From Mesotaenium endlicherianum (lineage: Eukaryota): a stretch of DNA of 60,730 nt. The stretch is from contig WELA01003501.1 in assembly GCA_009602735.1 (NCBI GenBank), positions 3,787 through 64,516 on the forward strand. Reading direction: 5' to 3'. The position numbers and the translations under genes are program-made. Position 1 is the first letter of the stretch. Every line of letters begins with the position of its first letter. Shown piece after piece: positions 1 to 60,730 of the stretch. Below the pieces are notes generated by a model that worked only from the letters and a program-made list of their open reading frames with translations, did not search any database and was not told where the DNA came from.

Positions 1-1355
1 AATCTGGCCACATACTTGGCCAACTTGGTGCAACACCCCAGTGCACCCTCTCTTGAGCTTCTCATGAGTTCCTCTTGAGCTTGCGAGTGCTATGCCCGCC
101 AAAGCTTCTAGACTTGCAAGTACACATGCTTGCTAAGTCCCTGGTTGCCTACCCTTAAAATCTGCTCCACCTTCATTGAAGATCTGAAATAAAGATGGGC
201 ACACACTCCTTTCTAGCCACTATCACCTCTATGCTAAGCCCCCTCATCAAAGAAAGAGCTTAACACTAAAGCTTGCATCTTCAAGGAAAAATCCAGCCGT
301 GTGAACTCCAGAATTTCTTCATGCTCATATGTCTCCATACTCAAGCAAAGGCTGCTCTATATTACTTATATCACTACCATGCTTGGGCAACCTCCTTATA
401 CTACAAAGAAGACGTACAAAAATCTGGTTGCATCCAAATTAACACTACTTGGAGTACCTCCCACTTCCCATCTCCTCCCTCCTTCAAGAGAGTGAGATGC
501 AAGCTTGCATCAACGTCTTCATGGCTGCCTTTAGCAACTTTCCTTGCTTCTCCTCTCTACCCTCTCTACACTCCTACAAGCATCACCAACCAAAGCTCCT
601 CCTCCAAATGAAGCAACTAGGTAGCTCCGATACCATGTGAAAGGGGGAAGGGTGCGGGGAGTGCGCCCATACACACTCACGCACCCTCACCCGCGAGTGG
701 AAGCGTGCACGAGGACCTTTCCTAGTTGCATACACAAGGTGGAGTGGCCTGGTGGTATGCCATCCCTTGCAAGAGTTAGAGGGCTACATGAGAGAGGAGT
801 GGAAAAGAACTCACTTTATTAAGAAAAGTCGTGTACAAGATAAGAAGGTTAGACAAGAATAGAATAAGCCCCCTCTACTTCCTTGTGCTTCCCATTTATC
901 CTTTAACTCTAAGTGTCCTCTCTAGCAAAGTACCTCCAGAACCTTCTCCTATGGCTCCTTCCATGTAGGTGACCTTGCCTAGTTGGACAAGCTAGCACAC
1001 TCACACGCACACAATCACACTCTAGAATATTCTACTACACAATCCACTAACTCCTCACGGAGTTTCTAGAAAATCTCCGATCACTTTGGCACTCTACGTA
1101 ATTGTACGTACTTTCTGGAACCCTCATGTTTCAATGTCTTACATCCTGGACTCCAACCGAAATTTTCGTCGCTGGACCTGTCCTTGTCACTAAATAGAAT
1201 ATGTGACATTAAAAACTCACTAAAAACTTCCAAAATTCATAACTATCTCAATACTTGTTCAAATGATGTGAAATAAAGGCCAAAGTTCTTTTAAAATCAC
1301 ACTCTATGCACATAAAATACTAGAAAGAAACAAACTACACTTTCATAACCTTACA
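1..1355 (-). mobile_element. Family A non-autonomous LTR retrotransposon, copy A1 (5' end only: decayed internal region, PBS, 5' LTR 638-1355)
   Basis: LTR 638-1355 (TGAAAGG...CCTTACA) is repeated at 5906-6604, 23452-23663 and 30377-31038. Minus-strand PBS TGGTATCGGAGCTAC at 621-635. 1-635 matches 10017-10082 plus 22868-23449. The right end abuts an interrupted family B integrase (…RARFTG|). Confidence 0.9.
621..635 (-). promoter_or_regulatory. Primer binding site (tRNA-iMet type) of A1
   Basis: Reverse complement TGGTATCGGAGCTAC lies 2 nt from the LTR end. Confidence 0.9.
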
Positions 1356-3155
1356 CCTGTAAATCGTGCCCGTAGTTTCCTCTTGCCTGTGAAAGGTAGA
1401 TTCACTACTGACAAGAGTACTTTGTCACCCACATGGAATGTCACTTCCCTCCTGTGCTTGTTAGCATGCTTAACCTGCTCCTCCTGTGCCTTTCGAATAC
1501 ACGTCTTCGCCATATCCCAAGTCTTGCCCATCTGCTCCATAAATGCTTGTGTAGTAGGAACCTGAGTCTCTTTGGCTTTCTCCAACAAGATGTTCCCTGG
1601 GTGATGTACTTCTCTTCCATAAACCATAGCGAATGATGACTGCTTGGTTGAATTGTTGCAGAAACTCCATCCACCTTGCCTTGTTCAGCTCCCACTATGT
1701 GCCCAAGAAACTCAACTTTCTTGAGACAGAAGTCGCACTTGCTCACTTCCCATATAACTATCGATCTCTCAAGACCTCCAACACCTTCCTCAGATGCTCC
1801 ACATGCTCTTCCAAGGTCTTCGAGTAGATCAGGATGTCGTCCAAAAATACCACCACAAACTGGTCCAACGAGGGTTTGAAGATACTATTCATGAGTCCTA
1901 TGAATGTAGCAGGTGCATTAATCATCCTAAAAGGCATGACTGTAAACTCAAATAAGCCATAGCGAGTCCTGAAAGCAGTCTTCTGAACATCTCCTTCCGC
2001 AATTCGTACCTGGTGATAGCCACTCCTCAAATCAATCTTCGAGAAATACTTTGCTCCGACAAGCGTGTCAATCAACTCGTCCACTCGTGGAAGTGGGTAC
2101 CTGTTCTTGATCGTGATCTTGTTCAGCGCCCGGTAGTCGACACACATCCTCATAGTCCCATCCTTCTTCTTCCCAAATAAGACTGGCGCTGCAAATGGAG
2201 ACTTGCTGGGTTGAATGAATCCTTTTTCCAATAACTCGGTCAATTGCTTGTTCGACTCATCCAACTCCGCAAATGATTGTCGATAGGCGGGTCTCAGTGG
2301 CGGCTTGCTCCCTGGTTCCAACTCGATCTTGTGCTCCATAGCTCTCTGTGGAGGTAATCCTGCAGGTAGCTCCTCAAGAAAAGCCCACTTGAATTCCTCC
2401 AACAGCGCCTTGATTTGGGCAGGCATCTCAGCAAGCTTCTTCTCTTGAGCAGTTGGGCTCTGCTCCATCTGAGCAAGGGGATCAGACACCACTACTTGCT
2501 CCTCCGGCGATGTACATTTGCTCAGGCTGATAGGATTCACGCTTGCTCCATCTGATGACCTGGCCAGGGCCACCAAAACAAGGTATATCTCCTTCACCTG
2601 ATTCGTCCTGCAGAGCTTCTTAACTTGCAGGCTCGACAGAAGACAGTTACTTGTGGTCGTATCTACCTCCACCTGTTTCGCTGTATCCATTTGACCATCA
2701 CGCCCTTGGACTTTCACTTGTCCTGTGCTCCAGTGCACTTGAGGGTTGGCTTTCCTCAGCCATGGTCGGCCCAATATCACCTCATGGTGACCCAACTCTG
2801 CCTGCTCCATAACTTCCGTACTCTGGTGCCCCGCTACTTCCACGTGAATAGCTTCCGTAGGTGCACCACACTTGAGTCTCTGCCCATTCGCCAAAATTGC
2901 CTCCTTAGGCTCATAATGCTTCTGCACAGGGATTTGCCACTCTTTCACCAGCTTCTTGTGCACAAAGTTTGCACTTACGCCACTGTCGACCATACACTTT
3001 GCCTTGTTGCCGTTGACTACTCCTTCCACGATGATAGGCTTGTCAACATCTCGTCTTTCGCTTCTCGGCAGGCTCCTGGGGATAACTTCCTTGTGAGTTC
3101 TCGTCTTCACGCCAGTAGACACCCCAGAACGACTTACTGGCGTCCTCCTTTTTCC
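1356..3155 (-). pseudogene. pol: B1 pol remnant (aspartic protease, RT, integrase C-terminal fragment; RNase H and integrase core deleted)
   Basis: ORF 1758..3218 contains MVDSG (protease), [17 protein letters not shown] and FLDDILIYS (RT). ORF 1343..1627 matches the integrase GPF region of B2. Confidence 0.92.
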
Positions 3156-4162
3156 TGTTGTTGAAGTTGCTTCGCCTTCACACGACAATCTCGAGCCAGA
3201 TGTCCAAGCTTGCCGCATTTATAGCAGAGTCCTCTCGGCTTGTAATTCTGTTGCATGCGCTTGCTTTGGACAAGTCCCAACTCCATAGGTACTGGACCTT
3301 GAACACTCGTGCTTGGCGCTTGAGATCCAAAGCGTCGATGTCCTCCAAAGTTGTGGCTGCCCCACTGCCTCTGACTATACTCCACAGCGTCAACCCTTAT
3401 TACCAATGCCATCATTTCTCCAAGACTGGTAGGGTCCTTGAGCGCCACTTCCTTGGCCACAATTGGCTTAAGTCCCCTCTTGAACTTGTCCATCATCTCC
3501 GACTCGTGCATGGATGGACATTGAAGAACCAGCTCGTTGAAGCGCAAAACATACTCCTGAACGCTTGCTCGTTGACGAAGGCGCACCAATAGATCTCGAG
3601 CGGTAGCCTCGGGTGCAATAGGTTGACATTGCCTCTTCAAAACTTCAAAGAGCTGATCAACAGTAGTAGGAACTGCAGACAGCTGCTCTTTTTGCTCATA
3701 CCAAGCTCTAGCACTCTTCTTCAGCAAAGTAATCACAAAGGCGACTTGCCTGTTGGGCGTGAGCGCAGAATACTCCATAAACTTTTTCACTCCAAAAATC
3801 CATTGATGAACAGGGGGCAATCCACGCTCCCCAATATACACTTCAAGCTTAGGCGCACGCATTCCCGATGGGGGCGGAATAATCGGTTGCACCACTGGTT
3901 GAACATGTATAGGTGGTATAGCAGGTGCAAGTGCCGAACTTGTCGAAGCGACGTTTCCAACCACAGCTCGCACCATTCTCTCCACCTTCTGGCGCATATT
4001 TTGTTAAAATTGTGTGTAGACTTCTCCTCCAATTGTGTTTGCCATCTGCCTCAATATCGCCTGCATCTCTTGTTGCTCTCTTGACAAAGGTGGTGCCGTC
4101 TGCTCCAAGCGCTCAACATGCTCGACATGTTCACCTTCTCCAGTTGCCGACTGCAACTCCAT
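3134..4162 (-). pseudogene. gag: B1 gag (retrotransposon capsid domain plus CCHC zinc knuckle)
   Basis: ORF 3134..3997 contains LRQRASVQEYVLRF, GPVPMELG and [14 protein letters not shown]. The ATG at 4162 is homologous to the B2 ATG at 15834; the 5' part is disrupted. Confidence 0.88.
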
Positions 4163-4199
4163 AATATAATATGCAAACTAGCCCAGCTCCGATACCAGA

Positions 4200-4921
4200 T
4201 GAAAGGGGCAGAGTGGCCTAGTAGAAGCGTAGTGACTCACGAGAAAAATGACTAGTTGCAATCATACTAAAGAGTGCAGCGGCATGTCACTAAGTAAGCT
4301 TATGAAAATTACTCAGCATTTTGAGTAGCAAAAAGTGCTCACAAATGGACTAGGATGAAAGGTCACATCATTACAAACTCGTAGAATTTTACGGAAGTGA
4401 AAACTGATAAGAAACGAAGAAGTTATGCCTATTTATAGTTTTCTGCCAAAGTGCTCATCTCTAGGAGGAAGCTACGGAATTTTCTAAGTGTTTGTCAATT
4501 TATCCCTTCTTGAATATTCGAGAGTATGCCTGATCAGCCTCATCTGGTATGTCGAGTCAAATTGACATCCACATACATGCATCGACATTACTAGAATATC
4601 CTATCTTAGGCGCGCTAGGCTAAACTGAAACATCTAGGTAAATCGACCTAGTCGGCACTTCGCGTCAGCCAAACTTACGTGAGGTTCGACTGCTCCACGC
4701 TGTCGGTCAATCCGACGGTCGCGCTCACCGCGAATTAAGGTCAGTCGTCAACCGACCTCAAAACTAATTGAACTTTGAAAATCCATAACTCTGTCAATAC
4801 TTGACCAAATTTGATGAACTTTATATCAAAATGACCACAAACATGCACTCTACACTAGTATGCAATTAGAATATACTTTCAAGGAACTATAAAACACACT
4901 TTATAAACCTATGACCTTACA
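4200..4921 (-). repeat. 5' LTR of B1
   Basis: TGAAAGGGG...GACCTTACA, homologous to 10450-11217, 15872-16616, 29619-30376 (inverted) and 47662-48405. PBS is adjacent. Confidence 0.93.
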
Positions 4922-5905
4922 ATCTTCTAATCTGGACTTAACCTCCACCACCATTTTGTCCTTCTGACAAACAAAGTGCACATCGGTGCACTTTAAGATT
5001 GCAATCTTCTAGTAAGCATCATATTTCCAAATAGGCATTTGCCTAAGTTGAAGGCACACATGTGCACAAATTTGGTTTGCAGAAATCACGTCTAAGCAAG
5101 TCAACAAGCAACGCCAAGTTCCAGAGAAAATTGCCCACCAGTATTTACGCTTAACTTTCACAAAGTCACATCCTACAAAATTATGAAACTACAGTGTCTA
5201 TGCCGGCGTGGCTTGAGTCTTTGCTCACAACCGCGCCTAGCGGTTCTTCAGCGCTGGCTGGGCTCACTCGATTATTCACTGAGGGCTAATCTTGCTAAAC
5301 CTGCTCTTGCTTTTCCAGCAATTCGATAATTGAGACTTCTTAGAACTTGGACACTAACACAGCACTCACCATTTTATGTGTTCTTTTTTGAGTCTTCACA
5401 CACTTGTAATGGTTGGTTTGAAATTATGCTCAGATCCACTAAAGGATCCTATCTGCAAGCTCTCATCTTCTTTCAAGCAGAACTTCCTTCTTGGGAACTC
5501 CTAAATCCTAAGTTTTCTATGATACAAAGAGAAAATATATTCAGCGTCGACAGAAGCGTGCCTTTTCGAGCTCCTTGTGGCCTCGAAAACTCTTTCTCCT
5601 TTGCGCTCACTCTCTTCTTCTCAACCTTTCTCCTTTGTCTTTCTTTTTGCTCATTTGCCAAAATGTGCGAGGTAAGAATGAGGCTCAAGTGTGCGTGCTT
5701 GTACCTATCTCAGGCACCACACAAGCACCTGCTTTTGAAAGTGCCGAGCCTTAGTCATCGACTTGCATGCAGTTTTTGTCATTGTTGCTCGTGACAGCTG
5801 AAGTTATTTGACGTCACTTAGCATGCCTCGTGACCGTTGCGCGTGACAACTTAGCCTTTCGATCAATATGTGTGCCTACGTGGCCTCTAAGCCTATGTCT
5901 ACAGA

Positions 5906-6604
5906 TGAAAAGGAGAAGGGTGCGGGGAGTGCGCCCATACACACTCACGCACCCTCACCCGCGAGTGGAAGCGTGCACGAGGACCTTTCCTAGTTGCATA
6001 CACAAGGTGGAGTGGCTTGGTGGTATGCCACCCTTGCAAGAGTTAGAGGGCTACATGAGAGAAGAGTGGAAAAGAACTCACCTCATTAAGAAAAGTTGTG
6101 TACAAGATAAGAAGGTTAGATTAGACTACACATGACTCCCTCTACTTCTTTGTGCTTCCCATTCATACTTTAAATCTAAGTGTCCTCTCTAGCAAAGTAC
6201 CTTCAGAACCTTATCCTATGGCTCCTTCCATATAGGTGACCTTGCCTAGTTGGACAAGCTAGCACACTCACACGCACACAATCACACTCTAGAATATTCT
6301 ACTACACCATCCACTAACTCTCACGGAGTTTCTAGAAATTCCACTATCACTTTGGCACTCCACGTGATTGTGCGTAGTTTCTGGAACCCTCATGATTCAA
6401 TGTCCTACATTCTGGACTCCAACCAAAATTCTCGTCACTAAACCTGTCACTAAATTGAATCTGTGACACTAAAATTTCACTAAAAATTCCCAAAACTCAT
6501 AACTTTCTCAATACTTGTCCAAATGACTTGAAATAAAGGCCAAAGTTCTTCTAAAATCACACTCTATGCTAGAAAAATACAAACTACACTTTCATAATCT
6601 TACA
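5906..6604 (-). repeat. 3' LTR of A2
   Basis: Matches 638-1355 along its length; PPT at 6605-6621. Confidence 0.92.
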
Positions 6605-7158
6605 CCATCCCTCTCCTCAAGATGCGACGTCCTCGACGCATACTAAGCATATGGACGTCGTATGAGGAATCGAGCTCACATATACGCTAGACAAACACAT
6701 TTACACATATATTATACAAGTTGCAAGCCTTGAACAGGCTCCAGGATGATGCTCAATACTTCAAATTACTCCACGTAGTAAAAGCTCTATCGCACACATT
6801 GGCTCCACACATGGCGTCTTCTAACACAAGTGAATCTTCTCTTCAATTTTTTCGTCTCGGAATAGGCCAATATCTTCATAAAAGCTGTAACATACTCCCT
6901 CCATCACCTCCACATACTCCAAAGCTGGATCCAATGCATAGTAGTCCGCCAAATCGCAAAAATACTCATTTTTTGCCCTGTTGGACAAGTGGCAACTCCT
7001 CGTCGCGCCATGTGGCTTAGTCGTAGTCCTCTTATAATTTTGACCAGATTACATCAAGAACCTGACTCCACTATGTTCCTGAATCTTCTGGTACCCTTGG
7101 CTATCTCTAACTCTAAGCCAAACTTTTTCTAGAGGTAATGCACTCTCTCACCCGTGTG

Positions 7159-7977
7159 CTTAGTTATGGGATACTCGCGTATTGATAGGTTAGCCGCGTA
7201 TTACGCGGCGTATTACTATGTATTTGCAAAATACGTATAATAGGCATAATAATAAATTAAGTAGGTCCTCTTCGCTCTTTTTCGTCCACTTTATTTGTTT
7301 TAAATTACATCGACTCGAATTTCACTTCAACTGTCAGTCCGCGCACGTACGACGGATCGGCTCCGACTGAGACTCGTTTCGACATTCAAAACATCGCGGC
7401 AAATGGTGGCAAATGGCGGCTTCCTAGCAAAACGAAAGGCCGCGGGCTAACCGGGTCGAGCGATAATGGGTCGTCAGATTGGACGGACCAGGGAGCGCCA
7501 CACAGGCACCCTGTTGACAAAAAACGACAGCGAGGGGTGACGACGGGCCAAGAAAAACCAAGGCCCCCCTTCGCTGACAAACTGGGGTAGGCGACGGGTA
7601 CAGGCTCGTCAGAACCACCCCTGCCACCCAACGACCTGGGCCAAGGGAGTCCCTGGCCCGGTCGACAACAAAGAGGCCAAAAAGGCCTCGGCGCCCGACT
7701 CCCAAGTGTTCCGAGTCCCCAGCACTCCCGACTCCTGACTCACGAGTCCCTCGACACCCACTTCCCGCCTAAAAGGCAGTGATTGGACACGAGCCCGTCA
7801 TTTTTTCGGTCAGGTTGTACAGATCAACGGATTTTGAGCTTCCCACACGCGCGGCCGATTTATACGTCGATTTATATGCCGACACACGTATCTAACACGT
7901 TTAACGGTCTAGGTTGACGAAATACGTGTGTACGTATGCGTTTTACGTATACGACAAAAACGTATTCCATAATTAGG
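7159..7977. mobile_element. Non-autonomous DNA transposon (MITE, hAT-like by 8-bp TSD)
   Basis: Imperfect 16-bp TIRs CTTAGTTATGGGATAC / (rc) CCTAATTATGGAATAC. Flanking 8-mers CCCGTGTG (7151-7158) and CTCGTGTG (7978-7985). Subterminal CGTA-rich repeats and a GC-rich core unlike the surrounding A2 sequence. Confidence 0.7.
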
Positions 7978-10900
7978 CTCGTGTGCGTGACTCGTGGTGG
8001 CCTCTCAAGACGCCAAGTGGCACCTCCTGACTTTTTTTGACATTTTTAGCCTGAAAGTTATGCAATCTACATAGTATCACCCCTCTAAACTCACTGGTAT
8101 GCTTTGTTTCCCCTGATTTAAAGTCTAAGATCATGAAATCAGATTACGCCTTGCCTCACACATGTGGCTCCCACGGCAGTCCAGCAAATCGCCATGTGGC
8201 ACTGTCAGAAATTACATCAATATTTTTATTAGAAAATACTTTTTCTAAATCTCAACCCATAGGACTACCTCTCCACAAAATTTCAGAATCTGAATCAAAG
8301 TGTAGTTCTTAAACGAGATAGTCACTTTGTGCCTCACGCTTGTAGGACGCACACGCGCGCAACACGTATCAAGCTCCCGCGCCTCCAAATGGCACAAGCT
8401 TAAACCCCTGATTCTGAGGGCAGGCCTTGTACCAGGTCTATCACCTCATGTAGGACTCCTAGGAGAAATATTTCTCACTCTCTCTAAAATAGGCAAAAAG
8501 TAGCCACAATCTGCAAACTTTTACCCTCGCGCTCGCCTACCCGTAAAACCCTCAAACATGGACAGATTTGAGTATCTTCCAAGCTCTTGCTCTCCAAATT
8601 CTTTCCACTGCACATCTCTTAGTTACAAATGAACTCATGGGACTGGCTTGACCTTTGTTACAAGCACTATAAACAACTATAACACTCCCCCCCCTCATCA
8701 TGAAGGTAAGGCGCTTACCACTCAAGTGTCCAAGTCCATATTTTACGCCTCTCTCGTGCTTGCTTATATAGGCGCTGATTCTCCTAGCTTCATGTCCAGG
8801 TCTTTGTCATATATCTCCATCTTAGGTTGGACATATCAGCCCCATAACACTTGGTCTCCTCCTCATAGGTCCATATCCATAAAGTCGTAGTCTCCATCAA
8901 GCGACAATAATAATCTTCACAAGGCATGAGCGCGTAGTCTCGCTCGTGGTGCACCAAACTCCATCATAGTCTTTTTCTTGGCTAGATGCTCACTCCCACA
9001 TACCTCTGGCTCTTCTTGAAGGTCAGCCTTCACACAAGGCTCCAAGAAACACATCTGGAACGCCTCCAAGAGCTCCATAACTTGGGCATACGCACATACT
9101 CTTAGTGCTTGCACCTCATCTTGTGCACGCACACACGTCGTCTTGCAAGCGGGCTTCTCTTGAGCTCACTTTCTAGGAGCTCCTCCACTTGAGCAGTTGG
9201 AGTCTGCTCTATATATGAGCAAGGGGATCATACACCTCTACTTGCTCCACCGGCGATGCGCGCTCGCCAAGGTTGTTAGGAGGCACGCTTGCTCCGTGTG
9301 ATGACCGGGCCAAGGTCACCAAAACAAGCGCTTCTCCTTCACCTTCACCTTCCCGCGTCGCTTCTTTGCTAGCGGGCTGAAGATAGCTACTTGTGGTCTT
9401 ATCTACCTCCACCTGTTTCACTATCTTCACTTGACCATACTCCTCCTCGGTCTTCACTTGACCCGTGCACTAAAGCACTAGAGGATAGGCTACTCTCTTT
9501 GTGCAACTCCTTCCACATGCTTAGCTTCTTGAGTGCACTCTAGCCTTGGTCACCCCAATGACACTTTTTACTACTAAACCCAGCTTGCCTTGGTGCTCTA
9601 CTTTCACATGAAGAGCTTCCATAGATGCACCAAAATCTGCCCCTTAGCTATGCCAACACACAACTATTGGCACACGCACTTCTAGTGGAAGACATCTCTT
9701 GCACTAGCCCTCTTGCACCAACTTCTTACCTTGCTTCTTCTTCCACATCATAGGCTTGTCTATATCATAGCTCTCAACTTGAAGTAATCTTTAGTAGTCT
9801 CTTCCATAAGATTTTTAAAAAAAAACACTTGAAAGGCTCCATCTCCAACTATCTTGCTTGAAGAAAAAATCTGCGTCATTTCTTCTTGCTCCAAGCCTTC
9901 TCCACGGCGCTTCTCTTCACTTGAGGCTTCTCCAATCTCCATACAAAGTGCCAATCTCCATCATGGCTGGCCAATAATATCTAGTGGCTATATAGGAGTA
10001 ATGCAAGGCAACCCAAATCTGGCCACATACTTGGCCAACTTGGTGCAACACCCCGGTGCACCCTCTCTTGAGCTTCTCATGATGTAGTGATTTGAGTTAT
10101 TATATATTAGTTTGCATATCTTTTAATGTTTTCAAATATATTTGGAGTAGTATTGTGTGGATTCAAGTGTGAATAGGTACTCTAGTGACTTGGTTTATGT
10201 CCTTTGAATCTTCGAAGGCATTTTCGAAGTTAGAGGAAAGACCTAGAAGAACTCCACGTGGCAAAAGTCAAATATGCCATTTTTAGGTCAAAAGGACATG
10301 TGTACATTATTCTAGAAAGGTGTGGCAAGTTTTGGGATGTGTTGGGTGCCAACACATCAACATTCACCTTCCTAGAAATTACTTATGTAGCAAGTATATA
10401 AATAAGAGCTAGAACATAGAAAGACATTGAAGAATCACTCTTGTACTTGTGAAAGGGGCAATGTGCCCTCGTGGAAGCGTAGTGACTCACGAGGAACAAA
10501 GCTGGTTGCAATCATACTCAAGAGTGCAGCGGCATGTTGCTAAGAAAGCTTAGGAAAATTACTTGACATTTTGAGTGGCAAGAAACTGCTCACAAATGAT
10601 GTAGGATGAAAGGCCTTGTCATTACAAACCCGTAGGAATTTACAGAAGTGAAAACTGATGAGAAACAAAGAAGTTATGCCTATTTATAATTTTCTGCCTA
10701 AATGCTCCTCTCTAGGAGGAAGTTACGGATTTTCCGAAGTGTTCGTCAAATCGTCCCTTCCAGAATATTCGTGAGTAAACCAGATCAGTCTAATCTGACG
10801 TGTCGGGCCGAATTGACGTCCACATACATGCATCGACATTACTAGAATATTCTATCTTAGACGCGCTAGGTTGAACCGAAACTTCTAGGTAAATCGACCT

Positions 10901-11204
10901 AGTCGGCACTTCGCGTCAGCCGAACTTACGTGAAGGTTCGAGTTCATTCTAACGGGCCAGATCGCTCGACGCTGTCGATCAATCCGACGGTCGCGCTNTC
11001 GATCAATCCGACGGTCGCGCTTACCGCGGATTAAGGACAGTCGTCAACCGACCTCAAAAACTAAATAAACTTCAGAAATCCGTAACTCTCTCAATACTGG
11101 ACCAAATTCGATAAACTTTATGTCAAAATAACCACAAAAATGCACTCTACATGAATGTACAATCAAAACATAATTTTATGAAACTCAAAGTGCACTTTAT
11201 AAAC

Positions 11205-14200
11205 CTATGACCTTACATCATCCCCCTCCTCAAGATGCGACGTCCTCGACGCATTCTGTAGGTAACGCCTCAACTTACTCTCACAATGAGTCAAGTTGGC
11301 CTCTGGCTCCCAAGTGTTGTTGTCCGCAGGGTAGCCTTTCCACTTGACCAGATACTCTTGGACAAATCGTTGACCTCGCTTGACTCGTCGATCGCCGACA
11401 ATCGCCTCCACTTCATATTCCAATACATCATCGATCTCGACCGGTGGTGGCGGTGTAGGTAGTCGTCCTGGATGTCCTTCATTTGGGTCAACGTATGGCC
11501 GCAGACAACTGACATGGAACACATCATGGATACGCCAGCCTGAAGGAAGTTCCAACATGTAGGCCACTGGATTCACCTGCTTGAGCACTACAAAGGGACC
11601 TGTAAACCGTGCCCGCAGTTTCCTCTTGCCTGTGAAAGGTAGGTTCTCTGTGGACAAGAGTACTTTGTCGCCCACATGGAATGTCACTTCCCTCCTGTGC
11701 TTGCTAGCATGCTTGACCTGCTCTTCTTGTGCCTTCCAAATACACGTCTTCGCCATATCCCAAGTCTTGGCCATCTGCTCCATAAAAGCTTGTGTAGTAG
11801 GAACCTGAGTCTTCCTGGCCTTCTCCAACAAGATGTTCCCTGGATGATATACTTCTCTCCCATAAACCATAGCGAATGGTGACTGCTTGGTCGATCCCTG
11901 CATGCTGTTGTTGTAGGCAAACTCCAGTCCTGGTAACTCCCACTCTGAAGGGTCCCCCATAGTGAAACTCCTGAGCACCTCTTGCAGAGTTCTGTTGAGC
12001 CTCTCACTCTGCCCATCTGTCTAAGGGTGATAGGAAGTGCTCATACTCAGCTTGGTCCCCATCAAAGTAAACAATGACCGCCAAAAGTTGCTAGTAAACC
12101 TTGGATCTCGATCTGAAACAATCACCTTCGGCAACCCATGTAGCCTGAAAATATGATCAAAGAATAGCCGTGCCACATCTGCTGCCGTAGAAGTCTCCTT
12201 CACGGGAATGAAGTGAGCCATCTTGCTGAGTCTGTCAGACACAACCCATACTGCATCGTGCCCTTGACCACTGACTGGTAACGATGTGATGAAGTCCATA
12301 GCAATCTGCTCCCAAGGATACTCTGGAATAGGCAGGCGCTGCAATGTACCTCCCTTCTTTTGATTTGGTGTCTTGTTTCTCTGGCACGCATCGCAACTCC
12401 TGATCCACTCCTCGATGTCCTTGTCCATATTTCTCCAGTAGTATTCCCGCTTCAGCACGCTTGCCGTCTTCTCGCTTCCAAAGTGTCCAGCATATAAGCA
12501 GTCATGATGCTCCGCAAGTAGTAAGTCTCGTAGCTCCTTGATGTCAGGTACCACCACTCTCTTGGAATCACCATAATACCATATGCCGTCCTTCTTCTGC
12601 ATACTCGCGTTGAACTCCGCTGCTCCACCATCAGCAAACTGTGGGTCCTCCTCATAACCTCTTTGAAGCTTCTCCTTGAAGTCCATATTCTCCTTGATGA
12701 CTGAGACAGCTGCAAGGTCACACCTCCTGGATAAAGCGTCTGCAGGGTTGATCTTCCCAGGTAAGTACTCAATCTTGTGGTCGAACTGTTGCAGAAACTC
12801 CATCCACCTTGCTTGTCTTGGTGTCAACGTTGGCTGCGTCATAAACTTCTCCAAGCTCTTGTGGTCGGTCTTGATGAACACCTTCCGGCCGTCCACATAA
12901 CATCGCCAAATCCTCAAAGCCTGGATAATAGCCAACATCTCCCGCTCGTGTGCTGCATAGTTTTGCTCAGCAGGACTCAACTTCCTGCTCTCATATGCCA
13001 CAGGCTGCAATCCTTTGCCCTGGTCCTGGAGAAGAATGGCTCCCACTGCAAAGTTTGATGCGTCCGTGATGATGGTGAAAGGAAGCTCTGGACTTGCAAT
13101 TGCCAACACAGGTGCCTGTGTCATCAGCTCCTTAATCTTCTCGAAGGCTTGCTGCTCCTTGTCGCCCCATAGCCACTTCTCTTGCTTCTTCAACATGTCC
13201 GTGAGCGGCGCACACACCTTGGCAAATCCTTCAATGAAACGTCGATAATAATTCGCCATGCCGAGGAAACTCCTAAGTTGATGAATATCAGCAGGTACCG
13301 GCCAATCTCTGACTGACTGCTTGCACCTTCTTCTGCTCCACCTTGACTCCTTCAGCTCCCACTATGTGTCCAAGAAACTCGACCTCCTTGAGACAGAAGT
13401 CGCACTTGCTCATCTTCCCATACAGCTTTTGATCTCTCAAGACCTCCAACACCTTCCTCAGATGCCCCACATGCTCCTCCAAGGTCTTCGAATAGATCAG
13501 GATGTCGTCCAAAACTACCACCACAAACTGGTCCAAATAGAGTCTGAAGATACTATTCATGAGTTCCATAAATGTAGCAGGTGCATTGGTCAATCCAAAA
13601 GGCATGATTGTGAACTCGAACAAACCACAGCGAGTTCTGAAAGCAGTCTTCTGAACGTCTCCTTCCGCAATCCGTACCTGGTGATAGCCACTCCTCAAAT
13701 CGATCTTCGAGAAATACTTCGCCCCGACAAGCCTGTCAATCAACTCGTCCACTCGTGGAAGTGGGTACCTGTTCTTGATGGTGACCTTGTTGAGTGCCCG
13801 GTAGTCGACACACATCCTCATAGTCCCATCCTTCTTCTTCACAAATAAGACTGGCGCTGCAAATGGAGACTCGCTGGGTCAGATGAATCCCTTCTCCAAC
13901 AACTCTGTCAGCTGCTTCTTTAACTCATCCAACTCCGCAAACGATTGTCGATAGGCGGGTCTCACTGGTGGCTTGCTCCCTGGTTCCAACTCAATCATGT
14001 GCTCCGTAGCTCTCTGTGGAGGTAATCCTGTAGGTAGTTCCTCAGGAAATACGCACTTGAACTCCTCCAACAGCGCCTTAATTTGGGCAGGCATCTCAGC
14101 AGGCTCCTTCTCTTGAGCAGTTGGGCTCTGCTCCTTCTGAGCAAGGGGATCAGACACCACTACTTGCTCCTCCGGCGATGTACATTCGCCCAGGCTGTTA

Positions 14201-14823
14201 GGATTCACGCTTGCTCCATCTGATGACCTGGCCAGGGCCACCGAAACAAGGTACATCTCCTTCACCTGATTCGCCCTGCATAGCTTCTTAACTTGCAGGC
14301 TCGACAGAAGACAGTTACTTGTGGTCGTATCTACCTCCACCTGTTTCGCTGTCTCCATTCGACCATCACGCCCTTGGACTTTCACTTGTCCTGTGCTCCA
14401 GTGCACTTGAGGGTTGGCTTTTCTTAGCCATGGTCGGCCCAATATCACCTCATGGTGACCCAACTCTGCCTGCTCCATAACTTCCTTACTCCGGTGCCCC
14501 GCTACTTCCACGTGAATAGCTTCCGTAGGTGCACCACACTTGAGTCTCTGCCCATTTGCCAAAATTGCCTCCTTAGGCTCATAATGCTTTTGCACAGGGA
14601 TTTGCCACTCTTTCACCAACTTCTTGTGCACAAAGTTTGCACTTGCGCCACTGTCAACCATACACTTCGCATTATTGCCGTCGACCACTCCTTCCACGAT
14701 GATAGGCTTGTCAACGTCTCGTCCTTTGCTTCTCGGCAGGCTCCTGGGGATAACCTCCTTGTGAGTTCTCGTCTTCACGCCAGTAGACACCCCAGAACGA
14801 CTTACTGGCGTCCTCCTTTTTCC
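11205..14823 (-). pseudogene. pol: B2 pol (protease, RT, RNase H, integrase, chromodomain), broken by frameshifts and a stop
   Basis: ORF pieces 13879..14886 (MVDSGAS), 13288..13842 ([11 protein letters not shown]), 12021..13259 (TDASNFAVGA RNase H; H-H-C-C zinc finger; MDFIT…SDRDPRF) and 11205..11978 (GPF motif; EYEVEAIV…YLVKWKGY…NTWEP chromodomain). Confidence 0.95.
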
Positions 14824-15834
14824 TGCTGTTGAGGTTGCTTCGCCTTCACATGACAGTCTCGAGCCAGATGTCCAAGCTTGCCGCAACTATAGCAGGGTCC
14901 TCTCGGTTTGAAATTCTGCTGCCTGCGCTGGTACTGCACAAGTCCCAACTTCATGGGTACTGGACCTTGAACACTCGTGCTTGGCGCTTGAGATCCAAAG
15001 TGTCGATATCCTCCAAAGTTGTAGCTGCCCCACTGCCTCTGACTATACTTTACAGCGTCAACCATTGTTGCCAATGCCATCATTTCTCCAAGACTGGTAG
15101 GGTCCTTGAGCGCCACTTCCTTGGCCACAGTTGGCTTGAGTCCCCTCTTGAACTTGTCCATCATCTCCGACTCGTGCATGGATGGACATTGAAGCACCAG
15201 CTCGTTGAAGCGCGATACATACTCCTGAACGCTTCCTCGCTGACGAAGGCGCACCAATAGATCTCGAGCGGTAGCCTCGGGCGCAATAGGTTGAAATTGC
15301 CTCTTCAAGCCTTCAAATAGCTGATCAACAGTAGCAGGAACTCCAGACAACTGCTCTTCTCGTTCATACCAAGCTCCAGCACTCTTCTGCAGCAAAGTTA
15401 TGACAAAGGCGACTTGCCTGTCGGGCGTGAGCGCAGAATACTCCATAAACTTCTTCACTCCAAAAATCCATTGATGAACAGGCGGCGATCCACGCTCTCC
15501 AGTATAAACTTCAGGCTTAGGTGCACGCACTCCTGATGCGGGTGGAATAACTGGTTGCACCACTGGGTTAACATGAATCGGTGGCACAAACAGGTGCGGG
15601 TGCCGAACTCGTCGAAGCGGCGTTCCCCATAACAACTCGCACCATTCTCCCCACCTCCGCACGCATATTTTGTTGAAACTGGGTGTAGACTTCTCCTCCA
15701 ATTGCATTTGCCATTTGCCTTAGCATCGCCTGCATCTCTTGTTGCTCTCTGGTCATTGTTTGTGCGGCCTGCTGCCCCGCGCGCTCAACATGCTCGACAT
15801 GTTCGCCTCCTCCAACTGCCGGCTGCGACTCCAT
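14802..15834 (-). pseudogene. gag: B2 gag with CCHC knuckle (one frameshift near 15590)
   Basis: ORFs 15568..15834 and 14802..15707 join into a gag homologous to B1; [14 protein letters not shown]. Confidence 0.9.
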
Positions 15835-16794
15835 AATATAATATGCAAACTAGCCCTGCTCCGATACCAGATGAAAGGGGCAATGTGCCCTAGTGGAAGC
15901 GTAGTGACTCACGAGGAACAAAGCTAGTTGCAATCATACTCAAGAGTGCAGGGGCATATTGCTAAGAAAGCTTAGGAAAATTACTTGACATTTTGAGTGG
16001 CAAAAATTTGCTCACAAATGATGTAGGGTGAAAGGCCTTGTCATTACAAACTCGTAGGAATTTACAGAAGTGAAAACTGATAAGAAACAAAGAAGTTATG
16101 CCTATTTATAATTTTCTGCCTAAGTGCTCCCCCCTAGGAGGAAGCTACGGATTTTCTCAAGTGTTCGTCAAATCGTCCCTTCCAGAATATTCGTGAGTAA
16201 GCCAGATCAGTCTAATCTGACGTGTCGGGCCAAATTGACGTCCACATACATGCATCGACATTACTAGAATATTCTATCTTAGACGCGCTAGGCTAAACCG
16301 AAACTTCTAAGTAAATCGACCTAGTTGGCACTCCGCGTCAGCCGAACTTACGTGAAGGTTCGAGTTCATTCTAACGGGCCAGATCGCTCGACGCTGTCGG
16401 TCAATCCGACGGTCGCGCTTACCGCGGATTAAGGACAGTCGTCAACCGACCTCAAAAACTAAATAAACTTCAGAAATCCGTAACTCTCTCAATACTGGAC
16501 CAAATTCAATGAACTTTATATCAAAATAACCACAAAAATGCACTCTACATGAATGTACAATCAAAACATAATTTTATGAAACTCAAAAATGCACTTTATA
16601 AACCTATGACCTTACAACTTGCCAAAATCCAGACATACATTAACTTTCAAGAAGCCATCTCTCTTTCAAGAAGCTACCACTTGTGTTCAAAGATCCTTGT
16701 CTTGAATAGATACAGTATTATATTTCACTAAGTACTTCATCTATCTGTTTCACTACAGTGGTATCGGAGCTAGGCACTTTGGTAGCACAAGAAG

Positions 16795-18000
16795 ATGGCC
16801 GATCCTCAAGACCAACAGCAAGCTTTCGAAGGAAGCCCTTCCTCTCCAAGACACCCTCCTCCAGCGCCGATGGGAGAGCCCACTCAAGAAAATCTGCAAC
16901 AACAAGAAGCACCACAAGGAGGAGCACCGTCAAATCCCGTGGCAGCCGCTATAGCAAAGTTGACCCCACCACAAGGAGTTCCCGCAAATGAGTGGGCAGC
17001 CTTCCTAATGACCGTCCACAACCAAGTGGGCTTGGCCACCTATGAAGCAACCGTGCAAGCGTCAAGAGAAGCTATGTCTGCCATGGTTTCCCCTATTGCG
17101 AGCCATGCTCAAAATCCAGCCCCGGCTCAAGCGCCTCCACAAGAGCCAACGAGAGCAAGGAAACTCATCAAGCCCGGCAAACCCGACACTTTCAACCCCG
17201 GAAAAGGTGCCAACCTGAATTTATGGCTCTACCAAGTGGAGACGTACCTTGCATTCCTTAAAGTACCCGAGGAGGAGTACGTTCCCTTTACTGTTACCTT
17301 ACTTAGAGGAGCAGCAACATCATGGTGGCGTGACTATCAAGCGGCTATATATCAAGCTATGGCGCACCCCATGCTCGGCCAAGAGCCCCCACCATCATAT
17401 GCAAGATGGGCAGATTTTCGTGAGGCCCTCAAGAAGCAATTCATGCCCATCAATGCGGAGAAGATTGCCCGAGGAAAGCTCCACCATCTCAAGCAAACGA
17501 CGTCCGTTCAAGAGTATACATCCAGATTTCACGCCCTCACTCTTGAGATCCCCAACATGTCTCTCGAGGAGAAGATTGACCGCTACATCTTTGGCCTCAA
17601 ACCCAAGGTGGCAAAGGAAGTGGAATTACGCGACTTGACGGACTTCTCAAAGATCATTGAAGTGGCCCAAAAGGTGGATACCTTGGATTTCAAGCACTCC
17701 GTGCCTTCATCTTCACGGGTACCGACGACGCGGGTGTACGCAGCCCCTTCCACATCCGAATCTGGACCCACACCCATGGAAATCGGAGTTATTAAAAGGG
17801 ACCCCGCGGCTGCCCGGAAGAGTGGAAGACCCTCCAATGACACTTATGATGCAAGAAACCAGCAAGGAGTGAAAGCAAGACTCTCCCCGGCTGAAAAAGA
17901 AGCTCTCATGACGGCTGGACTATGCTTTTATTGCAAGGAAAAGGGCCATCGTGCACTTTCATGCCCCAAAAAGTTGTCAAAAAACGGACAGCGCCGGTAG
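16795..18000 (+). CDS. gag: Family C gag, 401 aa, intact
   Basis: ATG just after the [39 protein letters not shown]. Confidence 0.93.
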
Positions 18001-18014
18001 GCCAGGAGCCTACC
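17979..18014 (+). promoter_or_regulatory. Candidate -1 ribosomal frameshift signal of family C
   Basis: A_AAA_AAC in the gag frame at 17979-17985; stem GGTAGGC/GCCTACC at 17996-18014; pol is open in the -1 frame. Confidence 0.75.
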
Positions 18015-21000
18015 ACCCCAAGACCCACTTCACGAGAAGGCAACACGCCAAGTGAGGTGGAGACCCCCGTTGAAGACGACGTTCCAGCCCCAATGAGTTT
18101 GAGAGGTTACCTTGGAGGAGAGAAGGTCCACATCTTGGTGGATAGCGGAGCTCAAGGCAACTTCATTGCTGCAGATTTTGCCACCAAGCACGGTATTACT
18201 ATGCGAACTCTTGACCACGACGAGGAGATTATGATGCCCGATGGATTCTCCTATACTACCCCTTCCAAGAAGACGTACCCCTTGGCACTCTCTATCAAGT
18301 CCTTCAAGGATAGAGTAGTGTTCTCCCCCATGCAATTGGGCAAGTACGACGTCATCCTAGGGACGCCTTGGTTGACCAAGCACAACCCCCAAGTTGATTG
18401 GAGGACCGGTACTATCAAGATCAAGAATGACATCACTTCAAGAATCTGTATTTTGCGCGCAATCCAGAATATCCAGACCCAAGACATCCAGAAGCCGGCA
18501 CACGAGATACTATTGTCCGCCCTCCAACTCAAGAGACTTGTGAGGAAGGGACACGAGCTTCTTTTGGCCTTGATCACGCCAAAAGACATCAAGAAAGACA
18601 TCGAGAGTCAAGAAGGCAGCCCCGTTCCCAAGGAGATACAAGAAGTCTTAGAGGACTACAAAGAAGTGTTCTCCCCGGAATTGCCCAAGGGCCTACCCCC
18701 CAAAAGATTCGTAGACCACAAGATAGAGTTGGAGCCCGGAAGCAAGCCCATCTCTCGGCCTACGTTCAAAATGTCATACACGGAGCTAGACGAAGTCAAG
18801 AAGCAAATCAAGGAGCTACTGGAGCATGGCTTCATTCGACCTAGCAAGTCGCCATTTGGAGCCCCGGTGCTATTTGTCAAGAAGAAAGATGGTACCTTGA
18901 GGATGTGTGTGGACTATCGCGCCCTCAACAAGATCACCATCAAGAATCGATACCCGCTGCCGCGCATGGATGAGCTCATGGACCGGCTGGTTGGAGCCAA
19001 GTACTTCACGAAGATTGACTTACGGAGCGGCTACCACCAGATTCGCATCGCAGAACCGGACATAGAGAAGACGGCATTCAGGACAAGATATGGACATTTT
19101 GAGTTCATGGTCCTGCCATTTGGACTCACCAACGCGCCAGCAACTTTCATGACTATGATGAACACCATATTTCAGCCCATGTTGGACAGATTTGTGGTGG
19201 TATTCATCGATGACATCCTTATCTACAGCAAGACCCTTGAAGAGCATGCGAGACACTTGAAAGAAGTCCTTGAAGTATTGAAGCAAAACAAGCTATTTGC
19301 AAAGGAGTGTAAGTGCGAGTTTGCCAAACAAGAAGTGGAGTTCCTAGGTCTCCACGTGACTGCTGATGGCATCAAGATGGACCCAAGAAGACCACGGTGG
19401 TGGAGGAATGGCCAACCCCCACGACCAAGAAAGAACTCCAGTCATTCTTGGTATTTGCCAATTGGTACAAAAAATTCATCCAAGGCATCTCGCACATAGC
19501 AGCCCCCCTGACAGATCTACTCAAGAAGGACAGGCTATATACATGGACCGAGAAAGAGGAAGAGGCATTTCAAGAGTTAAAGCGAAGATTGACCACATCC
19601 CCGGTGCTCACTCTCCCAAGTCCAAACCCAGATTGGCCCTTCCACGTCATCACCGATGCATCTTCCTATGCAATAGGAGCAATCCTGCTTCAAGACCAAG
19701 GCAAGGGACTGCAGCCCATTGCCTACGAGTCAAGAAAGCTAAATCCGGCCGAGCAAAATTATACAACCACGGAGCGAGAGGCATTGGTGATTGTACATGC
19801 CTTGAAGGTTTGGCGCTGCTACGTTGAAGGACGCAAGGTACTGGTCACCACGGACCACGAGGCGTTAAAGCACCTCCAGACGCAGCCGTATCTCTCAAGG
19901 AGACAAGCAAGATGGAGCGGATACTTGCAACAATACACCATCACAATTCAGTACCAGCCCGGCAAGACAAACCCGGCTGACCCCCTCTCAAGACTACAAT
20001 AAAACGCAATGATGACATCGCTGAAGACAGATCTGGAAGCTCGATTTTCAGCCGCCTATAAAAGAGACCCTTACTACAAGAACGGAGAAGCAACCTTGGA
20101 CCCATACAAGAAGCAAGAAGGCAATTATTGGGTGAGGCAAGACACGGGCCAGAGATGTGTTCCTAATGACTTAGACCTCCGGCTCTTGCTTCTACGAGAA
20201 GCACACGACAACCCTCTTGGAGGACACTTTGGAATCCTAAGGACCACGGGCGTTCTAGCTAGGACTTATTGTTGGCCAGGCATGTCTAAGCAAGTCAAGG
20301 AGTACTGCAGGAGCTGTGACACATGCCAAAGAATCAAGCCATCATCGCAAAAGGCGGGAGGACTCCTCCAACCACTACCAATCCCCGAAAGACAATGGAC
20401 GGACATCTCAATGGACCTTATCGTGGACTTGCCCGTGACACCTCGAGGCCATAATGCAATACTCACGGTGGTGGACAGACTTACCAAGATGGCTCATTTA
20501 ATTCCCACGACGACTAAGGCTACAGCACCACAACTTGCAAGACTCATCTTTGACAACATCTTCCGACTCCATGGACTACCATCAAGAATTGTGTCGGATA
20601 GAGATCCAAGATTCACAAGCCATTTTTGGGAAAATCTCTTCAAGAACTTGGGTACATCGCTGGATATGTCCACTACCTACCACCCGCAATCAGATGGGCA
20701 AACCGAGCGTATGAATCGTACTCTAAAGACCTCTCTAAAGGCCTACGTGTCTATTTTGGAGCAAGATTGGGACATGTACTTGACCCCCCTGGAGTTTGCC
20801 TACAACAACACGATGCAGGCCTCTACCGAAGAGTCCCCATTCTTCCTCAACTATGGCTTCCATCCAACCACGTCGCTGAGCTTCACGGCTGGCCATGATG
20901 AAGTACCTGCAGCCACATATTTTATGGAGACATTAGAAGCAGCCCTTACAGCAGCGAAGAAAGCTCTACAACAGGCGCAAGATGCTCAAGNGGCGCAAGA

Positions 21001-21604
21001 TGCTCAAGCTAGAGTGGCAAACAGGTCCAGAAGAGAAATTACGTACAGAGTGGGTGACAACGTGTTACTATCATCCAAGAATATTTCTCCAAACAACAAA
21101 CCTGCCGGCAGCAAGTTCTCTCCCAAGTATTTGGGACCCTTCAAGATTATCCAGCAAGTCAACCCCGTTGCTTTCTAGCTAGAACTTCCTCAGACTATGC
21201 ACATCGACCCCGTATTCCACGCTTCCCTCTTCAAGCCATACGTGCAACCCGACATCAAGTTCCCAGGACGTGTGACAACCCCACCAGCCCCAACAATAGT
21301 GGATGATCATTTGGAGTACAAAGTGGAAGATATAGTGGCTATGAGAAATTTCAGGAGACAGCAGCAATACTTGATCAAGTGGAAAGGATATCCAGATTCG
21401 GAGAATAGTTGGGTGGCGGCGCACTACCTTGACAAAGTTCAGAGAAAGTTGAAGCGCTTCCATGCCGCCAACCCCCACCTTGGACCAGCCCCAAGTCTCT
21501 CTACTAGAAGCCCAAAGACTTCAGGGAGGCAGCCTGCCACCATCAAGAAGCAGCAGAAGACCCCTTGGAGGCAGCCTGCAAGAACAAGAAAGAGGAAAAT
21601 TTGA
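17979..21604 (+). pseudogene. pol: Family C pol (protease, RT, RNase H, integrase, chromodomain) with a frameshift near 19385 and stops at ~20000 and ~21176
   Basis: [33 protein letters not shown]…CDTC; MDLIV…SDRDPRF…ERMN; GPF; EYKVEDIV…YLIKWKGY…NSWV. Confidence 0.95.
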
Positions 21605-22373
21605 CATTAGACACTCTTCTCTTCTCGCAGTTTCTAGACAGAAAACTAAAACTGCTATTGGTGATAGGTCTCTGCATAATAAATTTTGAAAATTTACTTG
21701 GCTGTAGTCCATGAGTAGGCAATCATTTAGAGTCCAAGTTTGTTCAATTTGGAGCACTGGTGAGAGAGATATGATGCTCTAAGTAGAAGGGGGTCAGGCT
21801 GCTGGCATTGTTAGGGCAGAATATGCCTTCTGACATTGTGCCCTCTCCTGAACTTGGAATGCTCTGAAACTCAAGACTCTGGTAGAACATCTTTTAGCGC
21901 TCAATTTGAGACTTAGTTTGCAGAATTTGGAAAAGCATAGAAGGACTTATGATTCTCAGAAGTTTCTGCACAGATTTGGAGGAGTGCCTACTCTCTTAGC
22001 TCTCAACGACACTCCGGAAATTAGAATGCTTTCAAATTTGGTGACTTGGTAGAGTTCTCCGACGCGGTTTGTCTGGCACTTGAATTTTTAGATTTTAAGC
22101 AGTTTTGTGGACGCTATGAATTTTTGAATTTGTGGCAGATTCTGGGCCAACTTGTACAATTTTCTTTATCATCAAGGAGTAGGCTAGCCAATAAGGTCAC
22201 ACCACCCACGACCTTGCCTAGTCTACCTTACATGTGTAGCACCTGACTTGGCGCCTTGGACTAATCCTCTTCACATGTGTGGCATCTGACTTGAAGCTGT
22301 TGACTAGTTTGCTCCACATGTGTAAGACCTGACTTGACGCGCCGAGACGTCGCTTTTTCTGGCGGGGGGGTGA

Positions 22374-22867
22374 TGTAGTGATTTGAGTTATTATATATTA
22401 GTTTGCATATCTTTTAATGTTTTCAAATATATTTGGAGTAGTATTGTGTGGAGTCAAGTGTGAATAGGTACTCTAGTAACTTGGTTCATGTCCTTTGAAC
22501 CTTCCAAGGCATTTTCGAAGTTAGAGGAAAGACCTAGAAGAACTCCATGTGGCAAAAGTCAAATGTGCCATTTTTAGGTCAAAATGACATGTGTACATTA
22601 TTCTAGACAGAGGTGGCAAGTTTTGGGATGTGTTGGGTGCCAACACATCAACATTCACCTTCCTAGAAATTACTTATGTAGCAAGTATATAAACAAGAGC
22701 TAGAACATAGAAAGACATTGAAGAATCACTCTTGTACTTGCCAAAATCCAGACATATCAAGAAGCCATCTCTCTTTCAAGAAGCTTTCACTTGTGTTCAA
22801 AGATCCTTGTCTTGAATAGATAAAGTATCATATTTCACTAAGTACTTCATCTATTTGTTTCACTACA
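22374..22867 (+). repeat. 3' LTR of family C element (494 bp)
   Basis: Near-identical to the rejoined 5' LTR; preceded by a G-rich PPT. Confidence 0.95.
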
Positions 22868-24278
22868 CATGAGCTCCTCTTGAGCTTGCAAGTGCTATGC
22901 CCCGCCAAAGCTCCTAGACTTGCAAGTAAACATGCTTGCTAAGTTCTCAATTGTCTACTATTACTATCCTCTCCACCTTCATTGACAACCTGAAATAAAG
23001 TTGGGCACATACTCCTTTCTAGCCACCATCACCTCTATGCTAAGCCCCCCTCAAAGAAAGTGCTTAACACCAAAGAGCTTGCATCTTCAAGGAAAAATCC
23101 AGCCACGTAAACTCCAGATCTTCCTCATGCTCATATGTCTCCATACTCAAGCAAAGGATGTTCTATGCTACTTATATCACTACCAACCTTGGGCAACCTC
23201 CTTATACTACAAAGAAGACGTACAAAAATCTGGTTGCATCCAAGTTAACACTTCTTGGAGCACCTCCCACTTCCCATCTCCTCCCTCCTTCAAGAGAGTG
23301 AGATGCTAGCTTGCATCAATGTCTCCATGGCTGCCCTTAGCAACTTATAAGTCATTCTTGCTTCTCCTCTCTACCCTCTCTACACTCCTACAAGCATCAC
23401 CAACCAAAGCTCCTCCTCCAAATGAAGCAACTAGGTAGCTCCGATACCATGTGAAAGGAGGAAGGGTGCGGGGAGTGCGCCCATACACACTCACGCACCC
23501 TCACCCGCGAGTGGAAGCGCACGAGGACCTTTCCTAGTTGCATACACAAGGTGGAGTGGCCTGGTGGTATGCCACCCTTGCAAGAGTTAGAGGGCTACAT
23601 GAGAGTGGAGTGGAAAAGAACTTACTTTATTAAGAAAAGTCGTGTACAAGATAAGAAGGTTAGTGAAATGAATCGACTTACCAAATAGGCGATTAACAAT
23701 TAATAAAGATCTTTATATCAGCAAGTAATCTTTATGGTATTTCCGTTAACTAGTTAAACGGCAAAGGACAATACACTAGCAGGGAATAATACTCGTAAGT
23801 CAAATGAGAGTAAACTAGCATCAAAGATGCAAATCAGTAAACTCATACATAAGCAAGGTTAGAAGACAGTGCGTATCAATGGCTTCTCGCCTTGGATTCA
23901 GAGTTCTCTCAGTAAGCTGTACCAGAGAGTTGGCCTCGTTTACGAATGCCGAACTCGAGAGCAATGCCTAGCATATGTACATGGAATGAGTTTACTGTTC
24001 AACGGTCAGTGCGATGGCACCGCCTACCCGGGAGTTAACCACGTTGGTAGGACCTCGGTTAACCAAATCCACCGCCATCTCCCATCATCCCGAATAGCCA
24101 TCCATCATAGGGATGTCATCTGGCCATTCATCTAGCATATCGTGTTTAGGTGTATGTCAAGGCAGTTCGCTGCTACCGAGTACGGAAGTCAGCTGGCTGT
24201 CAAAGAATGGGTCAGCAAGCTGACTTATATGGACTTCAACCTGCTGCTTCCGGCTGAGTCATTAAACTGATAATTATG

Positions 24279-24380
24279 TAAAGTCCAGCAGACTGACTAT
24301 TAAATAAAGTCCAGCAGACTGACTATTAACTAAAGTCCAGCAGACTGGTTATTAACTAAAGTTCAGCAGGCTGATCTTAA
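24279..24380. repeat. 26-bp tandem repeat x4 in the D1 LTR (U3 side)
   Basis: Units of TAAAGTCCAGCAGACTGACTATTAAC; only about 2 units at the same place in LTR 49788-50507. Confidence 0.85.
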
Positions 24381-24547
24381 TTAACTAATTATATTTAAAT
24401 GAATATCATATCCACTAATATACTGATTCAATACAATCCCTCCAACTTAACTTGTTGTCGCCTCAACAACATTATACTGCAAAGTCTGAAATAAAAGAAC
24501 TGACCCTGACCAGCCTCCCTTACTGACTGCCTCTTCAGCGTGTCACC

Positions 24548-25615
24548 TTAAGGGGTTGTTCCTGGGGCTTCAGGGTCAGGAGACGGAGATCTGGACCTAG
24601 ATCTGGACAGCCCTCTAGGTCTGTCAGCTGGCCTTCTAAAGAACCCTGTTTGCTCTAAAGTTGGCCCTCGGGGAGAACGGAGGATGGTGGCCTGCTCTTC
24701 AACTATTTGGGTGTTGATTCCCACATAGACAGGCATTCCAGTAGGATGCTGAAATACATTGGCTAGAGGTACATGCCCCTGAGCGGAGGGGGAGGCTGGC
24801 ATACCTCTGGCCCACCCGCGTGTCTCTCTTCTGGCACCCCTGTCCTCTAGGGATTTCTGTCTGTGTCTGCTGCCCAGTACCGTCAGATCAGCTTCTTCCC
24901 CCGCTTGGGCAGGTGGGCTGGAGGAGCGAGCGCGGGGTCCAGTTGTCGCCATAACGGGGATCACATTCCACACACCTGATCGTGGTTCTTTAGGAAGTGC
25001 CACTGCCTCTCGCTGGGTATCCTGAGTACCTGCTGCTGATGCTTCTCCTCTGCCTTGTTCTCCTCCCTCATCCTCCTCATCCTCCTCCTCGGAGAGAGTA
25101 GGGGTCTCGTCCACTAAGTCGTCCTGCTCCCTAGTAGACATCGAGTAGTCTACCGACCTCCCTTTCTTAGGGCGTGCTGGACGTTGCTTGGCCTTCAGCC
25201 TACTGATATCTATCCGGCCTGCGTTCTTTGCCCATTTGACAAAGGCATGCTTTCCTTTAGAGAAGTACTCTCTTCCCCTCCTCCTATGTTCCTTGGTCTC
25301 TGCATTCATATTGCTCAGGCATCCATTCAGCCTGGGGTCCCAAGGGGCAATGTGAGGTGGTAGGATGAGATAGCCGTCTAGGCCATAGTGGAAGTCATCC
25401 GGTTGGGCTCGGTCACACTCCTGCTTCTTATTTGTGACGGTCATCCACCTCCAGTCTGTTGGCTGCTGGTAGTACTGGGGTCCGTGCTCAGCCTTCCTCA
25501 GTTTACACGGGAACCAGTGGGGAGAGAACATCTGCTGTCCTGCTTCCCTGGCCAAGTACTCCCAGCTCCTTCTCTCAACTTCATTGTAAGCTGGCAGGAG
25601 TGTGAGGTAGAATAC
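24548..25615 (-). CDS. Family D ORF3 protein of unknown function, type 1, C-terminal ~355 aa open (5' part lost at gap)
   Basis: Uninterrupted frame YNEVERRSWEYLARE…HWFPCKL…WRWMT…PPHIAPWDPRL…FSKGKHAFVKWA…GHVPLANVFQHPTGMPVYV; homologues at 25812-26401, 45254-46920 and 50586-58158. Confidence 0.8.
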   Translation of the reverse strand, partial: VFYLTLLPAYNEVERRSWEYLAREAGQQMFSPHWFPCKLRKAEHGPQYYQQPTDWRWMTVTNKKQECDRAQPDDFHYGLDGYLILPPHIAPWDPRLNGCLSNMNAETKEHRRRGREYFSKGKHAFVKWAKNAGRIDISRLKAKQRPARPKKGRSVDYSMSTREQDDLVDETPTLSEEEDEEDEGGEQGRGEASAAGTQDTQREAVALPKEPRSGVWNVIPVMATTGPRARSSSPPAQAGEEADLTVLGSRHRQKSLEDRGARRETRGWARGMPASPSAQGHVPLANVFQHPTGMPVYVGINTQIVEEQATILRSPRGPTLEQTGFFRRPADRPRGLSRSRSRSPSPDPEAPGTTP

Positions 25616-25616
25616 N

Positions 25617-25811
25617 CCTTGCTTATGTATGAGTTTACTGATTGGCATCATTGATGCTAGTTTACTCGCATTTGACTTACGAGTATTATTCCCTGCTAGT
25701 GTATTGTCCTTTGCCGTTTAACTAGTTAACGGAAATACCATAAAGATTACTTGCTGATATAAAGATCTTTATTAATTGTTAATCGCCTATTTGGTAAGTC
25801 GATTCATTTCA
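25617..25811 (+). repeat. Terminal 195 bp of a family D LTR (plus orientation) right of the gap
   Basis: Reverse complement of 23664-23857 with a few differences; ends GATTCATTTCA and interrupts ORF3 of D2. Confidence 0.85.
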
Positions 25812-27350
25812 ACCAGGGAGCAGGATGACTTAGTGGACAAGACTCCTACCCTCTCAGAGGAGGAAGATGAGGAGGATGAGGAAGAAGAACAAGGCAGAGG
25901 AGAAGCTCCAGGAGCTGGTACTCAGGAGACCCAGGGGCAGGCAAAAGCAGGGCTTCCTAAGGAGCCAAAATCAGGTGTATGGATGTGACCCCGATCATGG
26001 AGGCAACAGGACCCAGCACTCGCTCCCCCAGCCCACCTGCCCAAGCGGGGGAAGAAGCTGATTTGACTGTACTTGGTAGCAGACAAAGGCATAAAATCCC
26101 AGAGGACAGGGGTGCCAGAAGAGGGACAGGCGGGGTGGCCAGAGGTATGCCGGCCTCTCCCTTCGCTCAGGGACATGTACCTCTTGCCAATGTATTTCAG
26201 CATCCTACTGGAATGCCTGTCTATGTGGGGATCAACACCCAGGTGGTTGAAGAGCAGGCTACAATCCTTTGTTCTCCTCGAGGTCCGACTTTAGAACAAA
26301 CAGGGTTCTTTAGAAGGCCAGCTGACAAACCTAGAGGGCTGTCCGGATCTAGGTCCAGATCTCAATCTCCTGATCCTGAAGCCCAAGGAACAACCCCTTA
26401 GACATCAAAACATCCTCCAGCCAAGCCTTGCTGGAGGTCTCTCTCTTTGCACCCCACAACGGCAGTGGACTGAGGGTGGAGGTGACAACCACTGTCACTA
26501 GTAATCCCCACGGCTAGGCAACAGTGTTGAAGCAAGAGGCAAGCGGTGGGGGGTTAGTCCTGTTAAGTTCCCTGACCCGATACTTCTGCAGTTTGATGTT
26601 GTCGAGGCGACAACAAGTTAAGTTGGAGGGATTGTAATGAATCAGTATATTGATAGATTTAATATTCATTTAAGTATAATAGTTAACTAAGTTCAGCCTG
26701 CTGAACTTTTATTAATATACAATCTGGTGGACATAATGAAAATATCATTTTAATGACTCAGTCGAAAGCAGCAAACTGAAGTCAACTTAAGTCAGCTTGC
26801 TGACACATTCTTTGACAGCCAGCTGAATTACGTACTCGGTAGCAGCGAACTGCCTAGATATGCATCTAAGTATAGTATGCTAGATGAATGGCTAGATGAC
26901 ATCCTTAGGATGGATGGCGATTTGGGATGATGGGAGATGGCGGTGGATTTGGTTAACCGAGGTCCTACCAACGTGGTTAACTCCCGGGTAGGCGGTGCCA
27001 TCGCACTTGCCGTTGCACAGTAAACTCATTGCATGTACATATGCTAGGTATTGCTCTCGAGTTCGGAATTCAAAACGAGGCCAACTCCCTGGTACAGCTT
27101 ACTAAGAGATATCTGAATCCAAGGCGAGAAGCCATTGATATGCACTGTCTTCTAGCCTTGCTTATGTAAGAGTTTACTGATTGCATGACTGATACTAGTT
27201 TACTTACATTTGACTTGCGGGTATTGTCCACTGCTAGTAAGTTGTCTTTTGCTGTCTAATCAAGTAACAAAAAATACCATAGAGATTACTTGCTGATATA
27301 AAGATCTTCATTAATTGTTAATCGCTTGTTTGGTAAGTCAATTCATTTCA
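25812..27350 (+). mobile_element. Family D copy D2 (ORF3 3' part 25812-26401, PPT, 3' LTR 26633-27350)
   Basis: TREQDDLVD…GHVPLANVFQHPTGMPVYV with one frameshift; hairpin TGTTGTCG-AGG-CGACAACA plus PPT; LTR TGTAATGAATC…ATTCATTTCA. Confidence 0.9.
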
Positions 27351-28366
27351 GCTGTCCAGATCCAGGTCCAAATCTCAATCCCCTGATCTTGGGGCTCCAG
27401 GAACATCAACGTAGATCTTAAAACCATCCTCCAGTCAAGCCTTGTTGGGGGTCTCTCTGTTTGCACTCCACAACGAAAGTGGATTGAGGGTGAAGGTGAC
27501 AGTTCACTACCACTAGCGATTCCCACAGCTAGGCAACAGTGGTGAAGCAAGAGGCAGGCGATGGGAAGATCAATATTGTCAACCTTTTTAACACATAGCT
27601 TTACAATTTAATGTTGTCGAGACGACAACAATTTAAGTTGGAGGGATTGTAATGAATCAGTATATTAGTCAATATGATATTCAAAAAAATATGATAGCTG
27701 ATCAAGTTCAGCCCGTTGAACTTTAGTTGATATTTGATAAGCTGGACTCTTAAGGATAATCAGTTTAATGACTCAGCCGAGAGCAGCAGGCTGAAGTCAA
27801 CTTTGGTGAGCTCGCTGACACATTCTTTGACAACTAGCTGACTTCTGTACTCGGTAGCAGCGAAGTGCCTAGTCTTGCAATTAAGTATGATATGCTAGAT
27901 GAATGGCCAAATGACAACCTTAGGATGGATGGCAATTGGGGATGCTGGGAGATGGCTGTGGATTTGGTTAAGCGAGTTCCTACCGACGTGGTTAATTCCC
28001 GGGTAGGCGGTGCCATCGCACTTGCCGTTGAAGAGTAAACTCATTCCGTATACATAGGCTAGGTATTGCTTCAAGTTCGGCATTCGGAAACAAGGCCAAC
28101 GCTATTGTATAGCTTACTAAGAGATATTTGAATATAAGGCGAGAAGCCATTGTTGCTAACTATTTTCTAACTTTGCTTATGTATGAGTTTACCGATTGCA
28201 TGATTGATGCTTGTTTACTTGCGTTTGACTGGTGAAGTATTGTTCACTGCTAGTGTATTGTTTTTTGCTGTTAAATCAATTAACGAAAGATACCGTAAAG
28301 ACTGCTTGCTGATATGAAGATCTTTGATTAATTGTTAATTGCCTATTGGTAAGTCGATTCATTTCA
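27351..28366 (+). mobile_element. Older family D subfamily (D') 3' end: ORF3 tail, PPT, LTR 27648-28366
   Basis: Starts in the LSRSRS tail of ORF3; PPT followed by a diverged D LTR; second copy at 48619-49633. Confidence 0.87.
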
Positions 28367-30376
28367 AAGCATGCTGAAACAAGACTACTATTGGAGGAAT
28401 ATGGACAAGGACATCGAGGAGTTGCGATGCGTGGATCAGGAGTTGCGATGCGTGCCAGCGGAACAAGACACCAAATCAAAAGAAAGGAGGTACATTGCAG
28501 CCCCTGCCTATTCCATAATATCATTGAAAGCAGATTGCTATGGACTTCATCACATGGTTTCTAGTTAGTGGTCAAGGGCACGATGCAGTTTGGGTTGTGT
28601 CTGATAGACTTAACAAGATGGCTCACTTTATTTCCATGAAGGAGACTTCAACGGCAACACTTGTGGCACGGCTATTCTTTGATCATATTATCAGGCCACA
28701 TGGGTTGCCGAAGGTGATTGTTTCAAATCGGGATCCAAGATTTACTAGCAACTTTTGGCGGTCATTGTTTACTTCGATGGGGACCAAGCTGAGTATGAGC
28801 ACTTCCTATCATCCTCAGACAGACAGGCAGAGTGAGAGGCTCAATAGAATTCTGCAAGAGGTGCTCGGGAATTTTACCGTGGAAAACCCTTCAGAGTGGG
28901 ACAAGAAGCTGCCAGGGTTGGAGTTTGCCTACAACAACAGCACGCAAGGATCGACCAAGCAGTCACCATTCACTATGGTTTATGGGAGAGAAGTATATCA
29001 TCCAAGAAACAATCTGCTCGAGAAGGCCAAGGATTCCTACTACACAAACTTCTATGGAGCAAATAGTCAAGTCTTGGGACATAGCGAAGACGTGTATTTG
29101 GAAGGCACAAGAAGAGCAAGTCAAGTATGCTAACAAGCACAGGAGAAAAGTGACATTCCATGTGGGCAACAAAGTACTATTTTTAACAGAGAATCTACCT
29201 TTCACGGGCAAGAGGAAACCGCGAGCACGATTTACAAGTCCAATTTCGGTGCTCAAGCATGTGAATCCAGTGGCCTACAAGTTGGAACTTCCTTCAGACT
29301 GGGGTATACATGATGTGTTCCATGTCAATTACCTGTGGCCATACTTTGACCTAAATGAAGGACATCCAGGACGACTACCTACCCCACCATCACCGGTCGA
29401 GATTGATAATGTATTGGAGTGTGAAGTGGAGGCGATTGTTGGCGATGGACGAGTCAGGCGAGGTCAACGACTTGTTCAAGAGTATGTGGTCAAGTGGAAA
29501 GGCTACCATGCGGACGACAACGTTTGGGAGCCAGAGGCCATTTGAATCATTGTAAGAGTAAGCTGAGACGTTATCTGCAGAATGCGTCGAGGACGTCGCG
29601 TCTTCAGGAGGGGGATGATGTAAGGTCATAGATTTAAATAAAGTGCATTTGGTAGCTATTTAAAAGTATATTTGAAATGCATAGAGGCATTAAGTGCATT
29701 TTTGTGGTCATTGTGATATAAAGTTCGTCGAATTTAGTTAAGTATTGAGAAAGTTATGGATTTCTGAAGTTTGATTAGTTATAATAGGTTGGTCAACGAC
29801 TGTCCTCATTTCGCGGCGAGCGCGACCGTTGGATTGATCGACAGCGTCGAGCGATTTTGGCCGTTAATTTGATTTTGAACCTTCACGTAATTTTGGCTGA
29901 CGCGAAGTGCCGACCAGGTCAATTACCTAGAAGTTTCGAATTAGCCTAGCGCGTCTAAGTAAGTATATTCTAGATATTTCGATGCATGCATGTGATCGTC
30001 AAATCGGCTTGACACGTCGGATGAGGCTGATCTGGCATACTCACAAATATTCTGGAAGGGACAATATGACAAACACTTAGAAATTTTGTTGCTAAGCGGC
30101 CCTCCCTCCTAGAGGGCGAGTGATCGTTATAGAAAACTTCAAATAGGCATAACTTCTTCATTTCTAATCAGTTTTCACTTCCGTGAATTTATATGAGTTT
30201 GTAATGACTAGGCCTTTCATACTACATCATGTGGGAGCACTTTGTTGCCACTCAAAATGCTGAGTAATTTTCCTAAGCTTTCTTAGTGATATACCGCTGC
30301 ACTCTTTAGTATGATAACAACTAGCTTTGTTCCTCGTGAGTCACTACGCTTCCACTAGGGCACTCTGCCCCTTTCA
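28367..30376 (+). mobile_element. Family B copy B3: integrase/chromodomain pseudogene, PPT and 3' LTR 29619-30376
   Basis: ORFs 28540..29133 and 28832..29545 match the B2 integrase and chromodomain; PPT GGAGGGGGATGA; LTR TGTAAGGTCATAG…CCCCTTTCA. Confidence 0.92.
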
Positions 30377-31038
30377 CTCACTTGCGATTGGAAGCGTACA
30401 CGAGTACCTTTTTTAGTTGCATACACAAGGTGGAGTGTCCTGGTAGTGTGCCACCCTTGCAAGAGAGAGAGAGAGCTAAGATGAGAGAGGAGTGAAAACG
30501 AACTCACTTGAATTAAAAAAGTTGTGTACAAGATAAGAAGGTTAGACTAGACTCCCTCTACTTCTTTGTGCTTCCTATTTATGCCCTAACTCTAAGTGTC
30601 CTCTCTAGCAAAGTACCTTCAAAACCTTCTACTATTGCTCCTTCCATGTAGGTGACCTTCCTTTCTTGGACAAGCTAGCGCACTCACACGCACACAATCA
30701 CACTCTAGAATAATCTACTACACAATCCACTAACTCCTCACGGAGTCTCTAAAAATTCCACAATCACTTTGGCACTTTACGTAATTGTACGTAGTTTTTG
30801 GAACTCTCATAATTCAATATCCTACTTCCAAGACTCCGACCAAAATTTTCGTAACTGGACCTGTCCTTGTCACGAAATTGAATATGTGTCATTTAAAACT
30901 CATCAAAAAGTTCCAAAACTCATAACTTTCTCAATACTTATCCAAATGACTTGAAACAAAGACCAAATTTTTTCTAAAGCCACACTCTATGCATATAAAA
31001 TGCTAGAAACATACAAAGTACACTTTCATAACCTTCCA
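30377..31038 (-). repeat. Family A LTR (A3), interrupted by B3
   Basis: Homologous to ~686-1355; ends TTCATAACCTTCCA. Confidence 0.87.
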
Positions 31039-31495
31039 GCTAAGATCATTTTTTTTGTGCATGATAAAAGGGCTGTTAGCTATCATACATGTTCTCAAAC
31101 AGTGGACAGCATACTTACATGAGAAAGGTTTTGAGGTGATTACAGATCATCTACCATTTTTAGAAGAAGTCCATGCTGTAGAGGAGGGAGAACTGCTGTA
31201 GTCAGATGCTGGAACAGGTCCAGGTTCGGATCGAAGTTGAATCCTGCTGATGCTCTCTTTAGATACCTGACGTGCAAGAATGGAACTTTGATCAGCATGC
31301 GGTAGACAAAGTTTGTTGTGCACTCACTTCACTTAAGTGAAAAAGTCCTTCCTTGAACAATTTAGGAAAACCTACCTTTCTGACCCAACATTTGAGCCCA
31401 GTCCAACCAATAGTGTGTTTCTTGCTACTATAGTTGGTGATAGGCTGAAGAGAGGGCTTTGGGTGACTAAAACTACTTCAAGAAGGCTGAAAATG
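31039..31495 (+). pseudogene. pol: Decayed family D RNase H fragment
   Basis: Reads LLAIIHVLKQW.AYLH…VITDHL…NPADAL, matching 43060-43510 and 59830-60300. Confidence 0.8.
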
Positions 31496-33106
31496 AAATG
31501 AAATGAAATTTACTTCGCTTGTTCTTAAACTACTTCTCACGCATTTAAAGGTCTATGTTGATCTCCCCTCTGGAGCTCTCCATGGTCAGATGAATCAAGT
31601 AGTCCAGCAGCAGGCACGCCCTGCCCAGTTGATGAGGCTTAGTGAATGCCTCGTGCTACAAACTAGTACGTTTTTGAATTCTAAGGTGTTTATGAGTGCA
31701 GAAATATATTCTAGAAGTTATAGAAACCGTGAGTAGCACGGCGGATTGGTGAGAGGGGCTGAAGTCTAGGACTTTGATTTTATCAGGGTTCGAACATTTT
31801 GGTGTGAGAGTCCTGTGGTATATGTGAGGTACAAATCACATGATGATGGACTAAGCTGTAGGAAGTATCGCAAATTTGGTGATTTCGGTTGTGAGGAAAG
31901 GGTGACCAGAACTCTAAGGATGCCATGTTCAAAATTTTGTACTGCAAATTGGCCTTTCATCGCACTTTAAAAAGGTGCACGGAGCAGCACGGAGACGGGC
32001 CCAAAAAAGCACAGAGAAGATGGGGAAAAAAAAGAGGTGTCAGGTTTGCCACGTCATCTTCGCCAGGTGGACTGACCGTGACTAAGAAGACTTGACGTGA
32101 GTGTAGTGTCATATTCTTTGAAAGTTGAAGGGTGGTTTCAAGTTTGCCTCCATTTTCGATCTTTGGAGGGTAAAATCATATTTTCCCCTACTTTTTTTGC
32201 GCTCAAAGCTGCCCACAGCTGCCCACAGCAGGCCCACAGCAATCCACAGTATCCGCTTTGACTTCCGGTCTTGTCCGGTCTCAGTTCTCGAAGTGATTCC
32301 GACCCCAGTTGTTGCCTTCCAAGCACTTCCCAAGGTCCTGCAGTCACTGTCACACCAAAGCAGGCCCCCGGATTCGACAAAAGTCGCTGATTTTGGAAAA
32401 TTTCGGAACCATCCTCTGGCCTGCTCTGGTCGACGGTCAGGGTTTCGAGAGTATCCGACAAAATTTGGTAGGATTTCTTTAATAGTGTAATTATATCCCA
32501 CGACAAATTTAAAAGGAAAATCGGAAGTTTTGGGATTTTACGCGACATCCGCTCCCAACGACCAGGATTTCTTTCGATAAAATTTACGATTTCGCATGAT
32601 TTTAAAACATCCAAGAAATCAAATATCATCGAATTTTACGCGAATCCTGCACCAAACGTCGTGAAAAGTCGCGCATCAAGAGAAACCGTGCTGTTAAATG
32701 CCGATACGCGTGTGTTCAATCTCAATAGCGTCTGATATAGGCCGGTGGATGGAGCTAAAGAGGAGTTTTTGCAGCTGCTTGACATCGTATTCTGTTGTAA
32801 CAAGTTTTTACGCTGGAGGCATGTGAAGTGCAAGGATGGGAACTGGGCGAGAAGGGTTGACTAAATTAGCAGTCGAGCACCTCAAAATGACCTCGCGCCA
32901 ATGGAGAGAGTGAGACAATTGGTCAACTGCCTGATAATTTTCCGTCCACTGCATTCTTGAGCGTGAAGAAGGCGCGGGACGATTAGACAAGTGCCTACTT
33001 GCTCCTTGCATGAAGGTTGATTAAGACCCGTACTTAAGCTGAATGACACCCAACGTTGGGGCATTTCAAATTCCTGTAGTTGCTACACTAAAATTAGCGC
33101 TACACT

Positions 33107-34480
33107 ATGGGCGACGTAGCTCCCGAAGCCGACGGAAGACATGAGGCTGTTACGAAAGCCCTCGGGGCTCCATATGATGAATTCTTCATATTCACCCTCT
33201 TCACCCGTTTCTCCAGAATGTGGCTGGAGACGGGGGACGTTGAGGAGCAGGTAACCTCACCCAGGACTTCTCAGTGACTTCAGAAAACACATTGCAGAGG
33301 GAAATGCCTTCATTGCCGAGCCTTCTGCGGCGTACCTCAGTCGTGGACGTGGCTTGTTATTGACTCGACTGCGTGAGCGCCTGCTTATGCAAATTTCGTG
33401 TTCCTGAGTGCAGGATATCCACGCTAACAGCGTCCCAGCGAGGCAGAGCATGAGTACGTTCACACTCACCTGTTTAGGCGTGGGGAACGTAGTTGCGACA
33501 GGAATCTTCACAAACATGCCCAGGGTGTTTGCCTACGTTTCTGGGTGAGTTTTCTGCTGTCCTGTCACGGCAAACCTTTGCAGTAGAGGCCCTAAAGGGA
33601 GCAGCAAGCGTGTGAACGCGCACGTGCAATGCAGTAGTTCACGGAAGGTGGGAGGTCTGCAGAGCTAGAGTACCCTCTATCAAACTCGTCCCAGAGTCTG
33701 CGCTTCCATATAGACTCATTTGGGCCGTCCTGCTCGAGCCAATTGAGGTGAGCCCGTTGGTGAGCTGGCAAATGACATCTGACAGTGAAGCTGACCTGGC
33801 GAGCGCCTCTGGCGTGCGTGCGTGCAGGCCGAGCGTCATACTGCCACTCCTGGTGGCAGCGTTTTGCGCGGCCATCTTCGGGCTGGTGCTGTCGGAGTTT
33901 GCATCCGAGTGAGTGGCACGCCCCACTCCCTGAGCTCCGAACTTCAAAGTCCGCATCTTGCACGCTTCTGCAGCGAGACCTCCCTTACCCCTTCCGACGC
34001 ACTCCCGTTGCTCCTCTGTGCTCATGCTCACCGGCTGATCAAAGGGCCGCCGCGTTCATCTCTAACAAAGACTAGTGCTTCTTCTGCGGGCTGGGGTGGG
34101 GTGGGGTGGGGTGGGGTCGGGTGGCCGATCAGTTACCGAGTTACAGGTGGCGGCTTGTAAGCTTTCTTTCCCCCCCCTTCGCATTACCTCCCTTGTCTCT
34201 CCCACTCACATCTTGTGTCACAAGCAGTGGGGCGGAAAAGGGGGCACTAACTTAACTTGCTCTGTGGCCGTGGCCGTGGCGGTGGCGGTGGCGGTGGCTG
34301 TGGCGGATGCAGCATATACGTGCTCAACACCTTTGGACAGTACGCTTCTGTGTGAGTACTAGCAATCTATCTCGCATCATGGTGTCGCATCGTCATGCCT
34401 AATTGCATCGTTCATTCCCTTTCTTTCTTGTGCAATGGGTGGTGGTGGTAGTAGTAGTAGTAGAGTGTCTCCGCTTCCCC

Positions 34481-34511
<31 letters not shown>

Positions 34512-35253
34512 TCTGCCCGGCAGGCAGGGCTGGGCCTGGGTGTGCTGGTGCTCCTCTCTCCCCTCTCCTTCTCCCTCTCCCCCTCCCTCTCCCTCTCCCT
34601 CACACATGCACACACACAGCGCTAACTGCGACTAGTGCCACTGGACGGATGGATGGATGGCAGCCTGGCGGCCACAAGTCTCATCGTCGACTACGTCTTC
34701 GGGGCTGCGGCGGTGCGCACCCACTCCTCCCTGCTGCTGCTGTTGCATGCAACTCCACCAGACTGCCCCACCCTGGCTGCTCTCCCAGGCATGCGTAGGC
34801 GGCTGCCGCTCACAGCCAGAGCTGGAGCCGGAGCCGGAGCCGGAGCCGGGGCCAAAACCGGGGCCAGGACATGATGACTGAAGATGCGTGTGCGGCGTGC
34901 GGCGTGCGGCGTGTGGCTGTCGTGCAGGTGGTGCGCAACTTCTCGTACTTCTTTGCGGAGTTTGTCGACCGCCCCGTGGACTCGTTCAAGGCACACGTGG
35001 ACGGCTTCGGCCCGCGCCTGGACTACATCGGCCTCGTCCTCTTCCTGCTCTTCACGCTGGCCGCAGCCTGGTCCCCAGTAATGTTCGTCGGCTTCAACAC
35101 ACGTGCGTAACTGTGCTCTTCATTCCTGTGCTCTTCATTCCCCCCCTTCCTCCCCCAACCCCCCCCGGCCCCGCGCCCCTCCGCCGCCCCGCCTGCCACC
35201 TTCTTTGACGTTTGTCCTCGTGTGCTAGTGTGTGTGTCTGCGTGCGCGCGCGC

Positions 35254-35286
<33 letters not shown>

Positions 35287-36821
35287 AGGGCGTGCGTGCG
35301 CGCGTGCTTGCTTGCATGTATTGTGGCTTGCATGCGTGCGTGCTTGCTTGAGTGAGAGCACACCCGCGGTCATGCATGCTTTCTTGCTCGTGTGCTTGCT
35401 TTCTTTCTCGTTCCCCCGCATCACCTGCACCAGATGGGGACAGGCACGCGCAATCGCAGTTCAGCTGCTCACGGCCGACTGACATGGTGAGGGGCGGGCA
35501 TGCGGGCGGACGATGCAGTGCTGCAGATCACGCACGTGCTCCTCATGCTGGTCATCATCATCGCCGCGCTCTCCCACGCGCAGGCGTCTAGCTGGGAGCC
35601 CTTCTTCCCCAGCAGCCTGCCCAGCCACGGCGGGCGCACCGTCCTGCTGGGCGCCAGCAGCCTCTTCTTCGTCTTCAACGGCTTCGACGTCATTGCCCTG
35701 GGAGCCGAGGAAGTGCGCGATGTGAGTCCCCGCCCCGCACCTCCTCCGGCCTCCAGGGGGATGACGTCGGAGCCTGCCCGCCCGCCCCCGTCTCTGCCCC
35801 CTGGGTGGTTGCCCGCCCGCCCGCCCCCGTCTCTGCCCCCTGGGTGGTTGCCCGCCCGCCCGCCTCGTCCGTGCCTTGTTTCTTCTTGCTGCTGGCTTCC
35901 GCTCGCTTTCTCTCTCTCTGCGTCTGAGCATTTGAAGCAAGATTCTCACAATTGCGTGCGCGCGTGCGTGTGTGCGTGCATGGTCGTTTTTGCGGTTGCG
36001 GAGCGCTTGCCCAAAAGCGCACTAATGTGTGCACGCGTTCGGGCATGCGCGCGTGCATGGGCTAGCGTGTGAACCTGTGCAGCTGCTCTGGTATGAAGCG
36101 AGTCAATCCGCAAACTCAACAGCTGCCCTTGCGCGGGTGCGGATGCGGGTGTGGGTGTGGGTGCGGGTGCGGACGTGCAGGCGGCAACCACGCGGTCGGT
36201 GCCTCTGGGCATCATGCTGTCCATCCTCGTGCCCTTCCTGCTCTACGCGCCGCTCACCATGGGCCTCGTCATGCTGTACCCGCACGCCTCGTTTGTGGAG
36301 GACTTCGCCCGCGGCAGCGTGGACGGCCTCACGCTGGCGTTCCAGCAGAGGGGCATGGACTACATGAAGTTTCTGGTGGCGCCCTCTGCGTGCATCGGCA
36401 TTTTCTCCTCCAGCGCCATGAACGTCTACGGACTGTCCCGCATCCTCACTGTAAGTGTTGCACGTGCATGCGCGCTGCACACGCACGCACACGCACATGC
36501 ATACGCATGCACACGCACAAGCACGCGCACACGACGCACACACATATGCCTCCTCTCTGCCTGTTGCTTGGCCGGTGCCGACATCCTCCGTGCTCTCTGT
36601 CTCTCGCACGCACACGGTGGGTGGACAAGGCTGACGCTCGACGACGATGTGTGGACGGTTGGATGTGAGCTGCAGGCACTGGCGCGCGAGCGCATGATCC
36701 CCATGTGCATTGGGGAGCTTAACACAACCACAAAAACGCCGGTGGTGGCCGTGTTCATCGGCGGAGTTGTCTCAGGTACCCCCCGCCTCTGTCCGCGCCT
36801 CTTCACTTACACCCAGCGCAG

Positions 36822-36852
<31 letters not shown>

Positions 36853-38150
36853 GTGCACTCCATTGGAGCCGGTGCCAAGGCGGATGCTGATGCCAATGCT
36901 GGTGCTAGTGCTGATGCCAGTGCAAGTGCGGGTGCCGGTGCCGGGGCTGGGGCTGCAGGGGTGCTGGCGTTCTTCTCGGGCTTTGAGAAGCTGGCAGACA
37001 TGACCAGCATCGGCACTCTCTCCTTGATGGGGTCGGTACTACCCCCCTCTTCCCCCCCGGGCCCCCCCACCCTCGCCAACTTCTCTCCCCGTCTCGCGTC
37101 TCTTCTCTTCTTGCAGATGATGTGTGCCACTACTGGGCCAGAGGCTGTTGCCACGCTTTCCTTCTCGAAGGTGGTGGCCTCTGACACCCGTCTTGGGCGT
37201 GCCGTGGTGGTGGTGGGGGGCGGGGAACATGTGGTGTGCAGCCTGCTGTCCCTGGCCATGCTGTTCCGCCGCTACGCGCCGGGCCACAGTGCGTCCCTTC
37301 TCCTATTAGCTCTACCGATTGCTCCCGCACCTGCCTGTCCGTTCGCCTGCACTCGCCCGCGGGGTTGGTCGGCACGCTTTCCAGTTAAGGGAACGTCGTT
37401 GCTGACGGGGCTGCGGTGGGGGTTGGCGATGGGGGCGATGTGCAGAGCCTGTCCGCGAGCGGCACGGAGGCAGGCACCTGAAGCTGCCCTTCAAGCCCGA
37501 CCCCTTTGGCGCCATGCTGGAGGATGCGGGAAAGTGCTGGCTGCTGCTCTCGTACCTCTTCGTCATCTGCGGCTCCTCCATCGGTATGCTGCTGCTCCTT
37601 CCTCCTGCTCCTCCTCCTCCTCCTCCTCCTCCTCCTCCTCCTCCTCCACTGTGAACCATTTCAGCATCGGCTTGATGAGTCCTCTCTCGCTGAGTTAGTG
37701 CGTATGTATGTGCGTGTGCGTGCGTGTGCTCGGCACGGGCTGATGGCGTGGCGGCGGGCGGGCGGGCGGGGGGGCACAGGCTTTGCCGTGTACTGGAACG
37801 AGTCCTCGCACTGGGAGGGCCTCGCCGTCTTTGCGGCGCTCTGGTTCGCCGGCACGCTGGCGCTGTGGCGCACGCTGCCCCTCTGCTACGTGCCCGAGAG
37901 GTGGTGCATTTTCCCGCGGTGCCTGCCGTGGGTGCCCTCGCTGGGCGTGCTCTGTTCCATCGTGCTCATCGGCGGGCTGGGCGACAAGGGCACAGACCCG
38001 TACGAGCGGCTGGCCATCGCGTACGCCATCGGCACCGGCGTGTACCTGCTCTACGGCGTGCACGCCAACTACTGGTACAAGGTCGTGCGCGAGGCCCCCG
38101 GAGAGGAGGCGCACTTGCTGCCCAACAGGAACGTGGGCGATGTCGAGTGA
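33107..38150 (+). CDS. Cationic amino acid transporter (CAT/SLC7 family, APC superfamily), 14 exons, 614 aa: 33107-33250, 33414-33544, 33828-33908, 34133-34156, 34313-34351, 34664-34712, 34928-35102, 35519-35721, 36181-36450, 36676-36775, 36959-37031, 37242-37288, 37446-37583, 37780-38150
   Basis: All junctions are GT-AG with compatible phases; exons sum to 1845 nt = 615 codons including stop. Motifs occur in CAT order: TLTCLGVGNVVATGIF (TM1), GPSVILP…SEFAS, GGGFIYVLNTFG, DYVFGAAAVVRNFS, FFVFNGFDVIALGAEEVRD (TM6), SRILTALARERMIP, KTPVVA, LADMTSIGTL, PWVPSLGV, YLLYGVHA. Exon 1 is the least certain. Confidence 0.88.
34092..34116 (+). repeat. (TGGGG)n intronic repeat, potential G-quadruplex
   Basis: Five G4 runs just upstream of the 24-nt exon acceptor. 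Confidence 0.75.
35218..35350. repeat. Intronic (GT)n/(GC)n microsatellite
   Basis: Alternating purine-pyrimidine tracts in CAT intron 7. Confidence 0.85.
35774..35863 (+). repeat. Tandem duplication (~35-39 bp unit) in CAT intron 8
   Basis: GCCCGCCCGCCCCCGTCTCTGCCCCCTGGGTGGTT twice plus a partial unit. Confidence 0.85.
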
Positions 38151-39953
38151 GTTCTCGTCCTCCCCCCCCCCCTTTTTCCTCCCCGGGCGTCCAAGCGGCT
38201 GGCCTCCCTGTCTGCCCTCTCTGTGTCTGTTTGGGCTGGGCTGAGGGAGGCCCACCATCTCTGGGCTTCCTTCCTTCCTTCCCGGAGAAGTGGACATCAC
38301 ATGTGCGCGCTCTCAGATGGCCAGATTTGGGGGCTTGTTGATATCGACTACCTGTCGCGAATGTTGTGGATCATTGCCATGACATTTATTGCATGCTTGA
38401 GTTGCTTGAGTTGAATGTACATTGTTCGGAACAAGTGAGGGATGGGCAAGGGGAGGGCCTTACATGCGGCTGTGTGCTGTGCGTGTATTCTGCAGAATGG
38501 ATCGCATTCCGAGGGAAGGGATGGTTCACCGCGCTCATTTTGCAGAGCCAGGCAACATGGATGTCTAGGACTAGGAGGAGGGCTAAGAGAGGTGTACGCA
38601 GAATAGATCAAGGTTACGTTCAGACAAGGTAGGCATGCGGACGCTAGGTATATATTTATCCGAGAGGGCTGTGGAAGTACGCTGCACTGCCCTAGGTCAC
38701 GAGGCTTTTGCAGGACAATCTCCACCAAGGAGCCACACCTGCTGAAGGCCCCGTTCATTCTTCTTCCTGTAAGCGTACAGCCGTAAGGCTGTATTTAGTG
38801 TGGTTAGTGTAACATATTTAAGAAGTGGTGCGCAGGTGGCCTCCTTTGAGCCGAGGCCGGTAGGGCTGCCAGCAGCCAGTTGTGATTGTTGGGACACGTG
38901 GCCAGTATGTGAAACCCAAGATGGCTACATGTACATATGTCGTAAGACACTCGTTTCACTTTATCTCGGACTGGCAGACCCTACTGCGCTGCTATGGGCG
39001 GGCTGCAAGTAGATACGTCGCCAACCTAAACGCGACAGCACACATGTAACGACCTGACTGCAATAAGAGAGACTGCAATATTGTAGTCCAATCTGCTTGC
39101 CACCGTGAACTGTCGCCTCTGCACCATGCCTACATGCCACTCCTGTCCATCTGGATCGAAAGCAATAGCAGTAGCATACATCATGTTCAATAGTATGACA
39201 TTATTTGTGATCCACGATTTATTGACAAGCTTCAGGCAGTGGATTGGCAAGGCAAGCGATGGATGTCTTTTGTTGGTCAAAAAACGTACACGTATATGCT
39301 ATGATGAAGCTGGAGGCAAGCCAATCCGTGCGTGAAGGCAACTAAGTGCAAATGAGCGGAAGCCGAAAGACCAGCATGTTTCGACCAAGTTCATGAATGG
39401 CGACAGCAGCCACGATCATTGAGGCGAAGCATTTACGCACAAACCGTCACGAGGCATGCATGCAAGCTGAGTGACGCGACATAACATAAAACTGTCACGA
39501 GCGATGGTTACGAAGCGTGCATGCATGCAGCCCGACAGGCTGTCACTCAGTCACGGCACTTTTGAGAGGAAAGAGCACGCGTGGTGCCTAAGTCTTTCTT
39601 TGCGGGCATCACTGTCGGAGCTGCAAAGTCCGACATCGACTCTTCGATGAGCCCTGCTTCCAAAAGTTTAGCGCACTTTGCTTCTATTATATCCCGTTCC
39701 ACTTTAGGGACGCTTGAAAATAGGTTTTTGTAACGGTGAGCTCAATGGTCATCTGCGAAATAGTGCTATACTGAGATTCATACTGGCACGCGCAGAACAG
39801 TCCTTGTTCCTAGCTAATATCACTGTAAATTGGGTGGCCTCTTCTTCCGTTAACTGCGATCCTAGATTCCAAGTGGGGCGCGTGGAATCCAGGACTGAAG
39901 TATCAAAAGTTGAGACCGCTAATTGCTGAGTACCTCCTGCTGTACAACTCAAT

Positions 39954-41086
39954 GTGTCTCTAGGTCGAATTTGTGACCGGCTGAATGCGGCAGAAATTGT
40001 TGCTGCAAGAGCGAGAGGGACTGTTGAGGACACTACTCAGCGGGTGGATGCCACTGCTGCTGTTGCATTTGCTAGACTCCCACCTCAGAGTGTAGATCTG
40101 GGAGCATTATTTGTGCAAATGCAATTGCGAATGGCGAGCATGTATCAGTCCCAACAGGAGGACAAAAGAATCATTATGTCTTTGCCGCGGGACAGAGACC
40201 AACTAGGTTTTCAAACCATTGGTGGTGGTGGCAGAGGGCCAAGTAAGCCTAAGCCACAACTCCCCAGGACTATGATCCTGAGGGAAACAAAAGGTATTAC
40301 CTGATCAAGTTCCTCGCTGATGTCGAGCAGTGGCTGGAGAACTACCCAGAGCTGCAGGATTACAAGAAGGTTAGGCACACTGGTGCTCTACTGAAAGGTA
40401 GTGTAGCGGACTGGTGGCTTTATTGGAAGGGAGAGCGTAAGGCTCAGCAACTCGGTGACCCTACTTGGGTAGAGTTTGTCGAGAAACTGCATGAGAAATT
40501 TGATGTCATCAATCAGCAGGAGAAAGCTATCTATGCAATGATCTCCTTGACACTGAAGCAGACCACTTTAGTTGCTGAGTATGCTCAGAAGTTCCAGGAG
40601 AACATGATGAAGCCGCCAGACTTGCCAGAGCGTTATAGGATAGGATACTTTAGGTATGGCTTGAAATCCGAAGTCTTTGGTCATTTTGCGGAAAAGAAGT
40701 ATGAAAAATTGGCTGACTTGATCCAAGACGCTGATGCCTGGGATCAGCAGCAGTTCAATCACAAGCGCCAGAGTAATACTTTGGTGTCTAAGATTGTCAA
40801 AAAGCCTTACAGTTCCTACAATGCAATTGAAAGAGACCAGGCTGAGGATGATGAGGGTGGTGAGTACGAGTATGAGTATAATGCTATACAGTCTAGAGGG
40901 AGAGGTGGTTACTCTTGAGGTGGCTATGGAAGAGGTGGTGGTAGGACTAAGCCGAGACCAGCCTCAGCAAAGTCTGTTTGCTTCCATTGCCAGCAATTGG
41001 GCCACTTCAGAGAGCAGTGTCTAGTCAAGCACCTTCCAAAGGTCAAGAGAAAGAACCAACCTTTAAAAGACAGCAACAATCAATAA
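39954..41086 (+). pseudogene. gag: D3 gag (frameshifted/stopped) with CCHC knuckle
   Basis: LLKGSVADWW, LKQTTLVAEYAQKF, FRYGLK, and CFHCQQLGHFREQC at ~40979-41020. Confidence 0.82.
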
Positions 41087-44000
41087 TCCAGTCTACTGGC
41101 TGTGAGAATGCTAGAGATAGTAAGTCGTCACTAGCTGCTCTCGTAGCAGGTATTATGGGTCCTACTAAACTGGATTCACTATGCATGCCTGACAACCAGA
41201 TAGAGGAGACCATCAGCAATATAGACCTCCAGAGAGTGCACACTATGGATGATCTTGTTCCACCTGATGTCCGACATATCTTTGATAAGTCAGGAGAACA
41301 ATGCGAAAGTCAAGAAAAGACAGTCCCCCCTATCCTACTGCATTGCATGATAGCAGGTGGGAAGGTGAGGGCATTTGTTGACGGAGGGGCGTCTCATACT
41401 TTTATCCAAAAGGACTTATTTAAGCGGCTAAGGGTGCCTAATGTCATCTAAGGGAATAGAAAAATATTCCTTGGAGATGCCTCAAGTATCCCGGGAGGAA
41501 TTATAACCAAGTCTATTGAGGTCCAATTAGGTTCTAGCATTGCAGTTCTAAGTGGAACGCTTACATTTGAGGTACTCAACACTGGCTTTTATGATCTCGT
41601 GCTAGGCAGGTCCTGGCTTAACAGACATCAAGCTGAAGTGTGTTGGAGCAGAGGTACAGTTAAAATGAGAGGAGCCAGTGATGGGCACACTAACTTGGCA
41701 CCCACCAGTGCTCTTCCTCTTTTCCTGTATGGATGGCAAATGAAGGAAAAGAAGAGGCTTCCAAAAGGATGCAAATTGCTGAATGCAAAGGAGTTCATCG
41801 AAAGCTGGAACCAGAAGGAAGACAGAAAGTTTTGTCTGCTGCTAAGAGAGGTACCTCCTTGACTCAAAGAAGTGGTGGAGAAAAAGATAAGTTCTCCGGA
41901 GCACCCTACTGCTGCAAAAATTGTTGCTCAGTATACTGATGTTTTTAATATGCCTCCAGGACTACCCCCTAAGAGGGAATTAGATCACAAGATTGATTAA
42001 TTACCTGGGAGTCAGCCACCCTGGCAACGCACTTATGGCTTGTCTTACGTGGAGAGCGAAGAGTTGAAAACACAGATTGCAGAGCTTGAGGAAAATAGTT
42101 ATATATCCCCCAGTAAATCACCTTATGGCGCACCCATCCTATTTGTTAAGAAAAAGGATGGAAGTATGCGGATTTGCGTTGATTACAGAGCTCTTAACAC
42201 AATTACAGTAAAGAACAAGTATGCTTTACCCAAAATCTAGGACTTGCTTGATACCCTGTTTGGTGCCAAAGTATCTAGTAAGATAGATCTCAAGAGTAAT
42301 TATCATCACATCAGAATTGTTGAGGGAGATGAACACAAGACTGCCTTCCGCACACGTTATGGACACTATGACTTAACGTGATGCCATTCGGACTGACTAA
42401 TGCTCCTGCAACCTTCATGGGTGCTATGAATGACATTTTCAGACCTTACCTGGACAAGTTTGTGCAAGTCTTCCTGGATGATATTTTAATTTTCTCTAAA
42501 GATGAAGCTCAGCATGTTGAACACTTAAAGACAATCATAAACACTCCGAGAAGAAATCAGTTATATGCTAAAATGAACAAGTGTGATTTCTTTAAAGATA
42601 GTATTGAATTCTTAGGCCACGTTGTCAGCAAAGAAGGCATCTGTGTGGATCCTAAGAAAGTCCAGACCATAAAGGACTGGCCAGTACCACAGTCTGTCTT
42701 TGAAGTTAGATCCTTCTTTGGGTTGGCTAACCACTACAGGAGCTATGTTGAGAATTGTTCTACAAAGGCCAGTAAATTGACTGACCTTACTAAGAAAGAC
42801 ATAGGGTATGTGTGGGGGGAAGAGCAGCAGGCTGCCTTCCAGACCCTTAAAAATGCTCTTTGTTCTGCCCCAGTCCTAGCCGTGTATGACCCCAGCAAGC
42901 CTGTGTAGGTGATTACTGATGCTTCTGACTTTGCCATGGGTGCTATTTTGTTGCAGCCTACTGACAAATCCACAAAGGATGGTAAGGTACTGCAGGAGTG
43001 GCACCCTGTGCTGTATGAGTCTATGAAATTCAACCCAGCTGAGATTAATTATTCTCTGCATGATGAAGAGCTGCTTGCTATCATTCATGTGCTCACACAG
43101 TGGGGAGCATACTTACATGGTAAAGCTTTTAAGGTGATCACAGATCATCTAGCTCTGACTCACTTTCAGAAGAAGTCCAAGCTGTCGAGGAGGGAGAACC
43201 GCTGGAGCCAGATGCTGCAGTTCCAAGTCCAGATTGACTACAAACCAGGGAATTTGAATCCTGCTGATGCACTCTCTAGAAAACCTGACTTGCAAGAAAG
43301 GAACTTCAGTCAGCATGCTGTAGTTAAGTTCTTTGTGCACTCACTTCACTCAAGGTCAAAAAGTCCTTCCTTGAACAACTTAGAAAGGCCTACCTTTCTG
43401 ACCCAACATTTGAGCACAGTTCCACGAATGGTGTGTGTCCTGCTACTGCACTCGGGTATAGGCTTAAGGGAGGGGTTCGGGTGACTGAAACCGCTTCAGG
43501 CAGAATGAAGCTGGTCATTCCTAATAACTTGGAATTAAAGTCACTCTTATTGAGTCAGGCACATGACAGTTTATTGGGTGGGCATTTGGGGCAGGCCAAA
43601 ACTGTTGGCAAACTGGCAAAACATTATCATTGGGATGGGTTGCCTCGGGAGGTCTTGAAACATGTTAAGTCTTGTGATCAGTGCCAGAGAAATAAGCCTA
43701 GGCACACACCACCCGGGGGTCTTTTATAACCACTGCCCATATCAGCGAGACGCTGGGAAACAATATCTATGGACTGGGTGGTAACTCTACCAAGAACTGC
43801 CAATGGGCATGATTCGATACCGGTAGTCGTGGATAAATTGACAAAAATGGTCAATTTCATCCCCACAACTGTCAAAGTAACTGCACTCAAAATTGTGAGA
43901 CAATTCTACAACCATGTAGTATGCCAATATGGGCTACCCTCTAATATCATCTCAGACAAAGACTCAAAATTTACCTCTAAGTTTTGGAGAGCTTTAATGG

Positions 44001-44870
44001 GGCTAATGGGAGTCAAACAGCTGCTCAGCACAGCAAACCACCCTCAGACTGATGGGCAGACTAAAAGAACTAACCGAGTTCTGCAGGAGGTGCTGAGAGC
44101 ATATATTAACCAACAACAAGATAATTGGAATGACCTGTTGCCTCAAATTCAATTTGCGGTCAACAGTGCGGTGCACGCGTCAACGGGAAAGACCCCTTTT
44201 GTACAGAGTCTGGGTAGAGTCCCTAAGTCTCCTTTAGATGTGCTAGGGGAGTCTTTAACTCACTCTGAGGGGATTGACAATTCCGTGTCTCTCCAGTTAA
44301 CTCAGGTTTTTGCCAATACCTTGTCAGAAGTCCAGTGAAACCTACACACAGTCCAAGAAAATCAACAAAAATACGCAAATCAACACTGTCGAGAGCTGAC
44401 ATTTTCTAAGGGCGATTTGGTCAAACTGCATTCTCAACACCTGTACCTGCCTGGTGTGGTCAAGAAAGAGCTTGGTCCGATCTGGGTCGGTCCATACTCG
44501 GTGGTGCGCCGTGTCGGTCAGAATGCTTACAAACTGAACATGTCAGCGGAATACAAGGGTCACCCAGTCTTTAATGTCTCGTTCCTGGAACCGTACATCA
44601 AAGGTGACACACTGTTCATAGGTCGGTAACCTGTCCAACCGGGACCGGTGCCCGCTGTCAGAGATGGTGACCCTGAGGAATATGAGGTCGAGGACATTTC
44701 AGACGCTCGCTTTGTCCGTCGATCATCTAAATATGTCATGAAATATCTGGTCCGATGGAAGGGTTACGATGCCTCTGGGAATACTTGGGAGTTTAAGGAC
44801 CATTTGACCAATGCCAAAGGGGCGTTGGAACGGTTCCACCTTCGGGTGGTTGATTCACCTCCCGAACTGT
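41062..44870 (+). pseudogene. pol: D3 pol (PR, RT, RH, INT, chromodomain), many stops and frameshifts
   Basis: ORF fragments from 40978..41451 to 44648..44971 give the Gypsy domain order; chromodomain EYEVEDI…YLVRWKGY…NTWE. Confidence 0.93.
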
Positions 44871-45253
44871 CATTTCAGTTGACATGGGAAGGTGACAGGA
44901 GATCCTGTCTCCATTTAAGTTGGAGGGAAAAATACATGGCAATTAGTGTGCGACAAAGGGACAATTTCTGAATCCTAAATGTCAGCATAGTGACAGATGG
45001 GACAGCCTGGCCCACATCAAGCAACGTTGGCGGAATGAAAAAGGGACTCGCACAGCAATACATCACCTAACTCACCCTACACACATTCATGCGTTTATTT
45101 TTAATCGCACCGCAGCTACGTAAACTCCTAGCAATCACCCTGAAAGGTAAACGGGAACAATCTACCATAGTAATACAAACTTGCTTCCCTTCCTGCAACT
45201 CCTGTGACAAAGATGGAGATCCTACTAATTGGTGCCCTGGTTACATGTACAGG

Positions 45254-46920
45254 ATGGCTCCCACCACACAAAAGGAAGACTGAAAGCGCAAGGCAAAAGA
45301 AGCCAGGAGGACTATGGAGCAATACCAGAAAGAGCTGGCGGCGACGTCCCTCACCAGGAGAGAACAAGAAAGGGTCCGCAGACAACAAGAGGCGGCAGAA
45401 GAAGCACAGAGGAAGAAGGAGCAGGAAGCGGAAAACCTCAGCAAAGCTGAGGAGGAGAGACAGAAGAAACAACAAGAAGAAGCGGCGGCGGCAAAGGAGG
45501 AGAGAAGAAAAAAGGCTGAAGCTGATAGGCATAAGAGCTTGGCCACTTACAGATATACTGTGGTGGGTGGCCAAACCTTTGATAACCTGAAGGAAGCAAA
45601 ACTAGCAGCCCAGGAAATCAACAAGCTGGAACAGACAACACTTCTACAGAGGGAAGAAGCTGAAGCACTGGATAGGTACATTAAGACACACACTGGTGTG
45701 GTCCTTTACAAAGCTTATGCCAAGATGGTGGGCTATACAGCAGAGCAGGTCCGGTACCTTGCAGCTGAATCGGAGAACAAGCCAATTCCGCTATGGGGAA
45801 TAGTAGGAGATAAGAGACTCATCAGGATGGTGAGCATGCGGCCCAATAGCTTTAAGGATACGGTAATACACCTCACACTACTGCAAACTTACAATGAAGT
45901 TAAGAGGAGGAGCCAAGAGTACTTGGCCAAAGAAGAAGAACTCCAAATGTTCTCTCCCCACTGGTTCCCTTGTAAGCTGAAAAAGGCTGAGCATGGACCA
46001 CAGTACTACCAGCAACCCCCAGGCTGGAGGTGGATGACCATCACCAACAAAAAGCAGGAGTGTGACCGAGCCTAACCAAACGACTTCCACTATGGACTAG
46101 ACGGCTACCTCATCCTACTACCTCACATTGCCCCGTGGGACCCCAGGCTGAATGGCTGCCTGAGTGATATAAATGCTGAGACCAAAGAGCACAGGAGGAG
46201 GGGGAGAGACTACTTCTCTAAGGGGAAGCATGCCTTTGTCAAATGGGCGAAGAATGCAGGCCGGATAGATATCAGCAGGCTGAAGGCCAAGCATCCTCCA
46301 GCTCGTCCTAAGAAAGGGAGGTCAGTAGATTTCTCCATGTCTACCAGGAAGCAGGATGACTCGGTGGACGAGACTCCTACCCTCTCAGAGGAGGAAGATG
46401 AGGAGGATGAGGAAGAAGAGAAGCATCAGGATCTGGTACTCAGGAGACCCAGGGGCAGGCAAGAGCAGGGTTTCCTAAGGAGCCAAGATCAGGTGTATGG
46501 AATGTGACCCCGATCATGGAGGCAACAGTTCCCGCACTTGCTTCCCCAGCCCACCTGCCCAAGCAGGGGCAGAAGTTGATCTGACTGTATTTGGCAGCAG
46601 ACAAAGGCAAAATCCCCGAGAGGACAAGGGTGCCAGAAGAGGGACACGCGGGGTGGCCAGAGGTATGCCGGCCTCCCCCTTTGCTCACGAACATGTACTT
46701 CTTGCCAATGTATTTCAGCATCCTATTAGAATGCCTGCCTATGTGGGGATCAACACCCAGGTGGTTGAAGAGCAGGCTACAATCCTTTGTTCTCCTCAAG
46801 GTCCGACTTTAGAACAAACAGGGTTCTTTAAAAGGCCAGCTGACAGACCTACAGGGCTGTCCAAATCTAGGTCCAGATCTCAGTCTCCTGATCCTGAAGT
46901 CCCAGGGACCAACCCCCTAG
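45254..46920 (+). pseudogene. Family D ORF3, type 1, full-length but disrupted copy (~555 codons)
   Basis: ATG at 45254 (MAPTTQKED*KRKAKE…); ORF 45314..46075 is a charged coiled-coil followed by the conserved core; it continues past a stop at 46073 as HYGLDGYLIL.PHIAPWDPRL…; ORF 46497..47036 carries the C-terminus. Confidence 0.82.
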
Positions 46921-47661
46921 ACATCAAAACATCCTCCAGTCAAGCCTTGCTGGAGGTCTCTCTGTTTGCACCCCACAACGGCAGTGGACTGAGGGTAGAG
47001 GTGACACCTCCCATCACTAGTAATCCCCACGGCTAGGCAACAGTGTTGAAGCAAGAGGCAGGCGGTGGGGGGTTAGTCCTGTTAAGTTCCCTGACCCAAT
47101 ACTTCTGCAGTTTAATGTTGTCAAGTCGACAACAAGTTAAGTTGGAGGGATTGTAATGAATCAGTATATTGATAGGTATAATATTCATTTGAATATAATA
47201 GTTAACTAAGTTCAGCCTGCTGAACTTTTATTAATATACAATCTGCTGGACATAATGAAAATATCAGTTTAATGACTCAGTCGGAAGCAGCAGGCTGAAG
47301 TCAACTTAAGTCAGCTTGCTGACACATTCTTTGACAGCCAGCTGACTTCCGTATTCGGTAGCAGCGAACAGCCTAGATATGCATTTAAGTGTGATATGCT
47401 AGATGAATGGCCAGATGACATCCTTAGGATGGATGGCGATTCGGGATGATGGGAGATGGCGGTGGATTTGGTTAACCGAGGTCCTACCAACGTGGTTAAC
47501 TCCCGGGTAGGCGGTGCCATCGCACTTGCCGTTGAACAGTAAACTCATTCCATGTACATATGCTAGGTATTGCTCTCGAGTTCGGCATTTGGAAACGAGG
47601 CCAACTCTCTGGTACAGCTTACTAAGAGGTATTTGAATCCAAAGCGAGAAGCCATTGATAT

Positions 47662-48405
47662 TAAAAGGGGCAGAGTGCCCTAGTGGAAGCGTAGTGACTC
47701 ACGAGGAAAAGAACTAGTCGCAATCATACTAAAGAGTGCAGCAGCATATCACTAAGGAAGCTTGGGAAAATTACTTGACATTTTGACTGGCAAGAGATTG
47801 CTCACAAATAAACTAGGGTGAAAGGCCTTGTCATTACAAACCCGTAGAAATTTACAGATGTGAGAACTGATAAGAAACAAAGAAGTTATACCTATTTATA
47901 ACTTTCTGCCTAAGTGCTCCTCTCTAGGAGGAAGCTACGGAATTTCTTAAGTGTGCGTCAAATCGTCCCTTCCAGAACATTCGTGAGAAGGCCAGATCAA
48001 TCTCATCTGACGTGTTGGGTCGAATTGACGTCCACATACATGCATCGACATTACTAGAATATTCTATCTTAGAAGCGCTAGGCTAAATCGAAACTTCTAG
48101 GTCAATCGACCTAGTCGGCACTCCGCGTCAGCCGAACTTACGTGAAGGTTCGAGTTCATTCTAACGGGCCAGATCGCTCGACGCTGTCGGTCAATCCGAC
48201 GGTCGCGCTCACCGCAATTTAAGGACAGTCGTCAACCAACCTCAAAACTAATTAAACTTCGAAAATCCATAACTCTCTCAATACTTGACCAAATTCGATG
48301 AACTTTTTATCAAAATTACCACAAAAATGGACTCTATACGAATATACAATCAAAACATACTTTCATGAAACTCAAAAATGCACTTTATAAACCTATGACC
48401 TTACA
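47662..48405 (-). mobile_element. Family B solo LTR inserted in the D3 LTR
   Basis: Single B LTR flanked by perfect TSD GATAT (47657-47661 / 48406-48410). Confidence 0.95.
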
Positions 48406-48618
48406 GATATGCACTGTCTTCTAGCCTTGCTTATGTATGAGTTTACTGATTGCATTACTCATGCTAGTTTACTTACATTGACTTGCGGGTATTGTCCACT
48501 GCTAGTAAGTTGTCTTTTGTTGTTTTATCAAGTAACAAAAAATACCATAGAGATTACTTGCTGATATAAAGATCTTCATTAATTGTTAATCGCTTATTTG
48601 GTAAGTCGATTCATTTCA

Positions 48619-49633
48619 GCTGTCCAGATCCAGGTCCAAATCTCAATCCCCTGATTTTGGGGCTCCAAACACATCCACGTAGATCTTAAAACCATCCTCC
48701 AGTCAAGCCTTGCTGGGGGTCTCTCTGTTTGCACTCTACAACGGAAGTTGATTGTGGGTGGAGGTGATAATTCATCATCACTAGTGATCCCCACAGCTAG
48801 GCAACAGTGATGAAGCAAGAGGCAGGCGATGGGAAGATCAGTATTGTAAACCTTCTTAACACATAGCTTTACAGTTTAGTGTTGTCGAGGCGACAACAAT
48901 TTAAGTTGGAGGGATTGTAATGAATCAGTATATTAGTAAATATGATATTCAATTAAATATAATAGCTGATCAAGTTCAACCCGCTGAACTTTAGTTGATA
49001 TTCGATATGCTGGACTTGTAAGGATAATCAGTATAATGACTCAGCCGAGAGCAGCAGGCTGAAGTCAATTTAGGTGAGCTCGCTGACACATTCTTTGACA
49101 GCTAGCTGACTTCTTACTCGGTAGCAGCGAACTACCTAGTCATGCAATTAAGTGTGATATGCTAGATGAATGGCCAAATGACAACTTTAGGATAGATGGT
49201 GATTTGGGATGATCGGAGATGGCTGTGAATTTGGTTAACCAAGTTCCTACCAACGTGGTTAACTCCCGGGTAGGCGGTGCCATCGCACTTGCCGTTGAAC
49301 AGTAAACTCATTCCGTATACATAGGCTAGATATTGCTTCAAGTTCGGCATTCGAAAACAAGGCCAACGCTCTTGTATAGCTCACTAAGAGGTATTTGAAT
49401 ACAAGGCGAGAAGCCATTGTTGCTAACTATTTTCTGACTTTGCTTATGTATAAGTTTACCGATTGCATGATTGATGCTTGTTTACTTGCGTTTGATTGGT
49501 GAATTATTGTTCACTGCTAGTGTATTGTCTTTTGCTGTTAAATCAATTAACGAAAGGTACCATAAAGACTGCTTGCTGATATGAAGATCTTTTATTAATT
49601 GACAATCGCCTATTGGTAAGTTGATTCATTTCA
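48619..49633 (+). mobile_element. D' subfamily 3' end, second copy (LTR 48916-49633)
   Basis: Same junctions and sequence as 27351-28366. Confidence 0.87.
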
Positions 49634-49787
49634 AAACGGGCTGAAACAAGAGTACTATTGGAGGAATATGGACAAGGCCATTGAGGAGTGGATCAAGAGT
49701 TGCGATGCGTGCCAGCGGAACAAGACACCAGATCAAAGGAAAGGAGGTACATTGCAGCCTTTGTCTATTTCATAATATCATTGGAAG
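49634..49787 (+). pseudogene. pol: Family B integrase fragment interrupted by D4
   Basis: LKQEYYWRNMDKAIEEWIKSCDACQRNKT; matches 28367-28530. Confidence 0.85.
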
Positions 49788-50585
49788 TGAAATGAATCGA
49801 CTTACCAAATAGGCGATTAACAATTAATAAAGATCTTTATATCAGCGAGTAATCTTTATGGTAATTTTCGTTAACTGGTTAAACGGCAAAGGACAACCCA
49901 CTAGCAGTGAATAGTACTCGTAAGTCAAATGCGAGTAAACTAGCATCAATAATGCAATCAGTAAACTCATACATAAGCAAGGTTAGAAGATAGTGCGTAT
50001 CAATGGCTTCTCGCCTTGGATTCAGATCTCTCTCAGTAAGCTGTACAAGAGAGTTGGCCTCGTTTCCGAATGCCGAACTCGAGAGCAATGTCTAGCGTAT
50101 GTACATGGAATGAGTTTACTGTTCAACGGTCAGTGCGATGGCACCGCCTACCCGGGAGTTAACCACGTTGGTAGGACCTCGGTTAACCAAATCCACCGCC
50201 ATCTCCCATCATCCCGAATAGCCATCCATCATAGGGATGTCATCTGGCCATTCATCTAGCATACCACACTTAGATGCATATCAAGGCAGTTCGCTGCTAC
50301 CGAGTACGGAAGTCAGCTGGCTGTCAAAGAATGTGTCAGCAAGCTGACTTAAGGTGACCTCAGCCTGCCACTTCCGGCCCAGTCATTAAACTGATATTAA
50401 GTATAAAGTCCAGCAAACTGATTGTTAACTAAAATTCAGCAGGTTGAACTTATTTAACTATATTATTTAAATGAATATTATATCTACCAGTATACTGATT
50501 CATTACAATCCCTCCAACTTATCATGTTGTCGCCTCGACAACACTATAACAGCGTGCCGTCCCTCTTATCCCCAGCCTGCTGCCC

Positions 50586-53500
50586 TTAGGAGGGAGATGT
50601 CCCTGAGGCCCTATGCTCAGTGGAGCCAGACCTCCTCCTGTCTTGGGGTCTTTTGAAGCCTGTCAGAGAAGGGGGTTCCGTGTAAGGACCCGGCAAAGAA
50701 CGCAGTAACTGGGCTGTTTCCTCCTGCACAGTCTGAAATTGAAGGGAGGCAGCCTTCTCCTGTGCAGCCCTCAAACTGACAGGTACGTATACCGGCATCC
50801 CGGAAGGATGTTGCATGACATGAGCCAAGGGTACATGCCCTCTCTGCGAGGGAGATGCTGGCAGGCCTCTGGCTATCTCCCGAGCAGCCCTCCTGTCTGC
50901 CCTGTCTGACTGGGTCTCCTTGCCTGGAGATGGGCTCTGTCCTCTGGCAGTCCCCAGCCAAGTGATATCCTCCTCTTGAGCGAGTTGCGGCGGGGCCCAC
51001 CCCGTCTTCTCCCTTACAGGGGATGTGGCAGGTGTCAGGATCACGGCGGGGCTAGTGTCCTCCTCCTCGCCTTCCTCCTCGTCTTCCTCCGACTCCTCCT
51101 CCTCGCCGTCCCCGGGTTCCTCTGAGACTTCTGGGGTCTCCTCTGTCCGCTGCTCCAGCTCTTCCCGAGAAAAAGAATATCCTACTGACCTTCCCCTTTT
51201 GGGTGCTGGTGGGGGCTGCTGAGTCCGGACCGCATAGAGGTCCTTTTCCCCCTGCTTACTTGCCCATTTGGCATAAGCGTGCTTCCCTTTGGAGAATGAC
51301 TCTCGGGCCCTGCTTCTGTCCCCCTGCATCTCTTGGCTCATGCAGTCTCTGACTCCATCCAATCTTGGGTCCCAAGCCGCAATGTGAGGGGGCAATACTA
51401 TGTTCCCCTTTAGGTCTGTCAGGAAATCCTCATCCGTCGCCCTGTCATTCTGCTGGTCCCTCATGTTGATGGTCATCCACCGCCAATCAGTGGGCTTTTG
51501 GAAGAAGGCAGCGTCTGTCTTTTTGAGAGTACAAGGGTACCAGTGCCCTGCAAAGTCCAGCTAACTGGTTTCTCTGGCCAAGAATTCCCAGCTCCTCCTC
51601 TCCACCTCATTGTACATGGCCTTTTACCTATTGTGGGGTGTTGAGTCCTTGAAGCTGTCCGCGTCCATGGGGATCATCCTGATGACCCTATGAAATGAAT
51701 CTTGCTTATTCAAGATTAATATATTTCATTTAAATATAAAAGATCAGAGATAGGTGGAAGCGTGTGAAATCAGGGAGCGATCTTCGCCCTTATAATGAAT
51801 TCTGTTTACTCATCTATAGCCCTTGACTCACTTATCGTAGTGTGCCATAATTGCACACGAATACAAGGCACAAGAAAGAGGCGAGCTTGAGGACTAGAGC
51901 TTCTCCTTTAGAAACTCCTAACCTCTTGCCTACCAGGCATACAAGCATGTGTAAGCACATTCACAACATCAGGGGACTGAATAGCAAAGGTGCTCTCATT
52001 CAGATGACCATAAAGTAGCTCAAACTCATCCCACTGACTTAGGTGCAAAAACCATGGAATCTGTCCGCTGTGTGACCCCAAAATTTTTAGAGAGCATAAC
52101 TCTGTTAATACTACTCCAACTTGAGCAAACTTAACGGCAACGGATGCATCTTGACGAGACCTTTCCGAAAAGTCCTAGTTCGCTCCAAATGAAGCGCAAA
52201 CGAATTAGCCATGGCAATTTCCGTGAAGGCTGGTCATTAGAACGAACCCAAAAAGTGCACACATCACTTGCAAGTAGAAACCCGATTGTAAAGCCTGCTG
52301 TCCAGAACGAGGGACCACGAGATCCCAGCCTGCTATGTACCTAGTGACCACCTGGTTGACCACGGCGCAAGGTGCGCCGTTTCGTGGGAAACCCGTTAAG
52401 TTGGGACCCACGGATCTAGGTATAACGACCATATTAATTGGTCGGTTGACTGAAGTCCTAACTGTTCAGTTGACTGACGACGGCTCCGCCTACCCAGGAG
52501 TTAACCACACTGGTAGGACATCGGTTTACCGAATCTCAGTCGACCTCCCGACTTTCAGTATACTTCGGTCACATGTGCCAATCCACAAACAACAATCTAA
52601 ATGAATATGTCTATCCTCTGCGTACTGAAGCTAAGTATATTGACTAATATCAAGCGAGCTTACTATATGTCAACCTACTGATATTTTATCCTATATATAA
52701 CTGATATATAAATCTCAGCAAATCACACTATGATATAAAAGTCATCCTGCTGACCTTTTCAACATAGTCAGCAGACTACACTTTGGTACCAAAGTCATCC
52801 TGCTGACCTTTTTGACAAAGTAAGTAAACTCGCATTACATCGACATACATTCATTTAGATGAACTCGCACATGTGAGTATATAGACATAATACTTATATA
52901 GTGTTATATTTATATATGCAATTAATTAAATAAATAATGAACTGATTCATTACAATCTCCCCAACTTAAATTGTTGTCGCCTCGACAACACTCAGCATAT
53001 GATACTTTTATTTAATAATACACTTCAGTCAACTAGGTGAAGCAAAGCAAGCAAACAAAACATGAGCGTGACATATTCACCTACCCAGTGCAAGTAAAAA
53101 TCAATCACAACAAATTGTCATGCAAGCAACCATCTGACTTCACAGTCATTAACTGAAGACATGCATGGACTTACCCCTACTCACAATAGTCCTTCCGGTT
53201 GAAAGACATAATAGAGCACCTCACACCATGCAAACCACACCCAAATCAAACAGCCTCCTTTCGAGGTCAAATAATGAAAGAATGTTATTAAAGCTCAGCG
53301 TACTGAACTAAGCCTTTTCTCCTTCTCTTGGTCTTCAACTGCTGCTGTGCTCCCACCTTGAAAGCTCCTCACAAGCAATTTCTTGTGACTTAGGTACCTG
53401 CTCAAAATTCAGCGTACTGAAGGAAAAGAGAGACCAACTGGTTTGATGGCATTGAATGCCCTCACAAGAAGAGTAACATCAGGTTAATGAGCCGATGAAA

Positions 53501-56500
53501 ATTTTACATTTTAACCACATTTTCAGAACACTCTAAGTTCAAAGAAACATATGGTTTTGAGCAATATGCTGGTCACCTCAAGCAGTTCCCTGATGTGTCA
53601 TGCATCATTGCTACCCAATCCAACTTATGGCAATGTACTTACTCAATTAGTACGTACACTTGCTCCAACAGTGTACCGCAACTCACAGTTTACACCAGTC
53701 AGTCACTGATGCTCCTGATATTAATGCAGTACATACATAGGACGTGGCAGTGTATGACTCAGTTAGTACATACACTTGCTGCTGAGTATGCAGGTAAGCA
53801 CAGCTTACTGAATACTCCTAATACACATCCCATCTCCCTCTCTCCAACTTAAATAGCTGTCGACTGGACAACTTTAACCACATAAGCACACCAAAAAGTG
53901 CAAACACCCAAGTAAGCAAAAAAAGAAAGAAAGTGCCCCCCTCCCAAAAAAAAAAAAATAGTCCATTTTTCAAAATTAGATCAATGACCGGAGTGGCTTA
54001 GGGAAGAGTGTACTGCCATTCAAACCCTCTCACCACAAAGCTCTATCCATGAATAACCTAAACTCAAGCCAGCGTATTACATCCCTCCATTCGAAAGTGT
54101 AGATAGCTTGCTATGAGATGAAGACAACCGGCCCTGTTAGCAAGTTTATCCATACCAAAAAGTAGCGCAGTTAGCTGACTCTACCAATGCTTACATACAA
54201 TGACTCATACTGGTCATTCCTAGCAAGACATACACCAAAATGACAACCACCCAATGGTGAGAGTCAACAATCAAACAGAAGAGGGACCAGAAACAACCAA
54301 CTATCATAGTTCTGATGTTTCAAGATACTCCCTCCTTCAGACCGTACTGCCTGAAGTTGCCCAGAGGACAGGTGGGGAAGCGTCACGTGGCAGCGTCCAG
54401 CATGCCAACTCCTCGGCCTCTCTCGACCTGTATGCACCATCGCTTCACACTCTGCTTGCTGGTCTCAGTCTGTTGAACAGACAACAAACAAGTGTGTAAG
54501 TTGCCTTCAATGAGCTTAAGCTACGCGTGGCAAACACCACACCCTAGCTGCATCAGTCTACTCAAGGTCTGATGACTCCATCTTACATAGTTCCCGGGAG
54601 GGTAAGGCAAACATTGGGATCACAAAGACAACCAATGACAATGGACAAACGCAGTATAGCTCAAAACCCAGTTCCTCTCTAAAGGCACATACATGGCACC
54701 TATTGTAATTGCAGCAAGCACCTAGCCAATGACAACAGCGTGCATAGATCCCTGGTAAGACTTTCGCACTGTAACCCCAAGCTAGCAAGAAGAATGTTTG
54801 TGCATCGGATTGAACAAGATCATTCAAGCCATGCATTGCGAGAACGTCTATAATGTCGATGGTCTCTTCTGTCTTTACTTAGGTGTGCATAGTGAATCTA
54901 TTACAGCAGGGCCCATTTTACACCTGCTCTACGGTATGCTAATGGCGATCCACTACCTCTAGCACCCGGGATGCAAATTCCATGCACCTGACGCATATAC
55001 AAATGCATCTTGCATGCTACCTAGCATGCGCCTCTAGCGAGCTCAGTTAGCTTCGAGGCCGGCAGAAACTTAGCACACTGCTAATATGCCCAGATCGTCC
55101 CCATGACGAAGACACAAACCTCCTTACACTTGACCGAGTGTACAGGTGGCATCCAAAAACAAATAGCCAACTGGACCTAAGGCAAGTAGTCAAACCCCCT
55201 CTAGTATCCACGTTGACTTTCCATACGTCAGTCAACACACCGTACAGACCTAAGTCTCGATATGCTCATCTTATCTGATTATCTCGCTAGCTATGACGAG
55301 CCACAATCCCACAGTAAGACATGTCACGCACCAAGCATGGCAACACCAAGAGCTCGTTCAGCTCAAGCACTCAAAGTACTCATTGATCGCGGCTGCTCTC
55401 GGACACTTAACCTTTAATAAGTCATGCGAACTAAAGAGAGTTAAAGGAAAGTCCTTGCGTTCATAAACCCAAGCCCTTAAACCCTTTAACCACATTAGGT
55501 CAAATAATCCAGCAGACTGACTTAACCTAAGTCAGCAATCACATAAGATCCGCATCCAAAAACCTCTGCACACTGACTAGACTTATCTTAAGCTTAAACC
55601 CCAAGCTCCTACGATCCATCAAGTATCACCAAAGCACCGTCTCACACATAGCATTCAAGCACAAGGCACGTACCCTAAACCTTCCAGCCCACGTCAATGT
55701 GGCAAACGAGAGGAGCACACAATGTTACAGCCATGGTTGGGAATAAAGGGTATCTGTAGGATGCCATTGTTGCTGTGGAAGCCTCTTCTCATAGAAGTTG
55801 CAGCATGCTGAAGCTTGTGGACGACGTAGTGCACTTGGACCGTGGTGGCGAAAACCTGTCGTAATCCATACTTGGAAACTTAAGTTAGTAAATCATGTGT
55901 GCACGCACTGTCTCAATTGCTCAACACATGCAGCCATACCCAAGCTCCCTCAACCGAACTGCCACACAACTAATGAGAGAGGTACGTCTCTTGCAAAGCA
56001 ACAAGCTTAAACTTAAAGGGATAGCACAACAGACCAACAAGTCCTCTAGCACCGTTGGAGTGCACACCCCTCTCTATACTAGCCGTGGATTGCATATAAC
56101 AACACACAATGACTATGATCAAGTGAGGTAAATGAGTCATATCCAGCTTGCTATGATGCAACTCCCTTGAGGCTGCCCTTGATGCTTGCAGACACCTCTT
56201 CCATCAAGCCTCCACTTCAGGCTTCTCGTTGCGTGTAACTGTACACAAGAGGCTAGGAAAGTCAAGTTAGTATGCCGCATAGTACACTGAGCCAAGAGAC
56301 ACACTAGGTGAGCAAGTGGAAGGATCCTGGACAGGATGTGCAATGCTCTACATCATACACTTCCCAAGCTCCACCTAGACTCATCATACCACACAAGTAA
56401 GCCTCACACACTTACCTCATGAGACAAAGAAGACAAGCACGGACATTCAAGAAAGGACTTAGCTCCGATACCACTGAAATGAATCTTGCTTATTCAAGAT

Positions 56501-58158
56501 TAATATATTTCATTTAAATATAAAAGATCAGAGATAGATGGAAGCGTGTGAAATCAGCGAGCGATCTTTGCCCTTATAATGAATTCCGTTTACTCATCTA
56601 TAGCCCTTGACTCACTTATCGTAGTGTGCCATGATTGCACACGAATACAAGGCACAAGAAAGAGGCGAGCTTGAGGACTAGAGCTTCTCCTTTAGAAACT
56701 CCTGACCTCTTGCCTACCAGGCATACAAGCATGTGTAAGCACATTCACAACATCAGGGGACTGAATAGCAAAGGCGCTCTCATTCAGATGACCATAAAGT
56801 AGCTAAAGTCCTAGTTCGCTCCAAATGAAGCGCAAACGAATCAGCCATGGCAATTTCCGTGAAGGCTGGTCATTAGAACGAACCCAAAAAGTGCACACAT
56901 CACTTGCAAGTAGAAATCCGATTGTAAAGCCTGCTGTCCAGAATGAGGGACCACGACATCCCAGCCTGCTATGTACCTAGTGACCACTTGGTTGACCACG
57001 GCGCAAGGTGCGCCGTTTCGTGGGAAACCCGTTAAGTTGGGACCCACGGATCTAGGTATAACGACCATATTAATTGGTCGGTTGACAGAAGTCCTAACTG
57101 TTCAGTTGACTGACGACGGCTCCGCCTACCCAGGAGTTAACCACACTGGTAGGACATCGGTTTACCGAATCTCAGTTGACCTCCCGACTTTCAGTATACT
57201 TCGGTCACATGTGCCAATCCACAAACAACAATCTAAATGAATATGTCTATCCTCTGCGTACTGAAGCTAAGTATATTGACTAATATCAAGGGAGCTTACT
57301 ATATGTCAACCTACTGATATTTTATCCTATATATAACTGATATATAAATCTCAGCAAACTACACTATGATATAAAAGTCATTTTGCTGACCTTTTCAACA
57401 AAGTCAGCAGACTACACTATGGTACAAAAGTCATCCTGCTGACCTTTTTGACAAAGTAAGTAAACTCGCATTACATCGACATACATTCATTTAGATGAAC
57501 TCGCACATGTGAGTATATAGACATAATACTTATATAGTGTTATATTTATATATGCAATTAATTAAATAAATAATGAACTGATTCATTACACCCTATCTGC
57601 CCCCCAGATACCAGGAATCGAGACAGCTCCTGCTTCGTTCACTTGGACCATTGCCTTGGCCTCTCCGATGGTATATCCTACCATCCTGGCGTAATCGTGG
57701 TAGAGGAGAAGCCCTGTGCTGACCTCTATATACTTGTCAAAGTTTTCGGATGTCTCCTCTTCCTTCTGGAGGATTTCCTTATGCGACTCACTGCGATTTC
57801 TCTGGGCATACTTAAAGGCCTCCTCCAGTAGATCAAAGCCCTTGCCCAGCACCGTGTAGCGGTAGCTGCTGATTCTTCTCTGTTCTTCTTCTTCAGCCTG
57901 CTGCTTCCGCTTCTCCTCAGCTTGCCTCTCCTCCTCTGCTTTCTTTGCCTACTCTGCCGCTTTTCTGTCCATTTCTTCCTGCCTCAGTCTGGCCTGTTCC
58001 TCCTCCTCCTTCTTCTTCTGTGCCTCCCGCTGTTGTTGGAGTCGTTGTGATTCCCGAGCGGTGATGGAAGATGATTCGATGTCTCCACGGAATTGCAAGT
58101 ATTCTGCATGTGCCTCTTCCGCCCTTCTCTTCCTCTTGAGTTCCGACTTTTGAGTCAT
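50586..58158 (-). pseudogene. Family D ORF3, type 2 (58158-57596 joined to 51690-50586 = 556 codons), split by element E, three in-frame stops
   Basis: Removing E and one TSD restores the frame (…IWGADR-VIRMIPMDADSFKD…YNEVERRSWEFLARE…HWYPCTL…WRWMT…PPHIAAWDPRL…FSKGKHAYAKWA…GHVPLAHVMQHPSGMPVYV). Confidence 0.85.
51691..57590 (-). mobile_element. Family E non-autonomous LTR element (LARD-like), complete, 5.9 kb
   Basis: LTRs 51691-52954 and 56475-57590 near-identical except a 148-bp indel; perfect TSD CCCTA (51686-51690 / 57591-57595); PBS 56458-56473; PPT 52955-52970; 3.5-kb interior with no recognisable gag/pol. Confidence 0.93.
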
Positions 58159-58482
58159 CCTGCTCAATCATAAACACAATGCAGTTAGTGAAGTCATGAT
58201 ATTTTGCCGCTACTGAGTGCCCTTGATGAAGAGGGACGCGATCGGGAGAGTTCCTAGAGTGGAATACCTGGTGTGAGCGAATATAAGGAAAAATTGTGTT
58301 GGAGAGCAAGTGAGTGTGAGCGCAGGTTGAGTGGGTAATATGGTGATCAGAGACTACCACTCCCTCCAACTTAAATTCAAAGGTGGGCTGCCTGTCACAA
58401 CTGTCACTAACTGTCACATCTCCCTCCAACTCATATAGAAATAGGACCTCCTGTCACCTTCGCGTGTCAACGGAAATGACTG

Positions 58483-60730
58483 TTAGGAAGGTGCCCCAGC
58501 CGCCCGAAGGTGGAACCGTTTCAACGCCCCTTTGGCATGCGTCAGCTGATCTTTAAATTCCCAAGTGTCCCCAGAGGCATCGTAACCCTTCCATCGGATG
58601 AGGTACTTCATTACATATTTAGACGATCGACGGACCGAGCGAGCGTCTAAAATCTCATCGACCTCATATTCCTCAGGGTCGCCGTCACGGACAGCGGGGA
58701 CCGGTCCCGGTTGGACAGGTAACCGACCTGTGAACAGTGTATCACCTTTGATGTACGGTTCCAGGTAGGAGACATTAAAGACGGGGTGACCCTTGTAGTC
58801 TGCTGACATGTTTAGTTTGTAAGCATTCTGACCGACACGACGGACCACCGAATATGGACCGACCCAGACAGGGCCAAGCTTTTTCTTGACCACACCAGGG
58901 AGGTACAGGTGCTGAGAATGCAGTTTGACTAAATCCCCCTTGGAAAATGTCAGTTCCCGACGGTGTTGATTAGCGTATTTTTGTTGGTTTTCTTGGGCCG
59001 TGTGCAAGTTTCGTTGGACTTCTGACAGGATGTCAGCAAACTCCTGAGTTAACTGGAGGGAGACCGGGTTGTCAATCCCTTCAGGGTGGGTTAAAGATTC
59101 CCCTAGGACATCAAGAGGAGACTTAGGGACTCTACCCAGGCTGAGTTCAAAAGGAGTTTTGCCCGTTGACGCGTGCACCGCACTGTTGACCGCAAACTGA
59201 ATTTGAGGCAACAGGTCATCCCAATTATCTTGTTTTTGGTTAATATATGCTCTCAGCACCTCCTGCAGAACTCGGTTAGTTCTTTCAGTCTGCCCATCAG
59301 TCTGAGGGTGGTTTGCTGTGCTGAGCAGCTGTTTGACTCCCATTAACCCCATTAAAGCTCTCCAGAACTTAGAGGTGAATTTTGAGTCCCTGTCTGAGAT
59401 GATATTAGAAGGGAGCCCATGTTGGCATACTACATGGTTGTAAAACTGTCTCGCTGTTTCGAGTGCAGTCACTTTGACAGTTGTGGGGATGAAAATGACC
59501 ATTTTTGTCAGTTTATCCACGACTACCAATATTGAATCATGCCCATTGGCAGTTCGTGGTAGTGTGACCACCCAGTCCATACATATAATTTCCCAGCGTC
59601 CAGCTGGGATGGGCAGTGGTTGCAAGAGACCTTCGGGTGGTGTGTGCCAAGACTTATTTCTCTGACACTGGTCACAGGACTTGACATATTTCAAGACCTC
59701 CCGGGGTCACCCCTCCCAATGATAATGTTTTGCCAATTTGCCAACAGTTTTGGCCTGCCCCAAATGTCCATTCAGGAGACTGTCATGCGCTTGACTCAAA
59801 AGGAGAGACCTTATTTCCAAGTTATTAGGAATGACCAGCTTCAGCCTGCCTGAAGTGGTTTCAGTCACCCAGACCCCTCCCTTAAGCTTATACCCGAGTG
59901 CAGTAGCACGACACACACCAGTAGTGGGGCTGGGCTCAAATGTTGGGTCAGAAAGGTAGGCTTTCCTAAGTTGTTCTAGGAAGGACTTTTTCACCTTTAG
60001 TGAAGTGAGTGCACACAGGACTTCATCTACAGCATGCTGACTAAAGTTTCTTTCTTGCAAGTCAGGTCTTCTAGAGAGTGCATCACCAGGATTCAACTTC
60101 CCTGGTTTGTTGTCGATCTCGACTTGGAACTGCTCCAGCATCTGGCTCCAGCGGTTCTCCCTCCTCGACAGCTTGGACTTCTTCTGAAAGTGGGTCAGAG
60201 CTAGATGATCTGTAATCACCTTAAAAGCTTTACCATGTAAGTATGCTCTCCACTGTTTGAGTACATGAATGATAGCTAGCAGCTCTTTATCATGCACTGA
60301 GTAATTAATCTCCGCTGGATTAAATTTCATAGACTCATACAACACAGGATGCCACTCCTGCCGTACCTTACCATCCTTTGTGGTTTTGTCAGCAGGCTGC
60401 AACAAAACAGCACCCATGGCAAAGTCAGAGGCATCAGTAACCACCTGCACCGGTTTGCTGGGGTCATACACGGCTAGCACTGGGGCAGAACAAAGGGCAT
60501 CTTTAAGGGTCTGGAAGGCAGNNNNNNNNNNNNNNNCTGCTCCTCCCCCCACACATACCCGATGTCTTTCTTAGTAAGGTCAGTCAGTTTACTGGCCTTT
60601 GTGGAATAATTNNNNNNNNNNNNNNNNNNNNNNNNNNNNNNGTAGCCAACCCGAGGAAGGATCTAACTTCAGAGACAGATTGTGGTACAGGCCAGTCCCT
60701 TATGGTCTGGACTTTCTTAGGATCCACACT
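58483..60730 (-). pseudogene. pol: D4 pol 3' part (RT end, RNase H, integrase, chromodomain); one frameshift near 59700 and N gaps
   Basis: TDASDFAMGA; HDSLLNGH…CDQC; MDWVV…SDRDSKF…ERTN; GPY; EYEVDEIL…YLIRWKGY…DTWE. Confidence 0.94.

What the first reader, a model, noticed from the sequence alone, without database searches (positions are those of the whole stretch)
44915..47151. ORF3 sits in a cassette bounded by two polypurine tracts and exists as two diverged types on near-identical backbones
Seen: the terminal PPT TTAAGTTGGAGGGA (47137-47150) has an exact internal copy just after pol (44915-44928). D4 has two internal copies (58361-58374, 58421-58433). D3 and D4 are close throughout pol and up to this internal PPT, then diverge sharply across ORF3 (only protein motifs align), and reconverge at the pre-PPT hairpin. 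D1 has an LTR almost identical to D4 but carries the D3-type ORF3. Inference: the internal PPT marks the ancestral end of the element or acts as a central PPT, and the ORF3 module is exchanged between lineages by template switching. Such a pattern would fit a gene in conflict with the host.
Basis: partly seen in the sequence, partly recalled or inferred. Interest (0 to 1): 0.72.

Follow-up and report, generated by a model that had tools for sequence, protein, structure and literature searches.

The report
Retrotransposon swaps its orphan extra gene
A very abundant jumping-gene family (an LTR retrotransposon, likely from a green alga) carries an extra gene of no known family in two very old versions that sit on closely related backbones, likely because copies swap that gene by recombination while being copied; each ingredient has precedents, the combination is unusual.

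Summary
Largely real, partly overstated. D is a high-copy Ty3/Gypsy chromovirus with a ~555-codon sense ORF3 between pol and the 3' LTR, an internal polypurine-tract (PPT) copy after pol and a terminal PPT. D3 and D4 share pol (89.8% nt, dS 0.31) and LTR (89.5%), but their ORF3s are 45% identical with saturated synonymous sites (dS ~2.6, lower bound 1.6); D1-D3 ORF3 dS is only 0.41. So the D4 cassette is far older than its flanks: recombination, not fast protein evolution. dN/dS is ~0.2 everywhere, so host conflict is not shown. Both ORF3 types are deep in independent reads. Corrections: backbones are ~90%, not near-identical; D1's LTR is 92.5% to D4 and only in its 3' part; D2/D3 are one duplicated composite; D4's ORF3 is split by a nested element. 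The internal PPT is kept with a hairpin, lacks LTR remnants and recurs in a non-autonomous partner, so likely functional rather than a relic. Splice-like signals suggest an env-style spliced ORF3 mRNA (not seen in RNA). ORF3 has no homologue, no transmembrane segment. Extra ORFs, extra PPTs and inter-element recombination are each known.

The parts
40253..40918 (+). D3 gag (capsid-like); element is 5'-truncated, no 5' LTR or PBS found upstream
   Evidence: Pfam Ty3_capsid E 3e-9, Retrotrans_gag; no LTR match or PBS motif upstream
41452..44860 (+). D3 pol in broken pieces: RT, RNase H, integrase, SH3, chromodomain (44681-44839)
   Evidence: Pfam RVT_1, RT_RNaseH, Chromo; 88% aa to D4 integrase
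44894..44909 (+). 6-bp hairpin ending 5 nt before the internal PPT, different in sequence from the terminal hairpin
   Evidence: 39 of 6844 positions of D3's internal region have such a hairpin
44915..44928 (+). internal PPT, exact copy of the terminal PPT, not followed by the T-TG LTR start
45022..45035 (+). decayed counterpart (9 of 14) of D4's second internal PPT
   Evidence: alignment
45225..45253 (+). branch-point-like CTAAY and CAG/G acceptor-like site directly before the ORF3 ATG (inferred splice acceptor)
   Evidence: 3 of 2144 ATGs in the window fit, 2 of them are the D3 and D4 ORF3 starts (pattern chosen after seeing them)
45254..46920 (+). D3 ORF3, ~555 codons, broken by stops and frameshifts: charged helical N-terminus, conserved core, basic motif, acidic run, P/S/R-rich tail
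   Evidence: dN/dS 0.13-0.21 against D1
47116..47134 (+). terminal pre-PPT hairpin, right edge of the diverged block
47137..47150 (+). terminal PPT
47152..48618 (+). D3 3' LTR (TG...CA) split by a solo LTR of another family at about 47661-48405; donor-like G/GTAAGT at 48600-48606
48619..49633 (+). Dx3: D3-type cassette tail, PPT (48901-48914) and a more distant LTR; twin Dx2 at 27351-28366
58483..60730 (-). D4 pol (RNase H, integrase, chromodomain), runs off the window
58361..58434 (-). D4's two internal PPTs (58421-58434 with 2 mismatches, 58361-58374 exact)
57591..58158 (-). D4-type ORF3, 5' part
   Evidence: 32% aa to D3; ATG context
51691..57590 (-). N1, non-autonomous relative nested in D4's ORF3: LTRs ~98% alike, iMet-type PBS, terminal PPT 52956-52969, own internal PPT 53839-53852 with hairpin
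49788..51690 (-). D4-type ORF3 3' part (to 50586), terminal PPT 50509-50522, D4 3' LTR
23664..25615 (-). D1: D3-type ORF3 3' part (open 355 codons up to an N at 25616), PPT 24437-24450, LTR
25812..27350 (+). D2: D3-type ORF3 tail, PPT 26618-26631, LTR; duplicate of the D3 composite

Best explanation
Family D is a high-copy chromodomain-bearing Ty3/Gypsy retrotransposon whose extra gene ORF3 exists in two deeply diverged versions on ~90%-identical pol and LTR backbones, likely because reverse transcriptase switches between co-packaged RNAs in the conserved flanks and so swaps the whole diverged block. Shown: anatomy, the age contrast (dS ~2.6 against 0.31), purifying selection on ORF3, abundance of both types. 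Inferred: a D1/D4-like backbone took a cassette from a distant lineage and the hybrid amplified; crossovers fall at the PPT-hairpin motifs because these are the last conserved sequence on each side; the internal PPT is a selected second plus-strand primer (central-PPT-like), not a passive relic; ORF3 is made from a spliced RNA (donor near the LTR end, acceptor just before the ATG) and is a soluble, probably nuclear accessory factor (RNA export or anti-silencing type), not an envelope.
For: D3 v D4: pol dS 0.31 [0.24-0.37], dN/dS 0.18, 651 codons; ORF3 dS 2.6 [1.6-saturated], dN 0.49, dN/dS ~0.19, 310 codons; control D3 v D1 ORF3 dS 0.41 [0.30-0.53] at the same LTR distance. LTR tree of all 6 full LTRs: (D1,D4),(D2,D3),(Dx2,Dx3), bootstrap 100, Dx most distant; yet Dx carries the D3-type tail (79-80% over ~283 nt) while D4 aligns to the other 5 tails only over 19-29 nt at the hairpin. 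DNA contigs of run X1 are deep over both ORF3 types (bins 65k-595k for D3-type, 180k-475k for D4-type, against 55-80 for single listed contigs; summed depth, not copy number); 39 contigs cover D4's first internal tract, one with 79 letters to its end, which as I read that column spans pol stop to second tract, and RNA depth in 3 of 3 RNA runs is continuous across it. At four listed sites in the hairpin arm and tract the runs agree with D3 in 98-99% of contig depth. All 7 terminal PPTs, D3's and N1's internal PPTs have an upstream hairpin. Donor-like motif in 7 of 7 D LTR ends, 0 of 2 N1 LTR ends; acceptor-like motif before both ATGs. No hydrophobic segment (max KD19 0.83 in 6 pieces).
Against: Only three independent ORF3 lineages (D1, D2/D3, D4) plus a tail; no genome held, no related loci found, so no family-wide trees. 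The four-taxon topology alone is not incongruent; the case rests on branch lengths and on Dx. D1's LTR is itself possibly mosaic (36 of 57 informative sites D4-like, max-chi2 permutation p=0.048). D4's own internal tracts have no strong hairpin. RNA is scarce (80, 428 and 193 reads in 1.0-1.4 billion letters), falls rather than rises over ORF3 in 2 of 3 runs, shows no start pile-up and no listed splice joint, and in two runs first mates lie mostly on the strand that in common stranded libraries means antisense. The splice pattern was defined after seeing the two sites. No homologue or usable model gives ORF3's function.
Confidence: 0.65

Rival explanations
1. Same age contrast, but produced at the DNA level (ectopic recombination or gene conversion among nested copies), or by a horizontally acquired donor element, rather than by reverse-transcriptase switching among resident lineages.
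For: The window is a dense nest of D copies inserted into each other; grass CR elements show horizontal transfer followed by recombination, and the authors name illegitimate recombination as an alternative (PMC4079200, passages).
Against: D4-type ORF3 is deep in independent reads, so the hybrid amplified by retrotransposition whatever its origin; two crossovers flanking one block are simplest in one reverse transcription.
Confidence: 0.13
2. The two PPTs define a dedicated mobile cassette: the plus-strand piece primed at the internal PPT is displaced and assimilated on a partner genome, so ORF3 moves as a unit by design.
For: Both edges of high identity fall within ~15-30 nt of a PPT or its hairpin; extra PPTs were proposed to aid recombination in Sireviruses (PMC2829016 section 17).
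Against: Weak homology runs on past the first tract; N1 has an internal PPT without ORF3; no joint from internal PPT to LTR among the 15 of 278 joints shown; assimilation across ~65% identity is implausible.
Confidence: 0.1
3. No exchange: ORF3 simply evolves very fast under host conflict.
For: ORF3 is 45% identical where pol is 89%; plant extra ORFs are generally very divergent (PMC6317226, passages).
Against: Silent sites and non-coding flanks are saturated too, dN/dS ~0.2, and D1-D3 ORF3 is not accelerated.
Confidence: 0.05
4. D4 or D1 is an assembly chimera of a repeat-rich draft.
For: Ns at 25616, 60522-60536 and 60612-60641; an inverted 195-nt LTR piece 98.5% identical to D1's lies next to the gap.
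Against: D4's pol-PPT-ORF3 junction is covered by contigs and by RNA reads of three other studies; D1's ORF3-PPT-LTR has no N. D4's right junction and D1 were not checked in reads.
Confidence: 0.05

Closest known systems
[quoted passage not shown]
   Same: Position and orientation; no homology outside the element; possible spliced message as in Bagy2; several diverged protein groups within a lineage.
   Different: D is a chromovirus, whereas the survey ties extra ORFs mainly to SIRE and OTA elements; no transmembrane segment; no Pfam match; two alignable ancient versions on one backbone.
Bongo3 (Tekay chromovirus of beet) with PPTa after the chromodomain (PMC3605345, passages)
   Same: Chromovirus with a second PPT just downstream of the chromodomain.
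   Different: The passages read describe no ORF between the two PPTs; D's internal PPT lies 55-70 nt past the pol end and is doubled in D4.
Sirevirus multiple PPTs, and the extra PPT of Athila4 and Calypso (PMC2829016, passages and section 17; the Athila4 paper itself was not held)
   Same: Identical PPT copies in the pol-LTR linker, some before the extra ORF (7 of 63 upstream PPTs), lacking the attachment site, conserved amid divergent sequence.
   Different: Sireviruses are Copia; most of their copies cluster after env; their inverted repeat surrounds the PPT, D's hairpin lies wholly upstream.
Central PPTs of Ty1, HIV-1 and EVADE (PMC7197481, passages)
   Same: Internal PPT copy that would prime a second plus strand.
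   Different: Those lie inside coding sequence; priming in D is untested.
Recombinant CR centromeric retrotransposon subfamilies; ONSEN and Ty1 recombination (PMC4079200, PMC6894440, passages)
   Same: Segment exchange between related elements followed by amplification of the hybrid.
   Different: Here the exchanged block is an accessory gene with saturated silent sites, bounded by PPT motifs.

Membership tests
Ty3/Gypsy chromovirus | gag, then RT-RNase H-integrase order | tested here: met
   Pfam hits in order along D3
Ty3/Gypsy chromovirus | chromodomain at the integrase C-terminus | tested here: met
   PF00385 E 1e-10 (D3), 3e-9 (D4)
Ty3/Gypsy chromovirus | TG...CA LTR preceded by a PPT | tested here: met
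Ty3/Gypsy chromovirus | 5' LTR, PBS and TSD of an autonomous copy | tested here: inconclusive
   D3 is 5'-truncated, D4 runs off the window; only N1 shows an iMet-type PBS (label recalled) and a TSD
Named chromovirus clade (Chlamyvir, Tcn1, Tekay and others) | placement on an RT/integrase tree with references | not tested
   No reference set fetched; best integrase hits are only 39-47% identical, the few with a eukaryote name are from Closterium
env-like extra ORF | sense ORF between pol and 3' LTR | tested here: met
env-like extra ORF | transmembrane segment | tested here: not met
   max 19-residue hydropathy 0.83 in 6 of 6 pieces
env-like extra ORF | spliced subgenomic mRNA | tested here: inconclusive
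   donor- and acceptor-like motifs; no junction listed at depth of about 10 or less
Retand/Ogre extra ORF (Transposase_28, PMD) | PF04195 or PF10536 domain, antisense orientation for Retand | tested here: not met
   no such Pfam hit at E<=10; Atlas score 0.85 with 90 of 256 features is a lead only
Sirevirus multi-PPT system | Copia domain order | tested here: not met
   Gypsy order
Sirevirus multi-PPT system | identical upstream PPTs without attachment site | tested here: met
central PPT | primes plus-strand synthesis, leaves a flap | not testable with these tools
   needs extrachromosomal cDNA ends

The most novel reading that the evidence does not exclude
ORF3 is a new family of retrotransposon accessory proteins kept as two ancient, idiomorph-like alleles by balancing selection inside one freely recombining chromovirus population, with PPT-hairpin motifs acting as the crossover points; allele identity would set specificity in a conflict (escape from host silencing, or self/non-self restriction between elements).
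Probability: 0.2. Interest if true: 0.75.

Novelty: new variant of a known kind. Interest (0 to 1): 0.48.

Why it matters
The function of plant retrotransposon extra ORFs and of extra PPTs is an open question in the papers read (PMC7264820, PMC2829016). A family with a very large number of copies, two alignable ORF3 versions on one backbone and a non-autonomous partner that keeps the internal PPT but not ORF3 would let both be tested from one genome: whether diverged extra ORFs arise by exchange rather than fast evolution, and whether an extra PPT is selected. ORF3 also appears to be an orphan protein under purifying selection.

Tried and rejected
Homologue searches, all blank: D3 ORF3 N-part against 5.8 billion proteins, 0 of 4552 candidates; core alignment A2 against longer proteins, 0 of 7994; HMM against 1.84 billion representatives, 1 hit (E 2.9e-4), a tandem-repeat protein judged spurious; Pfam, no hit above cut-off; PDB sequences, best E 0.45; ESM Atlas best 0.85 and 0.82, leads only. 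AlphaFold on 4 rows gave pLDDT 41, so no fold search was run. No related loci: junction pattern 0 in metagenome and viral contigs, proteins 0 of 33 and 0 of 593 stretches. No whole genome. LTR remnant after the internal PPT: none in 8 of 8 D comparisons (p 0.29-0.90), N1 p 0.06-0.57 in 4 of 4. Cassette-less copies: no such joint among 15 of 278 shown; not evidence of absence. No RNA holder listed in the index. A spliced ORF3 RNA as the donor template was rejected because the left edge lies ~330 nt upstream of the acceptor-like site. An initial guess of Chara as host found no support. Two-allele precedent: searches listed no paper describing two diverged extra-ORF alleles on one chromovirus backbone or an algal chromovirus ORF3; the library lacks most subscription papers and no supplements were read (the element tables of PMC6317226 may bear on whether algal chromoviruses carry extra ORFs). 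Earlier scan notes: nothing near or by sequence, one unrelated fungal note by words.

Full report
Setting. The window is a nest of LTR retrotransposons around one GC-rich host gene. No whole genome is held. The D4 integrase has 782 hits at E<=1e-60, the 120 listed at 39-47% identity; the few with a eukaryote name are from Closterium, so a streptophyte green alga is the likely host (inference). D3 runs gag (40253), RT, RNase H, integrase, SH3, chromodomain, internal PPT, ORF3, hairpin, terminal PPT, LTR. It has no 5' LTR or PBS. D4 is on the minus strand, runs off the window, and its ORF3 is split by a 5.9-kb non-autonomous relative N1 with TSD TAGGG. D1 and D2 are 3' fragments; D2 and D3 share their downstream flank (1081 of 1169 nt) and count as one lineage.

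Observation. The PPT copies are where stated and far beyond chance. Identity between D3 and D4 drops right after the first internal PPT and returns at the terminal hairpin. The backbones are about 90% alike, not near-identical. D1 has the D3-type ORF3, but its LTR is 92.5% to D4 against 88.8% to D3, and the part next to ORF3 is equidistant; a change of affinity inside the LTR is borderline (36 of 57 informative sites, p=0.048) and would be expected from an ordinary intermolecular first strand transfer (established retroelement biology; PMC6894440 passages).

Exchange or fast evolution. Pairwise codon counts on in-frame pieces: pol D3/D4 dS 0.31 [0.24-0.37], dN/dS 0.18; ORF3 D3/D4 dS 2.6 [1.6 to saturated], dN 0.49, dN/dS about 0.19; ORF3 D1/D4 core dS 2.55; ORF3 D3/D1 dS 0.41, dN/dS 0.21. 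D1-D3 and D3-D4 are equally far apart in LTR (88.8 and 89.5%), so ORF3 silent sites are not intrinsically fast; the D4 cassette is simply much older than its flanks. In the tree of all 6 full LTRs D4 is sister to D1 and Dx is the most distant, yet Dx carries the D3-type cassette tail (79-80% over about 283 nt) and D4 shares only the hairpin. The simplest reading is that a D1/D4-like backbone acquired a distant cassette. Limits: three ORF3 lineages, saturated estimates, no outgroup; the argument rests on branch lengths. Purifying dN/dS shows ORF3 was a functional gene and gives no sign of an arms race; pairwise values cannot exclude selection at a few sites.

Independent reads. Contigs of DNA run X1 lie deep on both ORF3 types, about a third to a half of the depth on pol and thousands of times that of single listed contigs (summed depth, not copy number; X1 may be the source of the assembly). 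D4's pol-PPT junction is covered by 39 contigs and continuously by reads of 3 of 3 RNA runs from other studies. RNA is scarce (80, 428, 193 reads), shows no start pile-up or listed joint, thins out over ORF3 in two runs, and may be antisense in those two (library orientation not calibrated). Expression of ORF3 is therefore not shown.

The internal PPT. Sister family B in the window has its PPT directly after the chromodomain, so the position is that of a canonical chromovirus 3' end, which keeps the 'ancestral end' idea alive as an origin. But no LTR-like sequence follows the internal tract, D4's second copy is exact inside a block with saturated silent sites, D3's copy has its own 6-bp hairpin (39 of 6844 positions have one) as do all 7 terminal PPTs, the reads agree with D3's hairpin arm and tract at four listed sites, and N1 has an internal PPT with hairpin 870 nt before its terminal one without any ORF3. 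This points to selection on the tract (inference). It lacks the T-TG start, like upstream Sirevirus PPTs (PMC2829016). A second plus-strand origin as in Ty1, HIV-1 and EVADE (PMC7197481) is the likeliest role; untested. Against: D4's own tracts fold poorly, and D3's second tract has decayed.

ORF3. About 555 codons from ATG 45254: charged helical N-terminus, a conserved core with W/H/C motifs, a basic motif, an acidic run and a P/S/R-rich tail; no hydrophobic segment; no homologue in any search; model unusable. Both types keep a branch-like CTAAY and CAG/G directly before the ATG (3 of 2144 ATGs in the window fit, two are these; post hoc), and 7 of 7 D LTR ends carry a donor-like G/GTAAGT that N1's LTR ends lack. 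I infer an env-style spliced message and a soluble, probably nuclear accessory protein, by analogy with maize Grande GENE23 (PMC7264820) and the RNA-export factor CERV of Cer1 (PMC10309623 passages); analogy only.

Mechanism. Most likely, co-packaged RNAs of related D lineages recombine during reverse transcription; switching needs similarity, so it happens in pol and in hairpin-PPT-LTR and not inside a block only ~65% alike, which therefore travels whole and keeps its old divergence while the flanks are homogenised. The PPT motifs mark the edges because they are the conserved cis-elements next to the variable block; a purpose-built cassette is possible but not needed. Why both versions stay abundant is open: neutral persistence or balancing selection.

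Comparison and verdict. Sense extra ORFs (PMC7264820, PMC6317226), a second PPT after the chromodomain (Bongo3, PMC3605345), PPTs on both sides of an extra ORF (some Sireviruses), ORF3 sharing (rotifers, PMC5408684 passages) and amplified recombinants (PMC4079200) are all in print. My searches listed no report of two ancient extra-ORF versions on one chromovirus backbone; PMC3350952 (passages) mentions only a chromodomain-coding ORF3. New variant of a known kind; interest 0.48.

Noticed in passing
window 51691-57590 (-): N1: non-coding LTR element distantly related to D in its LTR (score 177, shuffle max 88), same termini, hairpin and PPT, iMet-type PBS, LTRs ~98% alike, its own internal PPT; a donor-like motif just after its PBS (56416) and an acceptor-like ATG context at 55015.
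   Followed up: partly
window 25617-25812, 27350/27351, 48618/48619, 57590/57591: D-family elements repeatedly sit inside the ORF3 region of other D copies (4 junctions in the window); a listed contig joint shows another LTR start inside ORF3 at 45913. Possible insertion preference.
   Followed up: no
window 25616-25811: A single N next to an inverted 195-nt LTR end 98.5% identical to D1's; may be a scaffolding artefact.
   Followed up: no
window 24270-24360 (-): D1's LTR has a short tandem expansion (about 53 extra columns) in its 5' part.
   Followed up: no
window 44969-45010: Contigs show tandem duplications just after the internal PPT in other copies.
   Followed up: no
window about 34000-38150 (+): GC-rich host gene with microsatellite-rich introns; looks like a cationic amino acid transporter from its translation (recalled resemblance, not scanned).
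   Followed up: no
window 1-22400 and 28367-30377: At least two other chromovirus families; one has its PPT directly after the chromodomain, another has about 1 kb without a long sense frame between chromodomain and LTR.
   Followed up: partly
window 58270-59724: In two RNA runs first mates lie mostly on one strand over the integrase end, possibly antisense transcription.
   Followed up: no

What the first reader, a model, noticed from the sequence alone, without database searches (positions are those of the whole stretch)
45254..46920. Chromovirus carrying a conserved, non-env third gene (ORF3) of unknown function between pol and the 3' LTR
Seen: four family D copies (24548-25615, 25812-26401, 45254-46920, 50586-58158) carry a sense-strand ORF of about 555 codons after the chromodomain integrase. 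Layout: E/K/R/Q-rich N-terminal coiled-coil; an aromatic-rich core (YRYTV.G..FD, Y..YA.MVGYT, YNEV.RRS.E.LA.E, HW[FY]PC.L, WRWMT, PPHIA.WDPRL, FSKGKHA[FY].KWA); a basic PK[KR]GRSV.YS segment; an acidic tract; a motif G[ML]PASP...GHVPLA.V.QHP.GMPVYV; and an S/R-rich tail. There is no obvious signal peptide or transmembrane helix. Known: extra ORFs are familiar in Athila, Tat/Ogre, SIRE and errantiviruses, whereas chromovirus pol normally ends close to the PPT, as it does in family B here. Inference: motif conservation across two very diverged variants implies purifying selection on an accessory, possibly nuclear, protein (anti-silencing, RNA/chromatin binding or particle trafficking). I do not recognise the domain.
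Basis: partly seen in the sequence, partly recalled or inferred. Interest (0 to 1): 0.88.

Follow-up and report, generated by a model that had tools for sequence, protein, structure and literature searches.

The report
Swappable third gene in chromovirus retrotransposon
A jumping gene of the Gypsy type carries, after its usual genes, a real extra gene of about 555 codons that matches no protein found in our searches and comes in two very different versions on near-identical backbones; it likely encodes a nuclear helper protein, but every copy in this window is broken or cut short and its job is untested.

Summary
Confirmed, with corrections. A sense ORF3 of about 555 codons lies between the chromodomain integrase and the 3' LTR. 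All four window copies are broken or truncated, and two are probably one duplicated insertion. It was under purifying selection: 46 of 66 differences between two type-1 copies are at third positions, dN/dS about 0.13-0.15 (hand count). New here: (1) types 1 and 2 are only 38-52% identical in protein, with synonymous sites near saturation, while their pol (about 89%) and LTRs (about 92%) are close; (2) the divergent block starts at an internal copy of the polypurine tract and ends at the terminal one, so ORF3 behaves as an exchanged cassette; (3) both types have a predicted 106-108-nt intron ending one base before the ATG, not yet seen in RNA. No homologue, domain or reliable fold was found, but the family's integrase also has no database relative above 47%. 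RNA over ORF3 is scant. Extra 3' ORFs are a known kind, and this scan has noted unrelated ones in chromoviruses of other genomes. Function is inferred only: a nuclear accessory regulator.

The parts
39932..44868 (+). gag-pol of the type-1 carrier (5'-truncated, no 5' LTR; many stops and frameshifts); Ty3/gypsy order ending in a chromodomain
   Evidence: Pfam hits Ty3_capsid, protease, RVT_1, RT_RNaseH, rve; about 89% identical to the type-2 carrier's RNaseH-integrase-chromodomain (hand estimate); RNA reads of other copies continue differently upstream of 39932
44915..44928 (+). internal copy of the polypurine tract just behind pol; left boundary of the ORF3 cassette
   Evidence: identity to the type-2 carrier collapses right after it
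45147..45252 (+). predicted 106-nt 5'-UTR intron (GT, branch site 45223-45229, CAG) ending one base before the ATG
   Evidence: not among the RNA joints shown
45254..46920 (+). ORF3 type 1, full span but broken (stops at 45281-45283 and 46073-46075, 13-nt deletion near 46420, single-base indels)
47117..47151 (+). short palindrome plus terminal PPT; right boundary of the cassette
47152..48618 (+). 3' LTR, interrupted by a solo LTR of another family (about 47662-48406)
48619..49634 (+). 3' end of an older family member (last ORF3 codons, 3' UTR, PPT, LTR) into which this copy inserted; paralogue at 27351-28367
24548..25610 (-). ORF3 type 1, open but 5'-truncated; PPT 24437-24450, LTR about 23675-24435
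25812..26401 (+). ORF3 type 1, 3' fragment behind an LTR end, one frameshift; PPT 26618-26631 and LTR to 27350
58483..60730 (-). RNaseH-integrase-chromodomain of the type-2 carrier (runs off the window)
   Evidence: PF17917, PF00665, PF24626, PF00385 E 3.2e-9
58361..58434 (-). two internal PPT copies behind pol (58421-58434 and 58361-58374)
58160..58267 (-). predicted 108-nt 5'-UTR intron ending one base before the ATG
57591..58158 (-). ORF3 type 2, 5' part (stop at 57949-57951)
51691..57590 (-). nested non-autonomous LTR element with 5-bp target duplication, splitting ORF3; not part of the cassette
   Evidence: joint 51684-57590 without it in runs X8, X5 and one X16 read
50586..51690 (-). ORF3 type 2, 3' part (stops at 51624-51626 and 51561-51563)
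49788..50522 (-). terminal PPT (50509-50522) and 3' LTR (49788-50507) of the type-2 carrier

Best explanation
ORF3 is a selected third gene between pol and the 3' LTR of a chromodomain Ty3/gypsy element, present as two deeply divergent versions on near-identical pol and LTR backbones, likely swapped as a cassette between two PPT copies, likely expressed from its own spliced RNA, and predicted to be a nuclear accessory regulator that helps the element stay expressed. Steps: (1) shown: coding constraint, position, two versions (about 0.95). (2) Inferred: recombination between co-packaged RNAs exchanges the whole block from the internal PPT to the terminal palindrome-PPT; plus-strand priming at the internal PPT could favour switching there (about 0.8 for exchange, 0.4 for the PPT's causal role). 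(3) Predicted: a subgenomic or internally initiated RNA loses a 106-108-nt intron to place the ATG near its 5' end, while the genomic RNA must keep the intron or it would vanish from new copies (about 0.65). (4) Inferred, weakest: the N-terminal coiled coil oligomerises, the aromatic core (about residues 95-345) binds nucleic acid or chromatin, and the basic, acidic and RS-rich tail carries nuclear-import and protein-interaction motifs; the protein acts in trans on the family's transcription, silencing or RNA processing (about 0.45).
For: Selection: hand count, 45k copy against 24k copy, 170 codons (one stop codon left out): 66 differences at positions 1/2/3 = 8/12/46; about 23.5 nonsynonymous and 42.5 synonymous; dN/dS about 0.13-0.15 assuming 23-25% synonymous sites. 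Core indels between the types keep the frame. Not a one-off: copies without the nested element exist, and in DNA run X1 the 8 bins over spacer and ORF3 have summed depth 103,000-470,000, against 325,000-724,000 over gag-pol and 11,000 in the flank bin (the tool warns this is no copy number). Exchange: pol about 89% and LTR about 92% (hand counts; 98% over 300 nt) against ORF3 38-52% protein identity, with 36 of 67 conserved non-Met/Trp codons synonymously different (hand count). The switch is sharp at the internal PPT. The PPT 11-mer occurs 9 times against 0.06 expected: 6 before LTRs, 3 just behind pol. Intron: the specific pattern matches twice, both at ORF3 starts; a generic intron pattern matches 35 times in the window (24 expected), so both acceptors falling one base before the ATG is unlikely by chance, in spacers that otherwise do not align. 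Nuclear role: KRK/KRKRR near the N-terminus, PK[KR]GR, acidic tract and S/R-rich tail in both types. Known accessory ORF products of Grande and Tekay are nuclear or predicted nuclear (PMC7264820, whole main text; PMC11728184, passages).
Against: No intact copy in the window. No homologue or domain, and both AlphaFold models are unusable (mean pLDDT 39.6 and 42.8), so step 4 has no direct support. RNA over the ORF3 core is scant: depth 0 in X12, at most 2.6 in X15 and X18 for type 1; 0.72/0 in X13 and 3.55/4.82 in X16 for the type-2 core bin. The predicted splice joint is not among the 15 and 15 joints shown (140 and 23 not shown), although the type-2 bin had depth 10-15 in X16 and an X5 contig crosses that stretch without gaps. 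Most stranded reads on pol look antisense. The specific intron pattern was written after seeing the sites. All rates are hand counts. The exchange argument rests on one pol pair and a few LTRs.
Confidence: 0.45

Rival explanations
1. ORF3 works outside the nucleus like caulimovirus P6/TAV (a gene behind pol on its own RNA; translation transactivator and inclusion scaffold) or like a particle-trafficking factor.
For: Same position behind pol, similar size and an N-terminal coiled coil (P6 features recalled, not from a call). Two caulimovirus transactivator/viroplasmin entries are among 50 rows of the viral fold search, ranks 10 and 21. The best-predicted part of the model is a beta-hairpin plus helix (pLDDT 51-62).
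Against: Those rows have E 1.1 and 1.6 and probability 0.02-0.04 on a poor model. No Pfam match to a caulimovirus domain up to E 10. The RS-rich tail and basic motifs point to the nucleus.
Confidence: 0.2
2. The cassette is the 3' end of a second element, or a captured host gene, fused behind the original PPT; it is kept for a benefit unrelated to regulating this family, and the intron is an inherited relic.
For: A palindrome-plus-PPT end, like a normal chromovirus terminus, survives right behind pol. An intron is easiest to explain as inherited from a cellular gene.
Against: No host or TE homologue found, no poly(A), no TIR or short TSD. A sense intron would be lost on retrotransposition unless its retention is selected. 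This origin does not exclude the best explanation.
Confidence: 0.17
3. No exchange: types 1 and 2 are ordinary subfamilies in which ORF3 and its spacer simply evolved much faster than pol.
For: Accessory TE proteins evolve faster than core ones (PMC13547354, passages).
Against: Synonymous sites are near saturation in ORF3 (36 of 67) while about 11% of all pol sites differ between the same two elements. A type-1 and a type-2 carrier have LTRs about 92% alike, and the boundary is sharp.
Confidence: 0.12
4. ORF3 is an env-like membrane protein, as proposed for Athila, SIRE and errantiviruses.
For: Position, sense orientation and a predicted splice acceptor just before the ATG resemble env genes (PMC7264820; PMC7197481 passage on Athila ORF2).
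Against: Charged N-terminus and no hydrophobic run long enough for a membrane helix in either type, by eye.
Confidence: 0.04
5. Chance or low-complexity open frame with no coding function.
For: All window copies are broken and RNA is scant.
Against: 46 of 66 differences at third positions; E 5e-72 between types whose flanking spacer does not align.
Confidence: 0.02

Closest known systems
Sense additional ORFs between pol and the 3' LTR (aORF-3S / eORF-3'F) of plant LTR retrotransposons: Athila, Bagy2, SIRE (PMC7264820, whole main text; PMC6317226, passages and section 9)
   Same: Position, orientation, length above 250 codons, no recognisable homologue, probable splicing.
   Different: The carrier is a chromodomain element, not Athila/Tat or SIRE; no membrane helix; two divergent versions on one backbone between PPT copies; the predicted intron has a local donor.
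Chromovirus additional ORFs: Tekay 5'aORF (PMC11728184, passages) and 'add. ORF' in fungal Gypsy elements (PMC2864245, figure legend only)
   Same: Chromovirus-type carrier; conserved orphan protein with helices, disorder and predicted nuclear signal (Tekay).
   Different: Tekay aORFs lie 5' of gag-pol. The position of the fungal one was not seen. No comparison with their sequences was possible.
Grande gene23 and other antisense aORF-3R (PMC7264820)
   Same: Accessory gene between pol and the 3' LTR with its own transcript and a nuclear product.
   Different: Antisense, and in non-chromovirus lineages.
VANC anti-silencing proteins of VANDAL DNA transposons (PMC13547354 and PMC11728184, passages)
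   Same: Functional model only: fast-diverging, coiled-coil-bearing accessory TE protein acting in trans.
   Different: No Pfam similarity; DNA transposon; activity here untested.
Central polypurine tracts of Ty1, EVADE and lentiviruses (PMC7197481, passages)
   Same: An internal PPT-like tract that could prime plus-strand synthesis.
   Different: Here it is an exact copy of the terminal PPT placed at the pol end, bounding an accessory cassette; priming untested.

Membership tests
Chromovirus (Ty3/gypsy) | gag, protease, RT, RNase H, integrase in Ty3/gypsy order | tested here: met
   40253-44335 (+) and 58486-60510 (-)
Chromovirus (Ty3/gypsy) | chromodomain at the integrase C-terminus | tested here: met
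   PF00385 E 3.2e-9 in 58486-59706; the type-1 carrier aligns across it; nearly all of the 120 listed integrase relatives carry PF00385
Chromovirus (Ty3/gypsy) | RT/RH/INT tree placement in a chromovirus clade (Chlamyvir, Tcn1 and others) | not tested
   no tree was built; the script machine was lost
Chromovirus (Ty3/gypsy) | paired LTRs, PBS and target duplication of an ORF3-bearing element | not testable with these tools
   no ORF3 carrier has its 5' LTR in the window and no genome is held
aORF-3S / eORF-3'F | sense ORF of at least 250 codons between pol and the 3' LTR | tested here: met
   2 of 2 pol-bearing family copies in the window
aORF-3S / eORF-3'F | present in most copies of the family | tested here: inconclusive
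   summed DNA depth over type-1 ORF3 is of the same order as over pol but is not a copy number
env-like ORF | membrane helix or signal peptide | tested here: not met
   by eye; no predictor available
env-like ORF | spliced subgenomic mRNA | tested here: inconclusive
Known eORF or anti-silencing domains (PMD, Transposase_28, Athila ORF1, VANC-associated DUFs) | Pfam domain match | tested here: not met
   0 families at E 0.01 for 6 of 6 ORF3 pieces; only unrelated sub-threshold rows up to E 10 for 4 core members
Caulimovirus P6/TAV | hybrid-binding (Cauli_VI-type) domain by sequence or fold | tested here: inconclusive
   no Pfam row; fold rows at E 1.1 and 1.6 on a pLDDT 39.6 model
Independent nested insertion | own TIRs, poly(A) or short target duplication around ORF3 | tested here: not met
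   the only flanking repeat is the PPT itself

The most novel reading that the evidence does not exclude
An LTR retrotransposon family keeps two ancient, interchangeable accessory-gene alleles as a PPT-bracketed, intron-regulated cassette that recombines onto one pol/LTR backbone; each allele encodes a new nucleic-acid-binding fold that counters host silencing, the retrotransposon counterpart of VANC, kept diverse by conflict with the host.
Probability: 0.12. Interest if true: 0.85.

Novelty: new variant of a known kind. Interest (0 to 1): 0.52.

Why it matters
The function and origin of extra ORFs in LTR retrotransposons is an open question (PMC7264820, PMC6317226). This family offers a natural experiment: two very different alleles, both descended from selected sequence, on nearly the same backbone, with visible cassette ends and a predicted expression route. 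If the nuclear-regulator reading holds, it would be an anti-silencing or RNA-regulating factor of a retrotransposon with a new fold. The internal PPT copy also suggests how chromoviruses can gain genes behind pol.

Tried and rejected
Homologue searches of ORF3, all empty: 5.8-billion set with the type-1 core (0 of 1238 candidates at E 0.01) and with the alignment on longer proteins (0 of 7989 at E 0.1); 1.84 billion representatives (0 at E 0.001); metagenome contigs (0 of 264; 0 of 275 pattern hits); viral contigs (0 of 41); phage records; PDB sequences (one row, E 0.6); Pfam, PHROGs, NCBIfam. Control: the integrase's best relative among 120 listed is 47% identical, so close relatives are unsampled and the blank is weak evidence of novelty. 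The ESM Atlas gave no answer for this protein. No RNA holder listed. Read piles over the acidic tract come from unrelated transcripts (loose ends) and were discounted. Run X8, labelled as another organism, has 85 of 272 laid contigs at 99% or more, so it is not evidence of spread to another lineage. The split-LTR layout reported elsewhere in this genome was considered for the tandem LTR-tail-LTR ends and rejected, since the second tail and LTR are diverged. A coding exon upstream of the predicted intron was rejected for type 1 (in-frame stop within 10 codons). Literature: searches listed no paper on a 3' sense chromovirus ORF with exchanged alleles; only the listings were seen for papers not cited. 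The REXdb supplements, which tabulate eORFs per clade, could not be read and may list chromovirus eORF-3'F cases. No whole genome, tree or computed dN/dS was available.

Full report
Setting. The window is a nest of Ty3/gypsy elements around one GC-rich, intron-rich host gene. No genome is held and scripts were unavailable, so identities, codon counts and dN/dS marked 'hand' were counted by eye on tool alignments. The host is probably a streptophyte alga. This is an inference from gene style, from Closterium being the only eukaryote named among the integrase relatives, and from an unchecked note on this genome.

Observation. It has stops at codons 10 and 274, a 13-nt deletion and single-base indels; the GMPASP...GHVPLA motif and S/R tail follow in another frame. 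The type-2 copy starts at 58158, is interrupted at 57591 by a 5.9-kb LTR element with a 5-bp target duplication, resumes colinearly at 51690 and ends at 50586, with 3 internal stops and no frameshift. Its two pieces add up to 556 codons with the stop. The uninterrupted form exists: joint 51684-57590 is seen in one X8 contig, two X5 contigs and one X16 read. The 24k copy is open but lacks its 5' part; the 25k copy is a fragment. The 25k and 45k copies share the same downstream block and flank and are probably one duplicated insertion.

It is a gene. BLASTP between the 24k copy and type 2 gives 135 of 339 identical, E 5e-72. The core is 47-52% identical between types, its N-terminal half 38%, and 87-88% within type 1. 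Between the 45k and 24k copies, over 170 codons (one stop codon left out), the 66 differences fall 8/12/46 on codon positions 1/2/3, giving dN/dS of about 0.13-0.15 (hand). Some of the nonsynonymous changes arose after insertion, so true constraint was probably stronger. In DNA run X1 summed contig depth over spacer and ORF3 (103,000-470,000) is of the same order as over gag-pol (325,000-724,000) and far above the flank bin (11,000). The tool warns this is no copy number, but a rare insertion would not give it.

It behaves as an exchanged cassette. The two carriers' RNaseH-integrase-chromodomain regions are about 89% identical (1860 invariant columns of 2349, about 180 of them in the spacer; hand estimate). 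The LTRs of a type-1 carrier (24k) and the type-2 carrier are about 92% identical apart from a 52-nt duplication (hand). In ORF3, by contrast, 36 of 67 conserved non-Met/Trp codons differ synonymously, which is near saturation (hand). Identity drops abruptly about 60 nt after the pol stop and returns at the palindrome before the terminal PPT. The left boundary is a copy of the PPT: the 11-mer occurs 9 times against 0.06 expected, 6 times before an LTR and 3 times just behind pol (44918, 58421, 58361). So the ordinary chromovirus 3' end survives behind pol, and the spacer plus ORF3 lies between it and the working PPT. That recombination swaps this block is inferred. A causal role for plus-strand priming at the internal tract is an analogy to central PPTs (PMC7197481, passages).

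Expression. In both types a GT donor, an ACTAAY branch site and a CAG acceptor define a 106- or 108-nt intron ending one base before the ATG (2 matches, 0 in 100 shuffles, pattern written after seeing the sites). A generic intron pattern gives 35 matches in the window against 24 expected, so the shared register is unlikely by chance, and the surrounding spacers do not align. RNA does not confirm it. Type-1 depth there was 0, 0 and 0.24 in three runs. In X16 the type-2 bin had depth 10-15 and no such joint is among the 15 shown, 23 not shown; an X5 contig crosses it unspliced. ORF3 core depth is low in all five RNA runs laid. Stranded reads on pol are mostly of the orientation expected for antisense RNA, with two GT..AG joints antisense to pol (60189-60396, 60236-60396). 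The family looks largely silenced in these samples.

What the protein is. Nothing matched in the sequence, profile, locus and structure searches. AlphaFold models had mean pLDDT 39.6 and 42.8, and fold searches on the first gave nothing significant. The control matters: the integrase's closest listed relative is only 47% identical, so a fast-evolving accessory gene would be an orphan anyway. From anatomy alone I commit to a nuclear trans-acting regulator: coiled coil, folded aromatic core, conserved basic motifs, acidic tract, a short conserved motif in a disordered tail, an RS-like end, and no membrane helix by eye. This is inference (about 0.45). A caulimovirus P6-like cytoplasmic role is the main rival; it rests on position and on two non-significant fold rows, and the P6 features are recalled, not from a call.

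Comparison with what is known. Sense ORFs between pol and the 3' LTR are a described kind (PMC7264820, whole main text). REXdb found eORFs in 3372 Ty3/gypsy elements in 314 groups, with only 21.4% of all eORF proteins similar to a CDD domain, and associates them mainly with the OTA lineages (PMC6317226, passages and section 9; supplements not seen). Chromovirus aORFs are described as 5' (PMC11728184, passages), and an 'add. ORF' appears in a legend for fungal elements (PMC2864245). PMC4408406, PMC3350952 and PMC5890265 (passages) showed nothing like ORF3. Seven literature searches listed no report of a 3' sense chromovirus ORF with exchanged alleles. This scan's unchecked notes describe extra 3' ORFs in chromoviruses of other genomes, none similar in sequence.

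Verdict. A real, selected, undescribed accessory gene: a new variant of a known kind. The cassette architecture and the predicted intron are the new and testable parts; the function remains inferred. Interest 0.52.

Noticed in passing
window 51691-57590 (-): Non-autonomous LTR element with the same LTR termini as the ORF3 family, LTRs nearly identical apart from a 148-nt indel, a PBS resembling the initiator-tRNA type (recalled motif), a decayed stretch resembling the family's gag-protease junction, no long ORF, and its own internal PPT-like copy at 53839-53852.
   Followed up: partly
window 58096-60396 and 43500-45030: RNA reads on pol look mostly antisense, with GT..AG joints antisense to pol and an inversion joint 58096-59723 in three runs; possibly expressed rearranged copies or a source of double-stranded RNA.
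   Followed up: no
window 25620-28366, 47152-49634, 51691-57590: Family LTRs or related elements are inserted within the ORF3 or 3' region of older family members at three distinct sites, which may reflect a local insertion preference.
   Followed up: partly
window 25812-28530 and 46330-49787: Old duplicated block (ORF3 tail, LTR, older tail, LTR, shared integrase-fragment flank), about 92-93% alike over 300-nt stretches.
   Followed up: partly
window 33400-38150 (+): GC-rich host gene with many short microsatellite-rich introns; amino-acid permease-like (PF13520, E 1.8e-4, below cut-off).
   Followed up: no
window 47662-48406: Solo LTR of another family, inverted, inside the 3' LTR with a 5-bp duplication; related copies near 4330-4921, 10452-11189 and 15874-16616. 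It draws the highest RNA depth in the region.
   Followed up: no
window 24280-24345 (LTR of the 24k copy): Tandem duplication of about 52 nt near the LTR 5' end, absent from four other LTRs.
   Followed up: no
window 60512-60642 and 25617: 48 N bases in the window, nearly all in two runs inside the type-2 pol.
   Followed up: no

Follow-up and report, generated by a model that had tools for sequence, protein, structure and literature searches.

The env gene of Drosophila gypsy is made from a spliced RNA. Expression from a spliced RNA is likewise described for retroviral env and for the third open reading frame (ORF) of barley Bagy-2 (PMC7264820). Proteins without envelope character are also described as using this route: CERV of Caenorhabditis elegans Cer1 is presented as a non-envelope accessory protein, translated from a spliced message, that is nuclear and exports unspliced genomic RNA (PMC10309623), and the non-env ORF3s of bdelloid rotifers are presented as accessory proteins from spliced messages (PMC5408684). 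Among chromoviruses, the REXdb table gives extra ORFs for Tekay alone and lists none for Chlamyvir, Tcn1, Galadriel, Reina, or CRM; a 3′ sense extra ORF occurs in 18% of 782 Tekay elements, and no extra ORFs are listed for 1500 Tcn1, 44 Chlamyvir, and 270 Galadriel elements (PMC6317226). The passages of that survey on chromodomains describe the aromatic-cage type as typical of Tcn1, Chlamyvir, and Galadriel and, in plants, as limited to non-seed lineages. In sunflower, the 5′ aORF of Tekay is described as coiled, largely disordered, and predicted to be nuclear, in a study whose main text does not mention splicing (PMC11728184). What the extra ORFs of plant-lineage LTR retrotransposons do is an open question, and few of them have a known expression route.

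We analyzed a window of 60,730 nucleotides (nt) from Mesotaenium endlicherianum that contains two copies, D3 and D4, of an LTR retrotransposon family (family D), each with a sense ORF of about 555 codons (ORF3) between pol and the 3′ LTR. The pol features below were called with Pfam.

24548-25615, minus strand: third ORF3 fragment, of the D3 type, open for 355 codons, 5′-truncated
39928-44970, plus strand: D3 gag-pol (capsid, zinc knuckle, protease, RT, RNase H, integrase, chromodomain), decayed, 5′-truncated at about 39928
44918-44928, plus strand: D3 internal polypurine tract (PPT), after a short hairpin, resembling the terminal PPT
45254-46920, plus strand: D3 ORF3, with premature stops and frameshifts in its 3′ third
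47140-47151, plus strand: D3 terminal PPT
47152-48618, plus strand: D3 3′ LTR, in pieces 47152-47661 and 48406-48618
49788-50507, minus strand: D4 3′ LTR, TGTAATGAATC...GATTCATTTCA
50508-50519, minus strand: D4 terminal PPT
50586-51690, minus strand: D4 ORF3, 3′ part: conserved W/P-rich globular core, basic motif, acidic run, P/R-rich tail
51691-57590, minus strand: LTR element E, nested inside D4 ORF3, target-site duplication TAGGG
57591-58158, minus strand: D4 ORF3, 5′ part: charged coiled-coil region, then the start of a globular region; one premature stop
58361-58431, minus strand: D4 internal PPT copies (58431-58421 and 58371-58361), directly behind pol
58483-60730, minus strand: 3′ part of D4 pol (RNase H, integrase, SH3, chromodomain), continuing past the window end

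The Pfam domain order Gag-PR-RT-RNase H-integrase along D3 (40253-44338), a chromodomain at the integrase C terminus (PF00385, E 3.2e-9 in D4 58483-59706) with the cage residues Y...W..Y visible by eye in both copies, and LTRs with TG...CA ends and a PPT in front mark D3 and D4, on these sequence features, as decayed copies of a chromodomain-bearing Ty3/gypsy family. Behind pol of the D elements lie a hairpin and the internal PPT; a spacer of about 230-290 nt separates these from ORF3, which is followed by another hairpin-PPT unit and by the 3′ LTR, interrupted in D3 by the LTR of another family at 47664-48405. Because D3 is 5′-truncated, beginning abruptly at about 39928 next to DNA at single-copy depth, and D4 runs off the window, no 5′ LTR, primer-binding site (PBS), or leader of family D lies in the window; the stretch 39045-39779, considered as a D3 5′ LTR, was dropped, having no match to the D LTR and single-copy depth. 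A single-depth contig of 3417 nt (run X1) matches 38998-39927 for 930 nt and then departs from the window, which may mean that D3 at about 39928 is a polymorphic insertion or was assembled differently. Summed contig depth is about 4-7e5 in pol and 1.4-3.5e5 in D3-type ORF3, whereas the flank has about 100-200; since contig depth is no copy number, we read family D only as very abundant. A composite made of an ORF3 tail, PPT, LTR, second ORF3 tail, PPT, LTR, and a pol fragment of another family occurs twice in the window (25793-28530 and 46320-49787) at about 92% identity.

Over the 500 nt leading up to the internal PPT, D3 and D4 are 87.8% identical, and at this PPT their identity stops: from there to the predicted branch point the spacers are 44.7% identical, within the range of shuffled sequences (mean 43.5%, maximum 47.3%). 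The sequence-only reading had called the neighborhood of the acceptor not alignable, which is correct for the spacer and incorrect for pol up to the internal PPT, as well as for ORF3, where D3 and D4 are 56.6% identical with a shuffled maximum of 54.5. That identity falls from 88% to random exactly at this PPT points to an exchange of cassettes or to a second site of plus-strand priming. No match of the D spacer to the LTRs of the window extends beyond PPT words, so an origin of the spacer as a relic LTR is unsupported. Element E, whose LTRs (57590-56475 and 52954-51691) are about 98% alike, has a hairpin-plus-PPT copy of its own at 53849 (minus strand), about 880 nt ahead of its terminal PPT.

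Directly before the ORF3 start codon, both D copies carry a putative branch point and 3′ splice acceptor, at the positions originally given for them, as we confirmed by re-reading both strands (a slash marks the predicted splice boundary throughout).

58184-58190, minus strand: D4 branch-point motif CACTAAC
58160-58162, minus strand: D4 3′ splice acceptor CAG (tandem GAGCAG), then G-ATG, with the ATG at 58158-58156
45223-45229, plus strand: D3 branch-point motif TACTAAT, also covered by genomic contigs
45250-45252, plus strand: D3 acceptor CAG, then G-ATG, with the ATG at 45254, also covered by genomic contigs

The gap from branch motif to CAG is 21 nt in D4 and 20 nt in D3, and ACTAAY, this spacing, and CAG/G-ATG are kept in both copies among spacers at shuffle-level identity; between branch and CAG the identity is 40.9% (43.1% when shuffled), and the 35-nt block taken whole, at 56.8%, is inside the shuffle range (maximum 62.5%). 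In a scan of the window, the strict pattern ACTAAY-N15-30-CAGGATG, which was picked post hoc, occurs twice against 0.1 expected. Strict branch-plus-CAG precedes only 2 of the 2144 ATGs on both strands, and both are ORF3 starts; a loose version precedes 19. YACTAAY-N15-30-CAG with no ATG required shows no enrichment in the window (4 against 5.0 expected).

In genomic contigs, the canonical form proved to be the rule for the D3 type. Position 45229 reads C in 254,956 of 255,662 of contig depth (99.7%; 41 contigs), which makes TACTAAC the norm of the D3-type family, and 45249 reads G in 94% of the depth, giving a host-like GCAG; the usual D3-type form is thus TACTAAC...GCAG/GATG. Neither TACTAA nor CAGGATG has a variant row among the 40 of 42 rows listed, and the denser variant rows upstream of the D3 acceptor are partly an effect of the lower depth there. 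Since the motif is kept across cassettes whose spacers are random with respect to each other, and since its canonical form is the family norm, we consider it probable from the sequence that the acceptor is a functional 3′ splice site.

A resemblance to the acceptors of the host CAT gene had also been proposed. CTRAY...RCAG is indeed common to both, whereas the spacing differs, being 29-37 nt in the host and 20-21 nt in family D, and this shorter distance from branch to CAG speaks against splicing that removes gag-pol. The host set comprises six sites chosen by motif scan, of which only the one ending at 37780 is confirmed in RNA; it served as positive control.

37736-37780, plus strand: host CAT-gene acceptor GGCTGAT-N32-CAG, seen in RNA

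At this junction the upstream exon appears as loose ends in 112 reads of run X16 and in 12 reads of X19, placed by the aligner to the exact base, which also sets the strand convention. The gene itself, a GC-rich amino-acid-permease (CAT-like) gene at about 33500-38400 (plus strand), is expressed and spliced in its 3′ part; microsatellites fill its introns, which end in CTRAY-N29-37-RCAG without a pyrimidine tract. A homology search with one exon of this gene scored none of 280 candidates. Together with the Met-type PBS assigned to neighboring elements and the cage-type chromodomain of family D, the gene suggests a host of the green lineage outside the seed plants.

The four ORF3 fragments fall into two types with 40-46% protein identity; the two parts of D4 ORF3, split by element E, sum to 556 codons, and the 3′ part has two premature stops. 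Third codon positions take 48 of the 71 differences between two D3-type copies, and between the D3 and D4 types, 148 codons compared position by position show 64/68/48% identity. Judged by these patterns, ORF3 is under coding constraint and therefore needs some route to translation. As read from the sequence, the protein opens with a charged segment resembling a coiled coil, continues with a globular core, a basic motif, and an acidic run, and closes with a P/R-rich tail. A membrane helix was looked for in all four fragments, covering both types, and the highest 19-residue Kyte-Doolittle mean was 0.59-0.83; the N termini examined for a signal peptide are hydrophilic (9-residue maxima of -1.3 and -0.53), and each fragment has zero or one N-glycosylation word. 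A Pfam scan of ORF3 returned no family above the cut-off, and a PDB search (best E 0.065) no homology to viral fusion glycoproteins. Word-indexed searches for homologs yielded none among 7989 and 49 candidates, which had lengths of about 195-716 aa only; an Atlas search with the N-terminal core gave no usable match, and a metagenome scan for the PPT-LTR pattern gave 0 matches. Two hits were rejected: the one HMMER match among 1.84 billion representatives (E 5e-5) was to a tandem-repeat bacterial protein (probability 1.4%), and the one of 91 candidate stretches matched in a metagenome scan for the protein was, by eye, a chance short word in a bacterial beta-lactamase-like frame. A single-sequence AlphaFold model of the core had a pLDDT of 39; the sole part above 70 is a hairpin-plus-helix segment at 45542-45610 (plus strand), YRYTV.G..FD.L.EA in both types. 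Lacking a signal peptide, a membrane helix, and a detected homolog, ORF3 is not an Env, and the label "env-style" that had been attached to it can describe the expression route but not the protein. We predict instead a soluble, probably nuclear accessory protein. By analogy, a Rev/CERV-like or anti-silencing role may be guessed.

How would such a protein be expressed? Ahead of the ORF3 ATG, the spacer holds eight ATGs in D3 and four in D4, and the ORF3 frame is closed upstream by two and five stops, respectively, so that some processing is needed to translate ORF3; these ATGs and stops argue against read-through or simple scanning. The following sites in the window are candidates for splicing to, or near, the acceptor.

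49805, minus strand: TTG/GTAAGT in the D4 3′ LTR
48601, plus strand: TTG/GTAAGT near the end of the D3 3′ LTR
45144-45152, plus strand: donor-like AAG/GTAAAC in the D3 spacer, 106 nt before the acceptor, also covered by contigs
58262-58270, minus strand: donor-like CAG/GTATTC in the D4 spacer, 108 nt before the acceptor
45067-45115, plus strand: second acceptor-like site, CTAAC...GCAG, in the D3 spacer

TTG/GTAAGT is present at all seven D LTR ends, 14-18 nt before the end, and is the only invariant GTRWG word in the five full D LTRs (chance of invariance 0.095, not significant). Element E, whose PBS, like that of neighboring elements, we take to be of the Met type, has GAG/GTAAGT at 56415 (minus strand), some 60 nt past the LTR end and PBS, and after it two TACTAAC...CAG acceptors (56272-56239 and 55890-55856, minus strand), so that a leader intron in E is possible by sequence; according to PMC1142308, none upstream of gag had been reported as of 2005.

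We propose that the spliceosome would use the branch point and the CAG directly before the ORF3 ATG, and that the first exon of the ORF3 RNA would probably come from the 5′ LTR or leader. Joining at CAG/G would remove gag-pol together with the four to eight upstream spacer ATGs, and the ORF3 ATG, which starts after the first base of the exon, would become the first or nearly the first AUG. As donor, TTG/GTAAGT near the end of the LTR is one possibility, and a site in the leader, comparable to the GAG/GTAAGT behind the PBS of the related element E, is another; with a donor in U5 the PBS would be lost too, leaving a spliced RNA unable to prime reverse transcription. We regard this removal of gag-pol from an RNA begun in the 5′ LTR or leader as the likeliest route, with about an even chance of being the right one. 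The sequence-only reading had reached the same spliced subgenomic mRNA and is supported in part: its acceptor is supported by sequence, and its removal of gag-pol has two observations against it, namely the lack of any read at the junction and the donor-like AG/GTA at 106/108 nt upstream, which would give a short 5′-UTR intron.

RNA from five runs with the same species label was read in part (about 24% of X19-X21, 6% of X13, and 13% of X16), and the test at the ORF3 start covered the D3 type only. Fourteen reads from three runs map to 45110-45400, 12 in sense (seven from X19, five from X20) and two in antisense (both from X21 and both crossing the D3 CAG). All 12 sense reads sit at or past 45260, and none enters the predicted intron. 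In the proposed check for junction reads at 45253, no sense read begins there (0/12), and none crosses the AG into the intron (0/12). From unspliced RNA, about 3-6 reads would be expected in 45220-45259 (P about 0.002-0.18, a range set by alignability and by whether reads or fragments are counted). The four leftmost sense reads start within 45260-45279, which is 8 or more bases into the exon; for at least two of them the aligned part covers 85 of 100 bases at most. Among the rows listed, there are no RNA loose ends or joints at the ORF3 acceptor. Over 45074-45405 the RNA depth is 0 in X13 and 0.11 in X16, and family D is weakly transcribed in these runs. The reads neither show nor exclude an ORF3 splice junction. 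Elsewhere in D3, antisense RNA covers the 3′ part of integrase (43746-45073) in two stranded runs, at a depth of up to 10-11 against less than 1 in sense; it carries letters that are rare in DNA (713 of 735,511 at 44050) and probably comes from one or a few divergent loci. Molecule ends cluster in the D LTR at 47585-47603 (plus strand; 5/17 and 5/18 in two stranded runs), possibly near a transcription start.

The acceptor could be real and yet close only a short 5′-UTR intron of about 107 nt, with ORF3 driven by its own promoter in or near the spacer behind the internal PPT; or the RNA could be spliced twice, with this acceptor closing its second intron. The AAG/GTAAAC of D3 and the CAG/GTATTC of D4, at 106 and 108 nt upstream of the AG, would supply the donor (an 11-nt window contains AGGTA by chance with a probability of about 0.012), and the accessory gene of maize Grande is reportedly driven by a promoter of its own. 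Contig depth follows an exon-intron-exon pattern, with 50-72k at 45120-45149, 2-23k at 45160-45219, and more than 220k from 45220; the trough is dense in variant rows, although it may partly stem from D3 mismatches that cut alignments. The additional CTAAC...GCAG of D3 also counts in favor of this arrangement. A pyrimidine tract precedes the D4 site, which could therefore be an acceptor matching the upstream acceptor of D3 and not its donor. RNA depth at 45110-45146, where the short upstream exon would lie, is 0 in all three runs, and the D3 spacer is without a TATA-like word. We judge this arrangement unlikely, although it is the most serious competitor of gag-pol removal.

Slightly less probable in our estimate is that the motif is a relic, having come along as an acceptor when the gene was captured or serving as a cis-element in some other role, or that it stands by coincidence next to a conserved start codon, with ORF3 unspliced or hardly expressed. 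The missing junction reads, the motif class at no more than its expected frequency, and the 35-nt block inside the shuffle range are all compatible with this, as are TACTAAC/TACTAAT words that element E has in repeats after its internal PPT. A relic should, however, decay along with the spacer, which is at random identity, whereas TACTAAC is nearly fixed in genomic depth, and the coding constraint on ORF3 demands a translation route. Very improbable, finally, is a Pol-ORF3 fusion, made by stop read-through or by splicing from AAG/GTGACA at the end of pol: the two ORFs share a frame in D4 (with a gap of 324 nt) and in D3, and AAG/GTGACA is present in both, but the upstream stops counted above lie in that very frame, and, as read from the sequence, the D4 pol stop precedes AAG/GTGACA and the join in D3 would shift the frame. 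The fusion is thereby largely excluded, and splicing from the 5′ LTR or leader, with loss of gag-pol, stays the explanation that we favor.

Set beside the described systems, family D shares with Bagy-2, with other plant env-like ORFs, and with retroviral and gypsy env a sense ORF between pol and the 3′ LTR. Those systems are not chromoviruses, whereas ORF3 of family D follows an integrase with a chromodomain and a PPT present in two copies; membrane helices occur in retroviral Env and in some of the plant env-like ORFs, whereas ORF3 has none. Tekay is, like family D, a chromovirus with an extra ORF, but it is confined to seed plants, and the chromodomain of family D is, by eye, of the cage type. 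The reference survey lists no extra ORFs for chromoviruses of the family D type (PMC6317226). Cer1 CERV and the bdelloid ORF3s resemble the route proposed here in being non-envelope proteins of LTR retrotransposons obtained via splicing; their hosts are animals, and our homolog searches with ORF3 of family D turned up no sequence link to them. The TRP28 ORFs (PF04195) of Retand, Grande, and RIRE2 are, like ORF3, conserved accessory ORFs between pol and the 3′ LTR; they are described as antisense and as belonging to non-chromovirus Tat elements (PMC11963269), whereas ORF3 is in sense to gag-pol in D3 and D4. An Atlas feature search with the ORF3 core returned two Transposase_28 clusters at 0.86-0.87, below 0.9 and on 95 of 256 features, and PF04195 is absent from the hmmscan of ORF3 at E up to 10, so that a link to Transposase_28/TRP28 is a lead only. 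Among the literature listings and papers examined, none described a spliced sense ORF3 in a chromovirus of the cage type.

That a third ORF can be expressed by splicing is already established; what would be new here is the chromovirus setting, the orphan and soluble product, and the cassette that two PPT copies delimit. In family D, very abundant as it is, a canonical branch point and acceptor are preserved ahead of an ORF3 that is an orphan and lacks membrane features. As a speculation that we think doubtful in its entirety, a lineage of cage chromoviruses may have acquired a spliced gene for a soluble nuclear accessory protein, a new protein family that would act as a Rev/CERV-like RNA-export factor or as an anti-silencing factor, on an exchangeable cassette between PPTs, which would leave nearly identical gag-pol regions next to deeply diverged ORF3 alleles. 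The sharp drop in identity at the internal PPT suggests that accessory genes may be swapped as modules. If the splicing proposed here is true, family D would divide its RNA into genomic and subgenomic forms as retroviruses do, in the absence of an envelope, which would point to a regulatory cargo.
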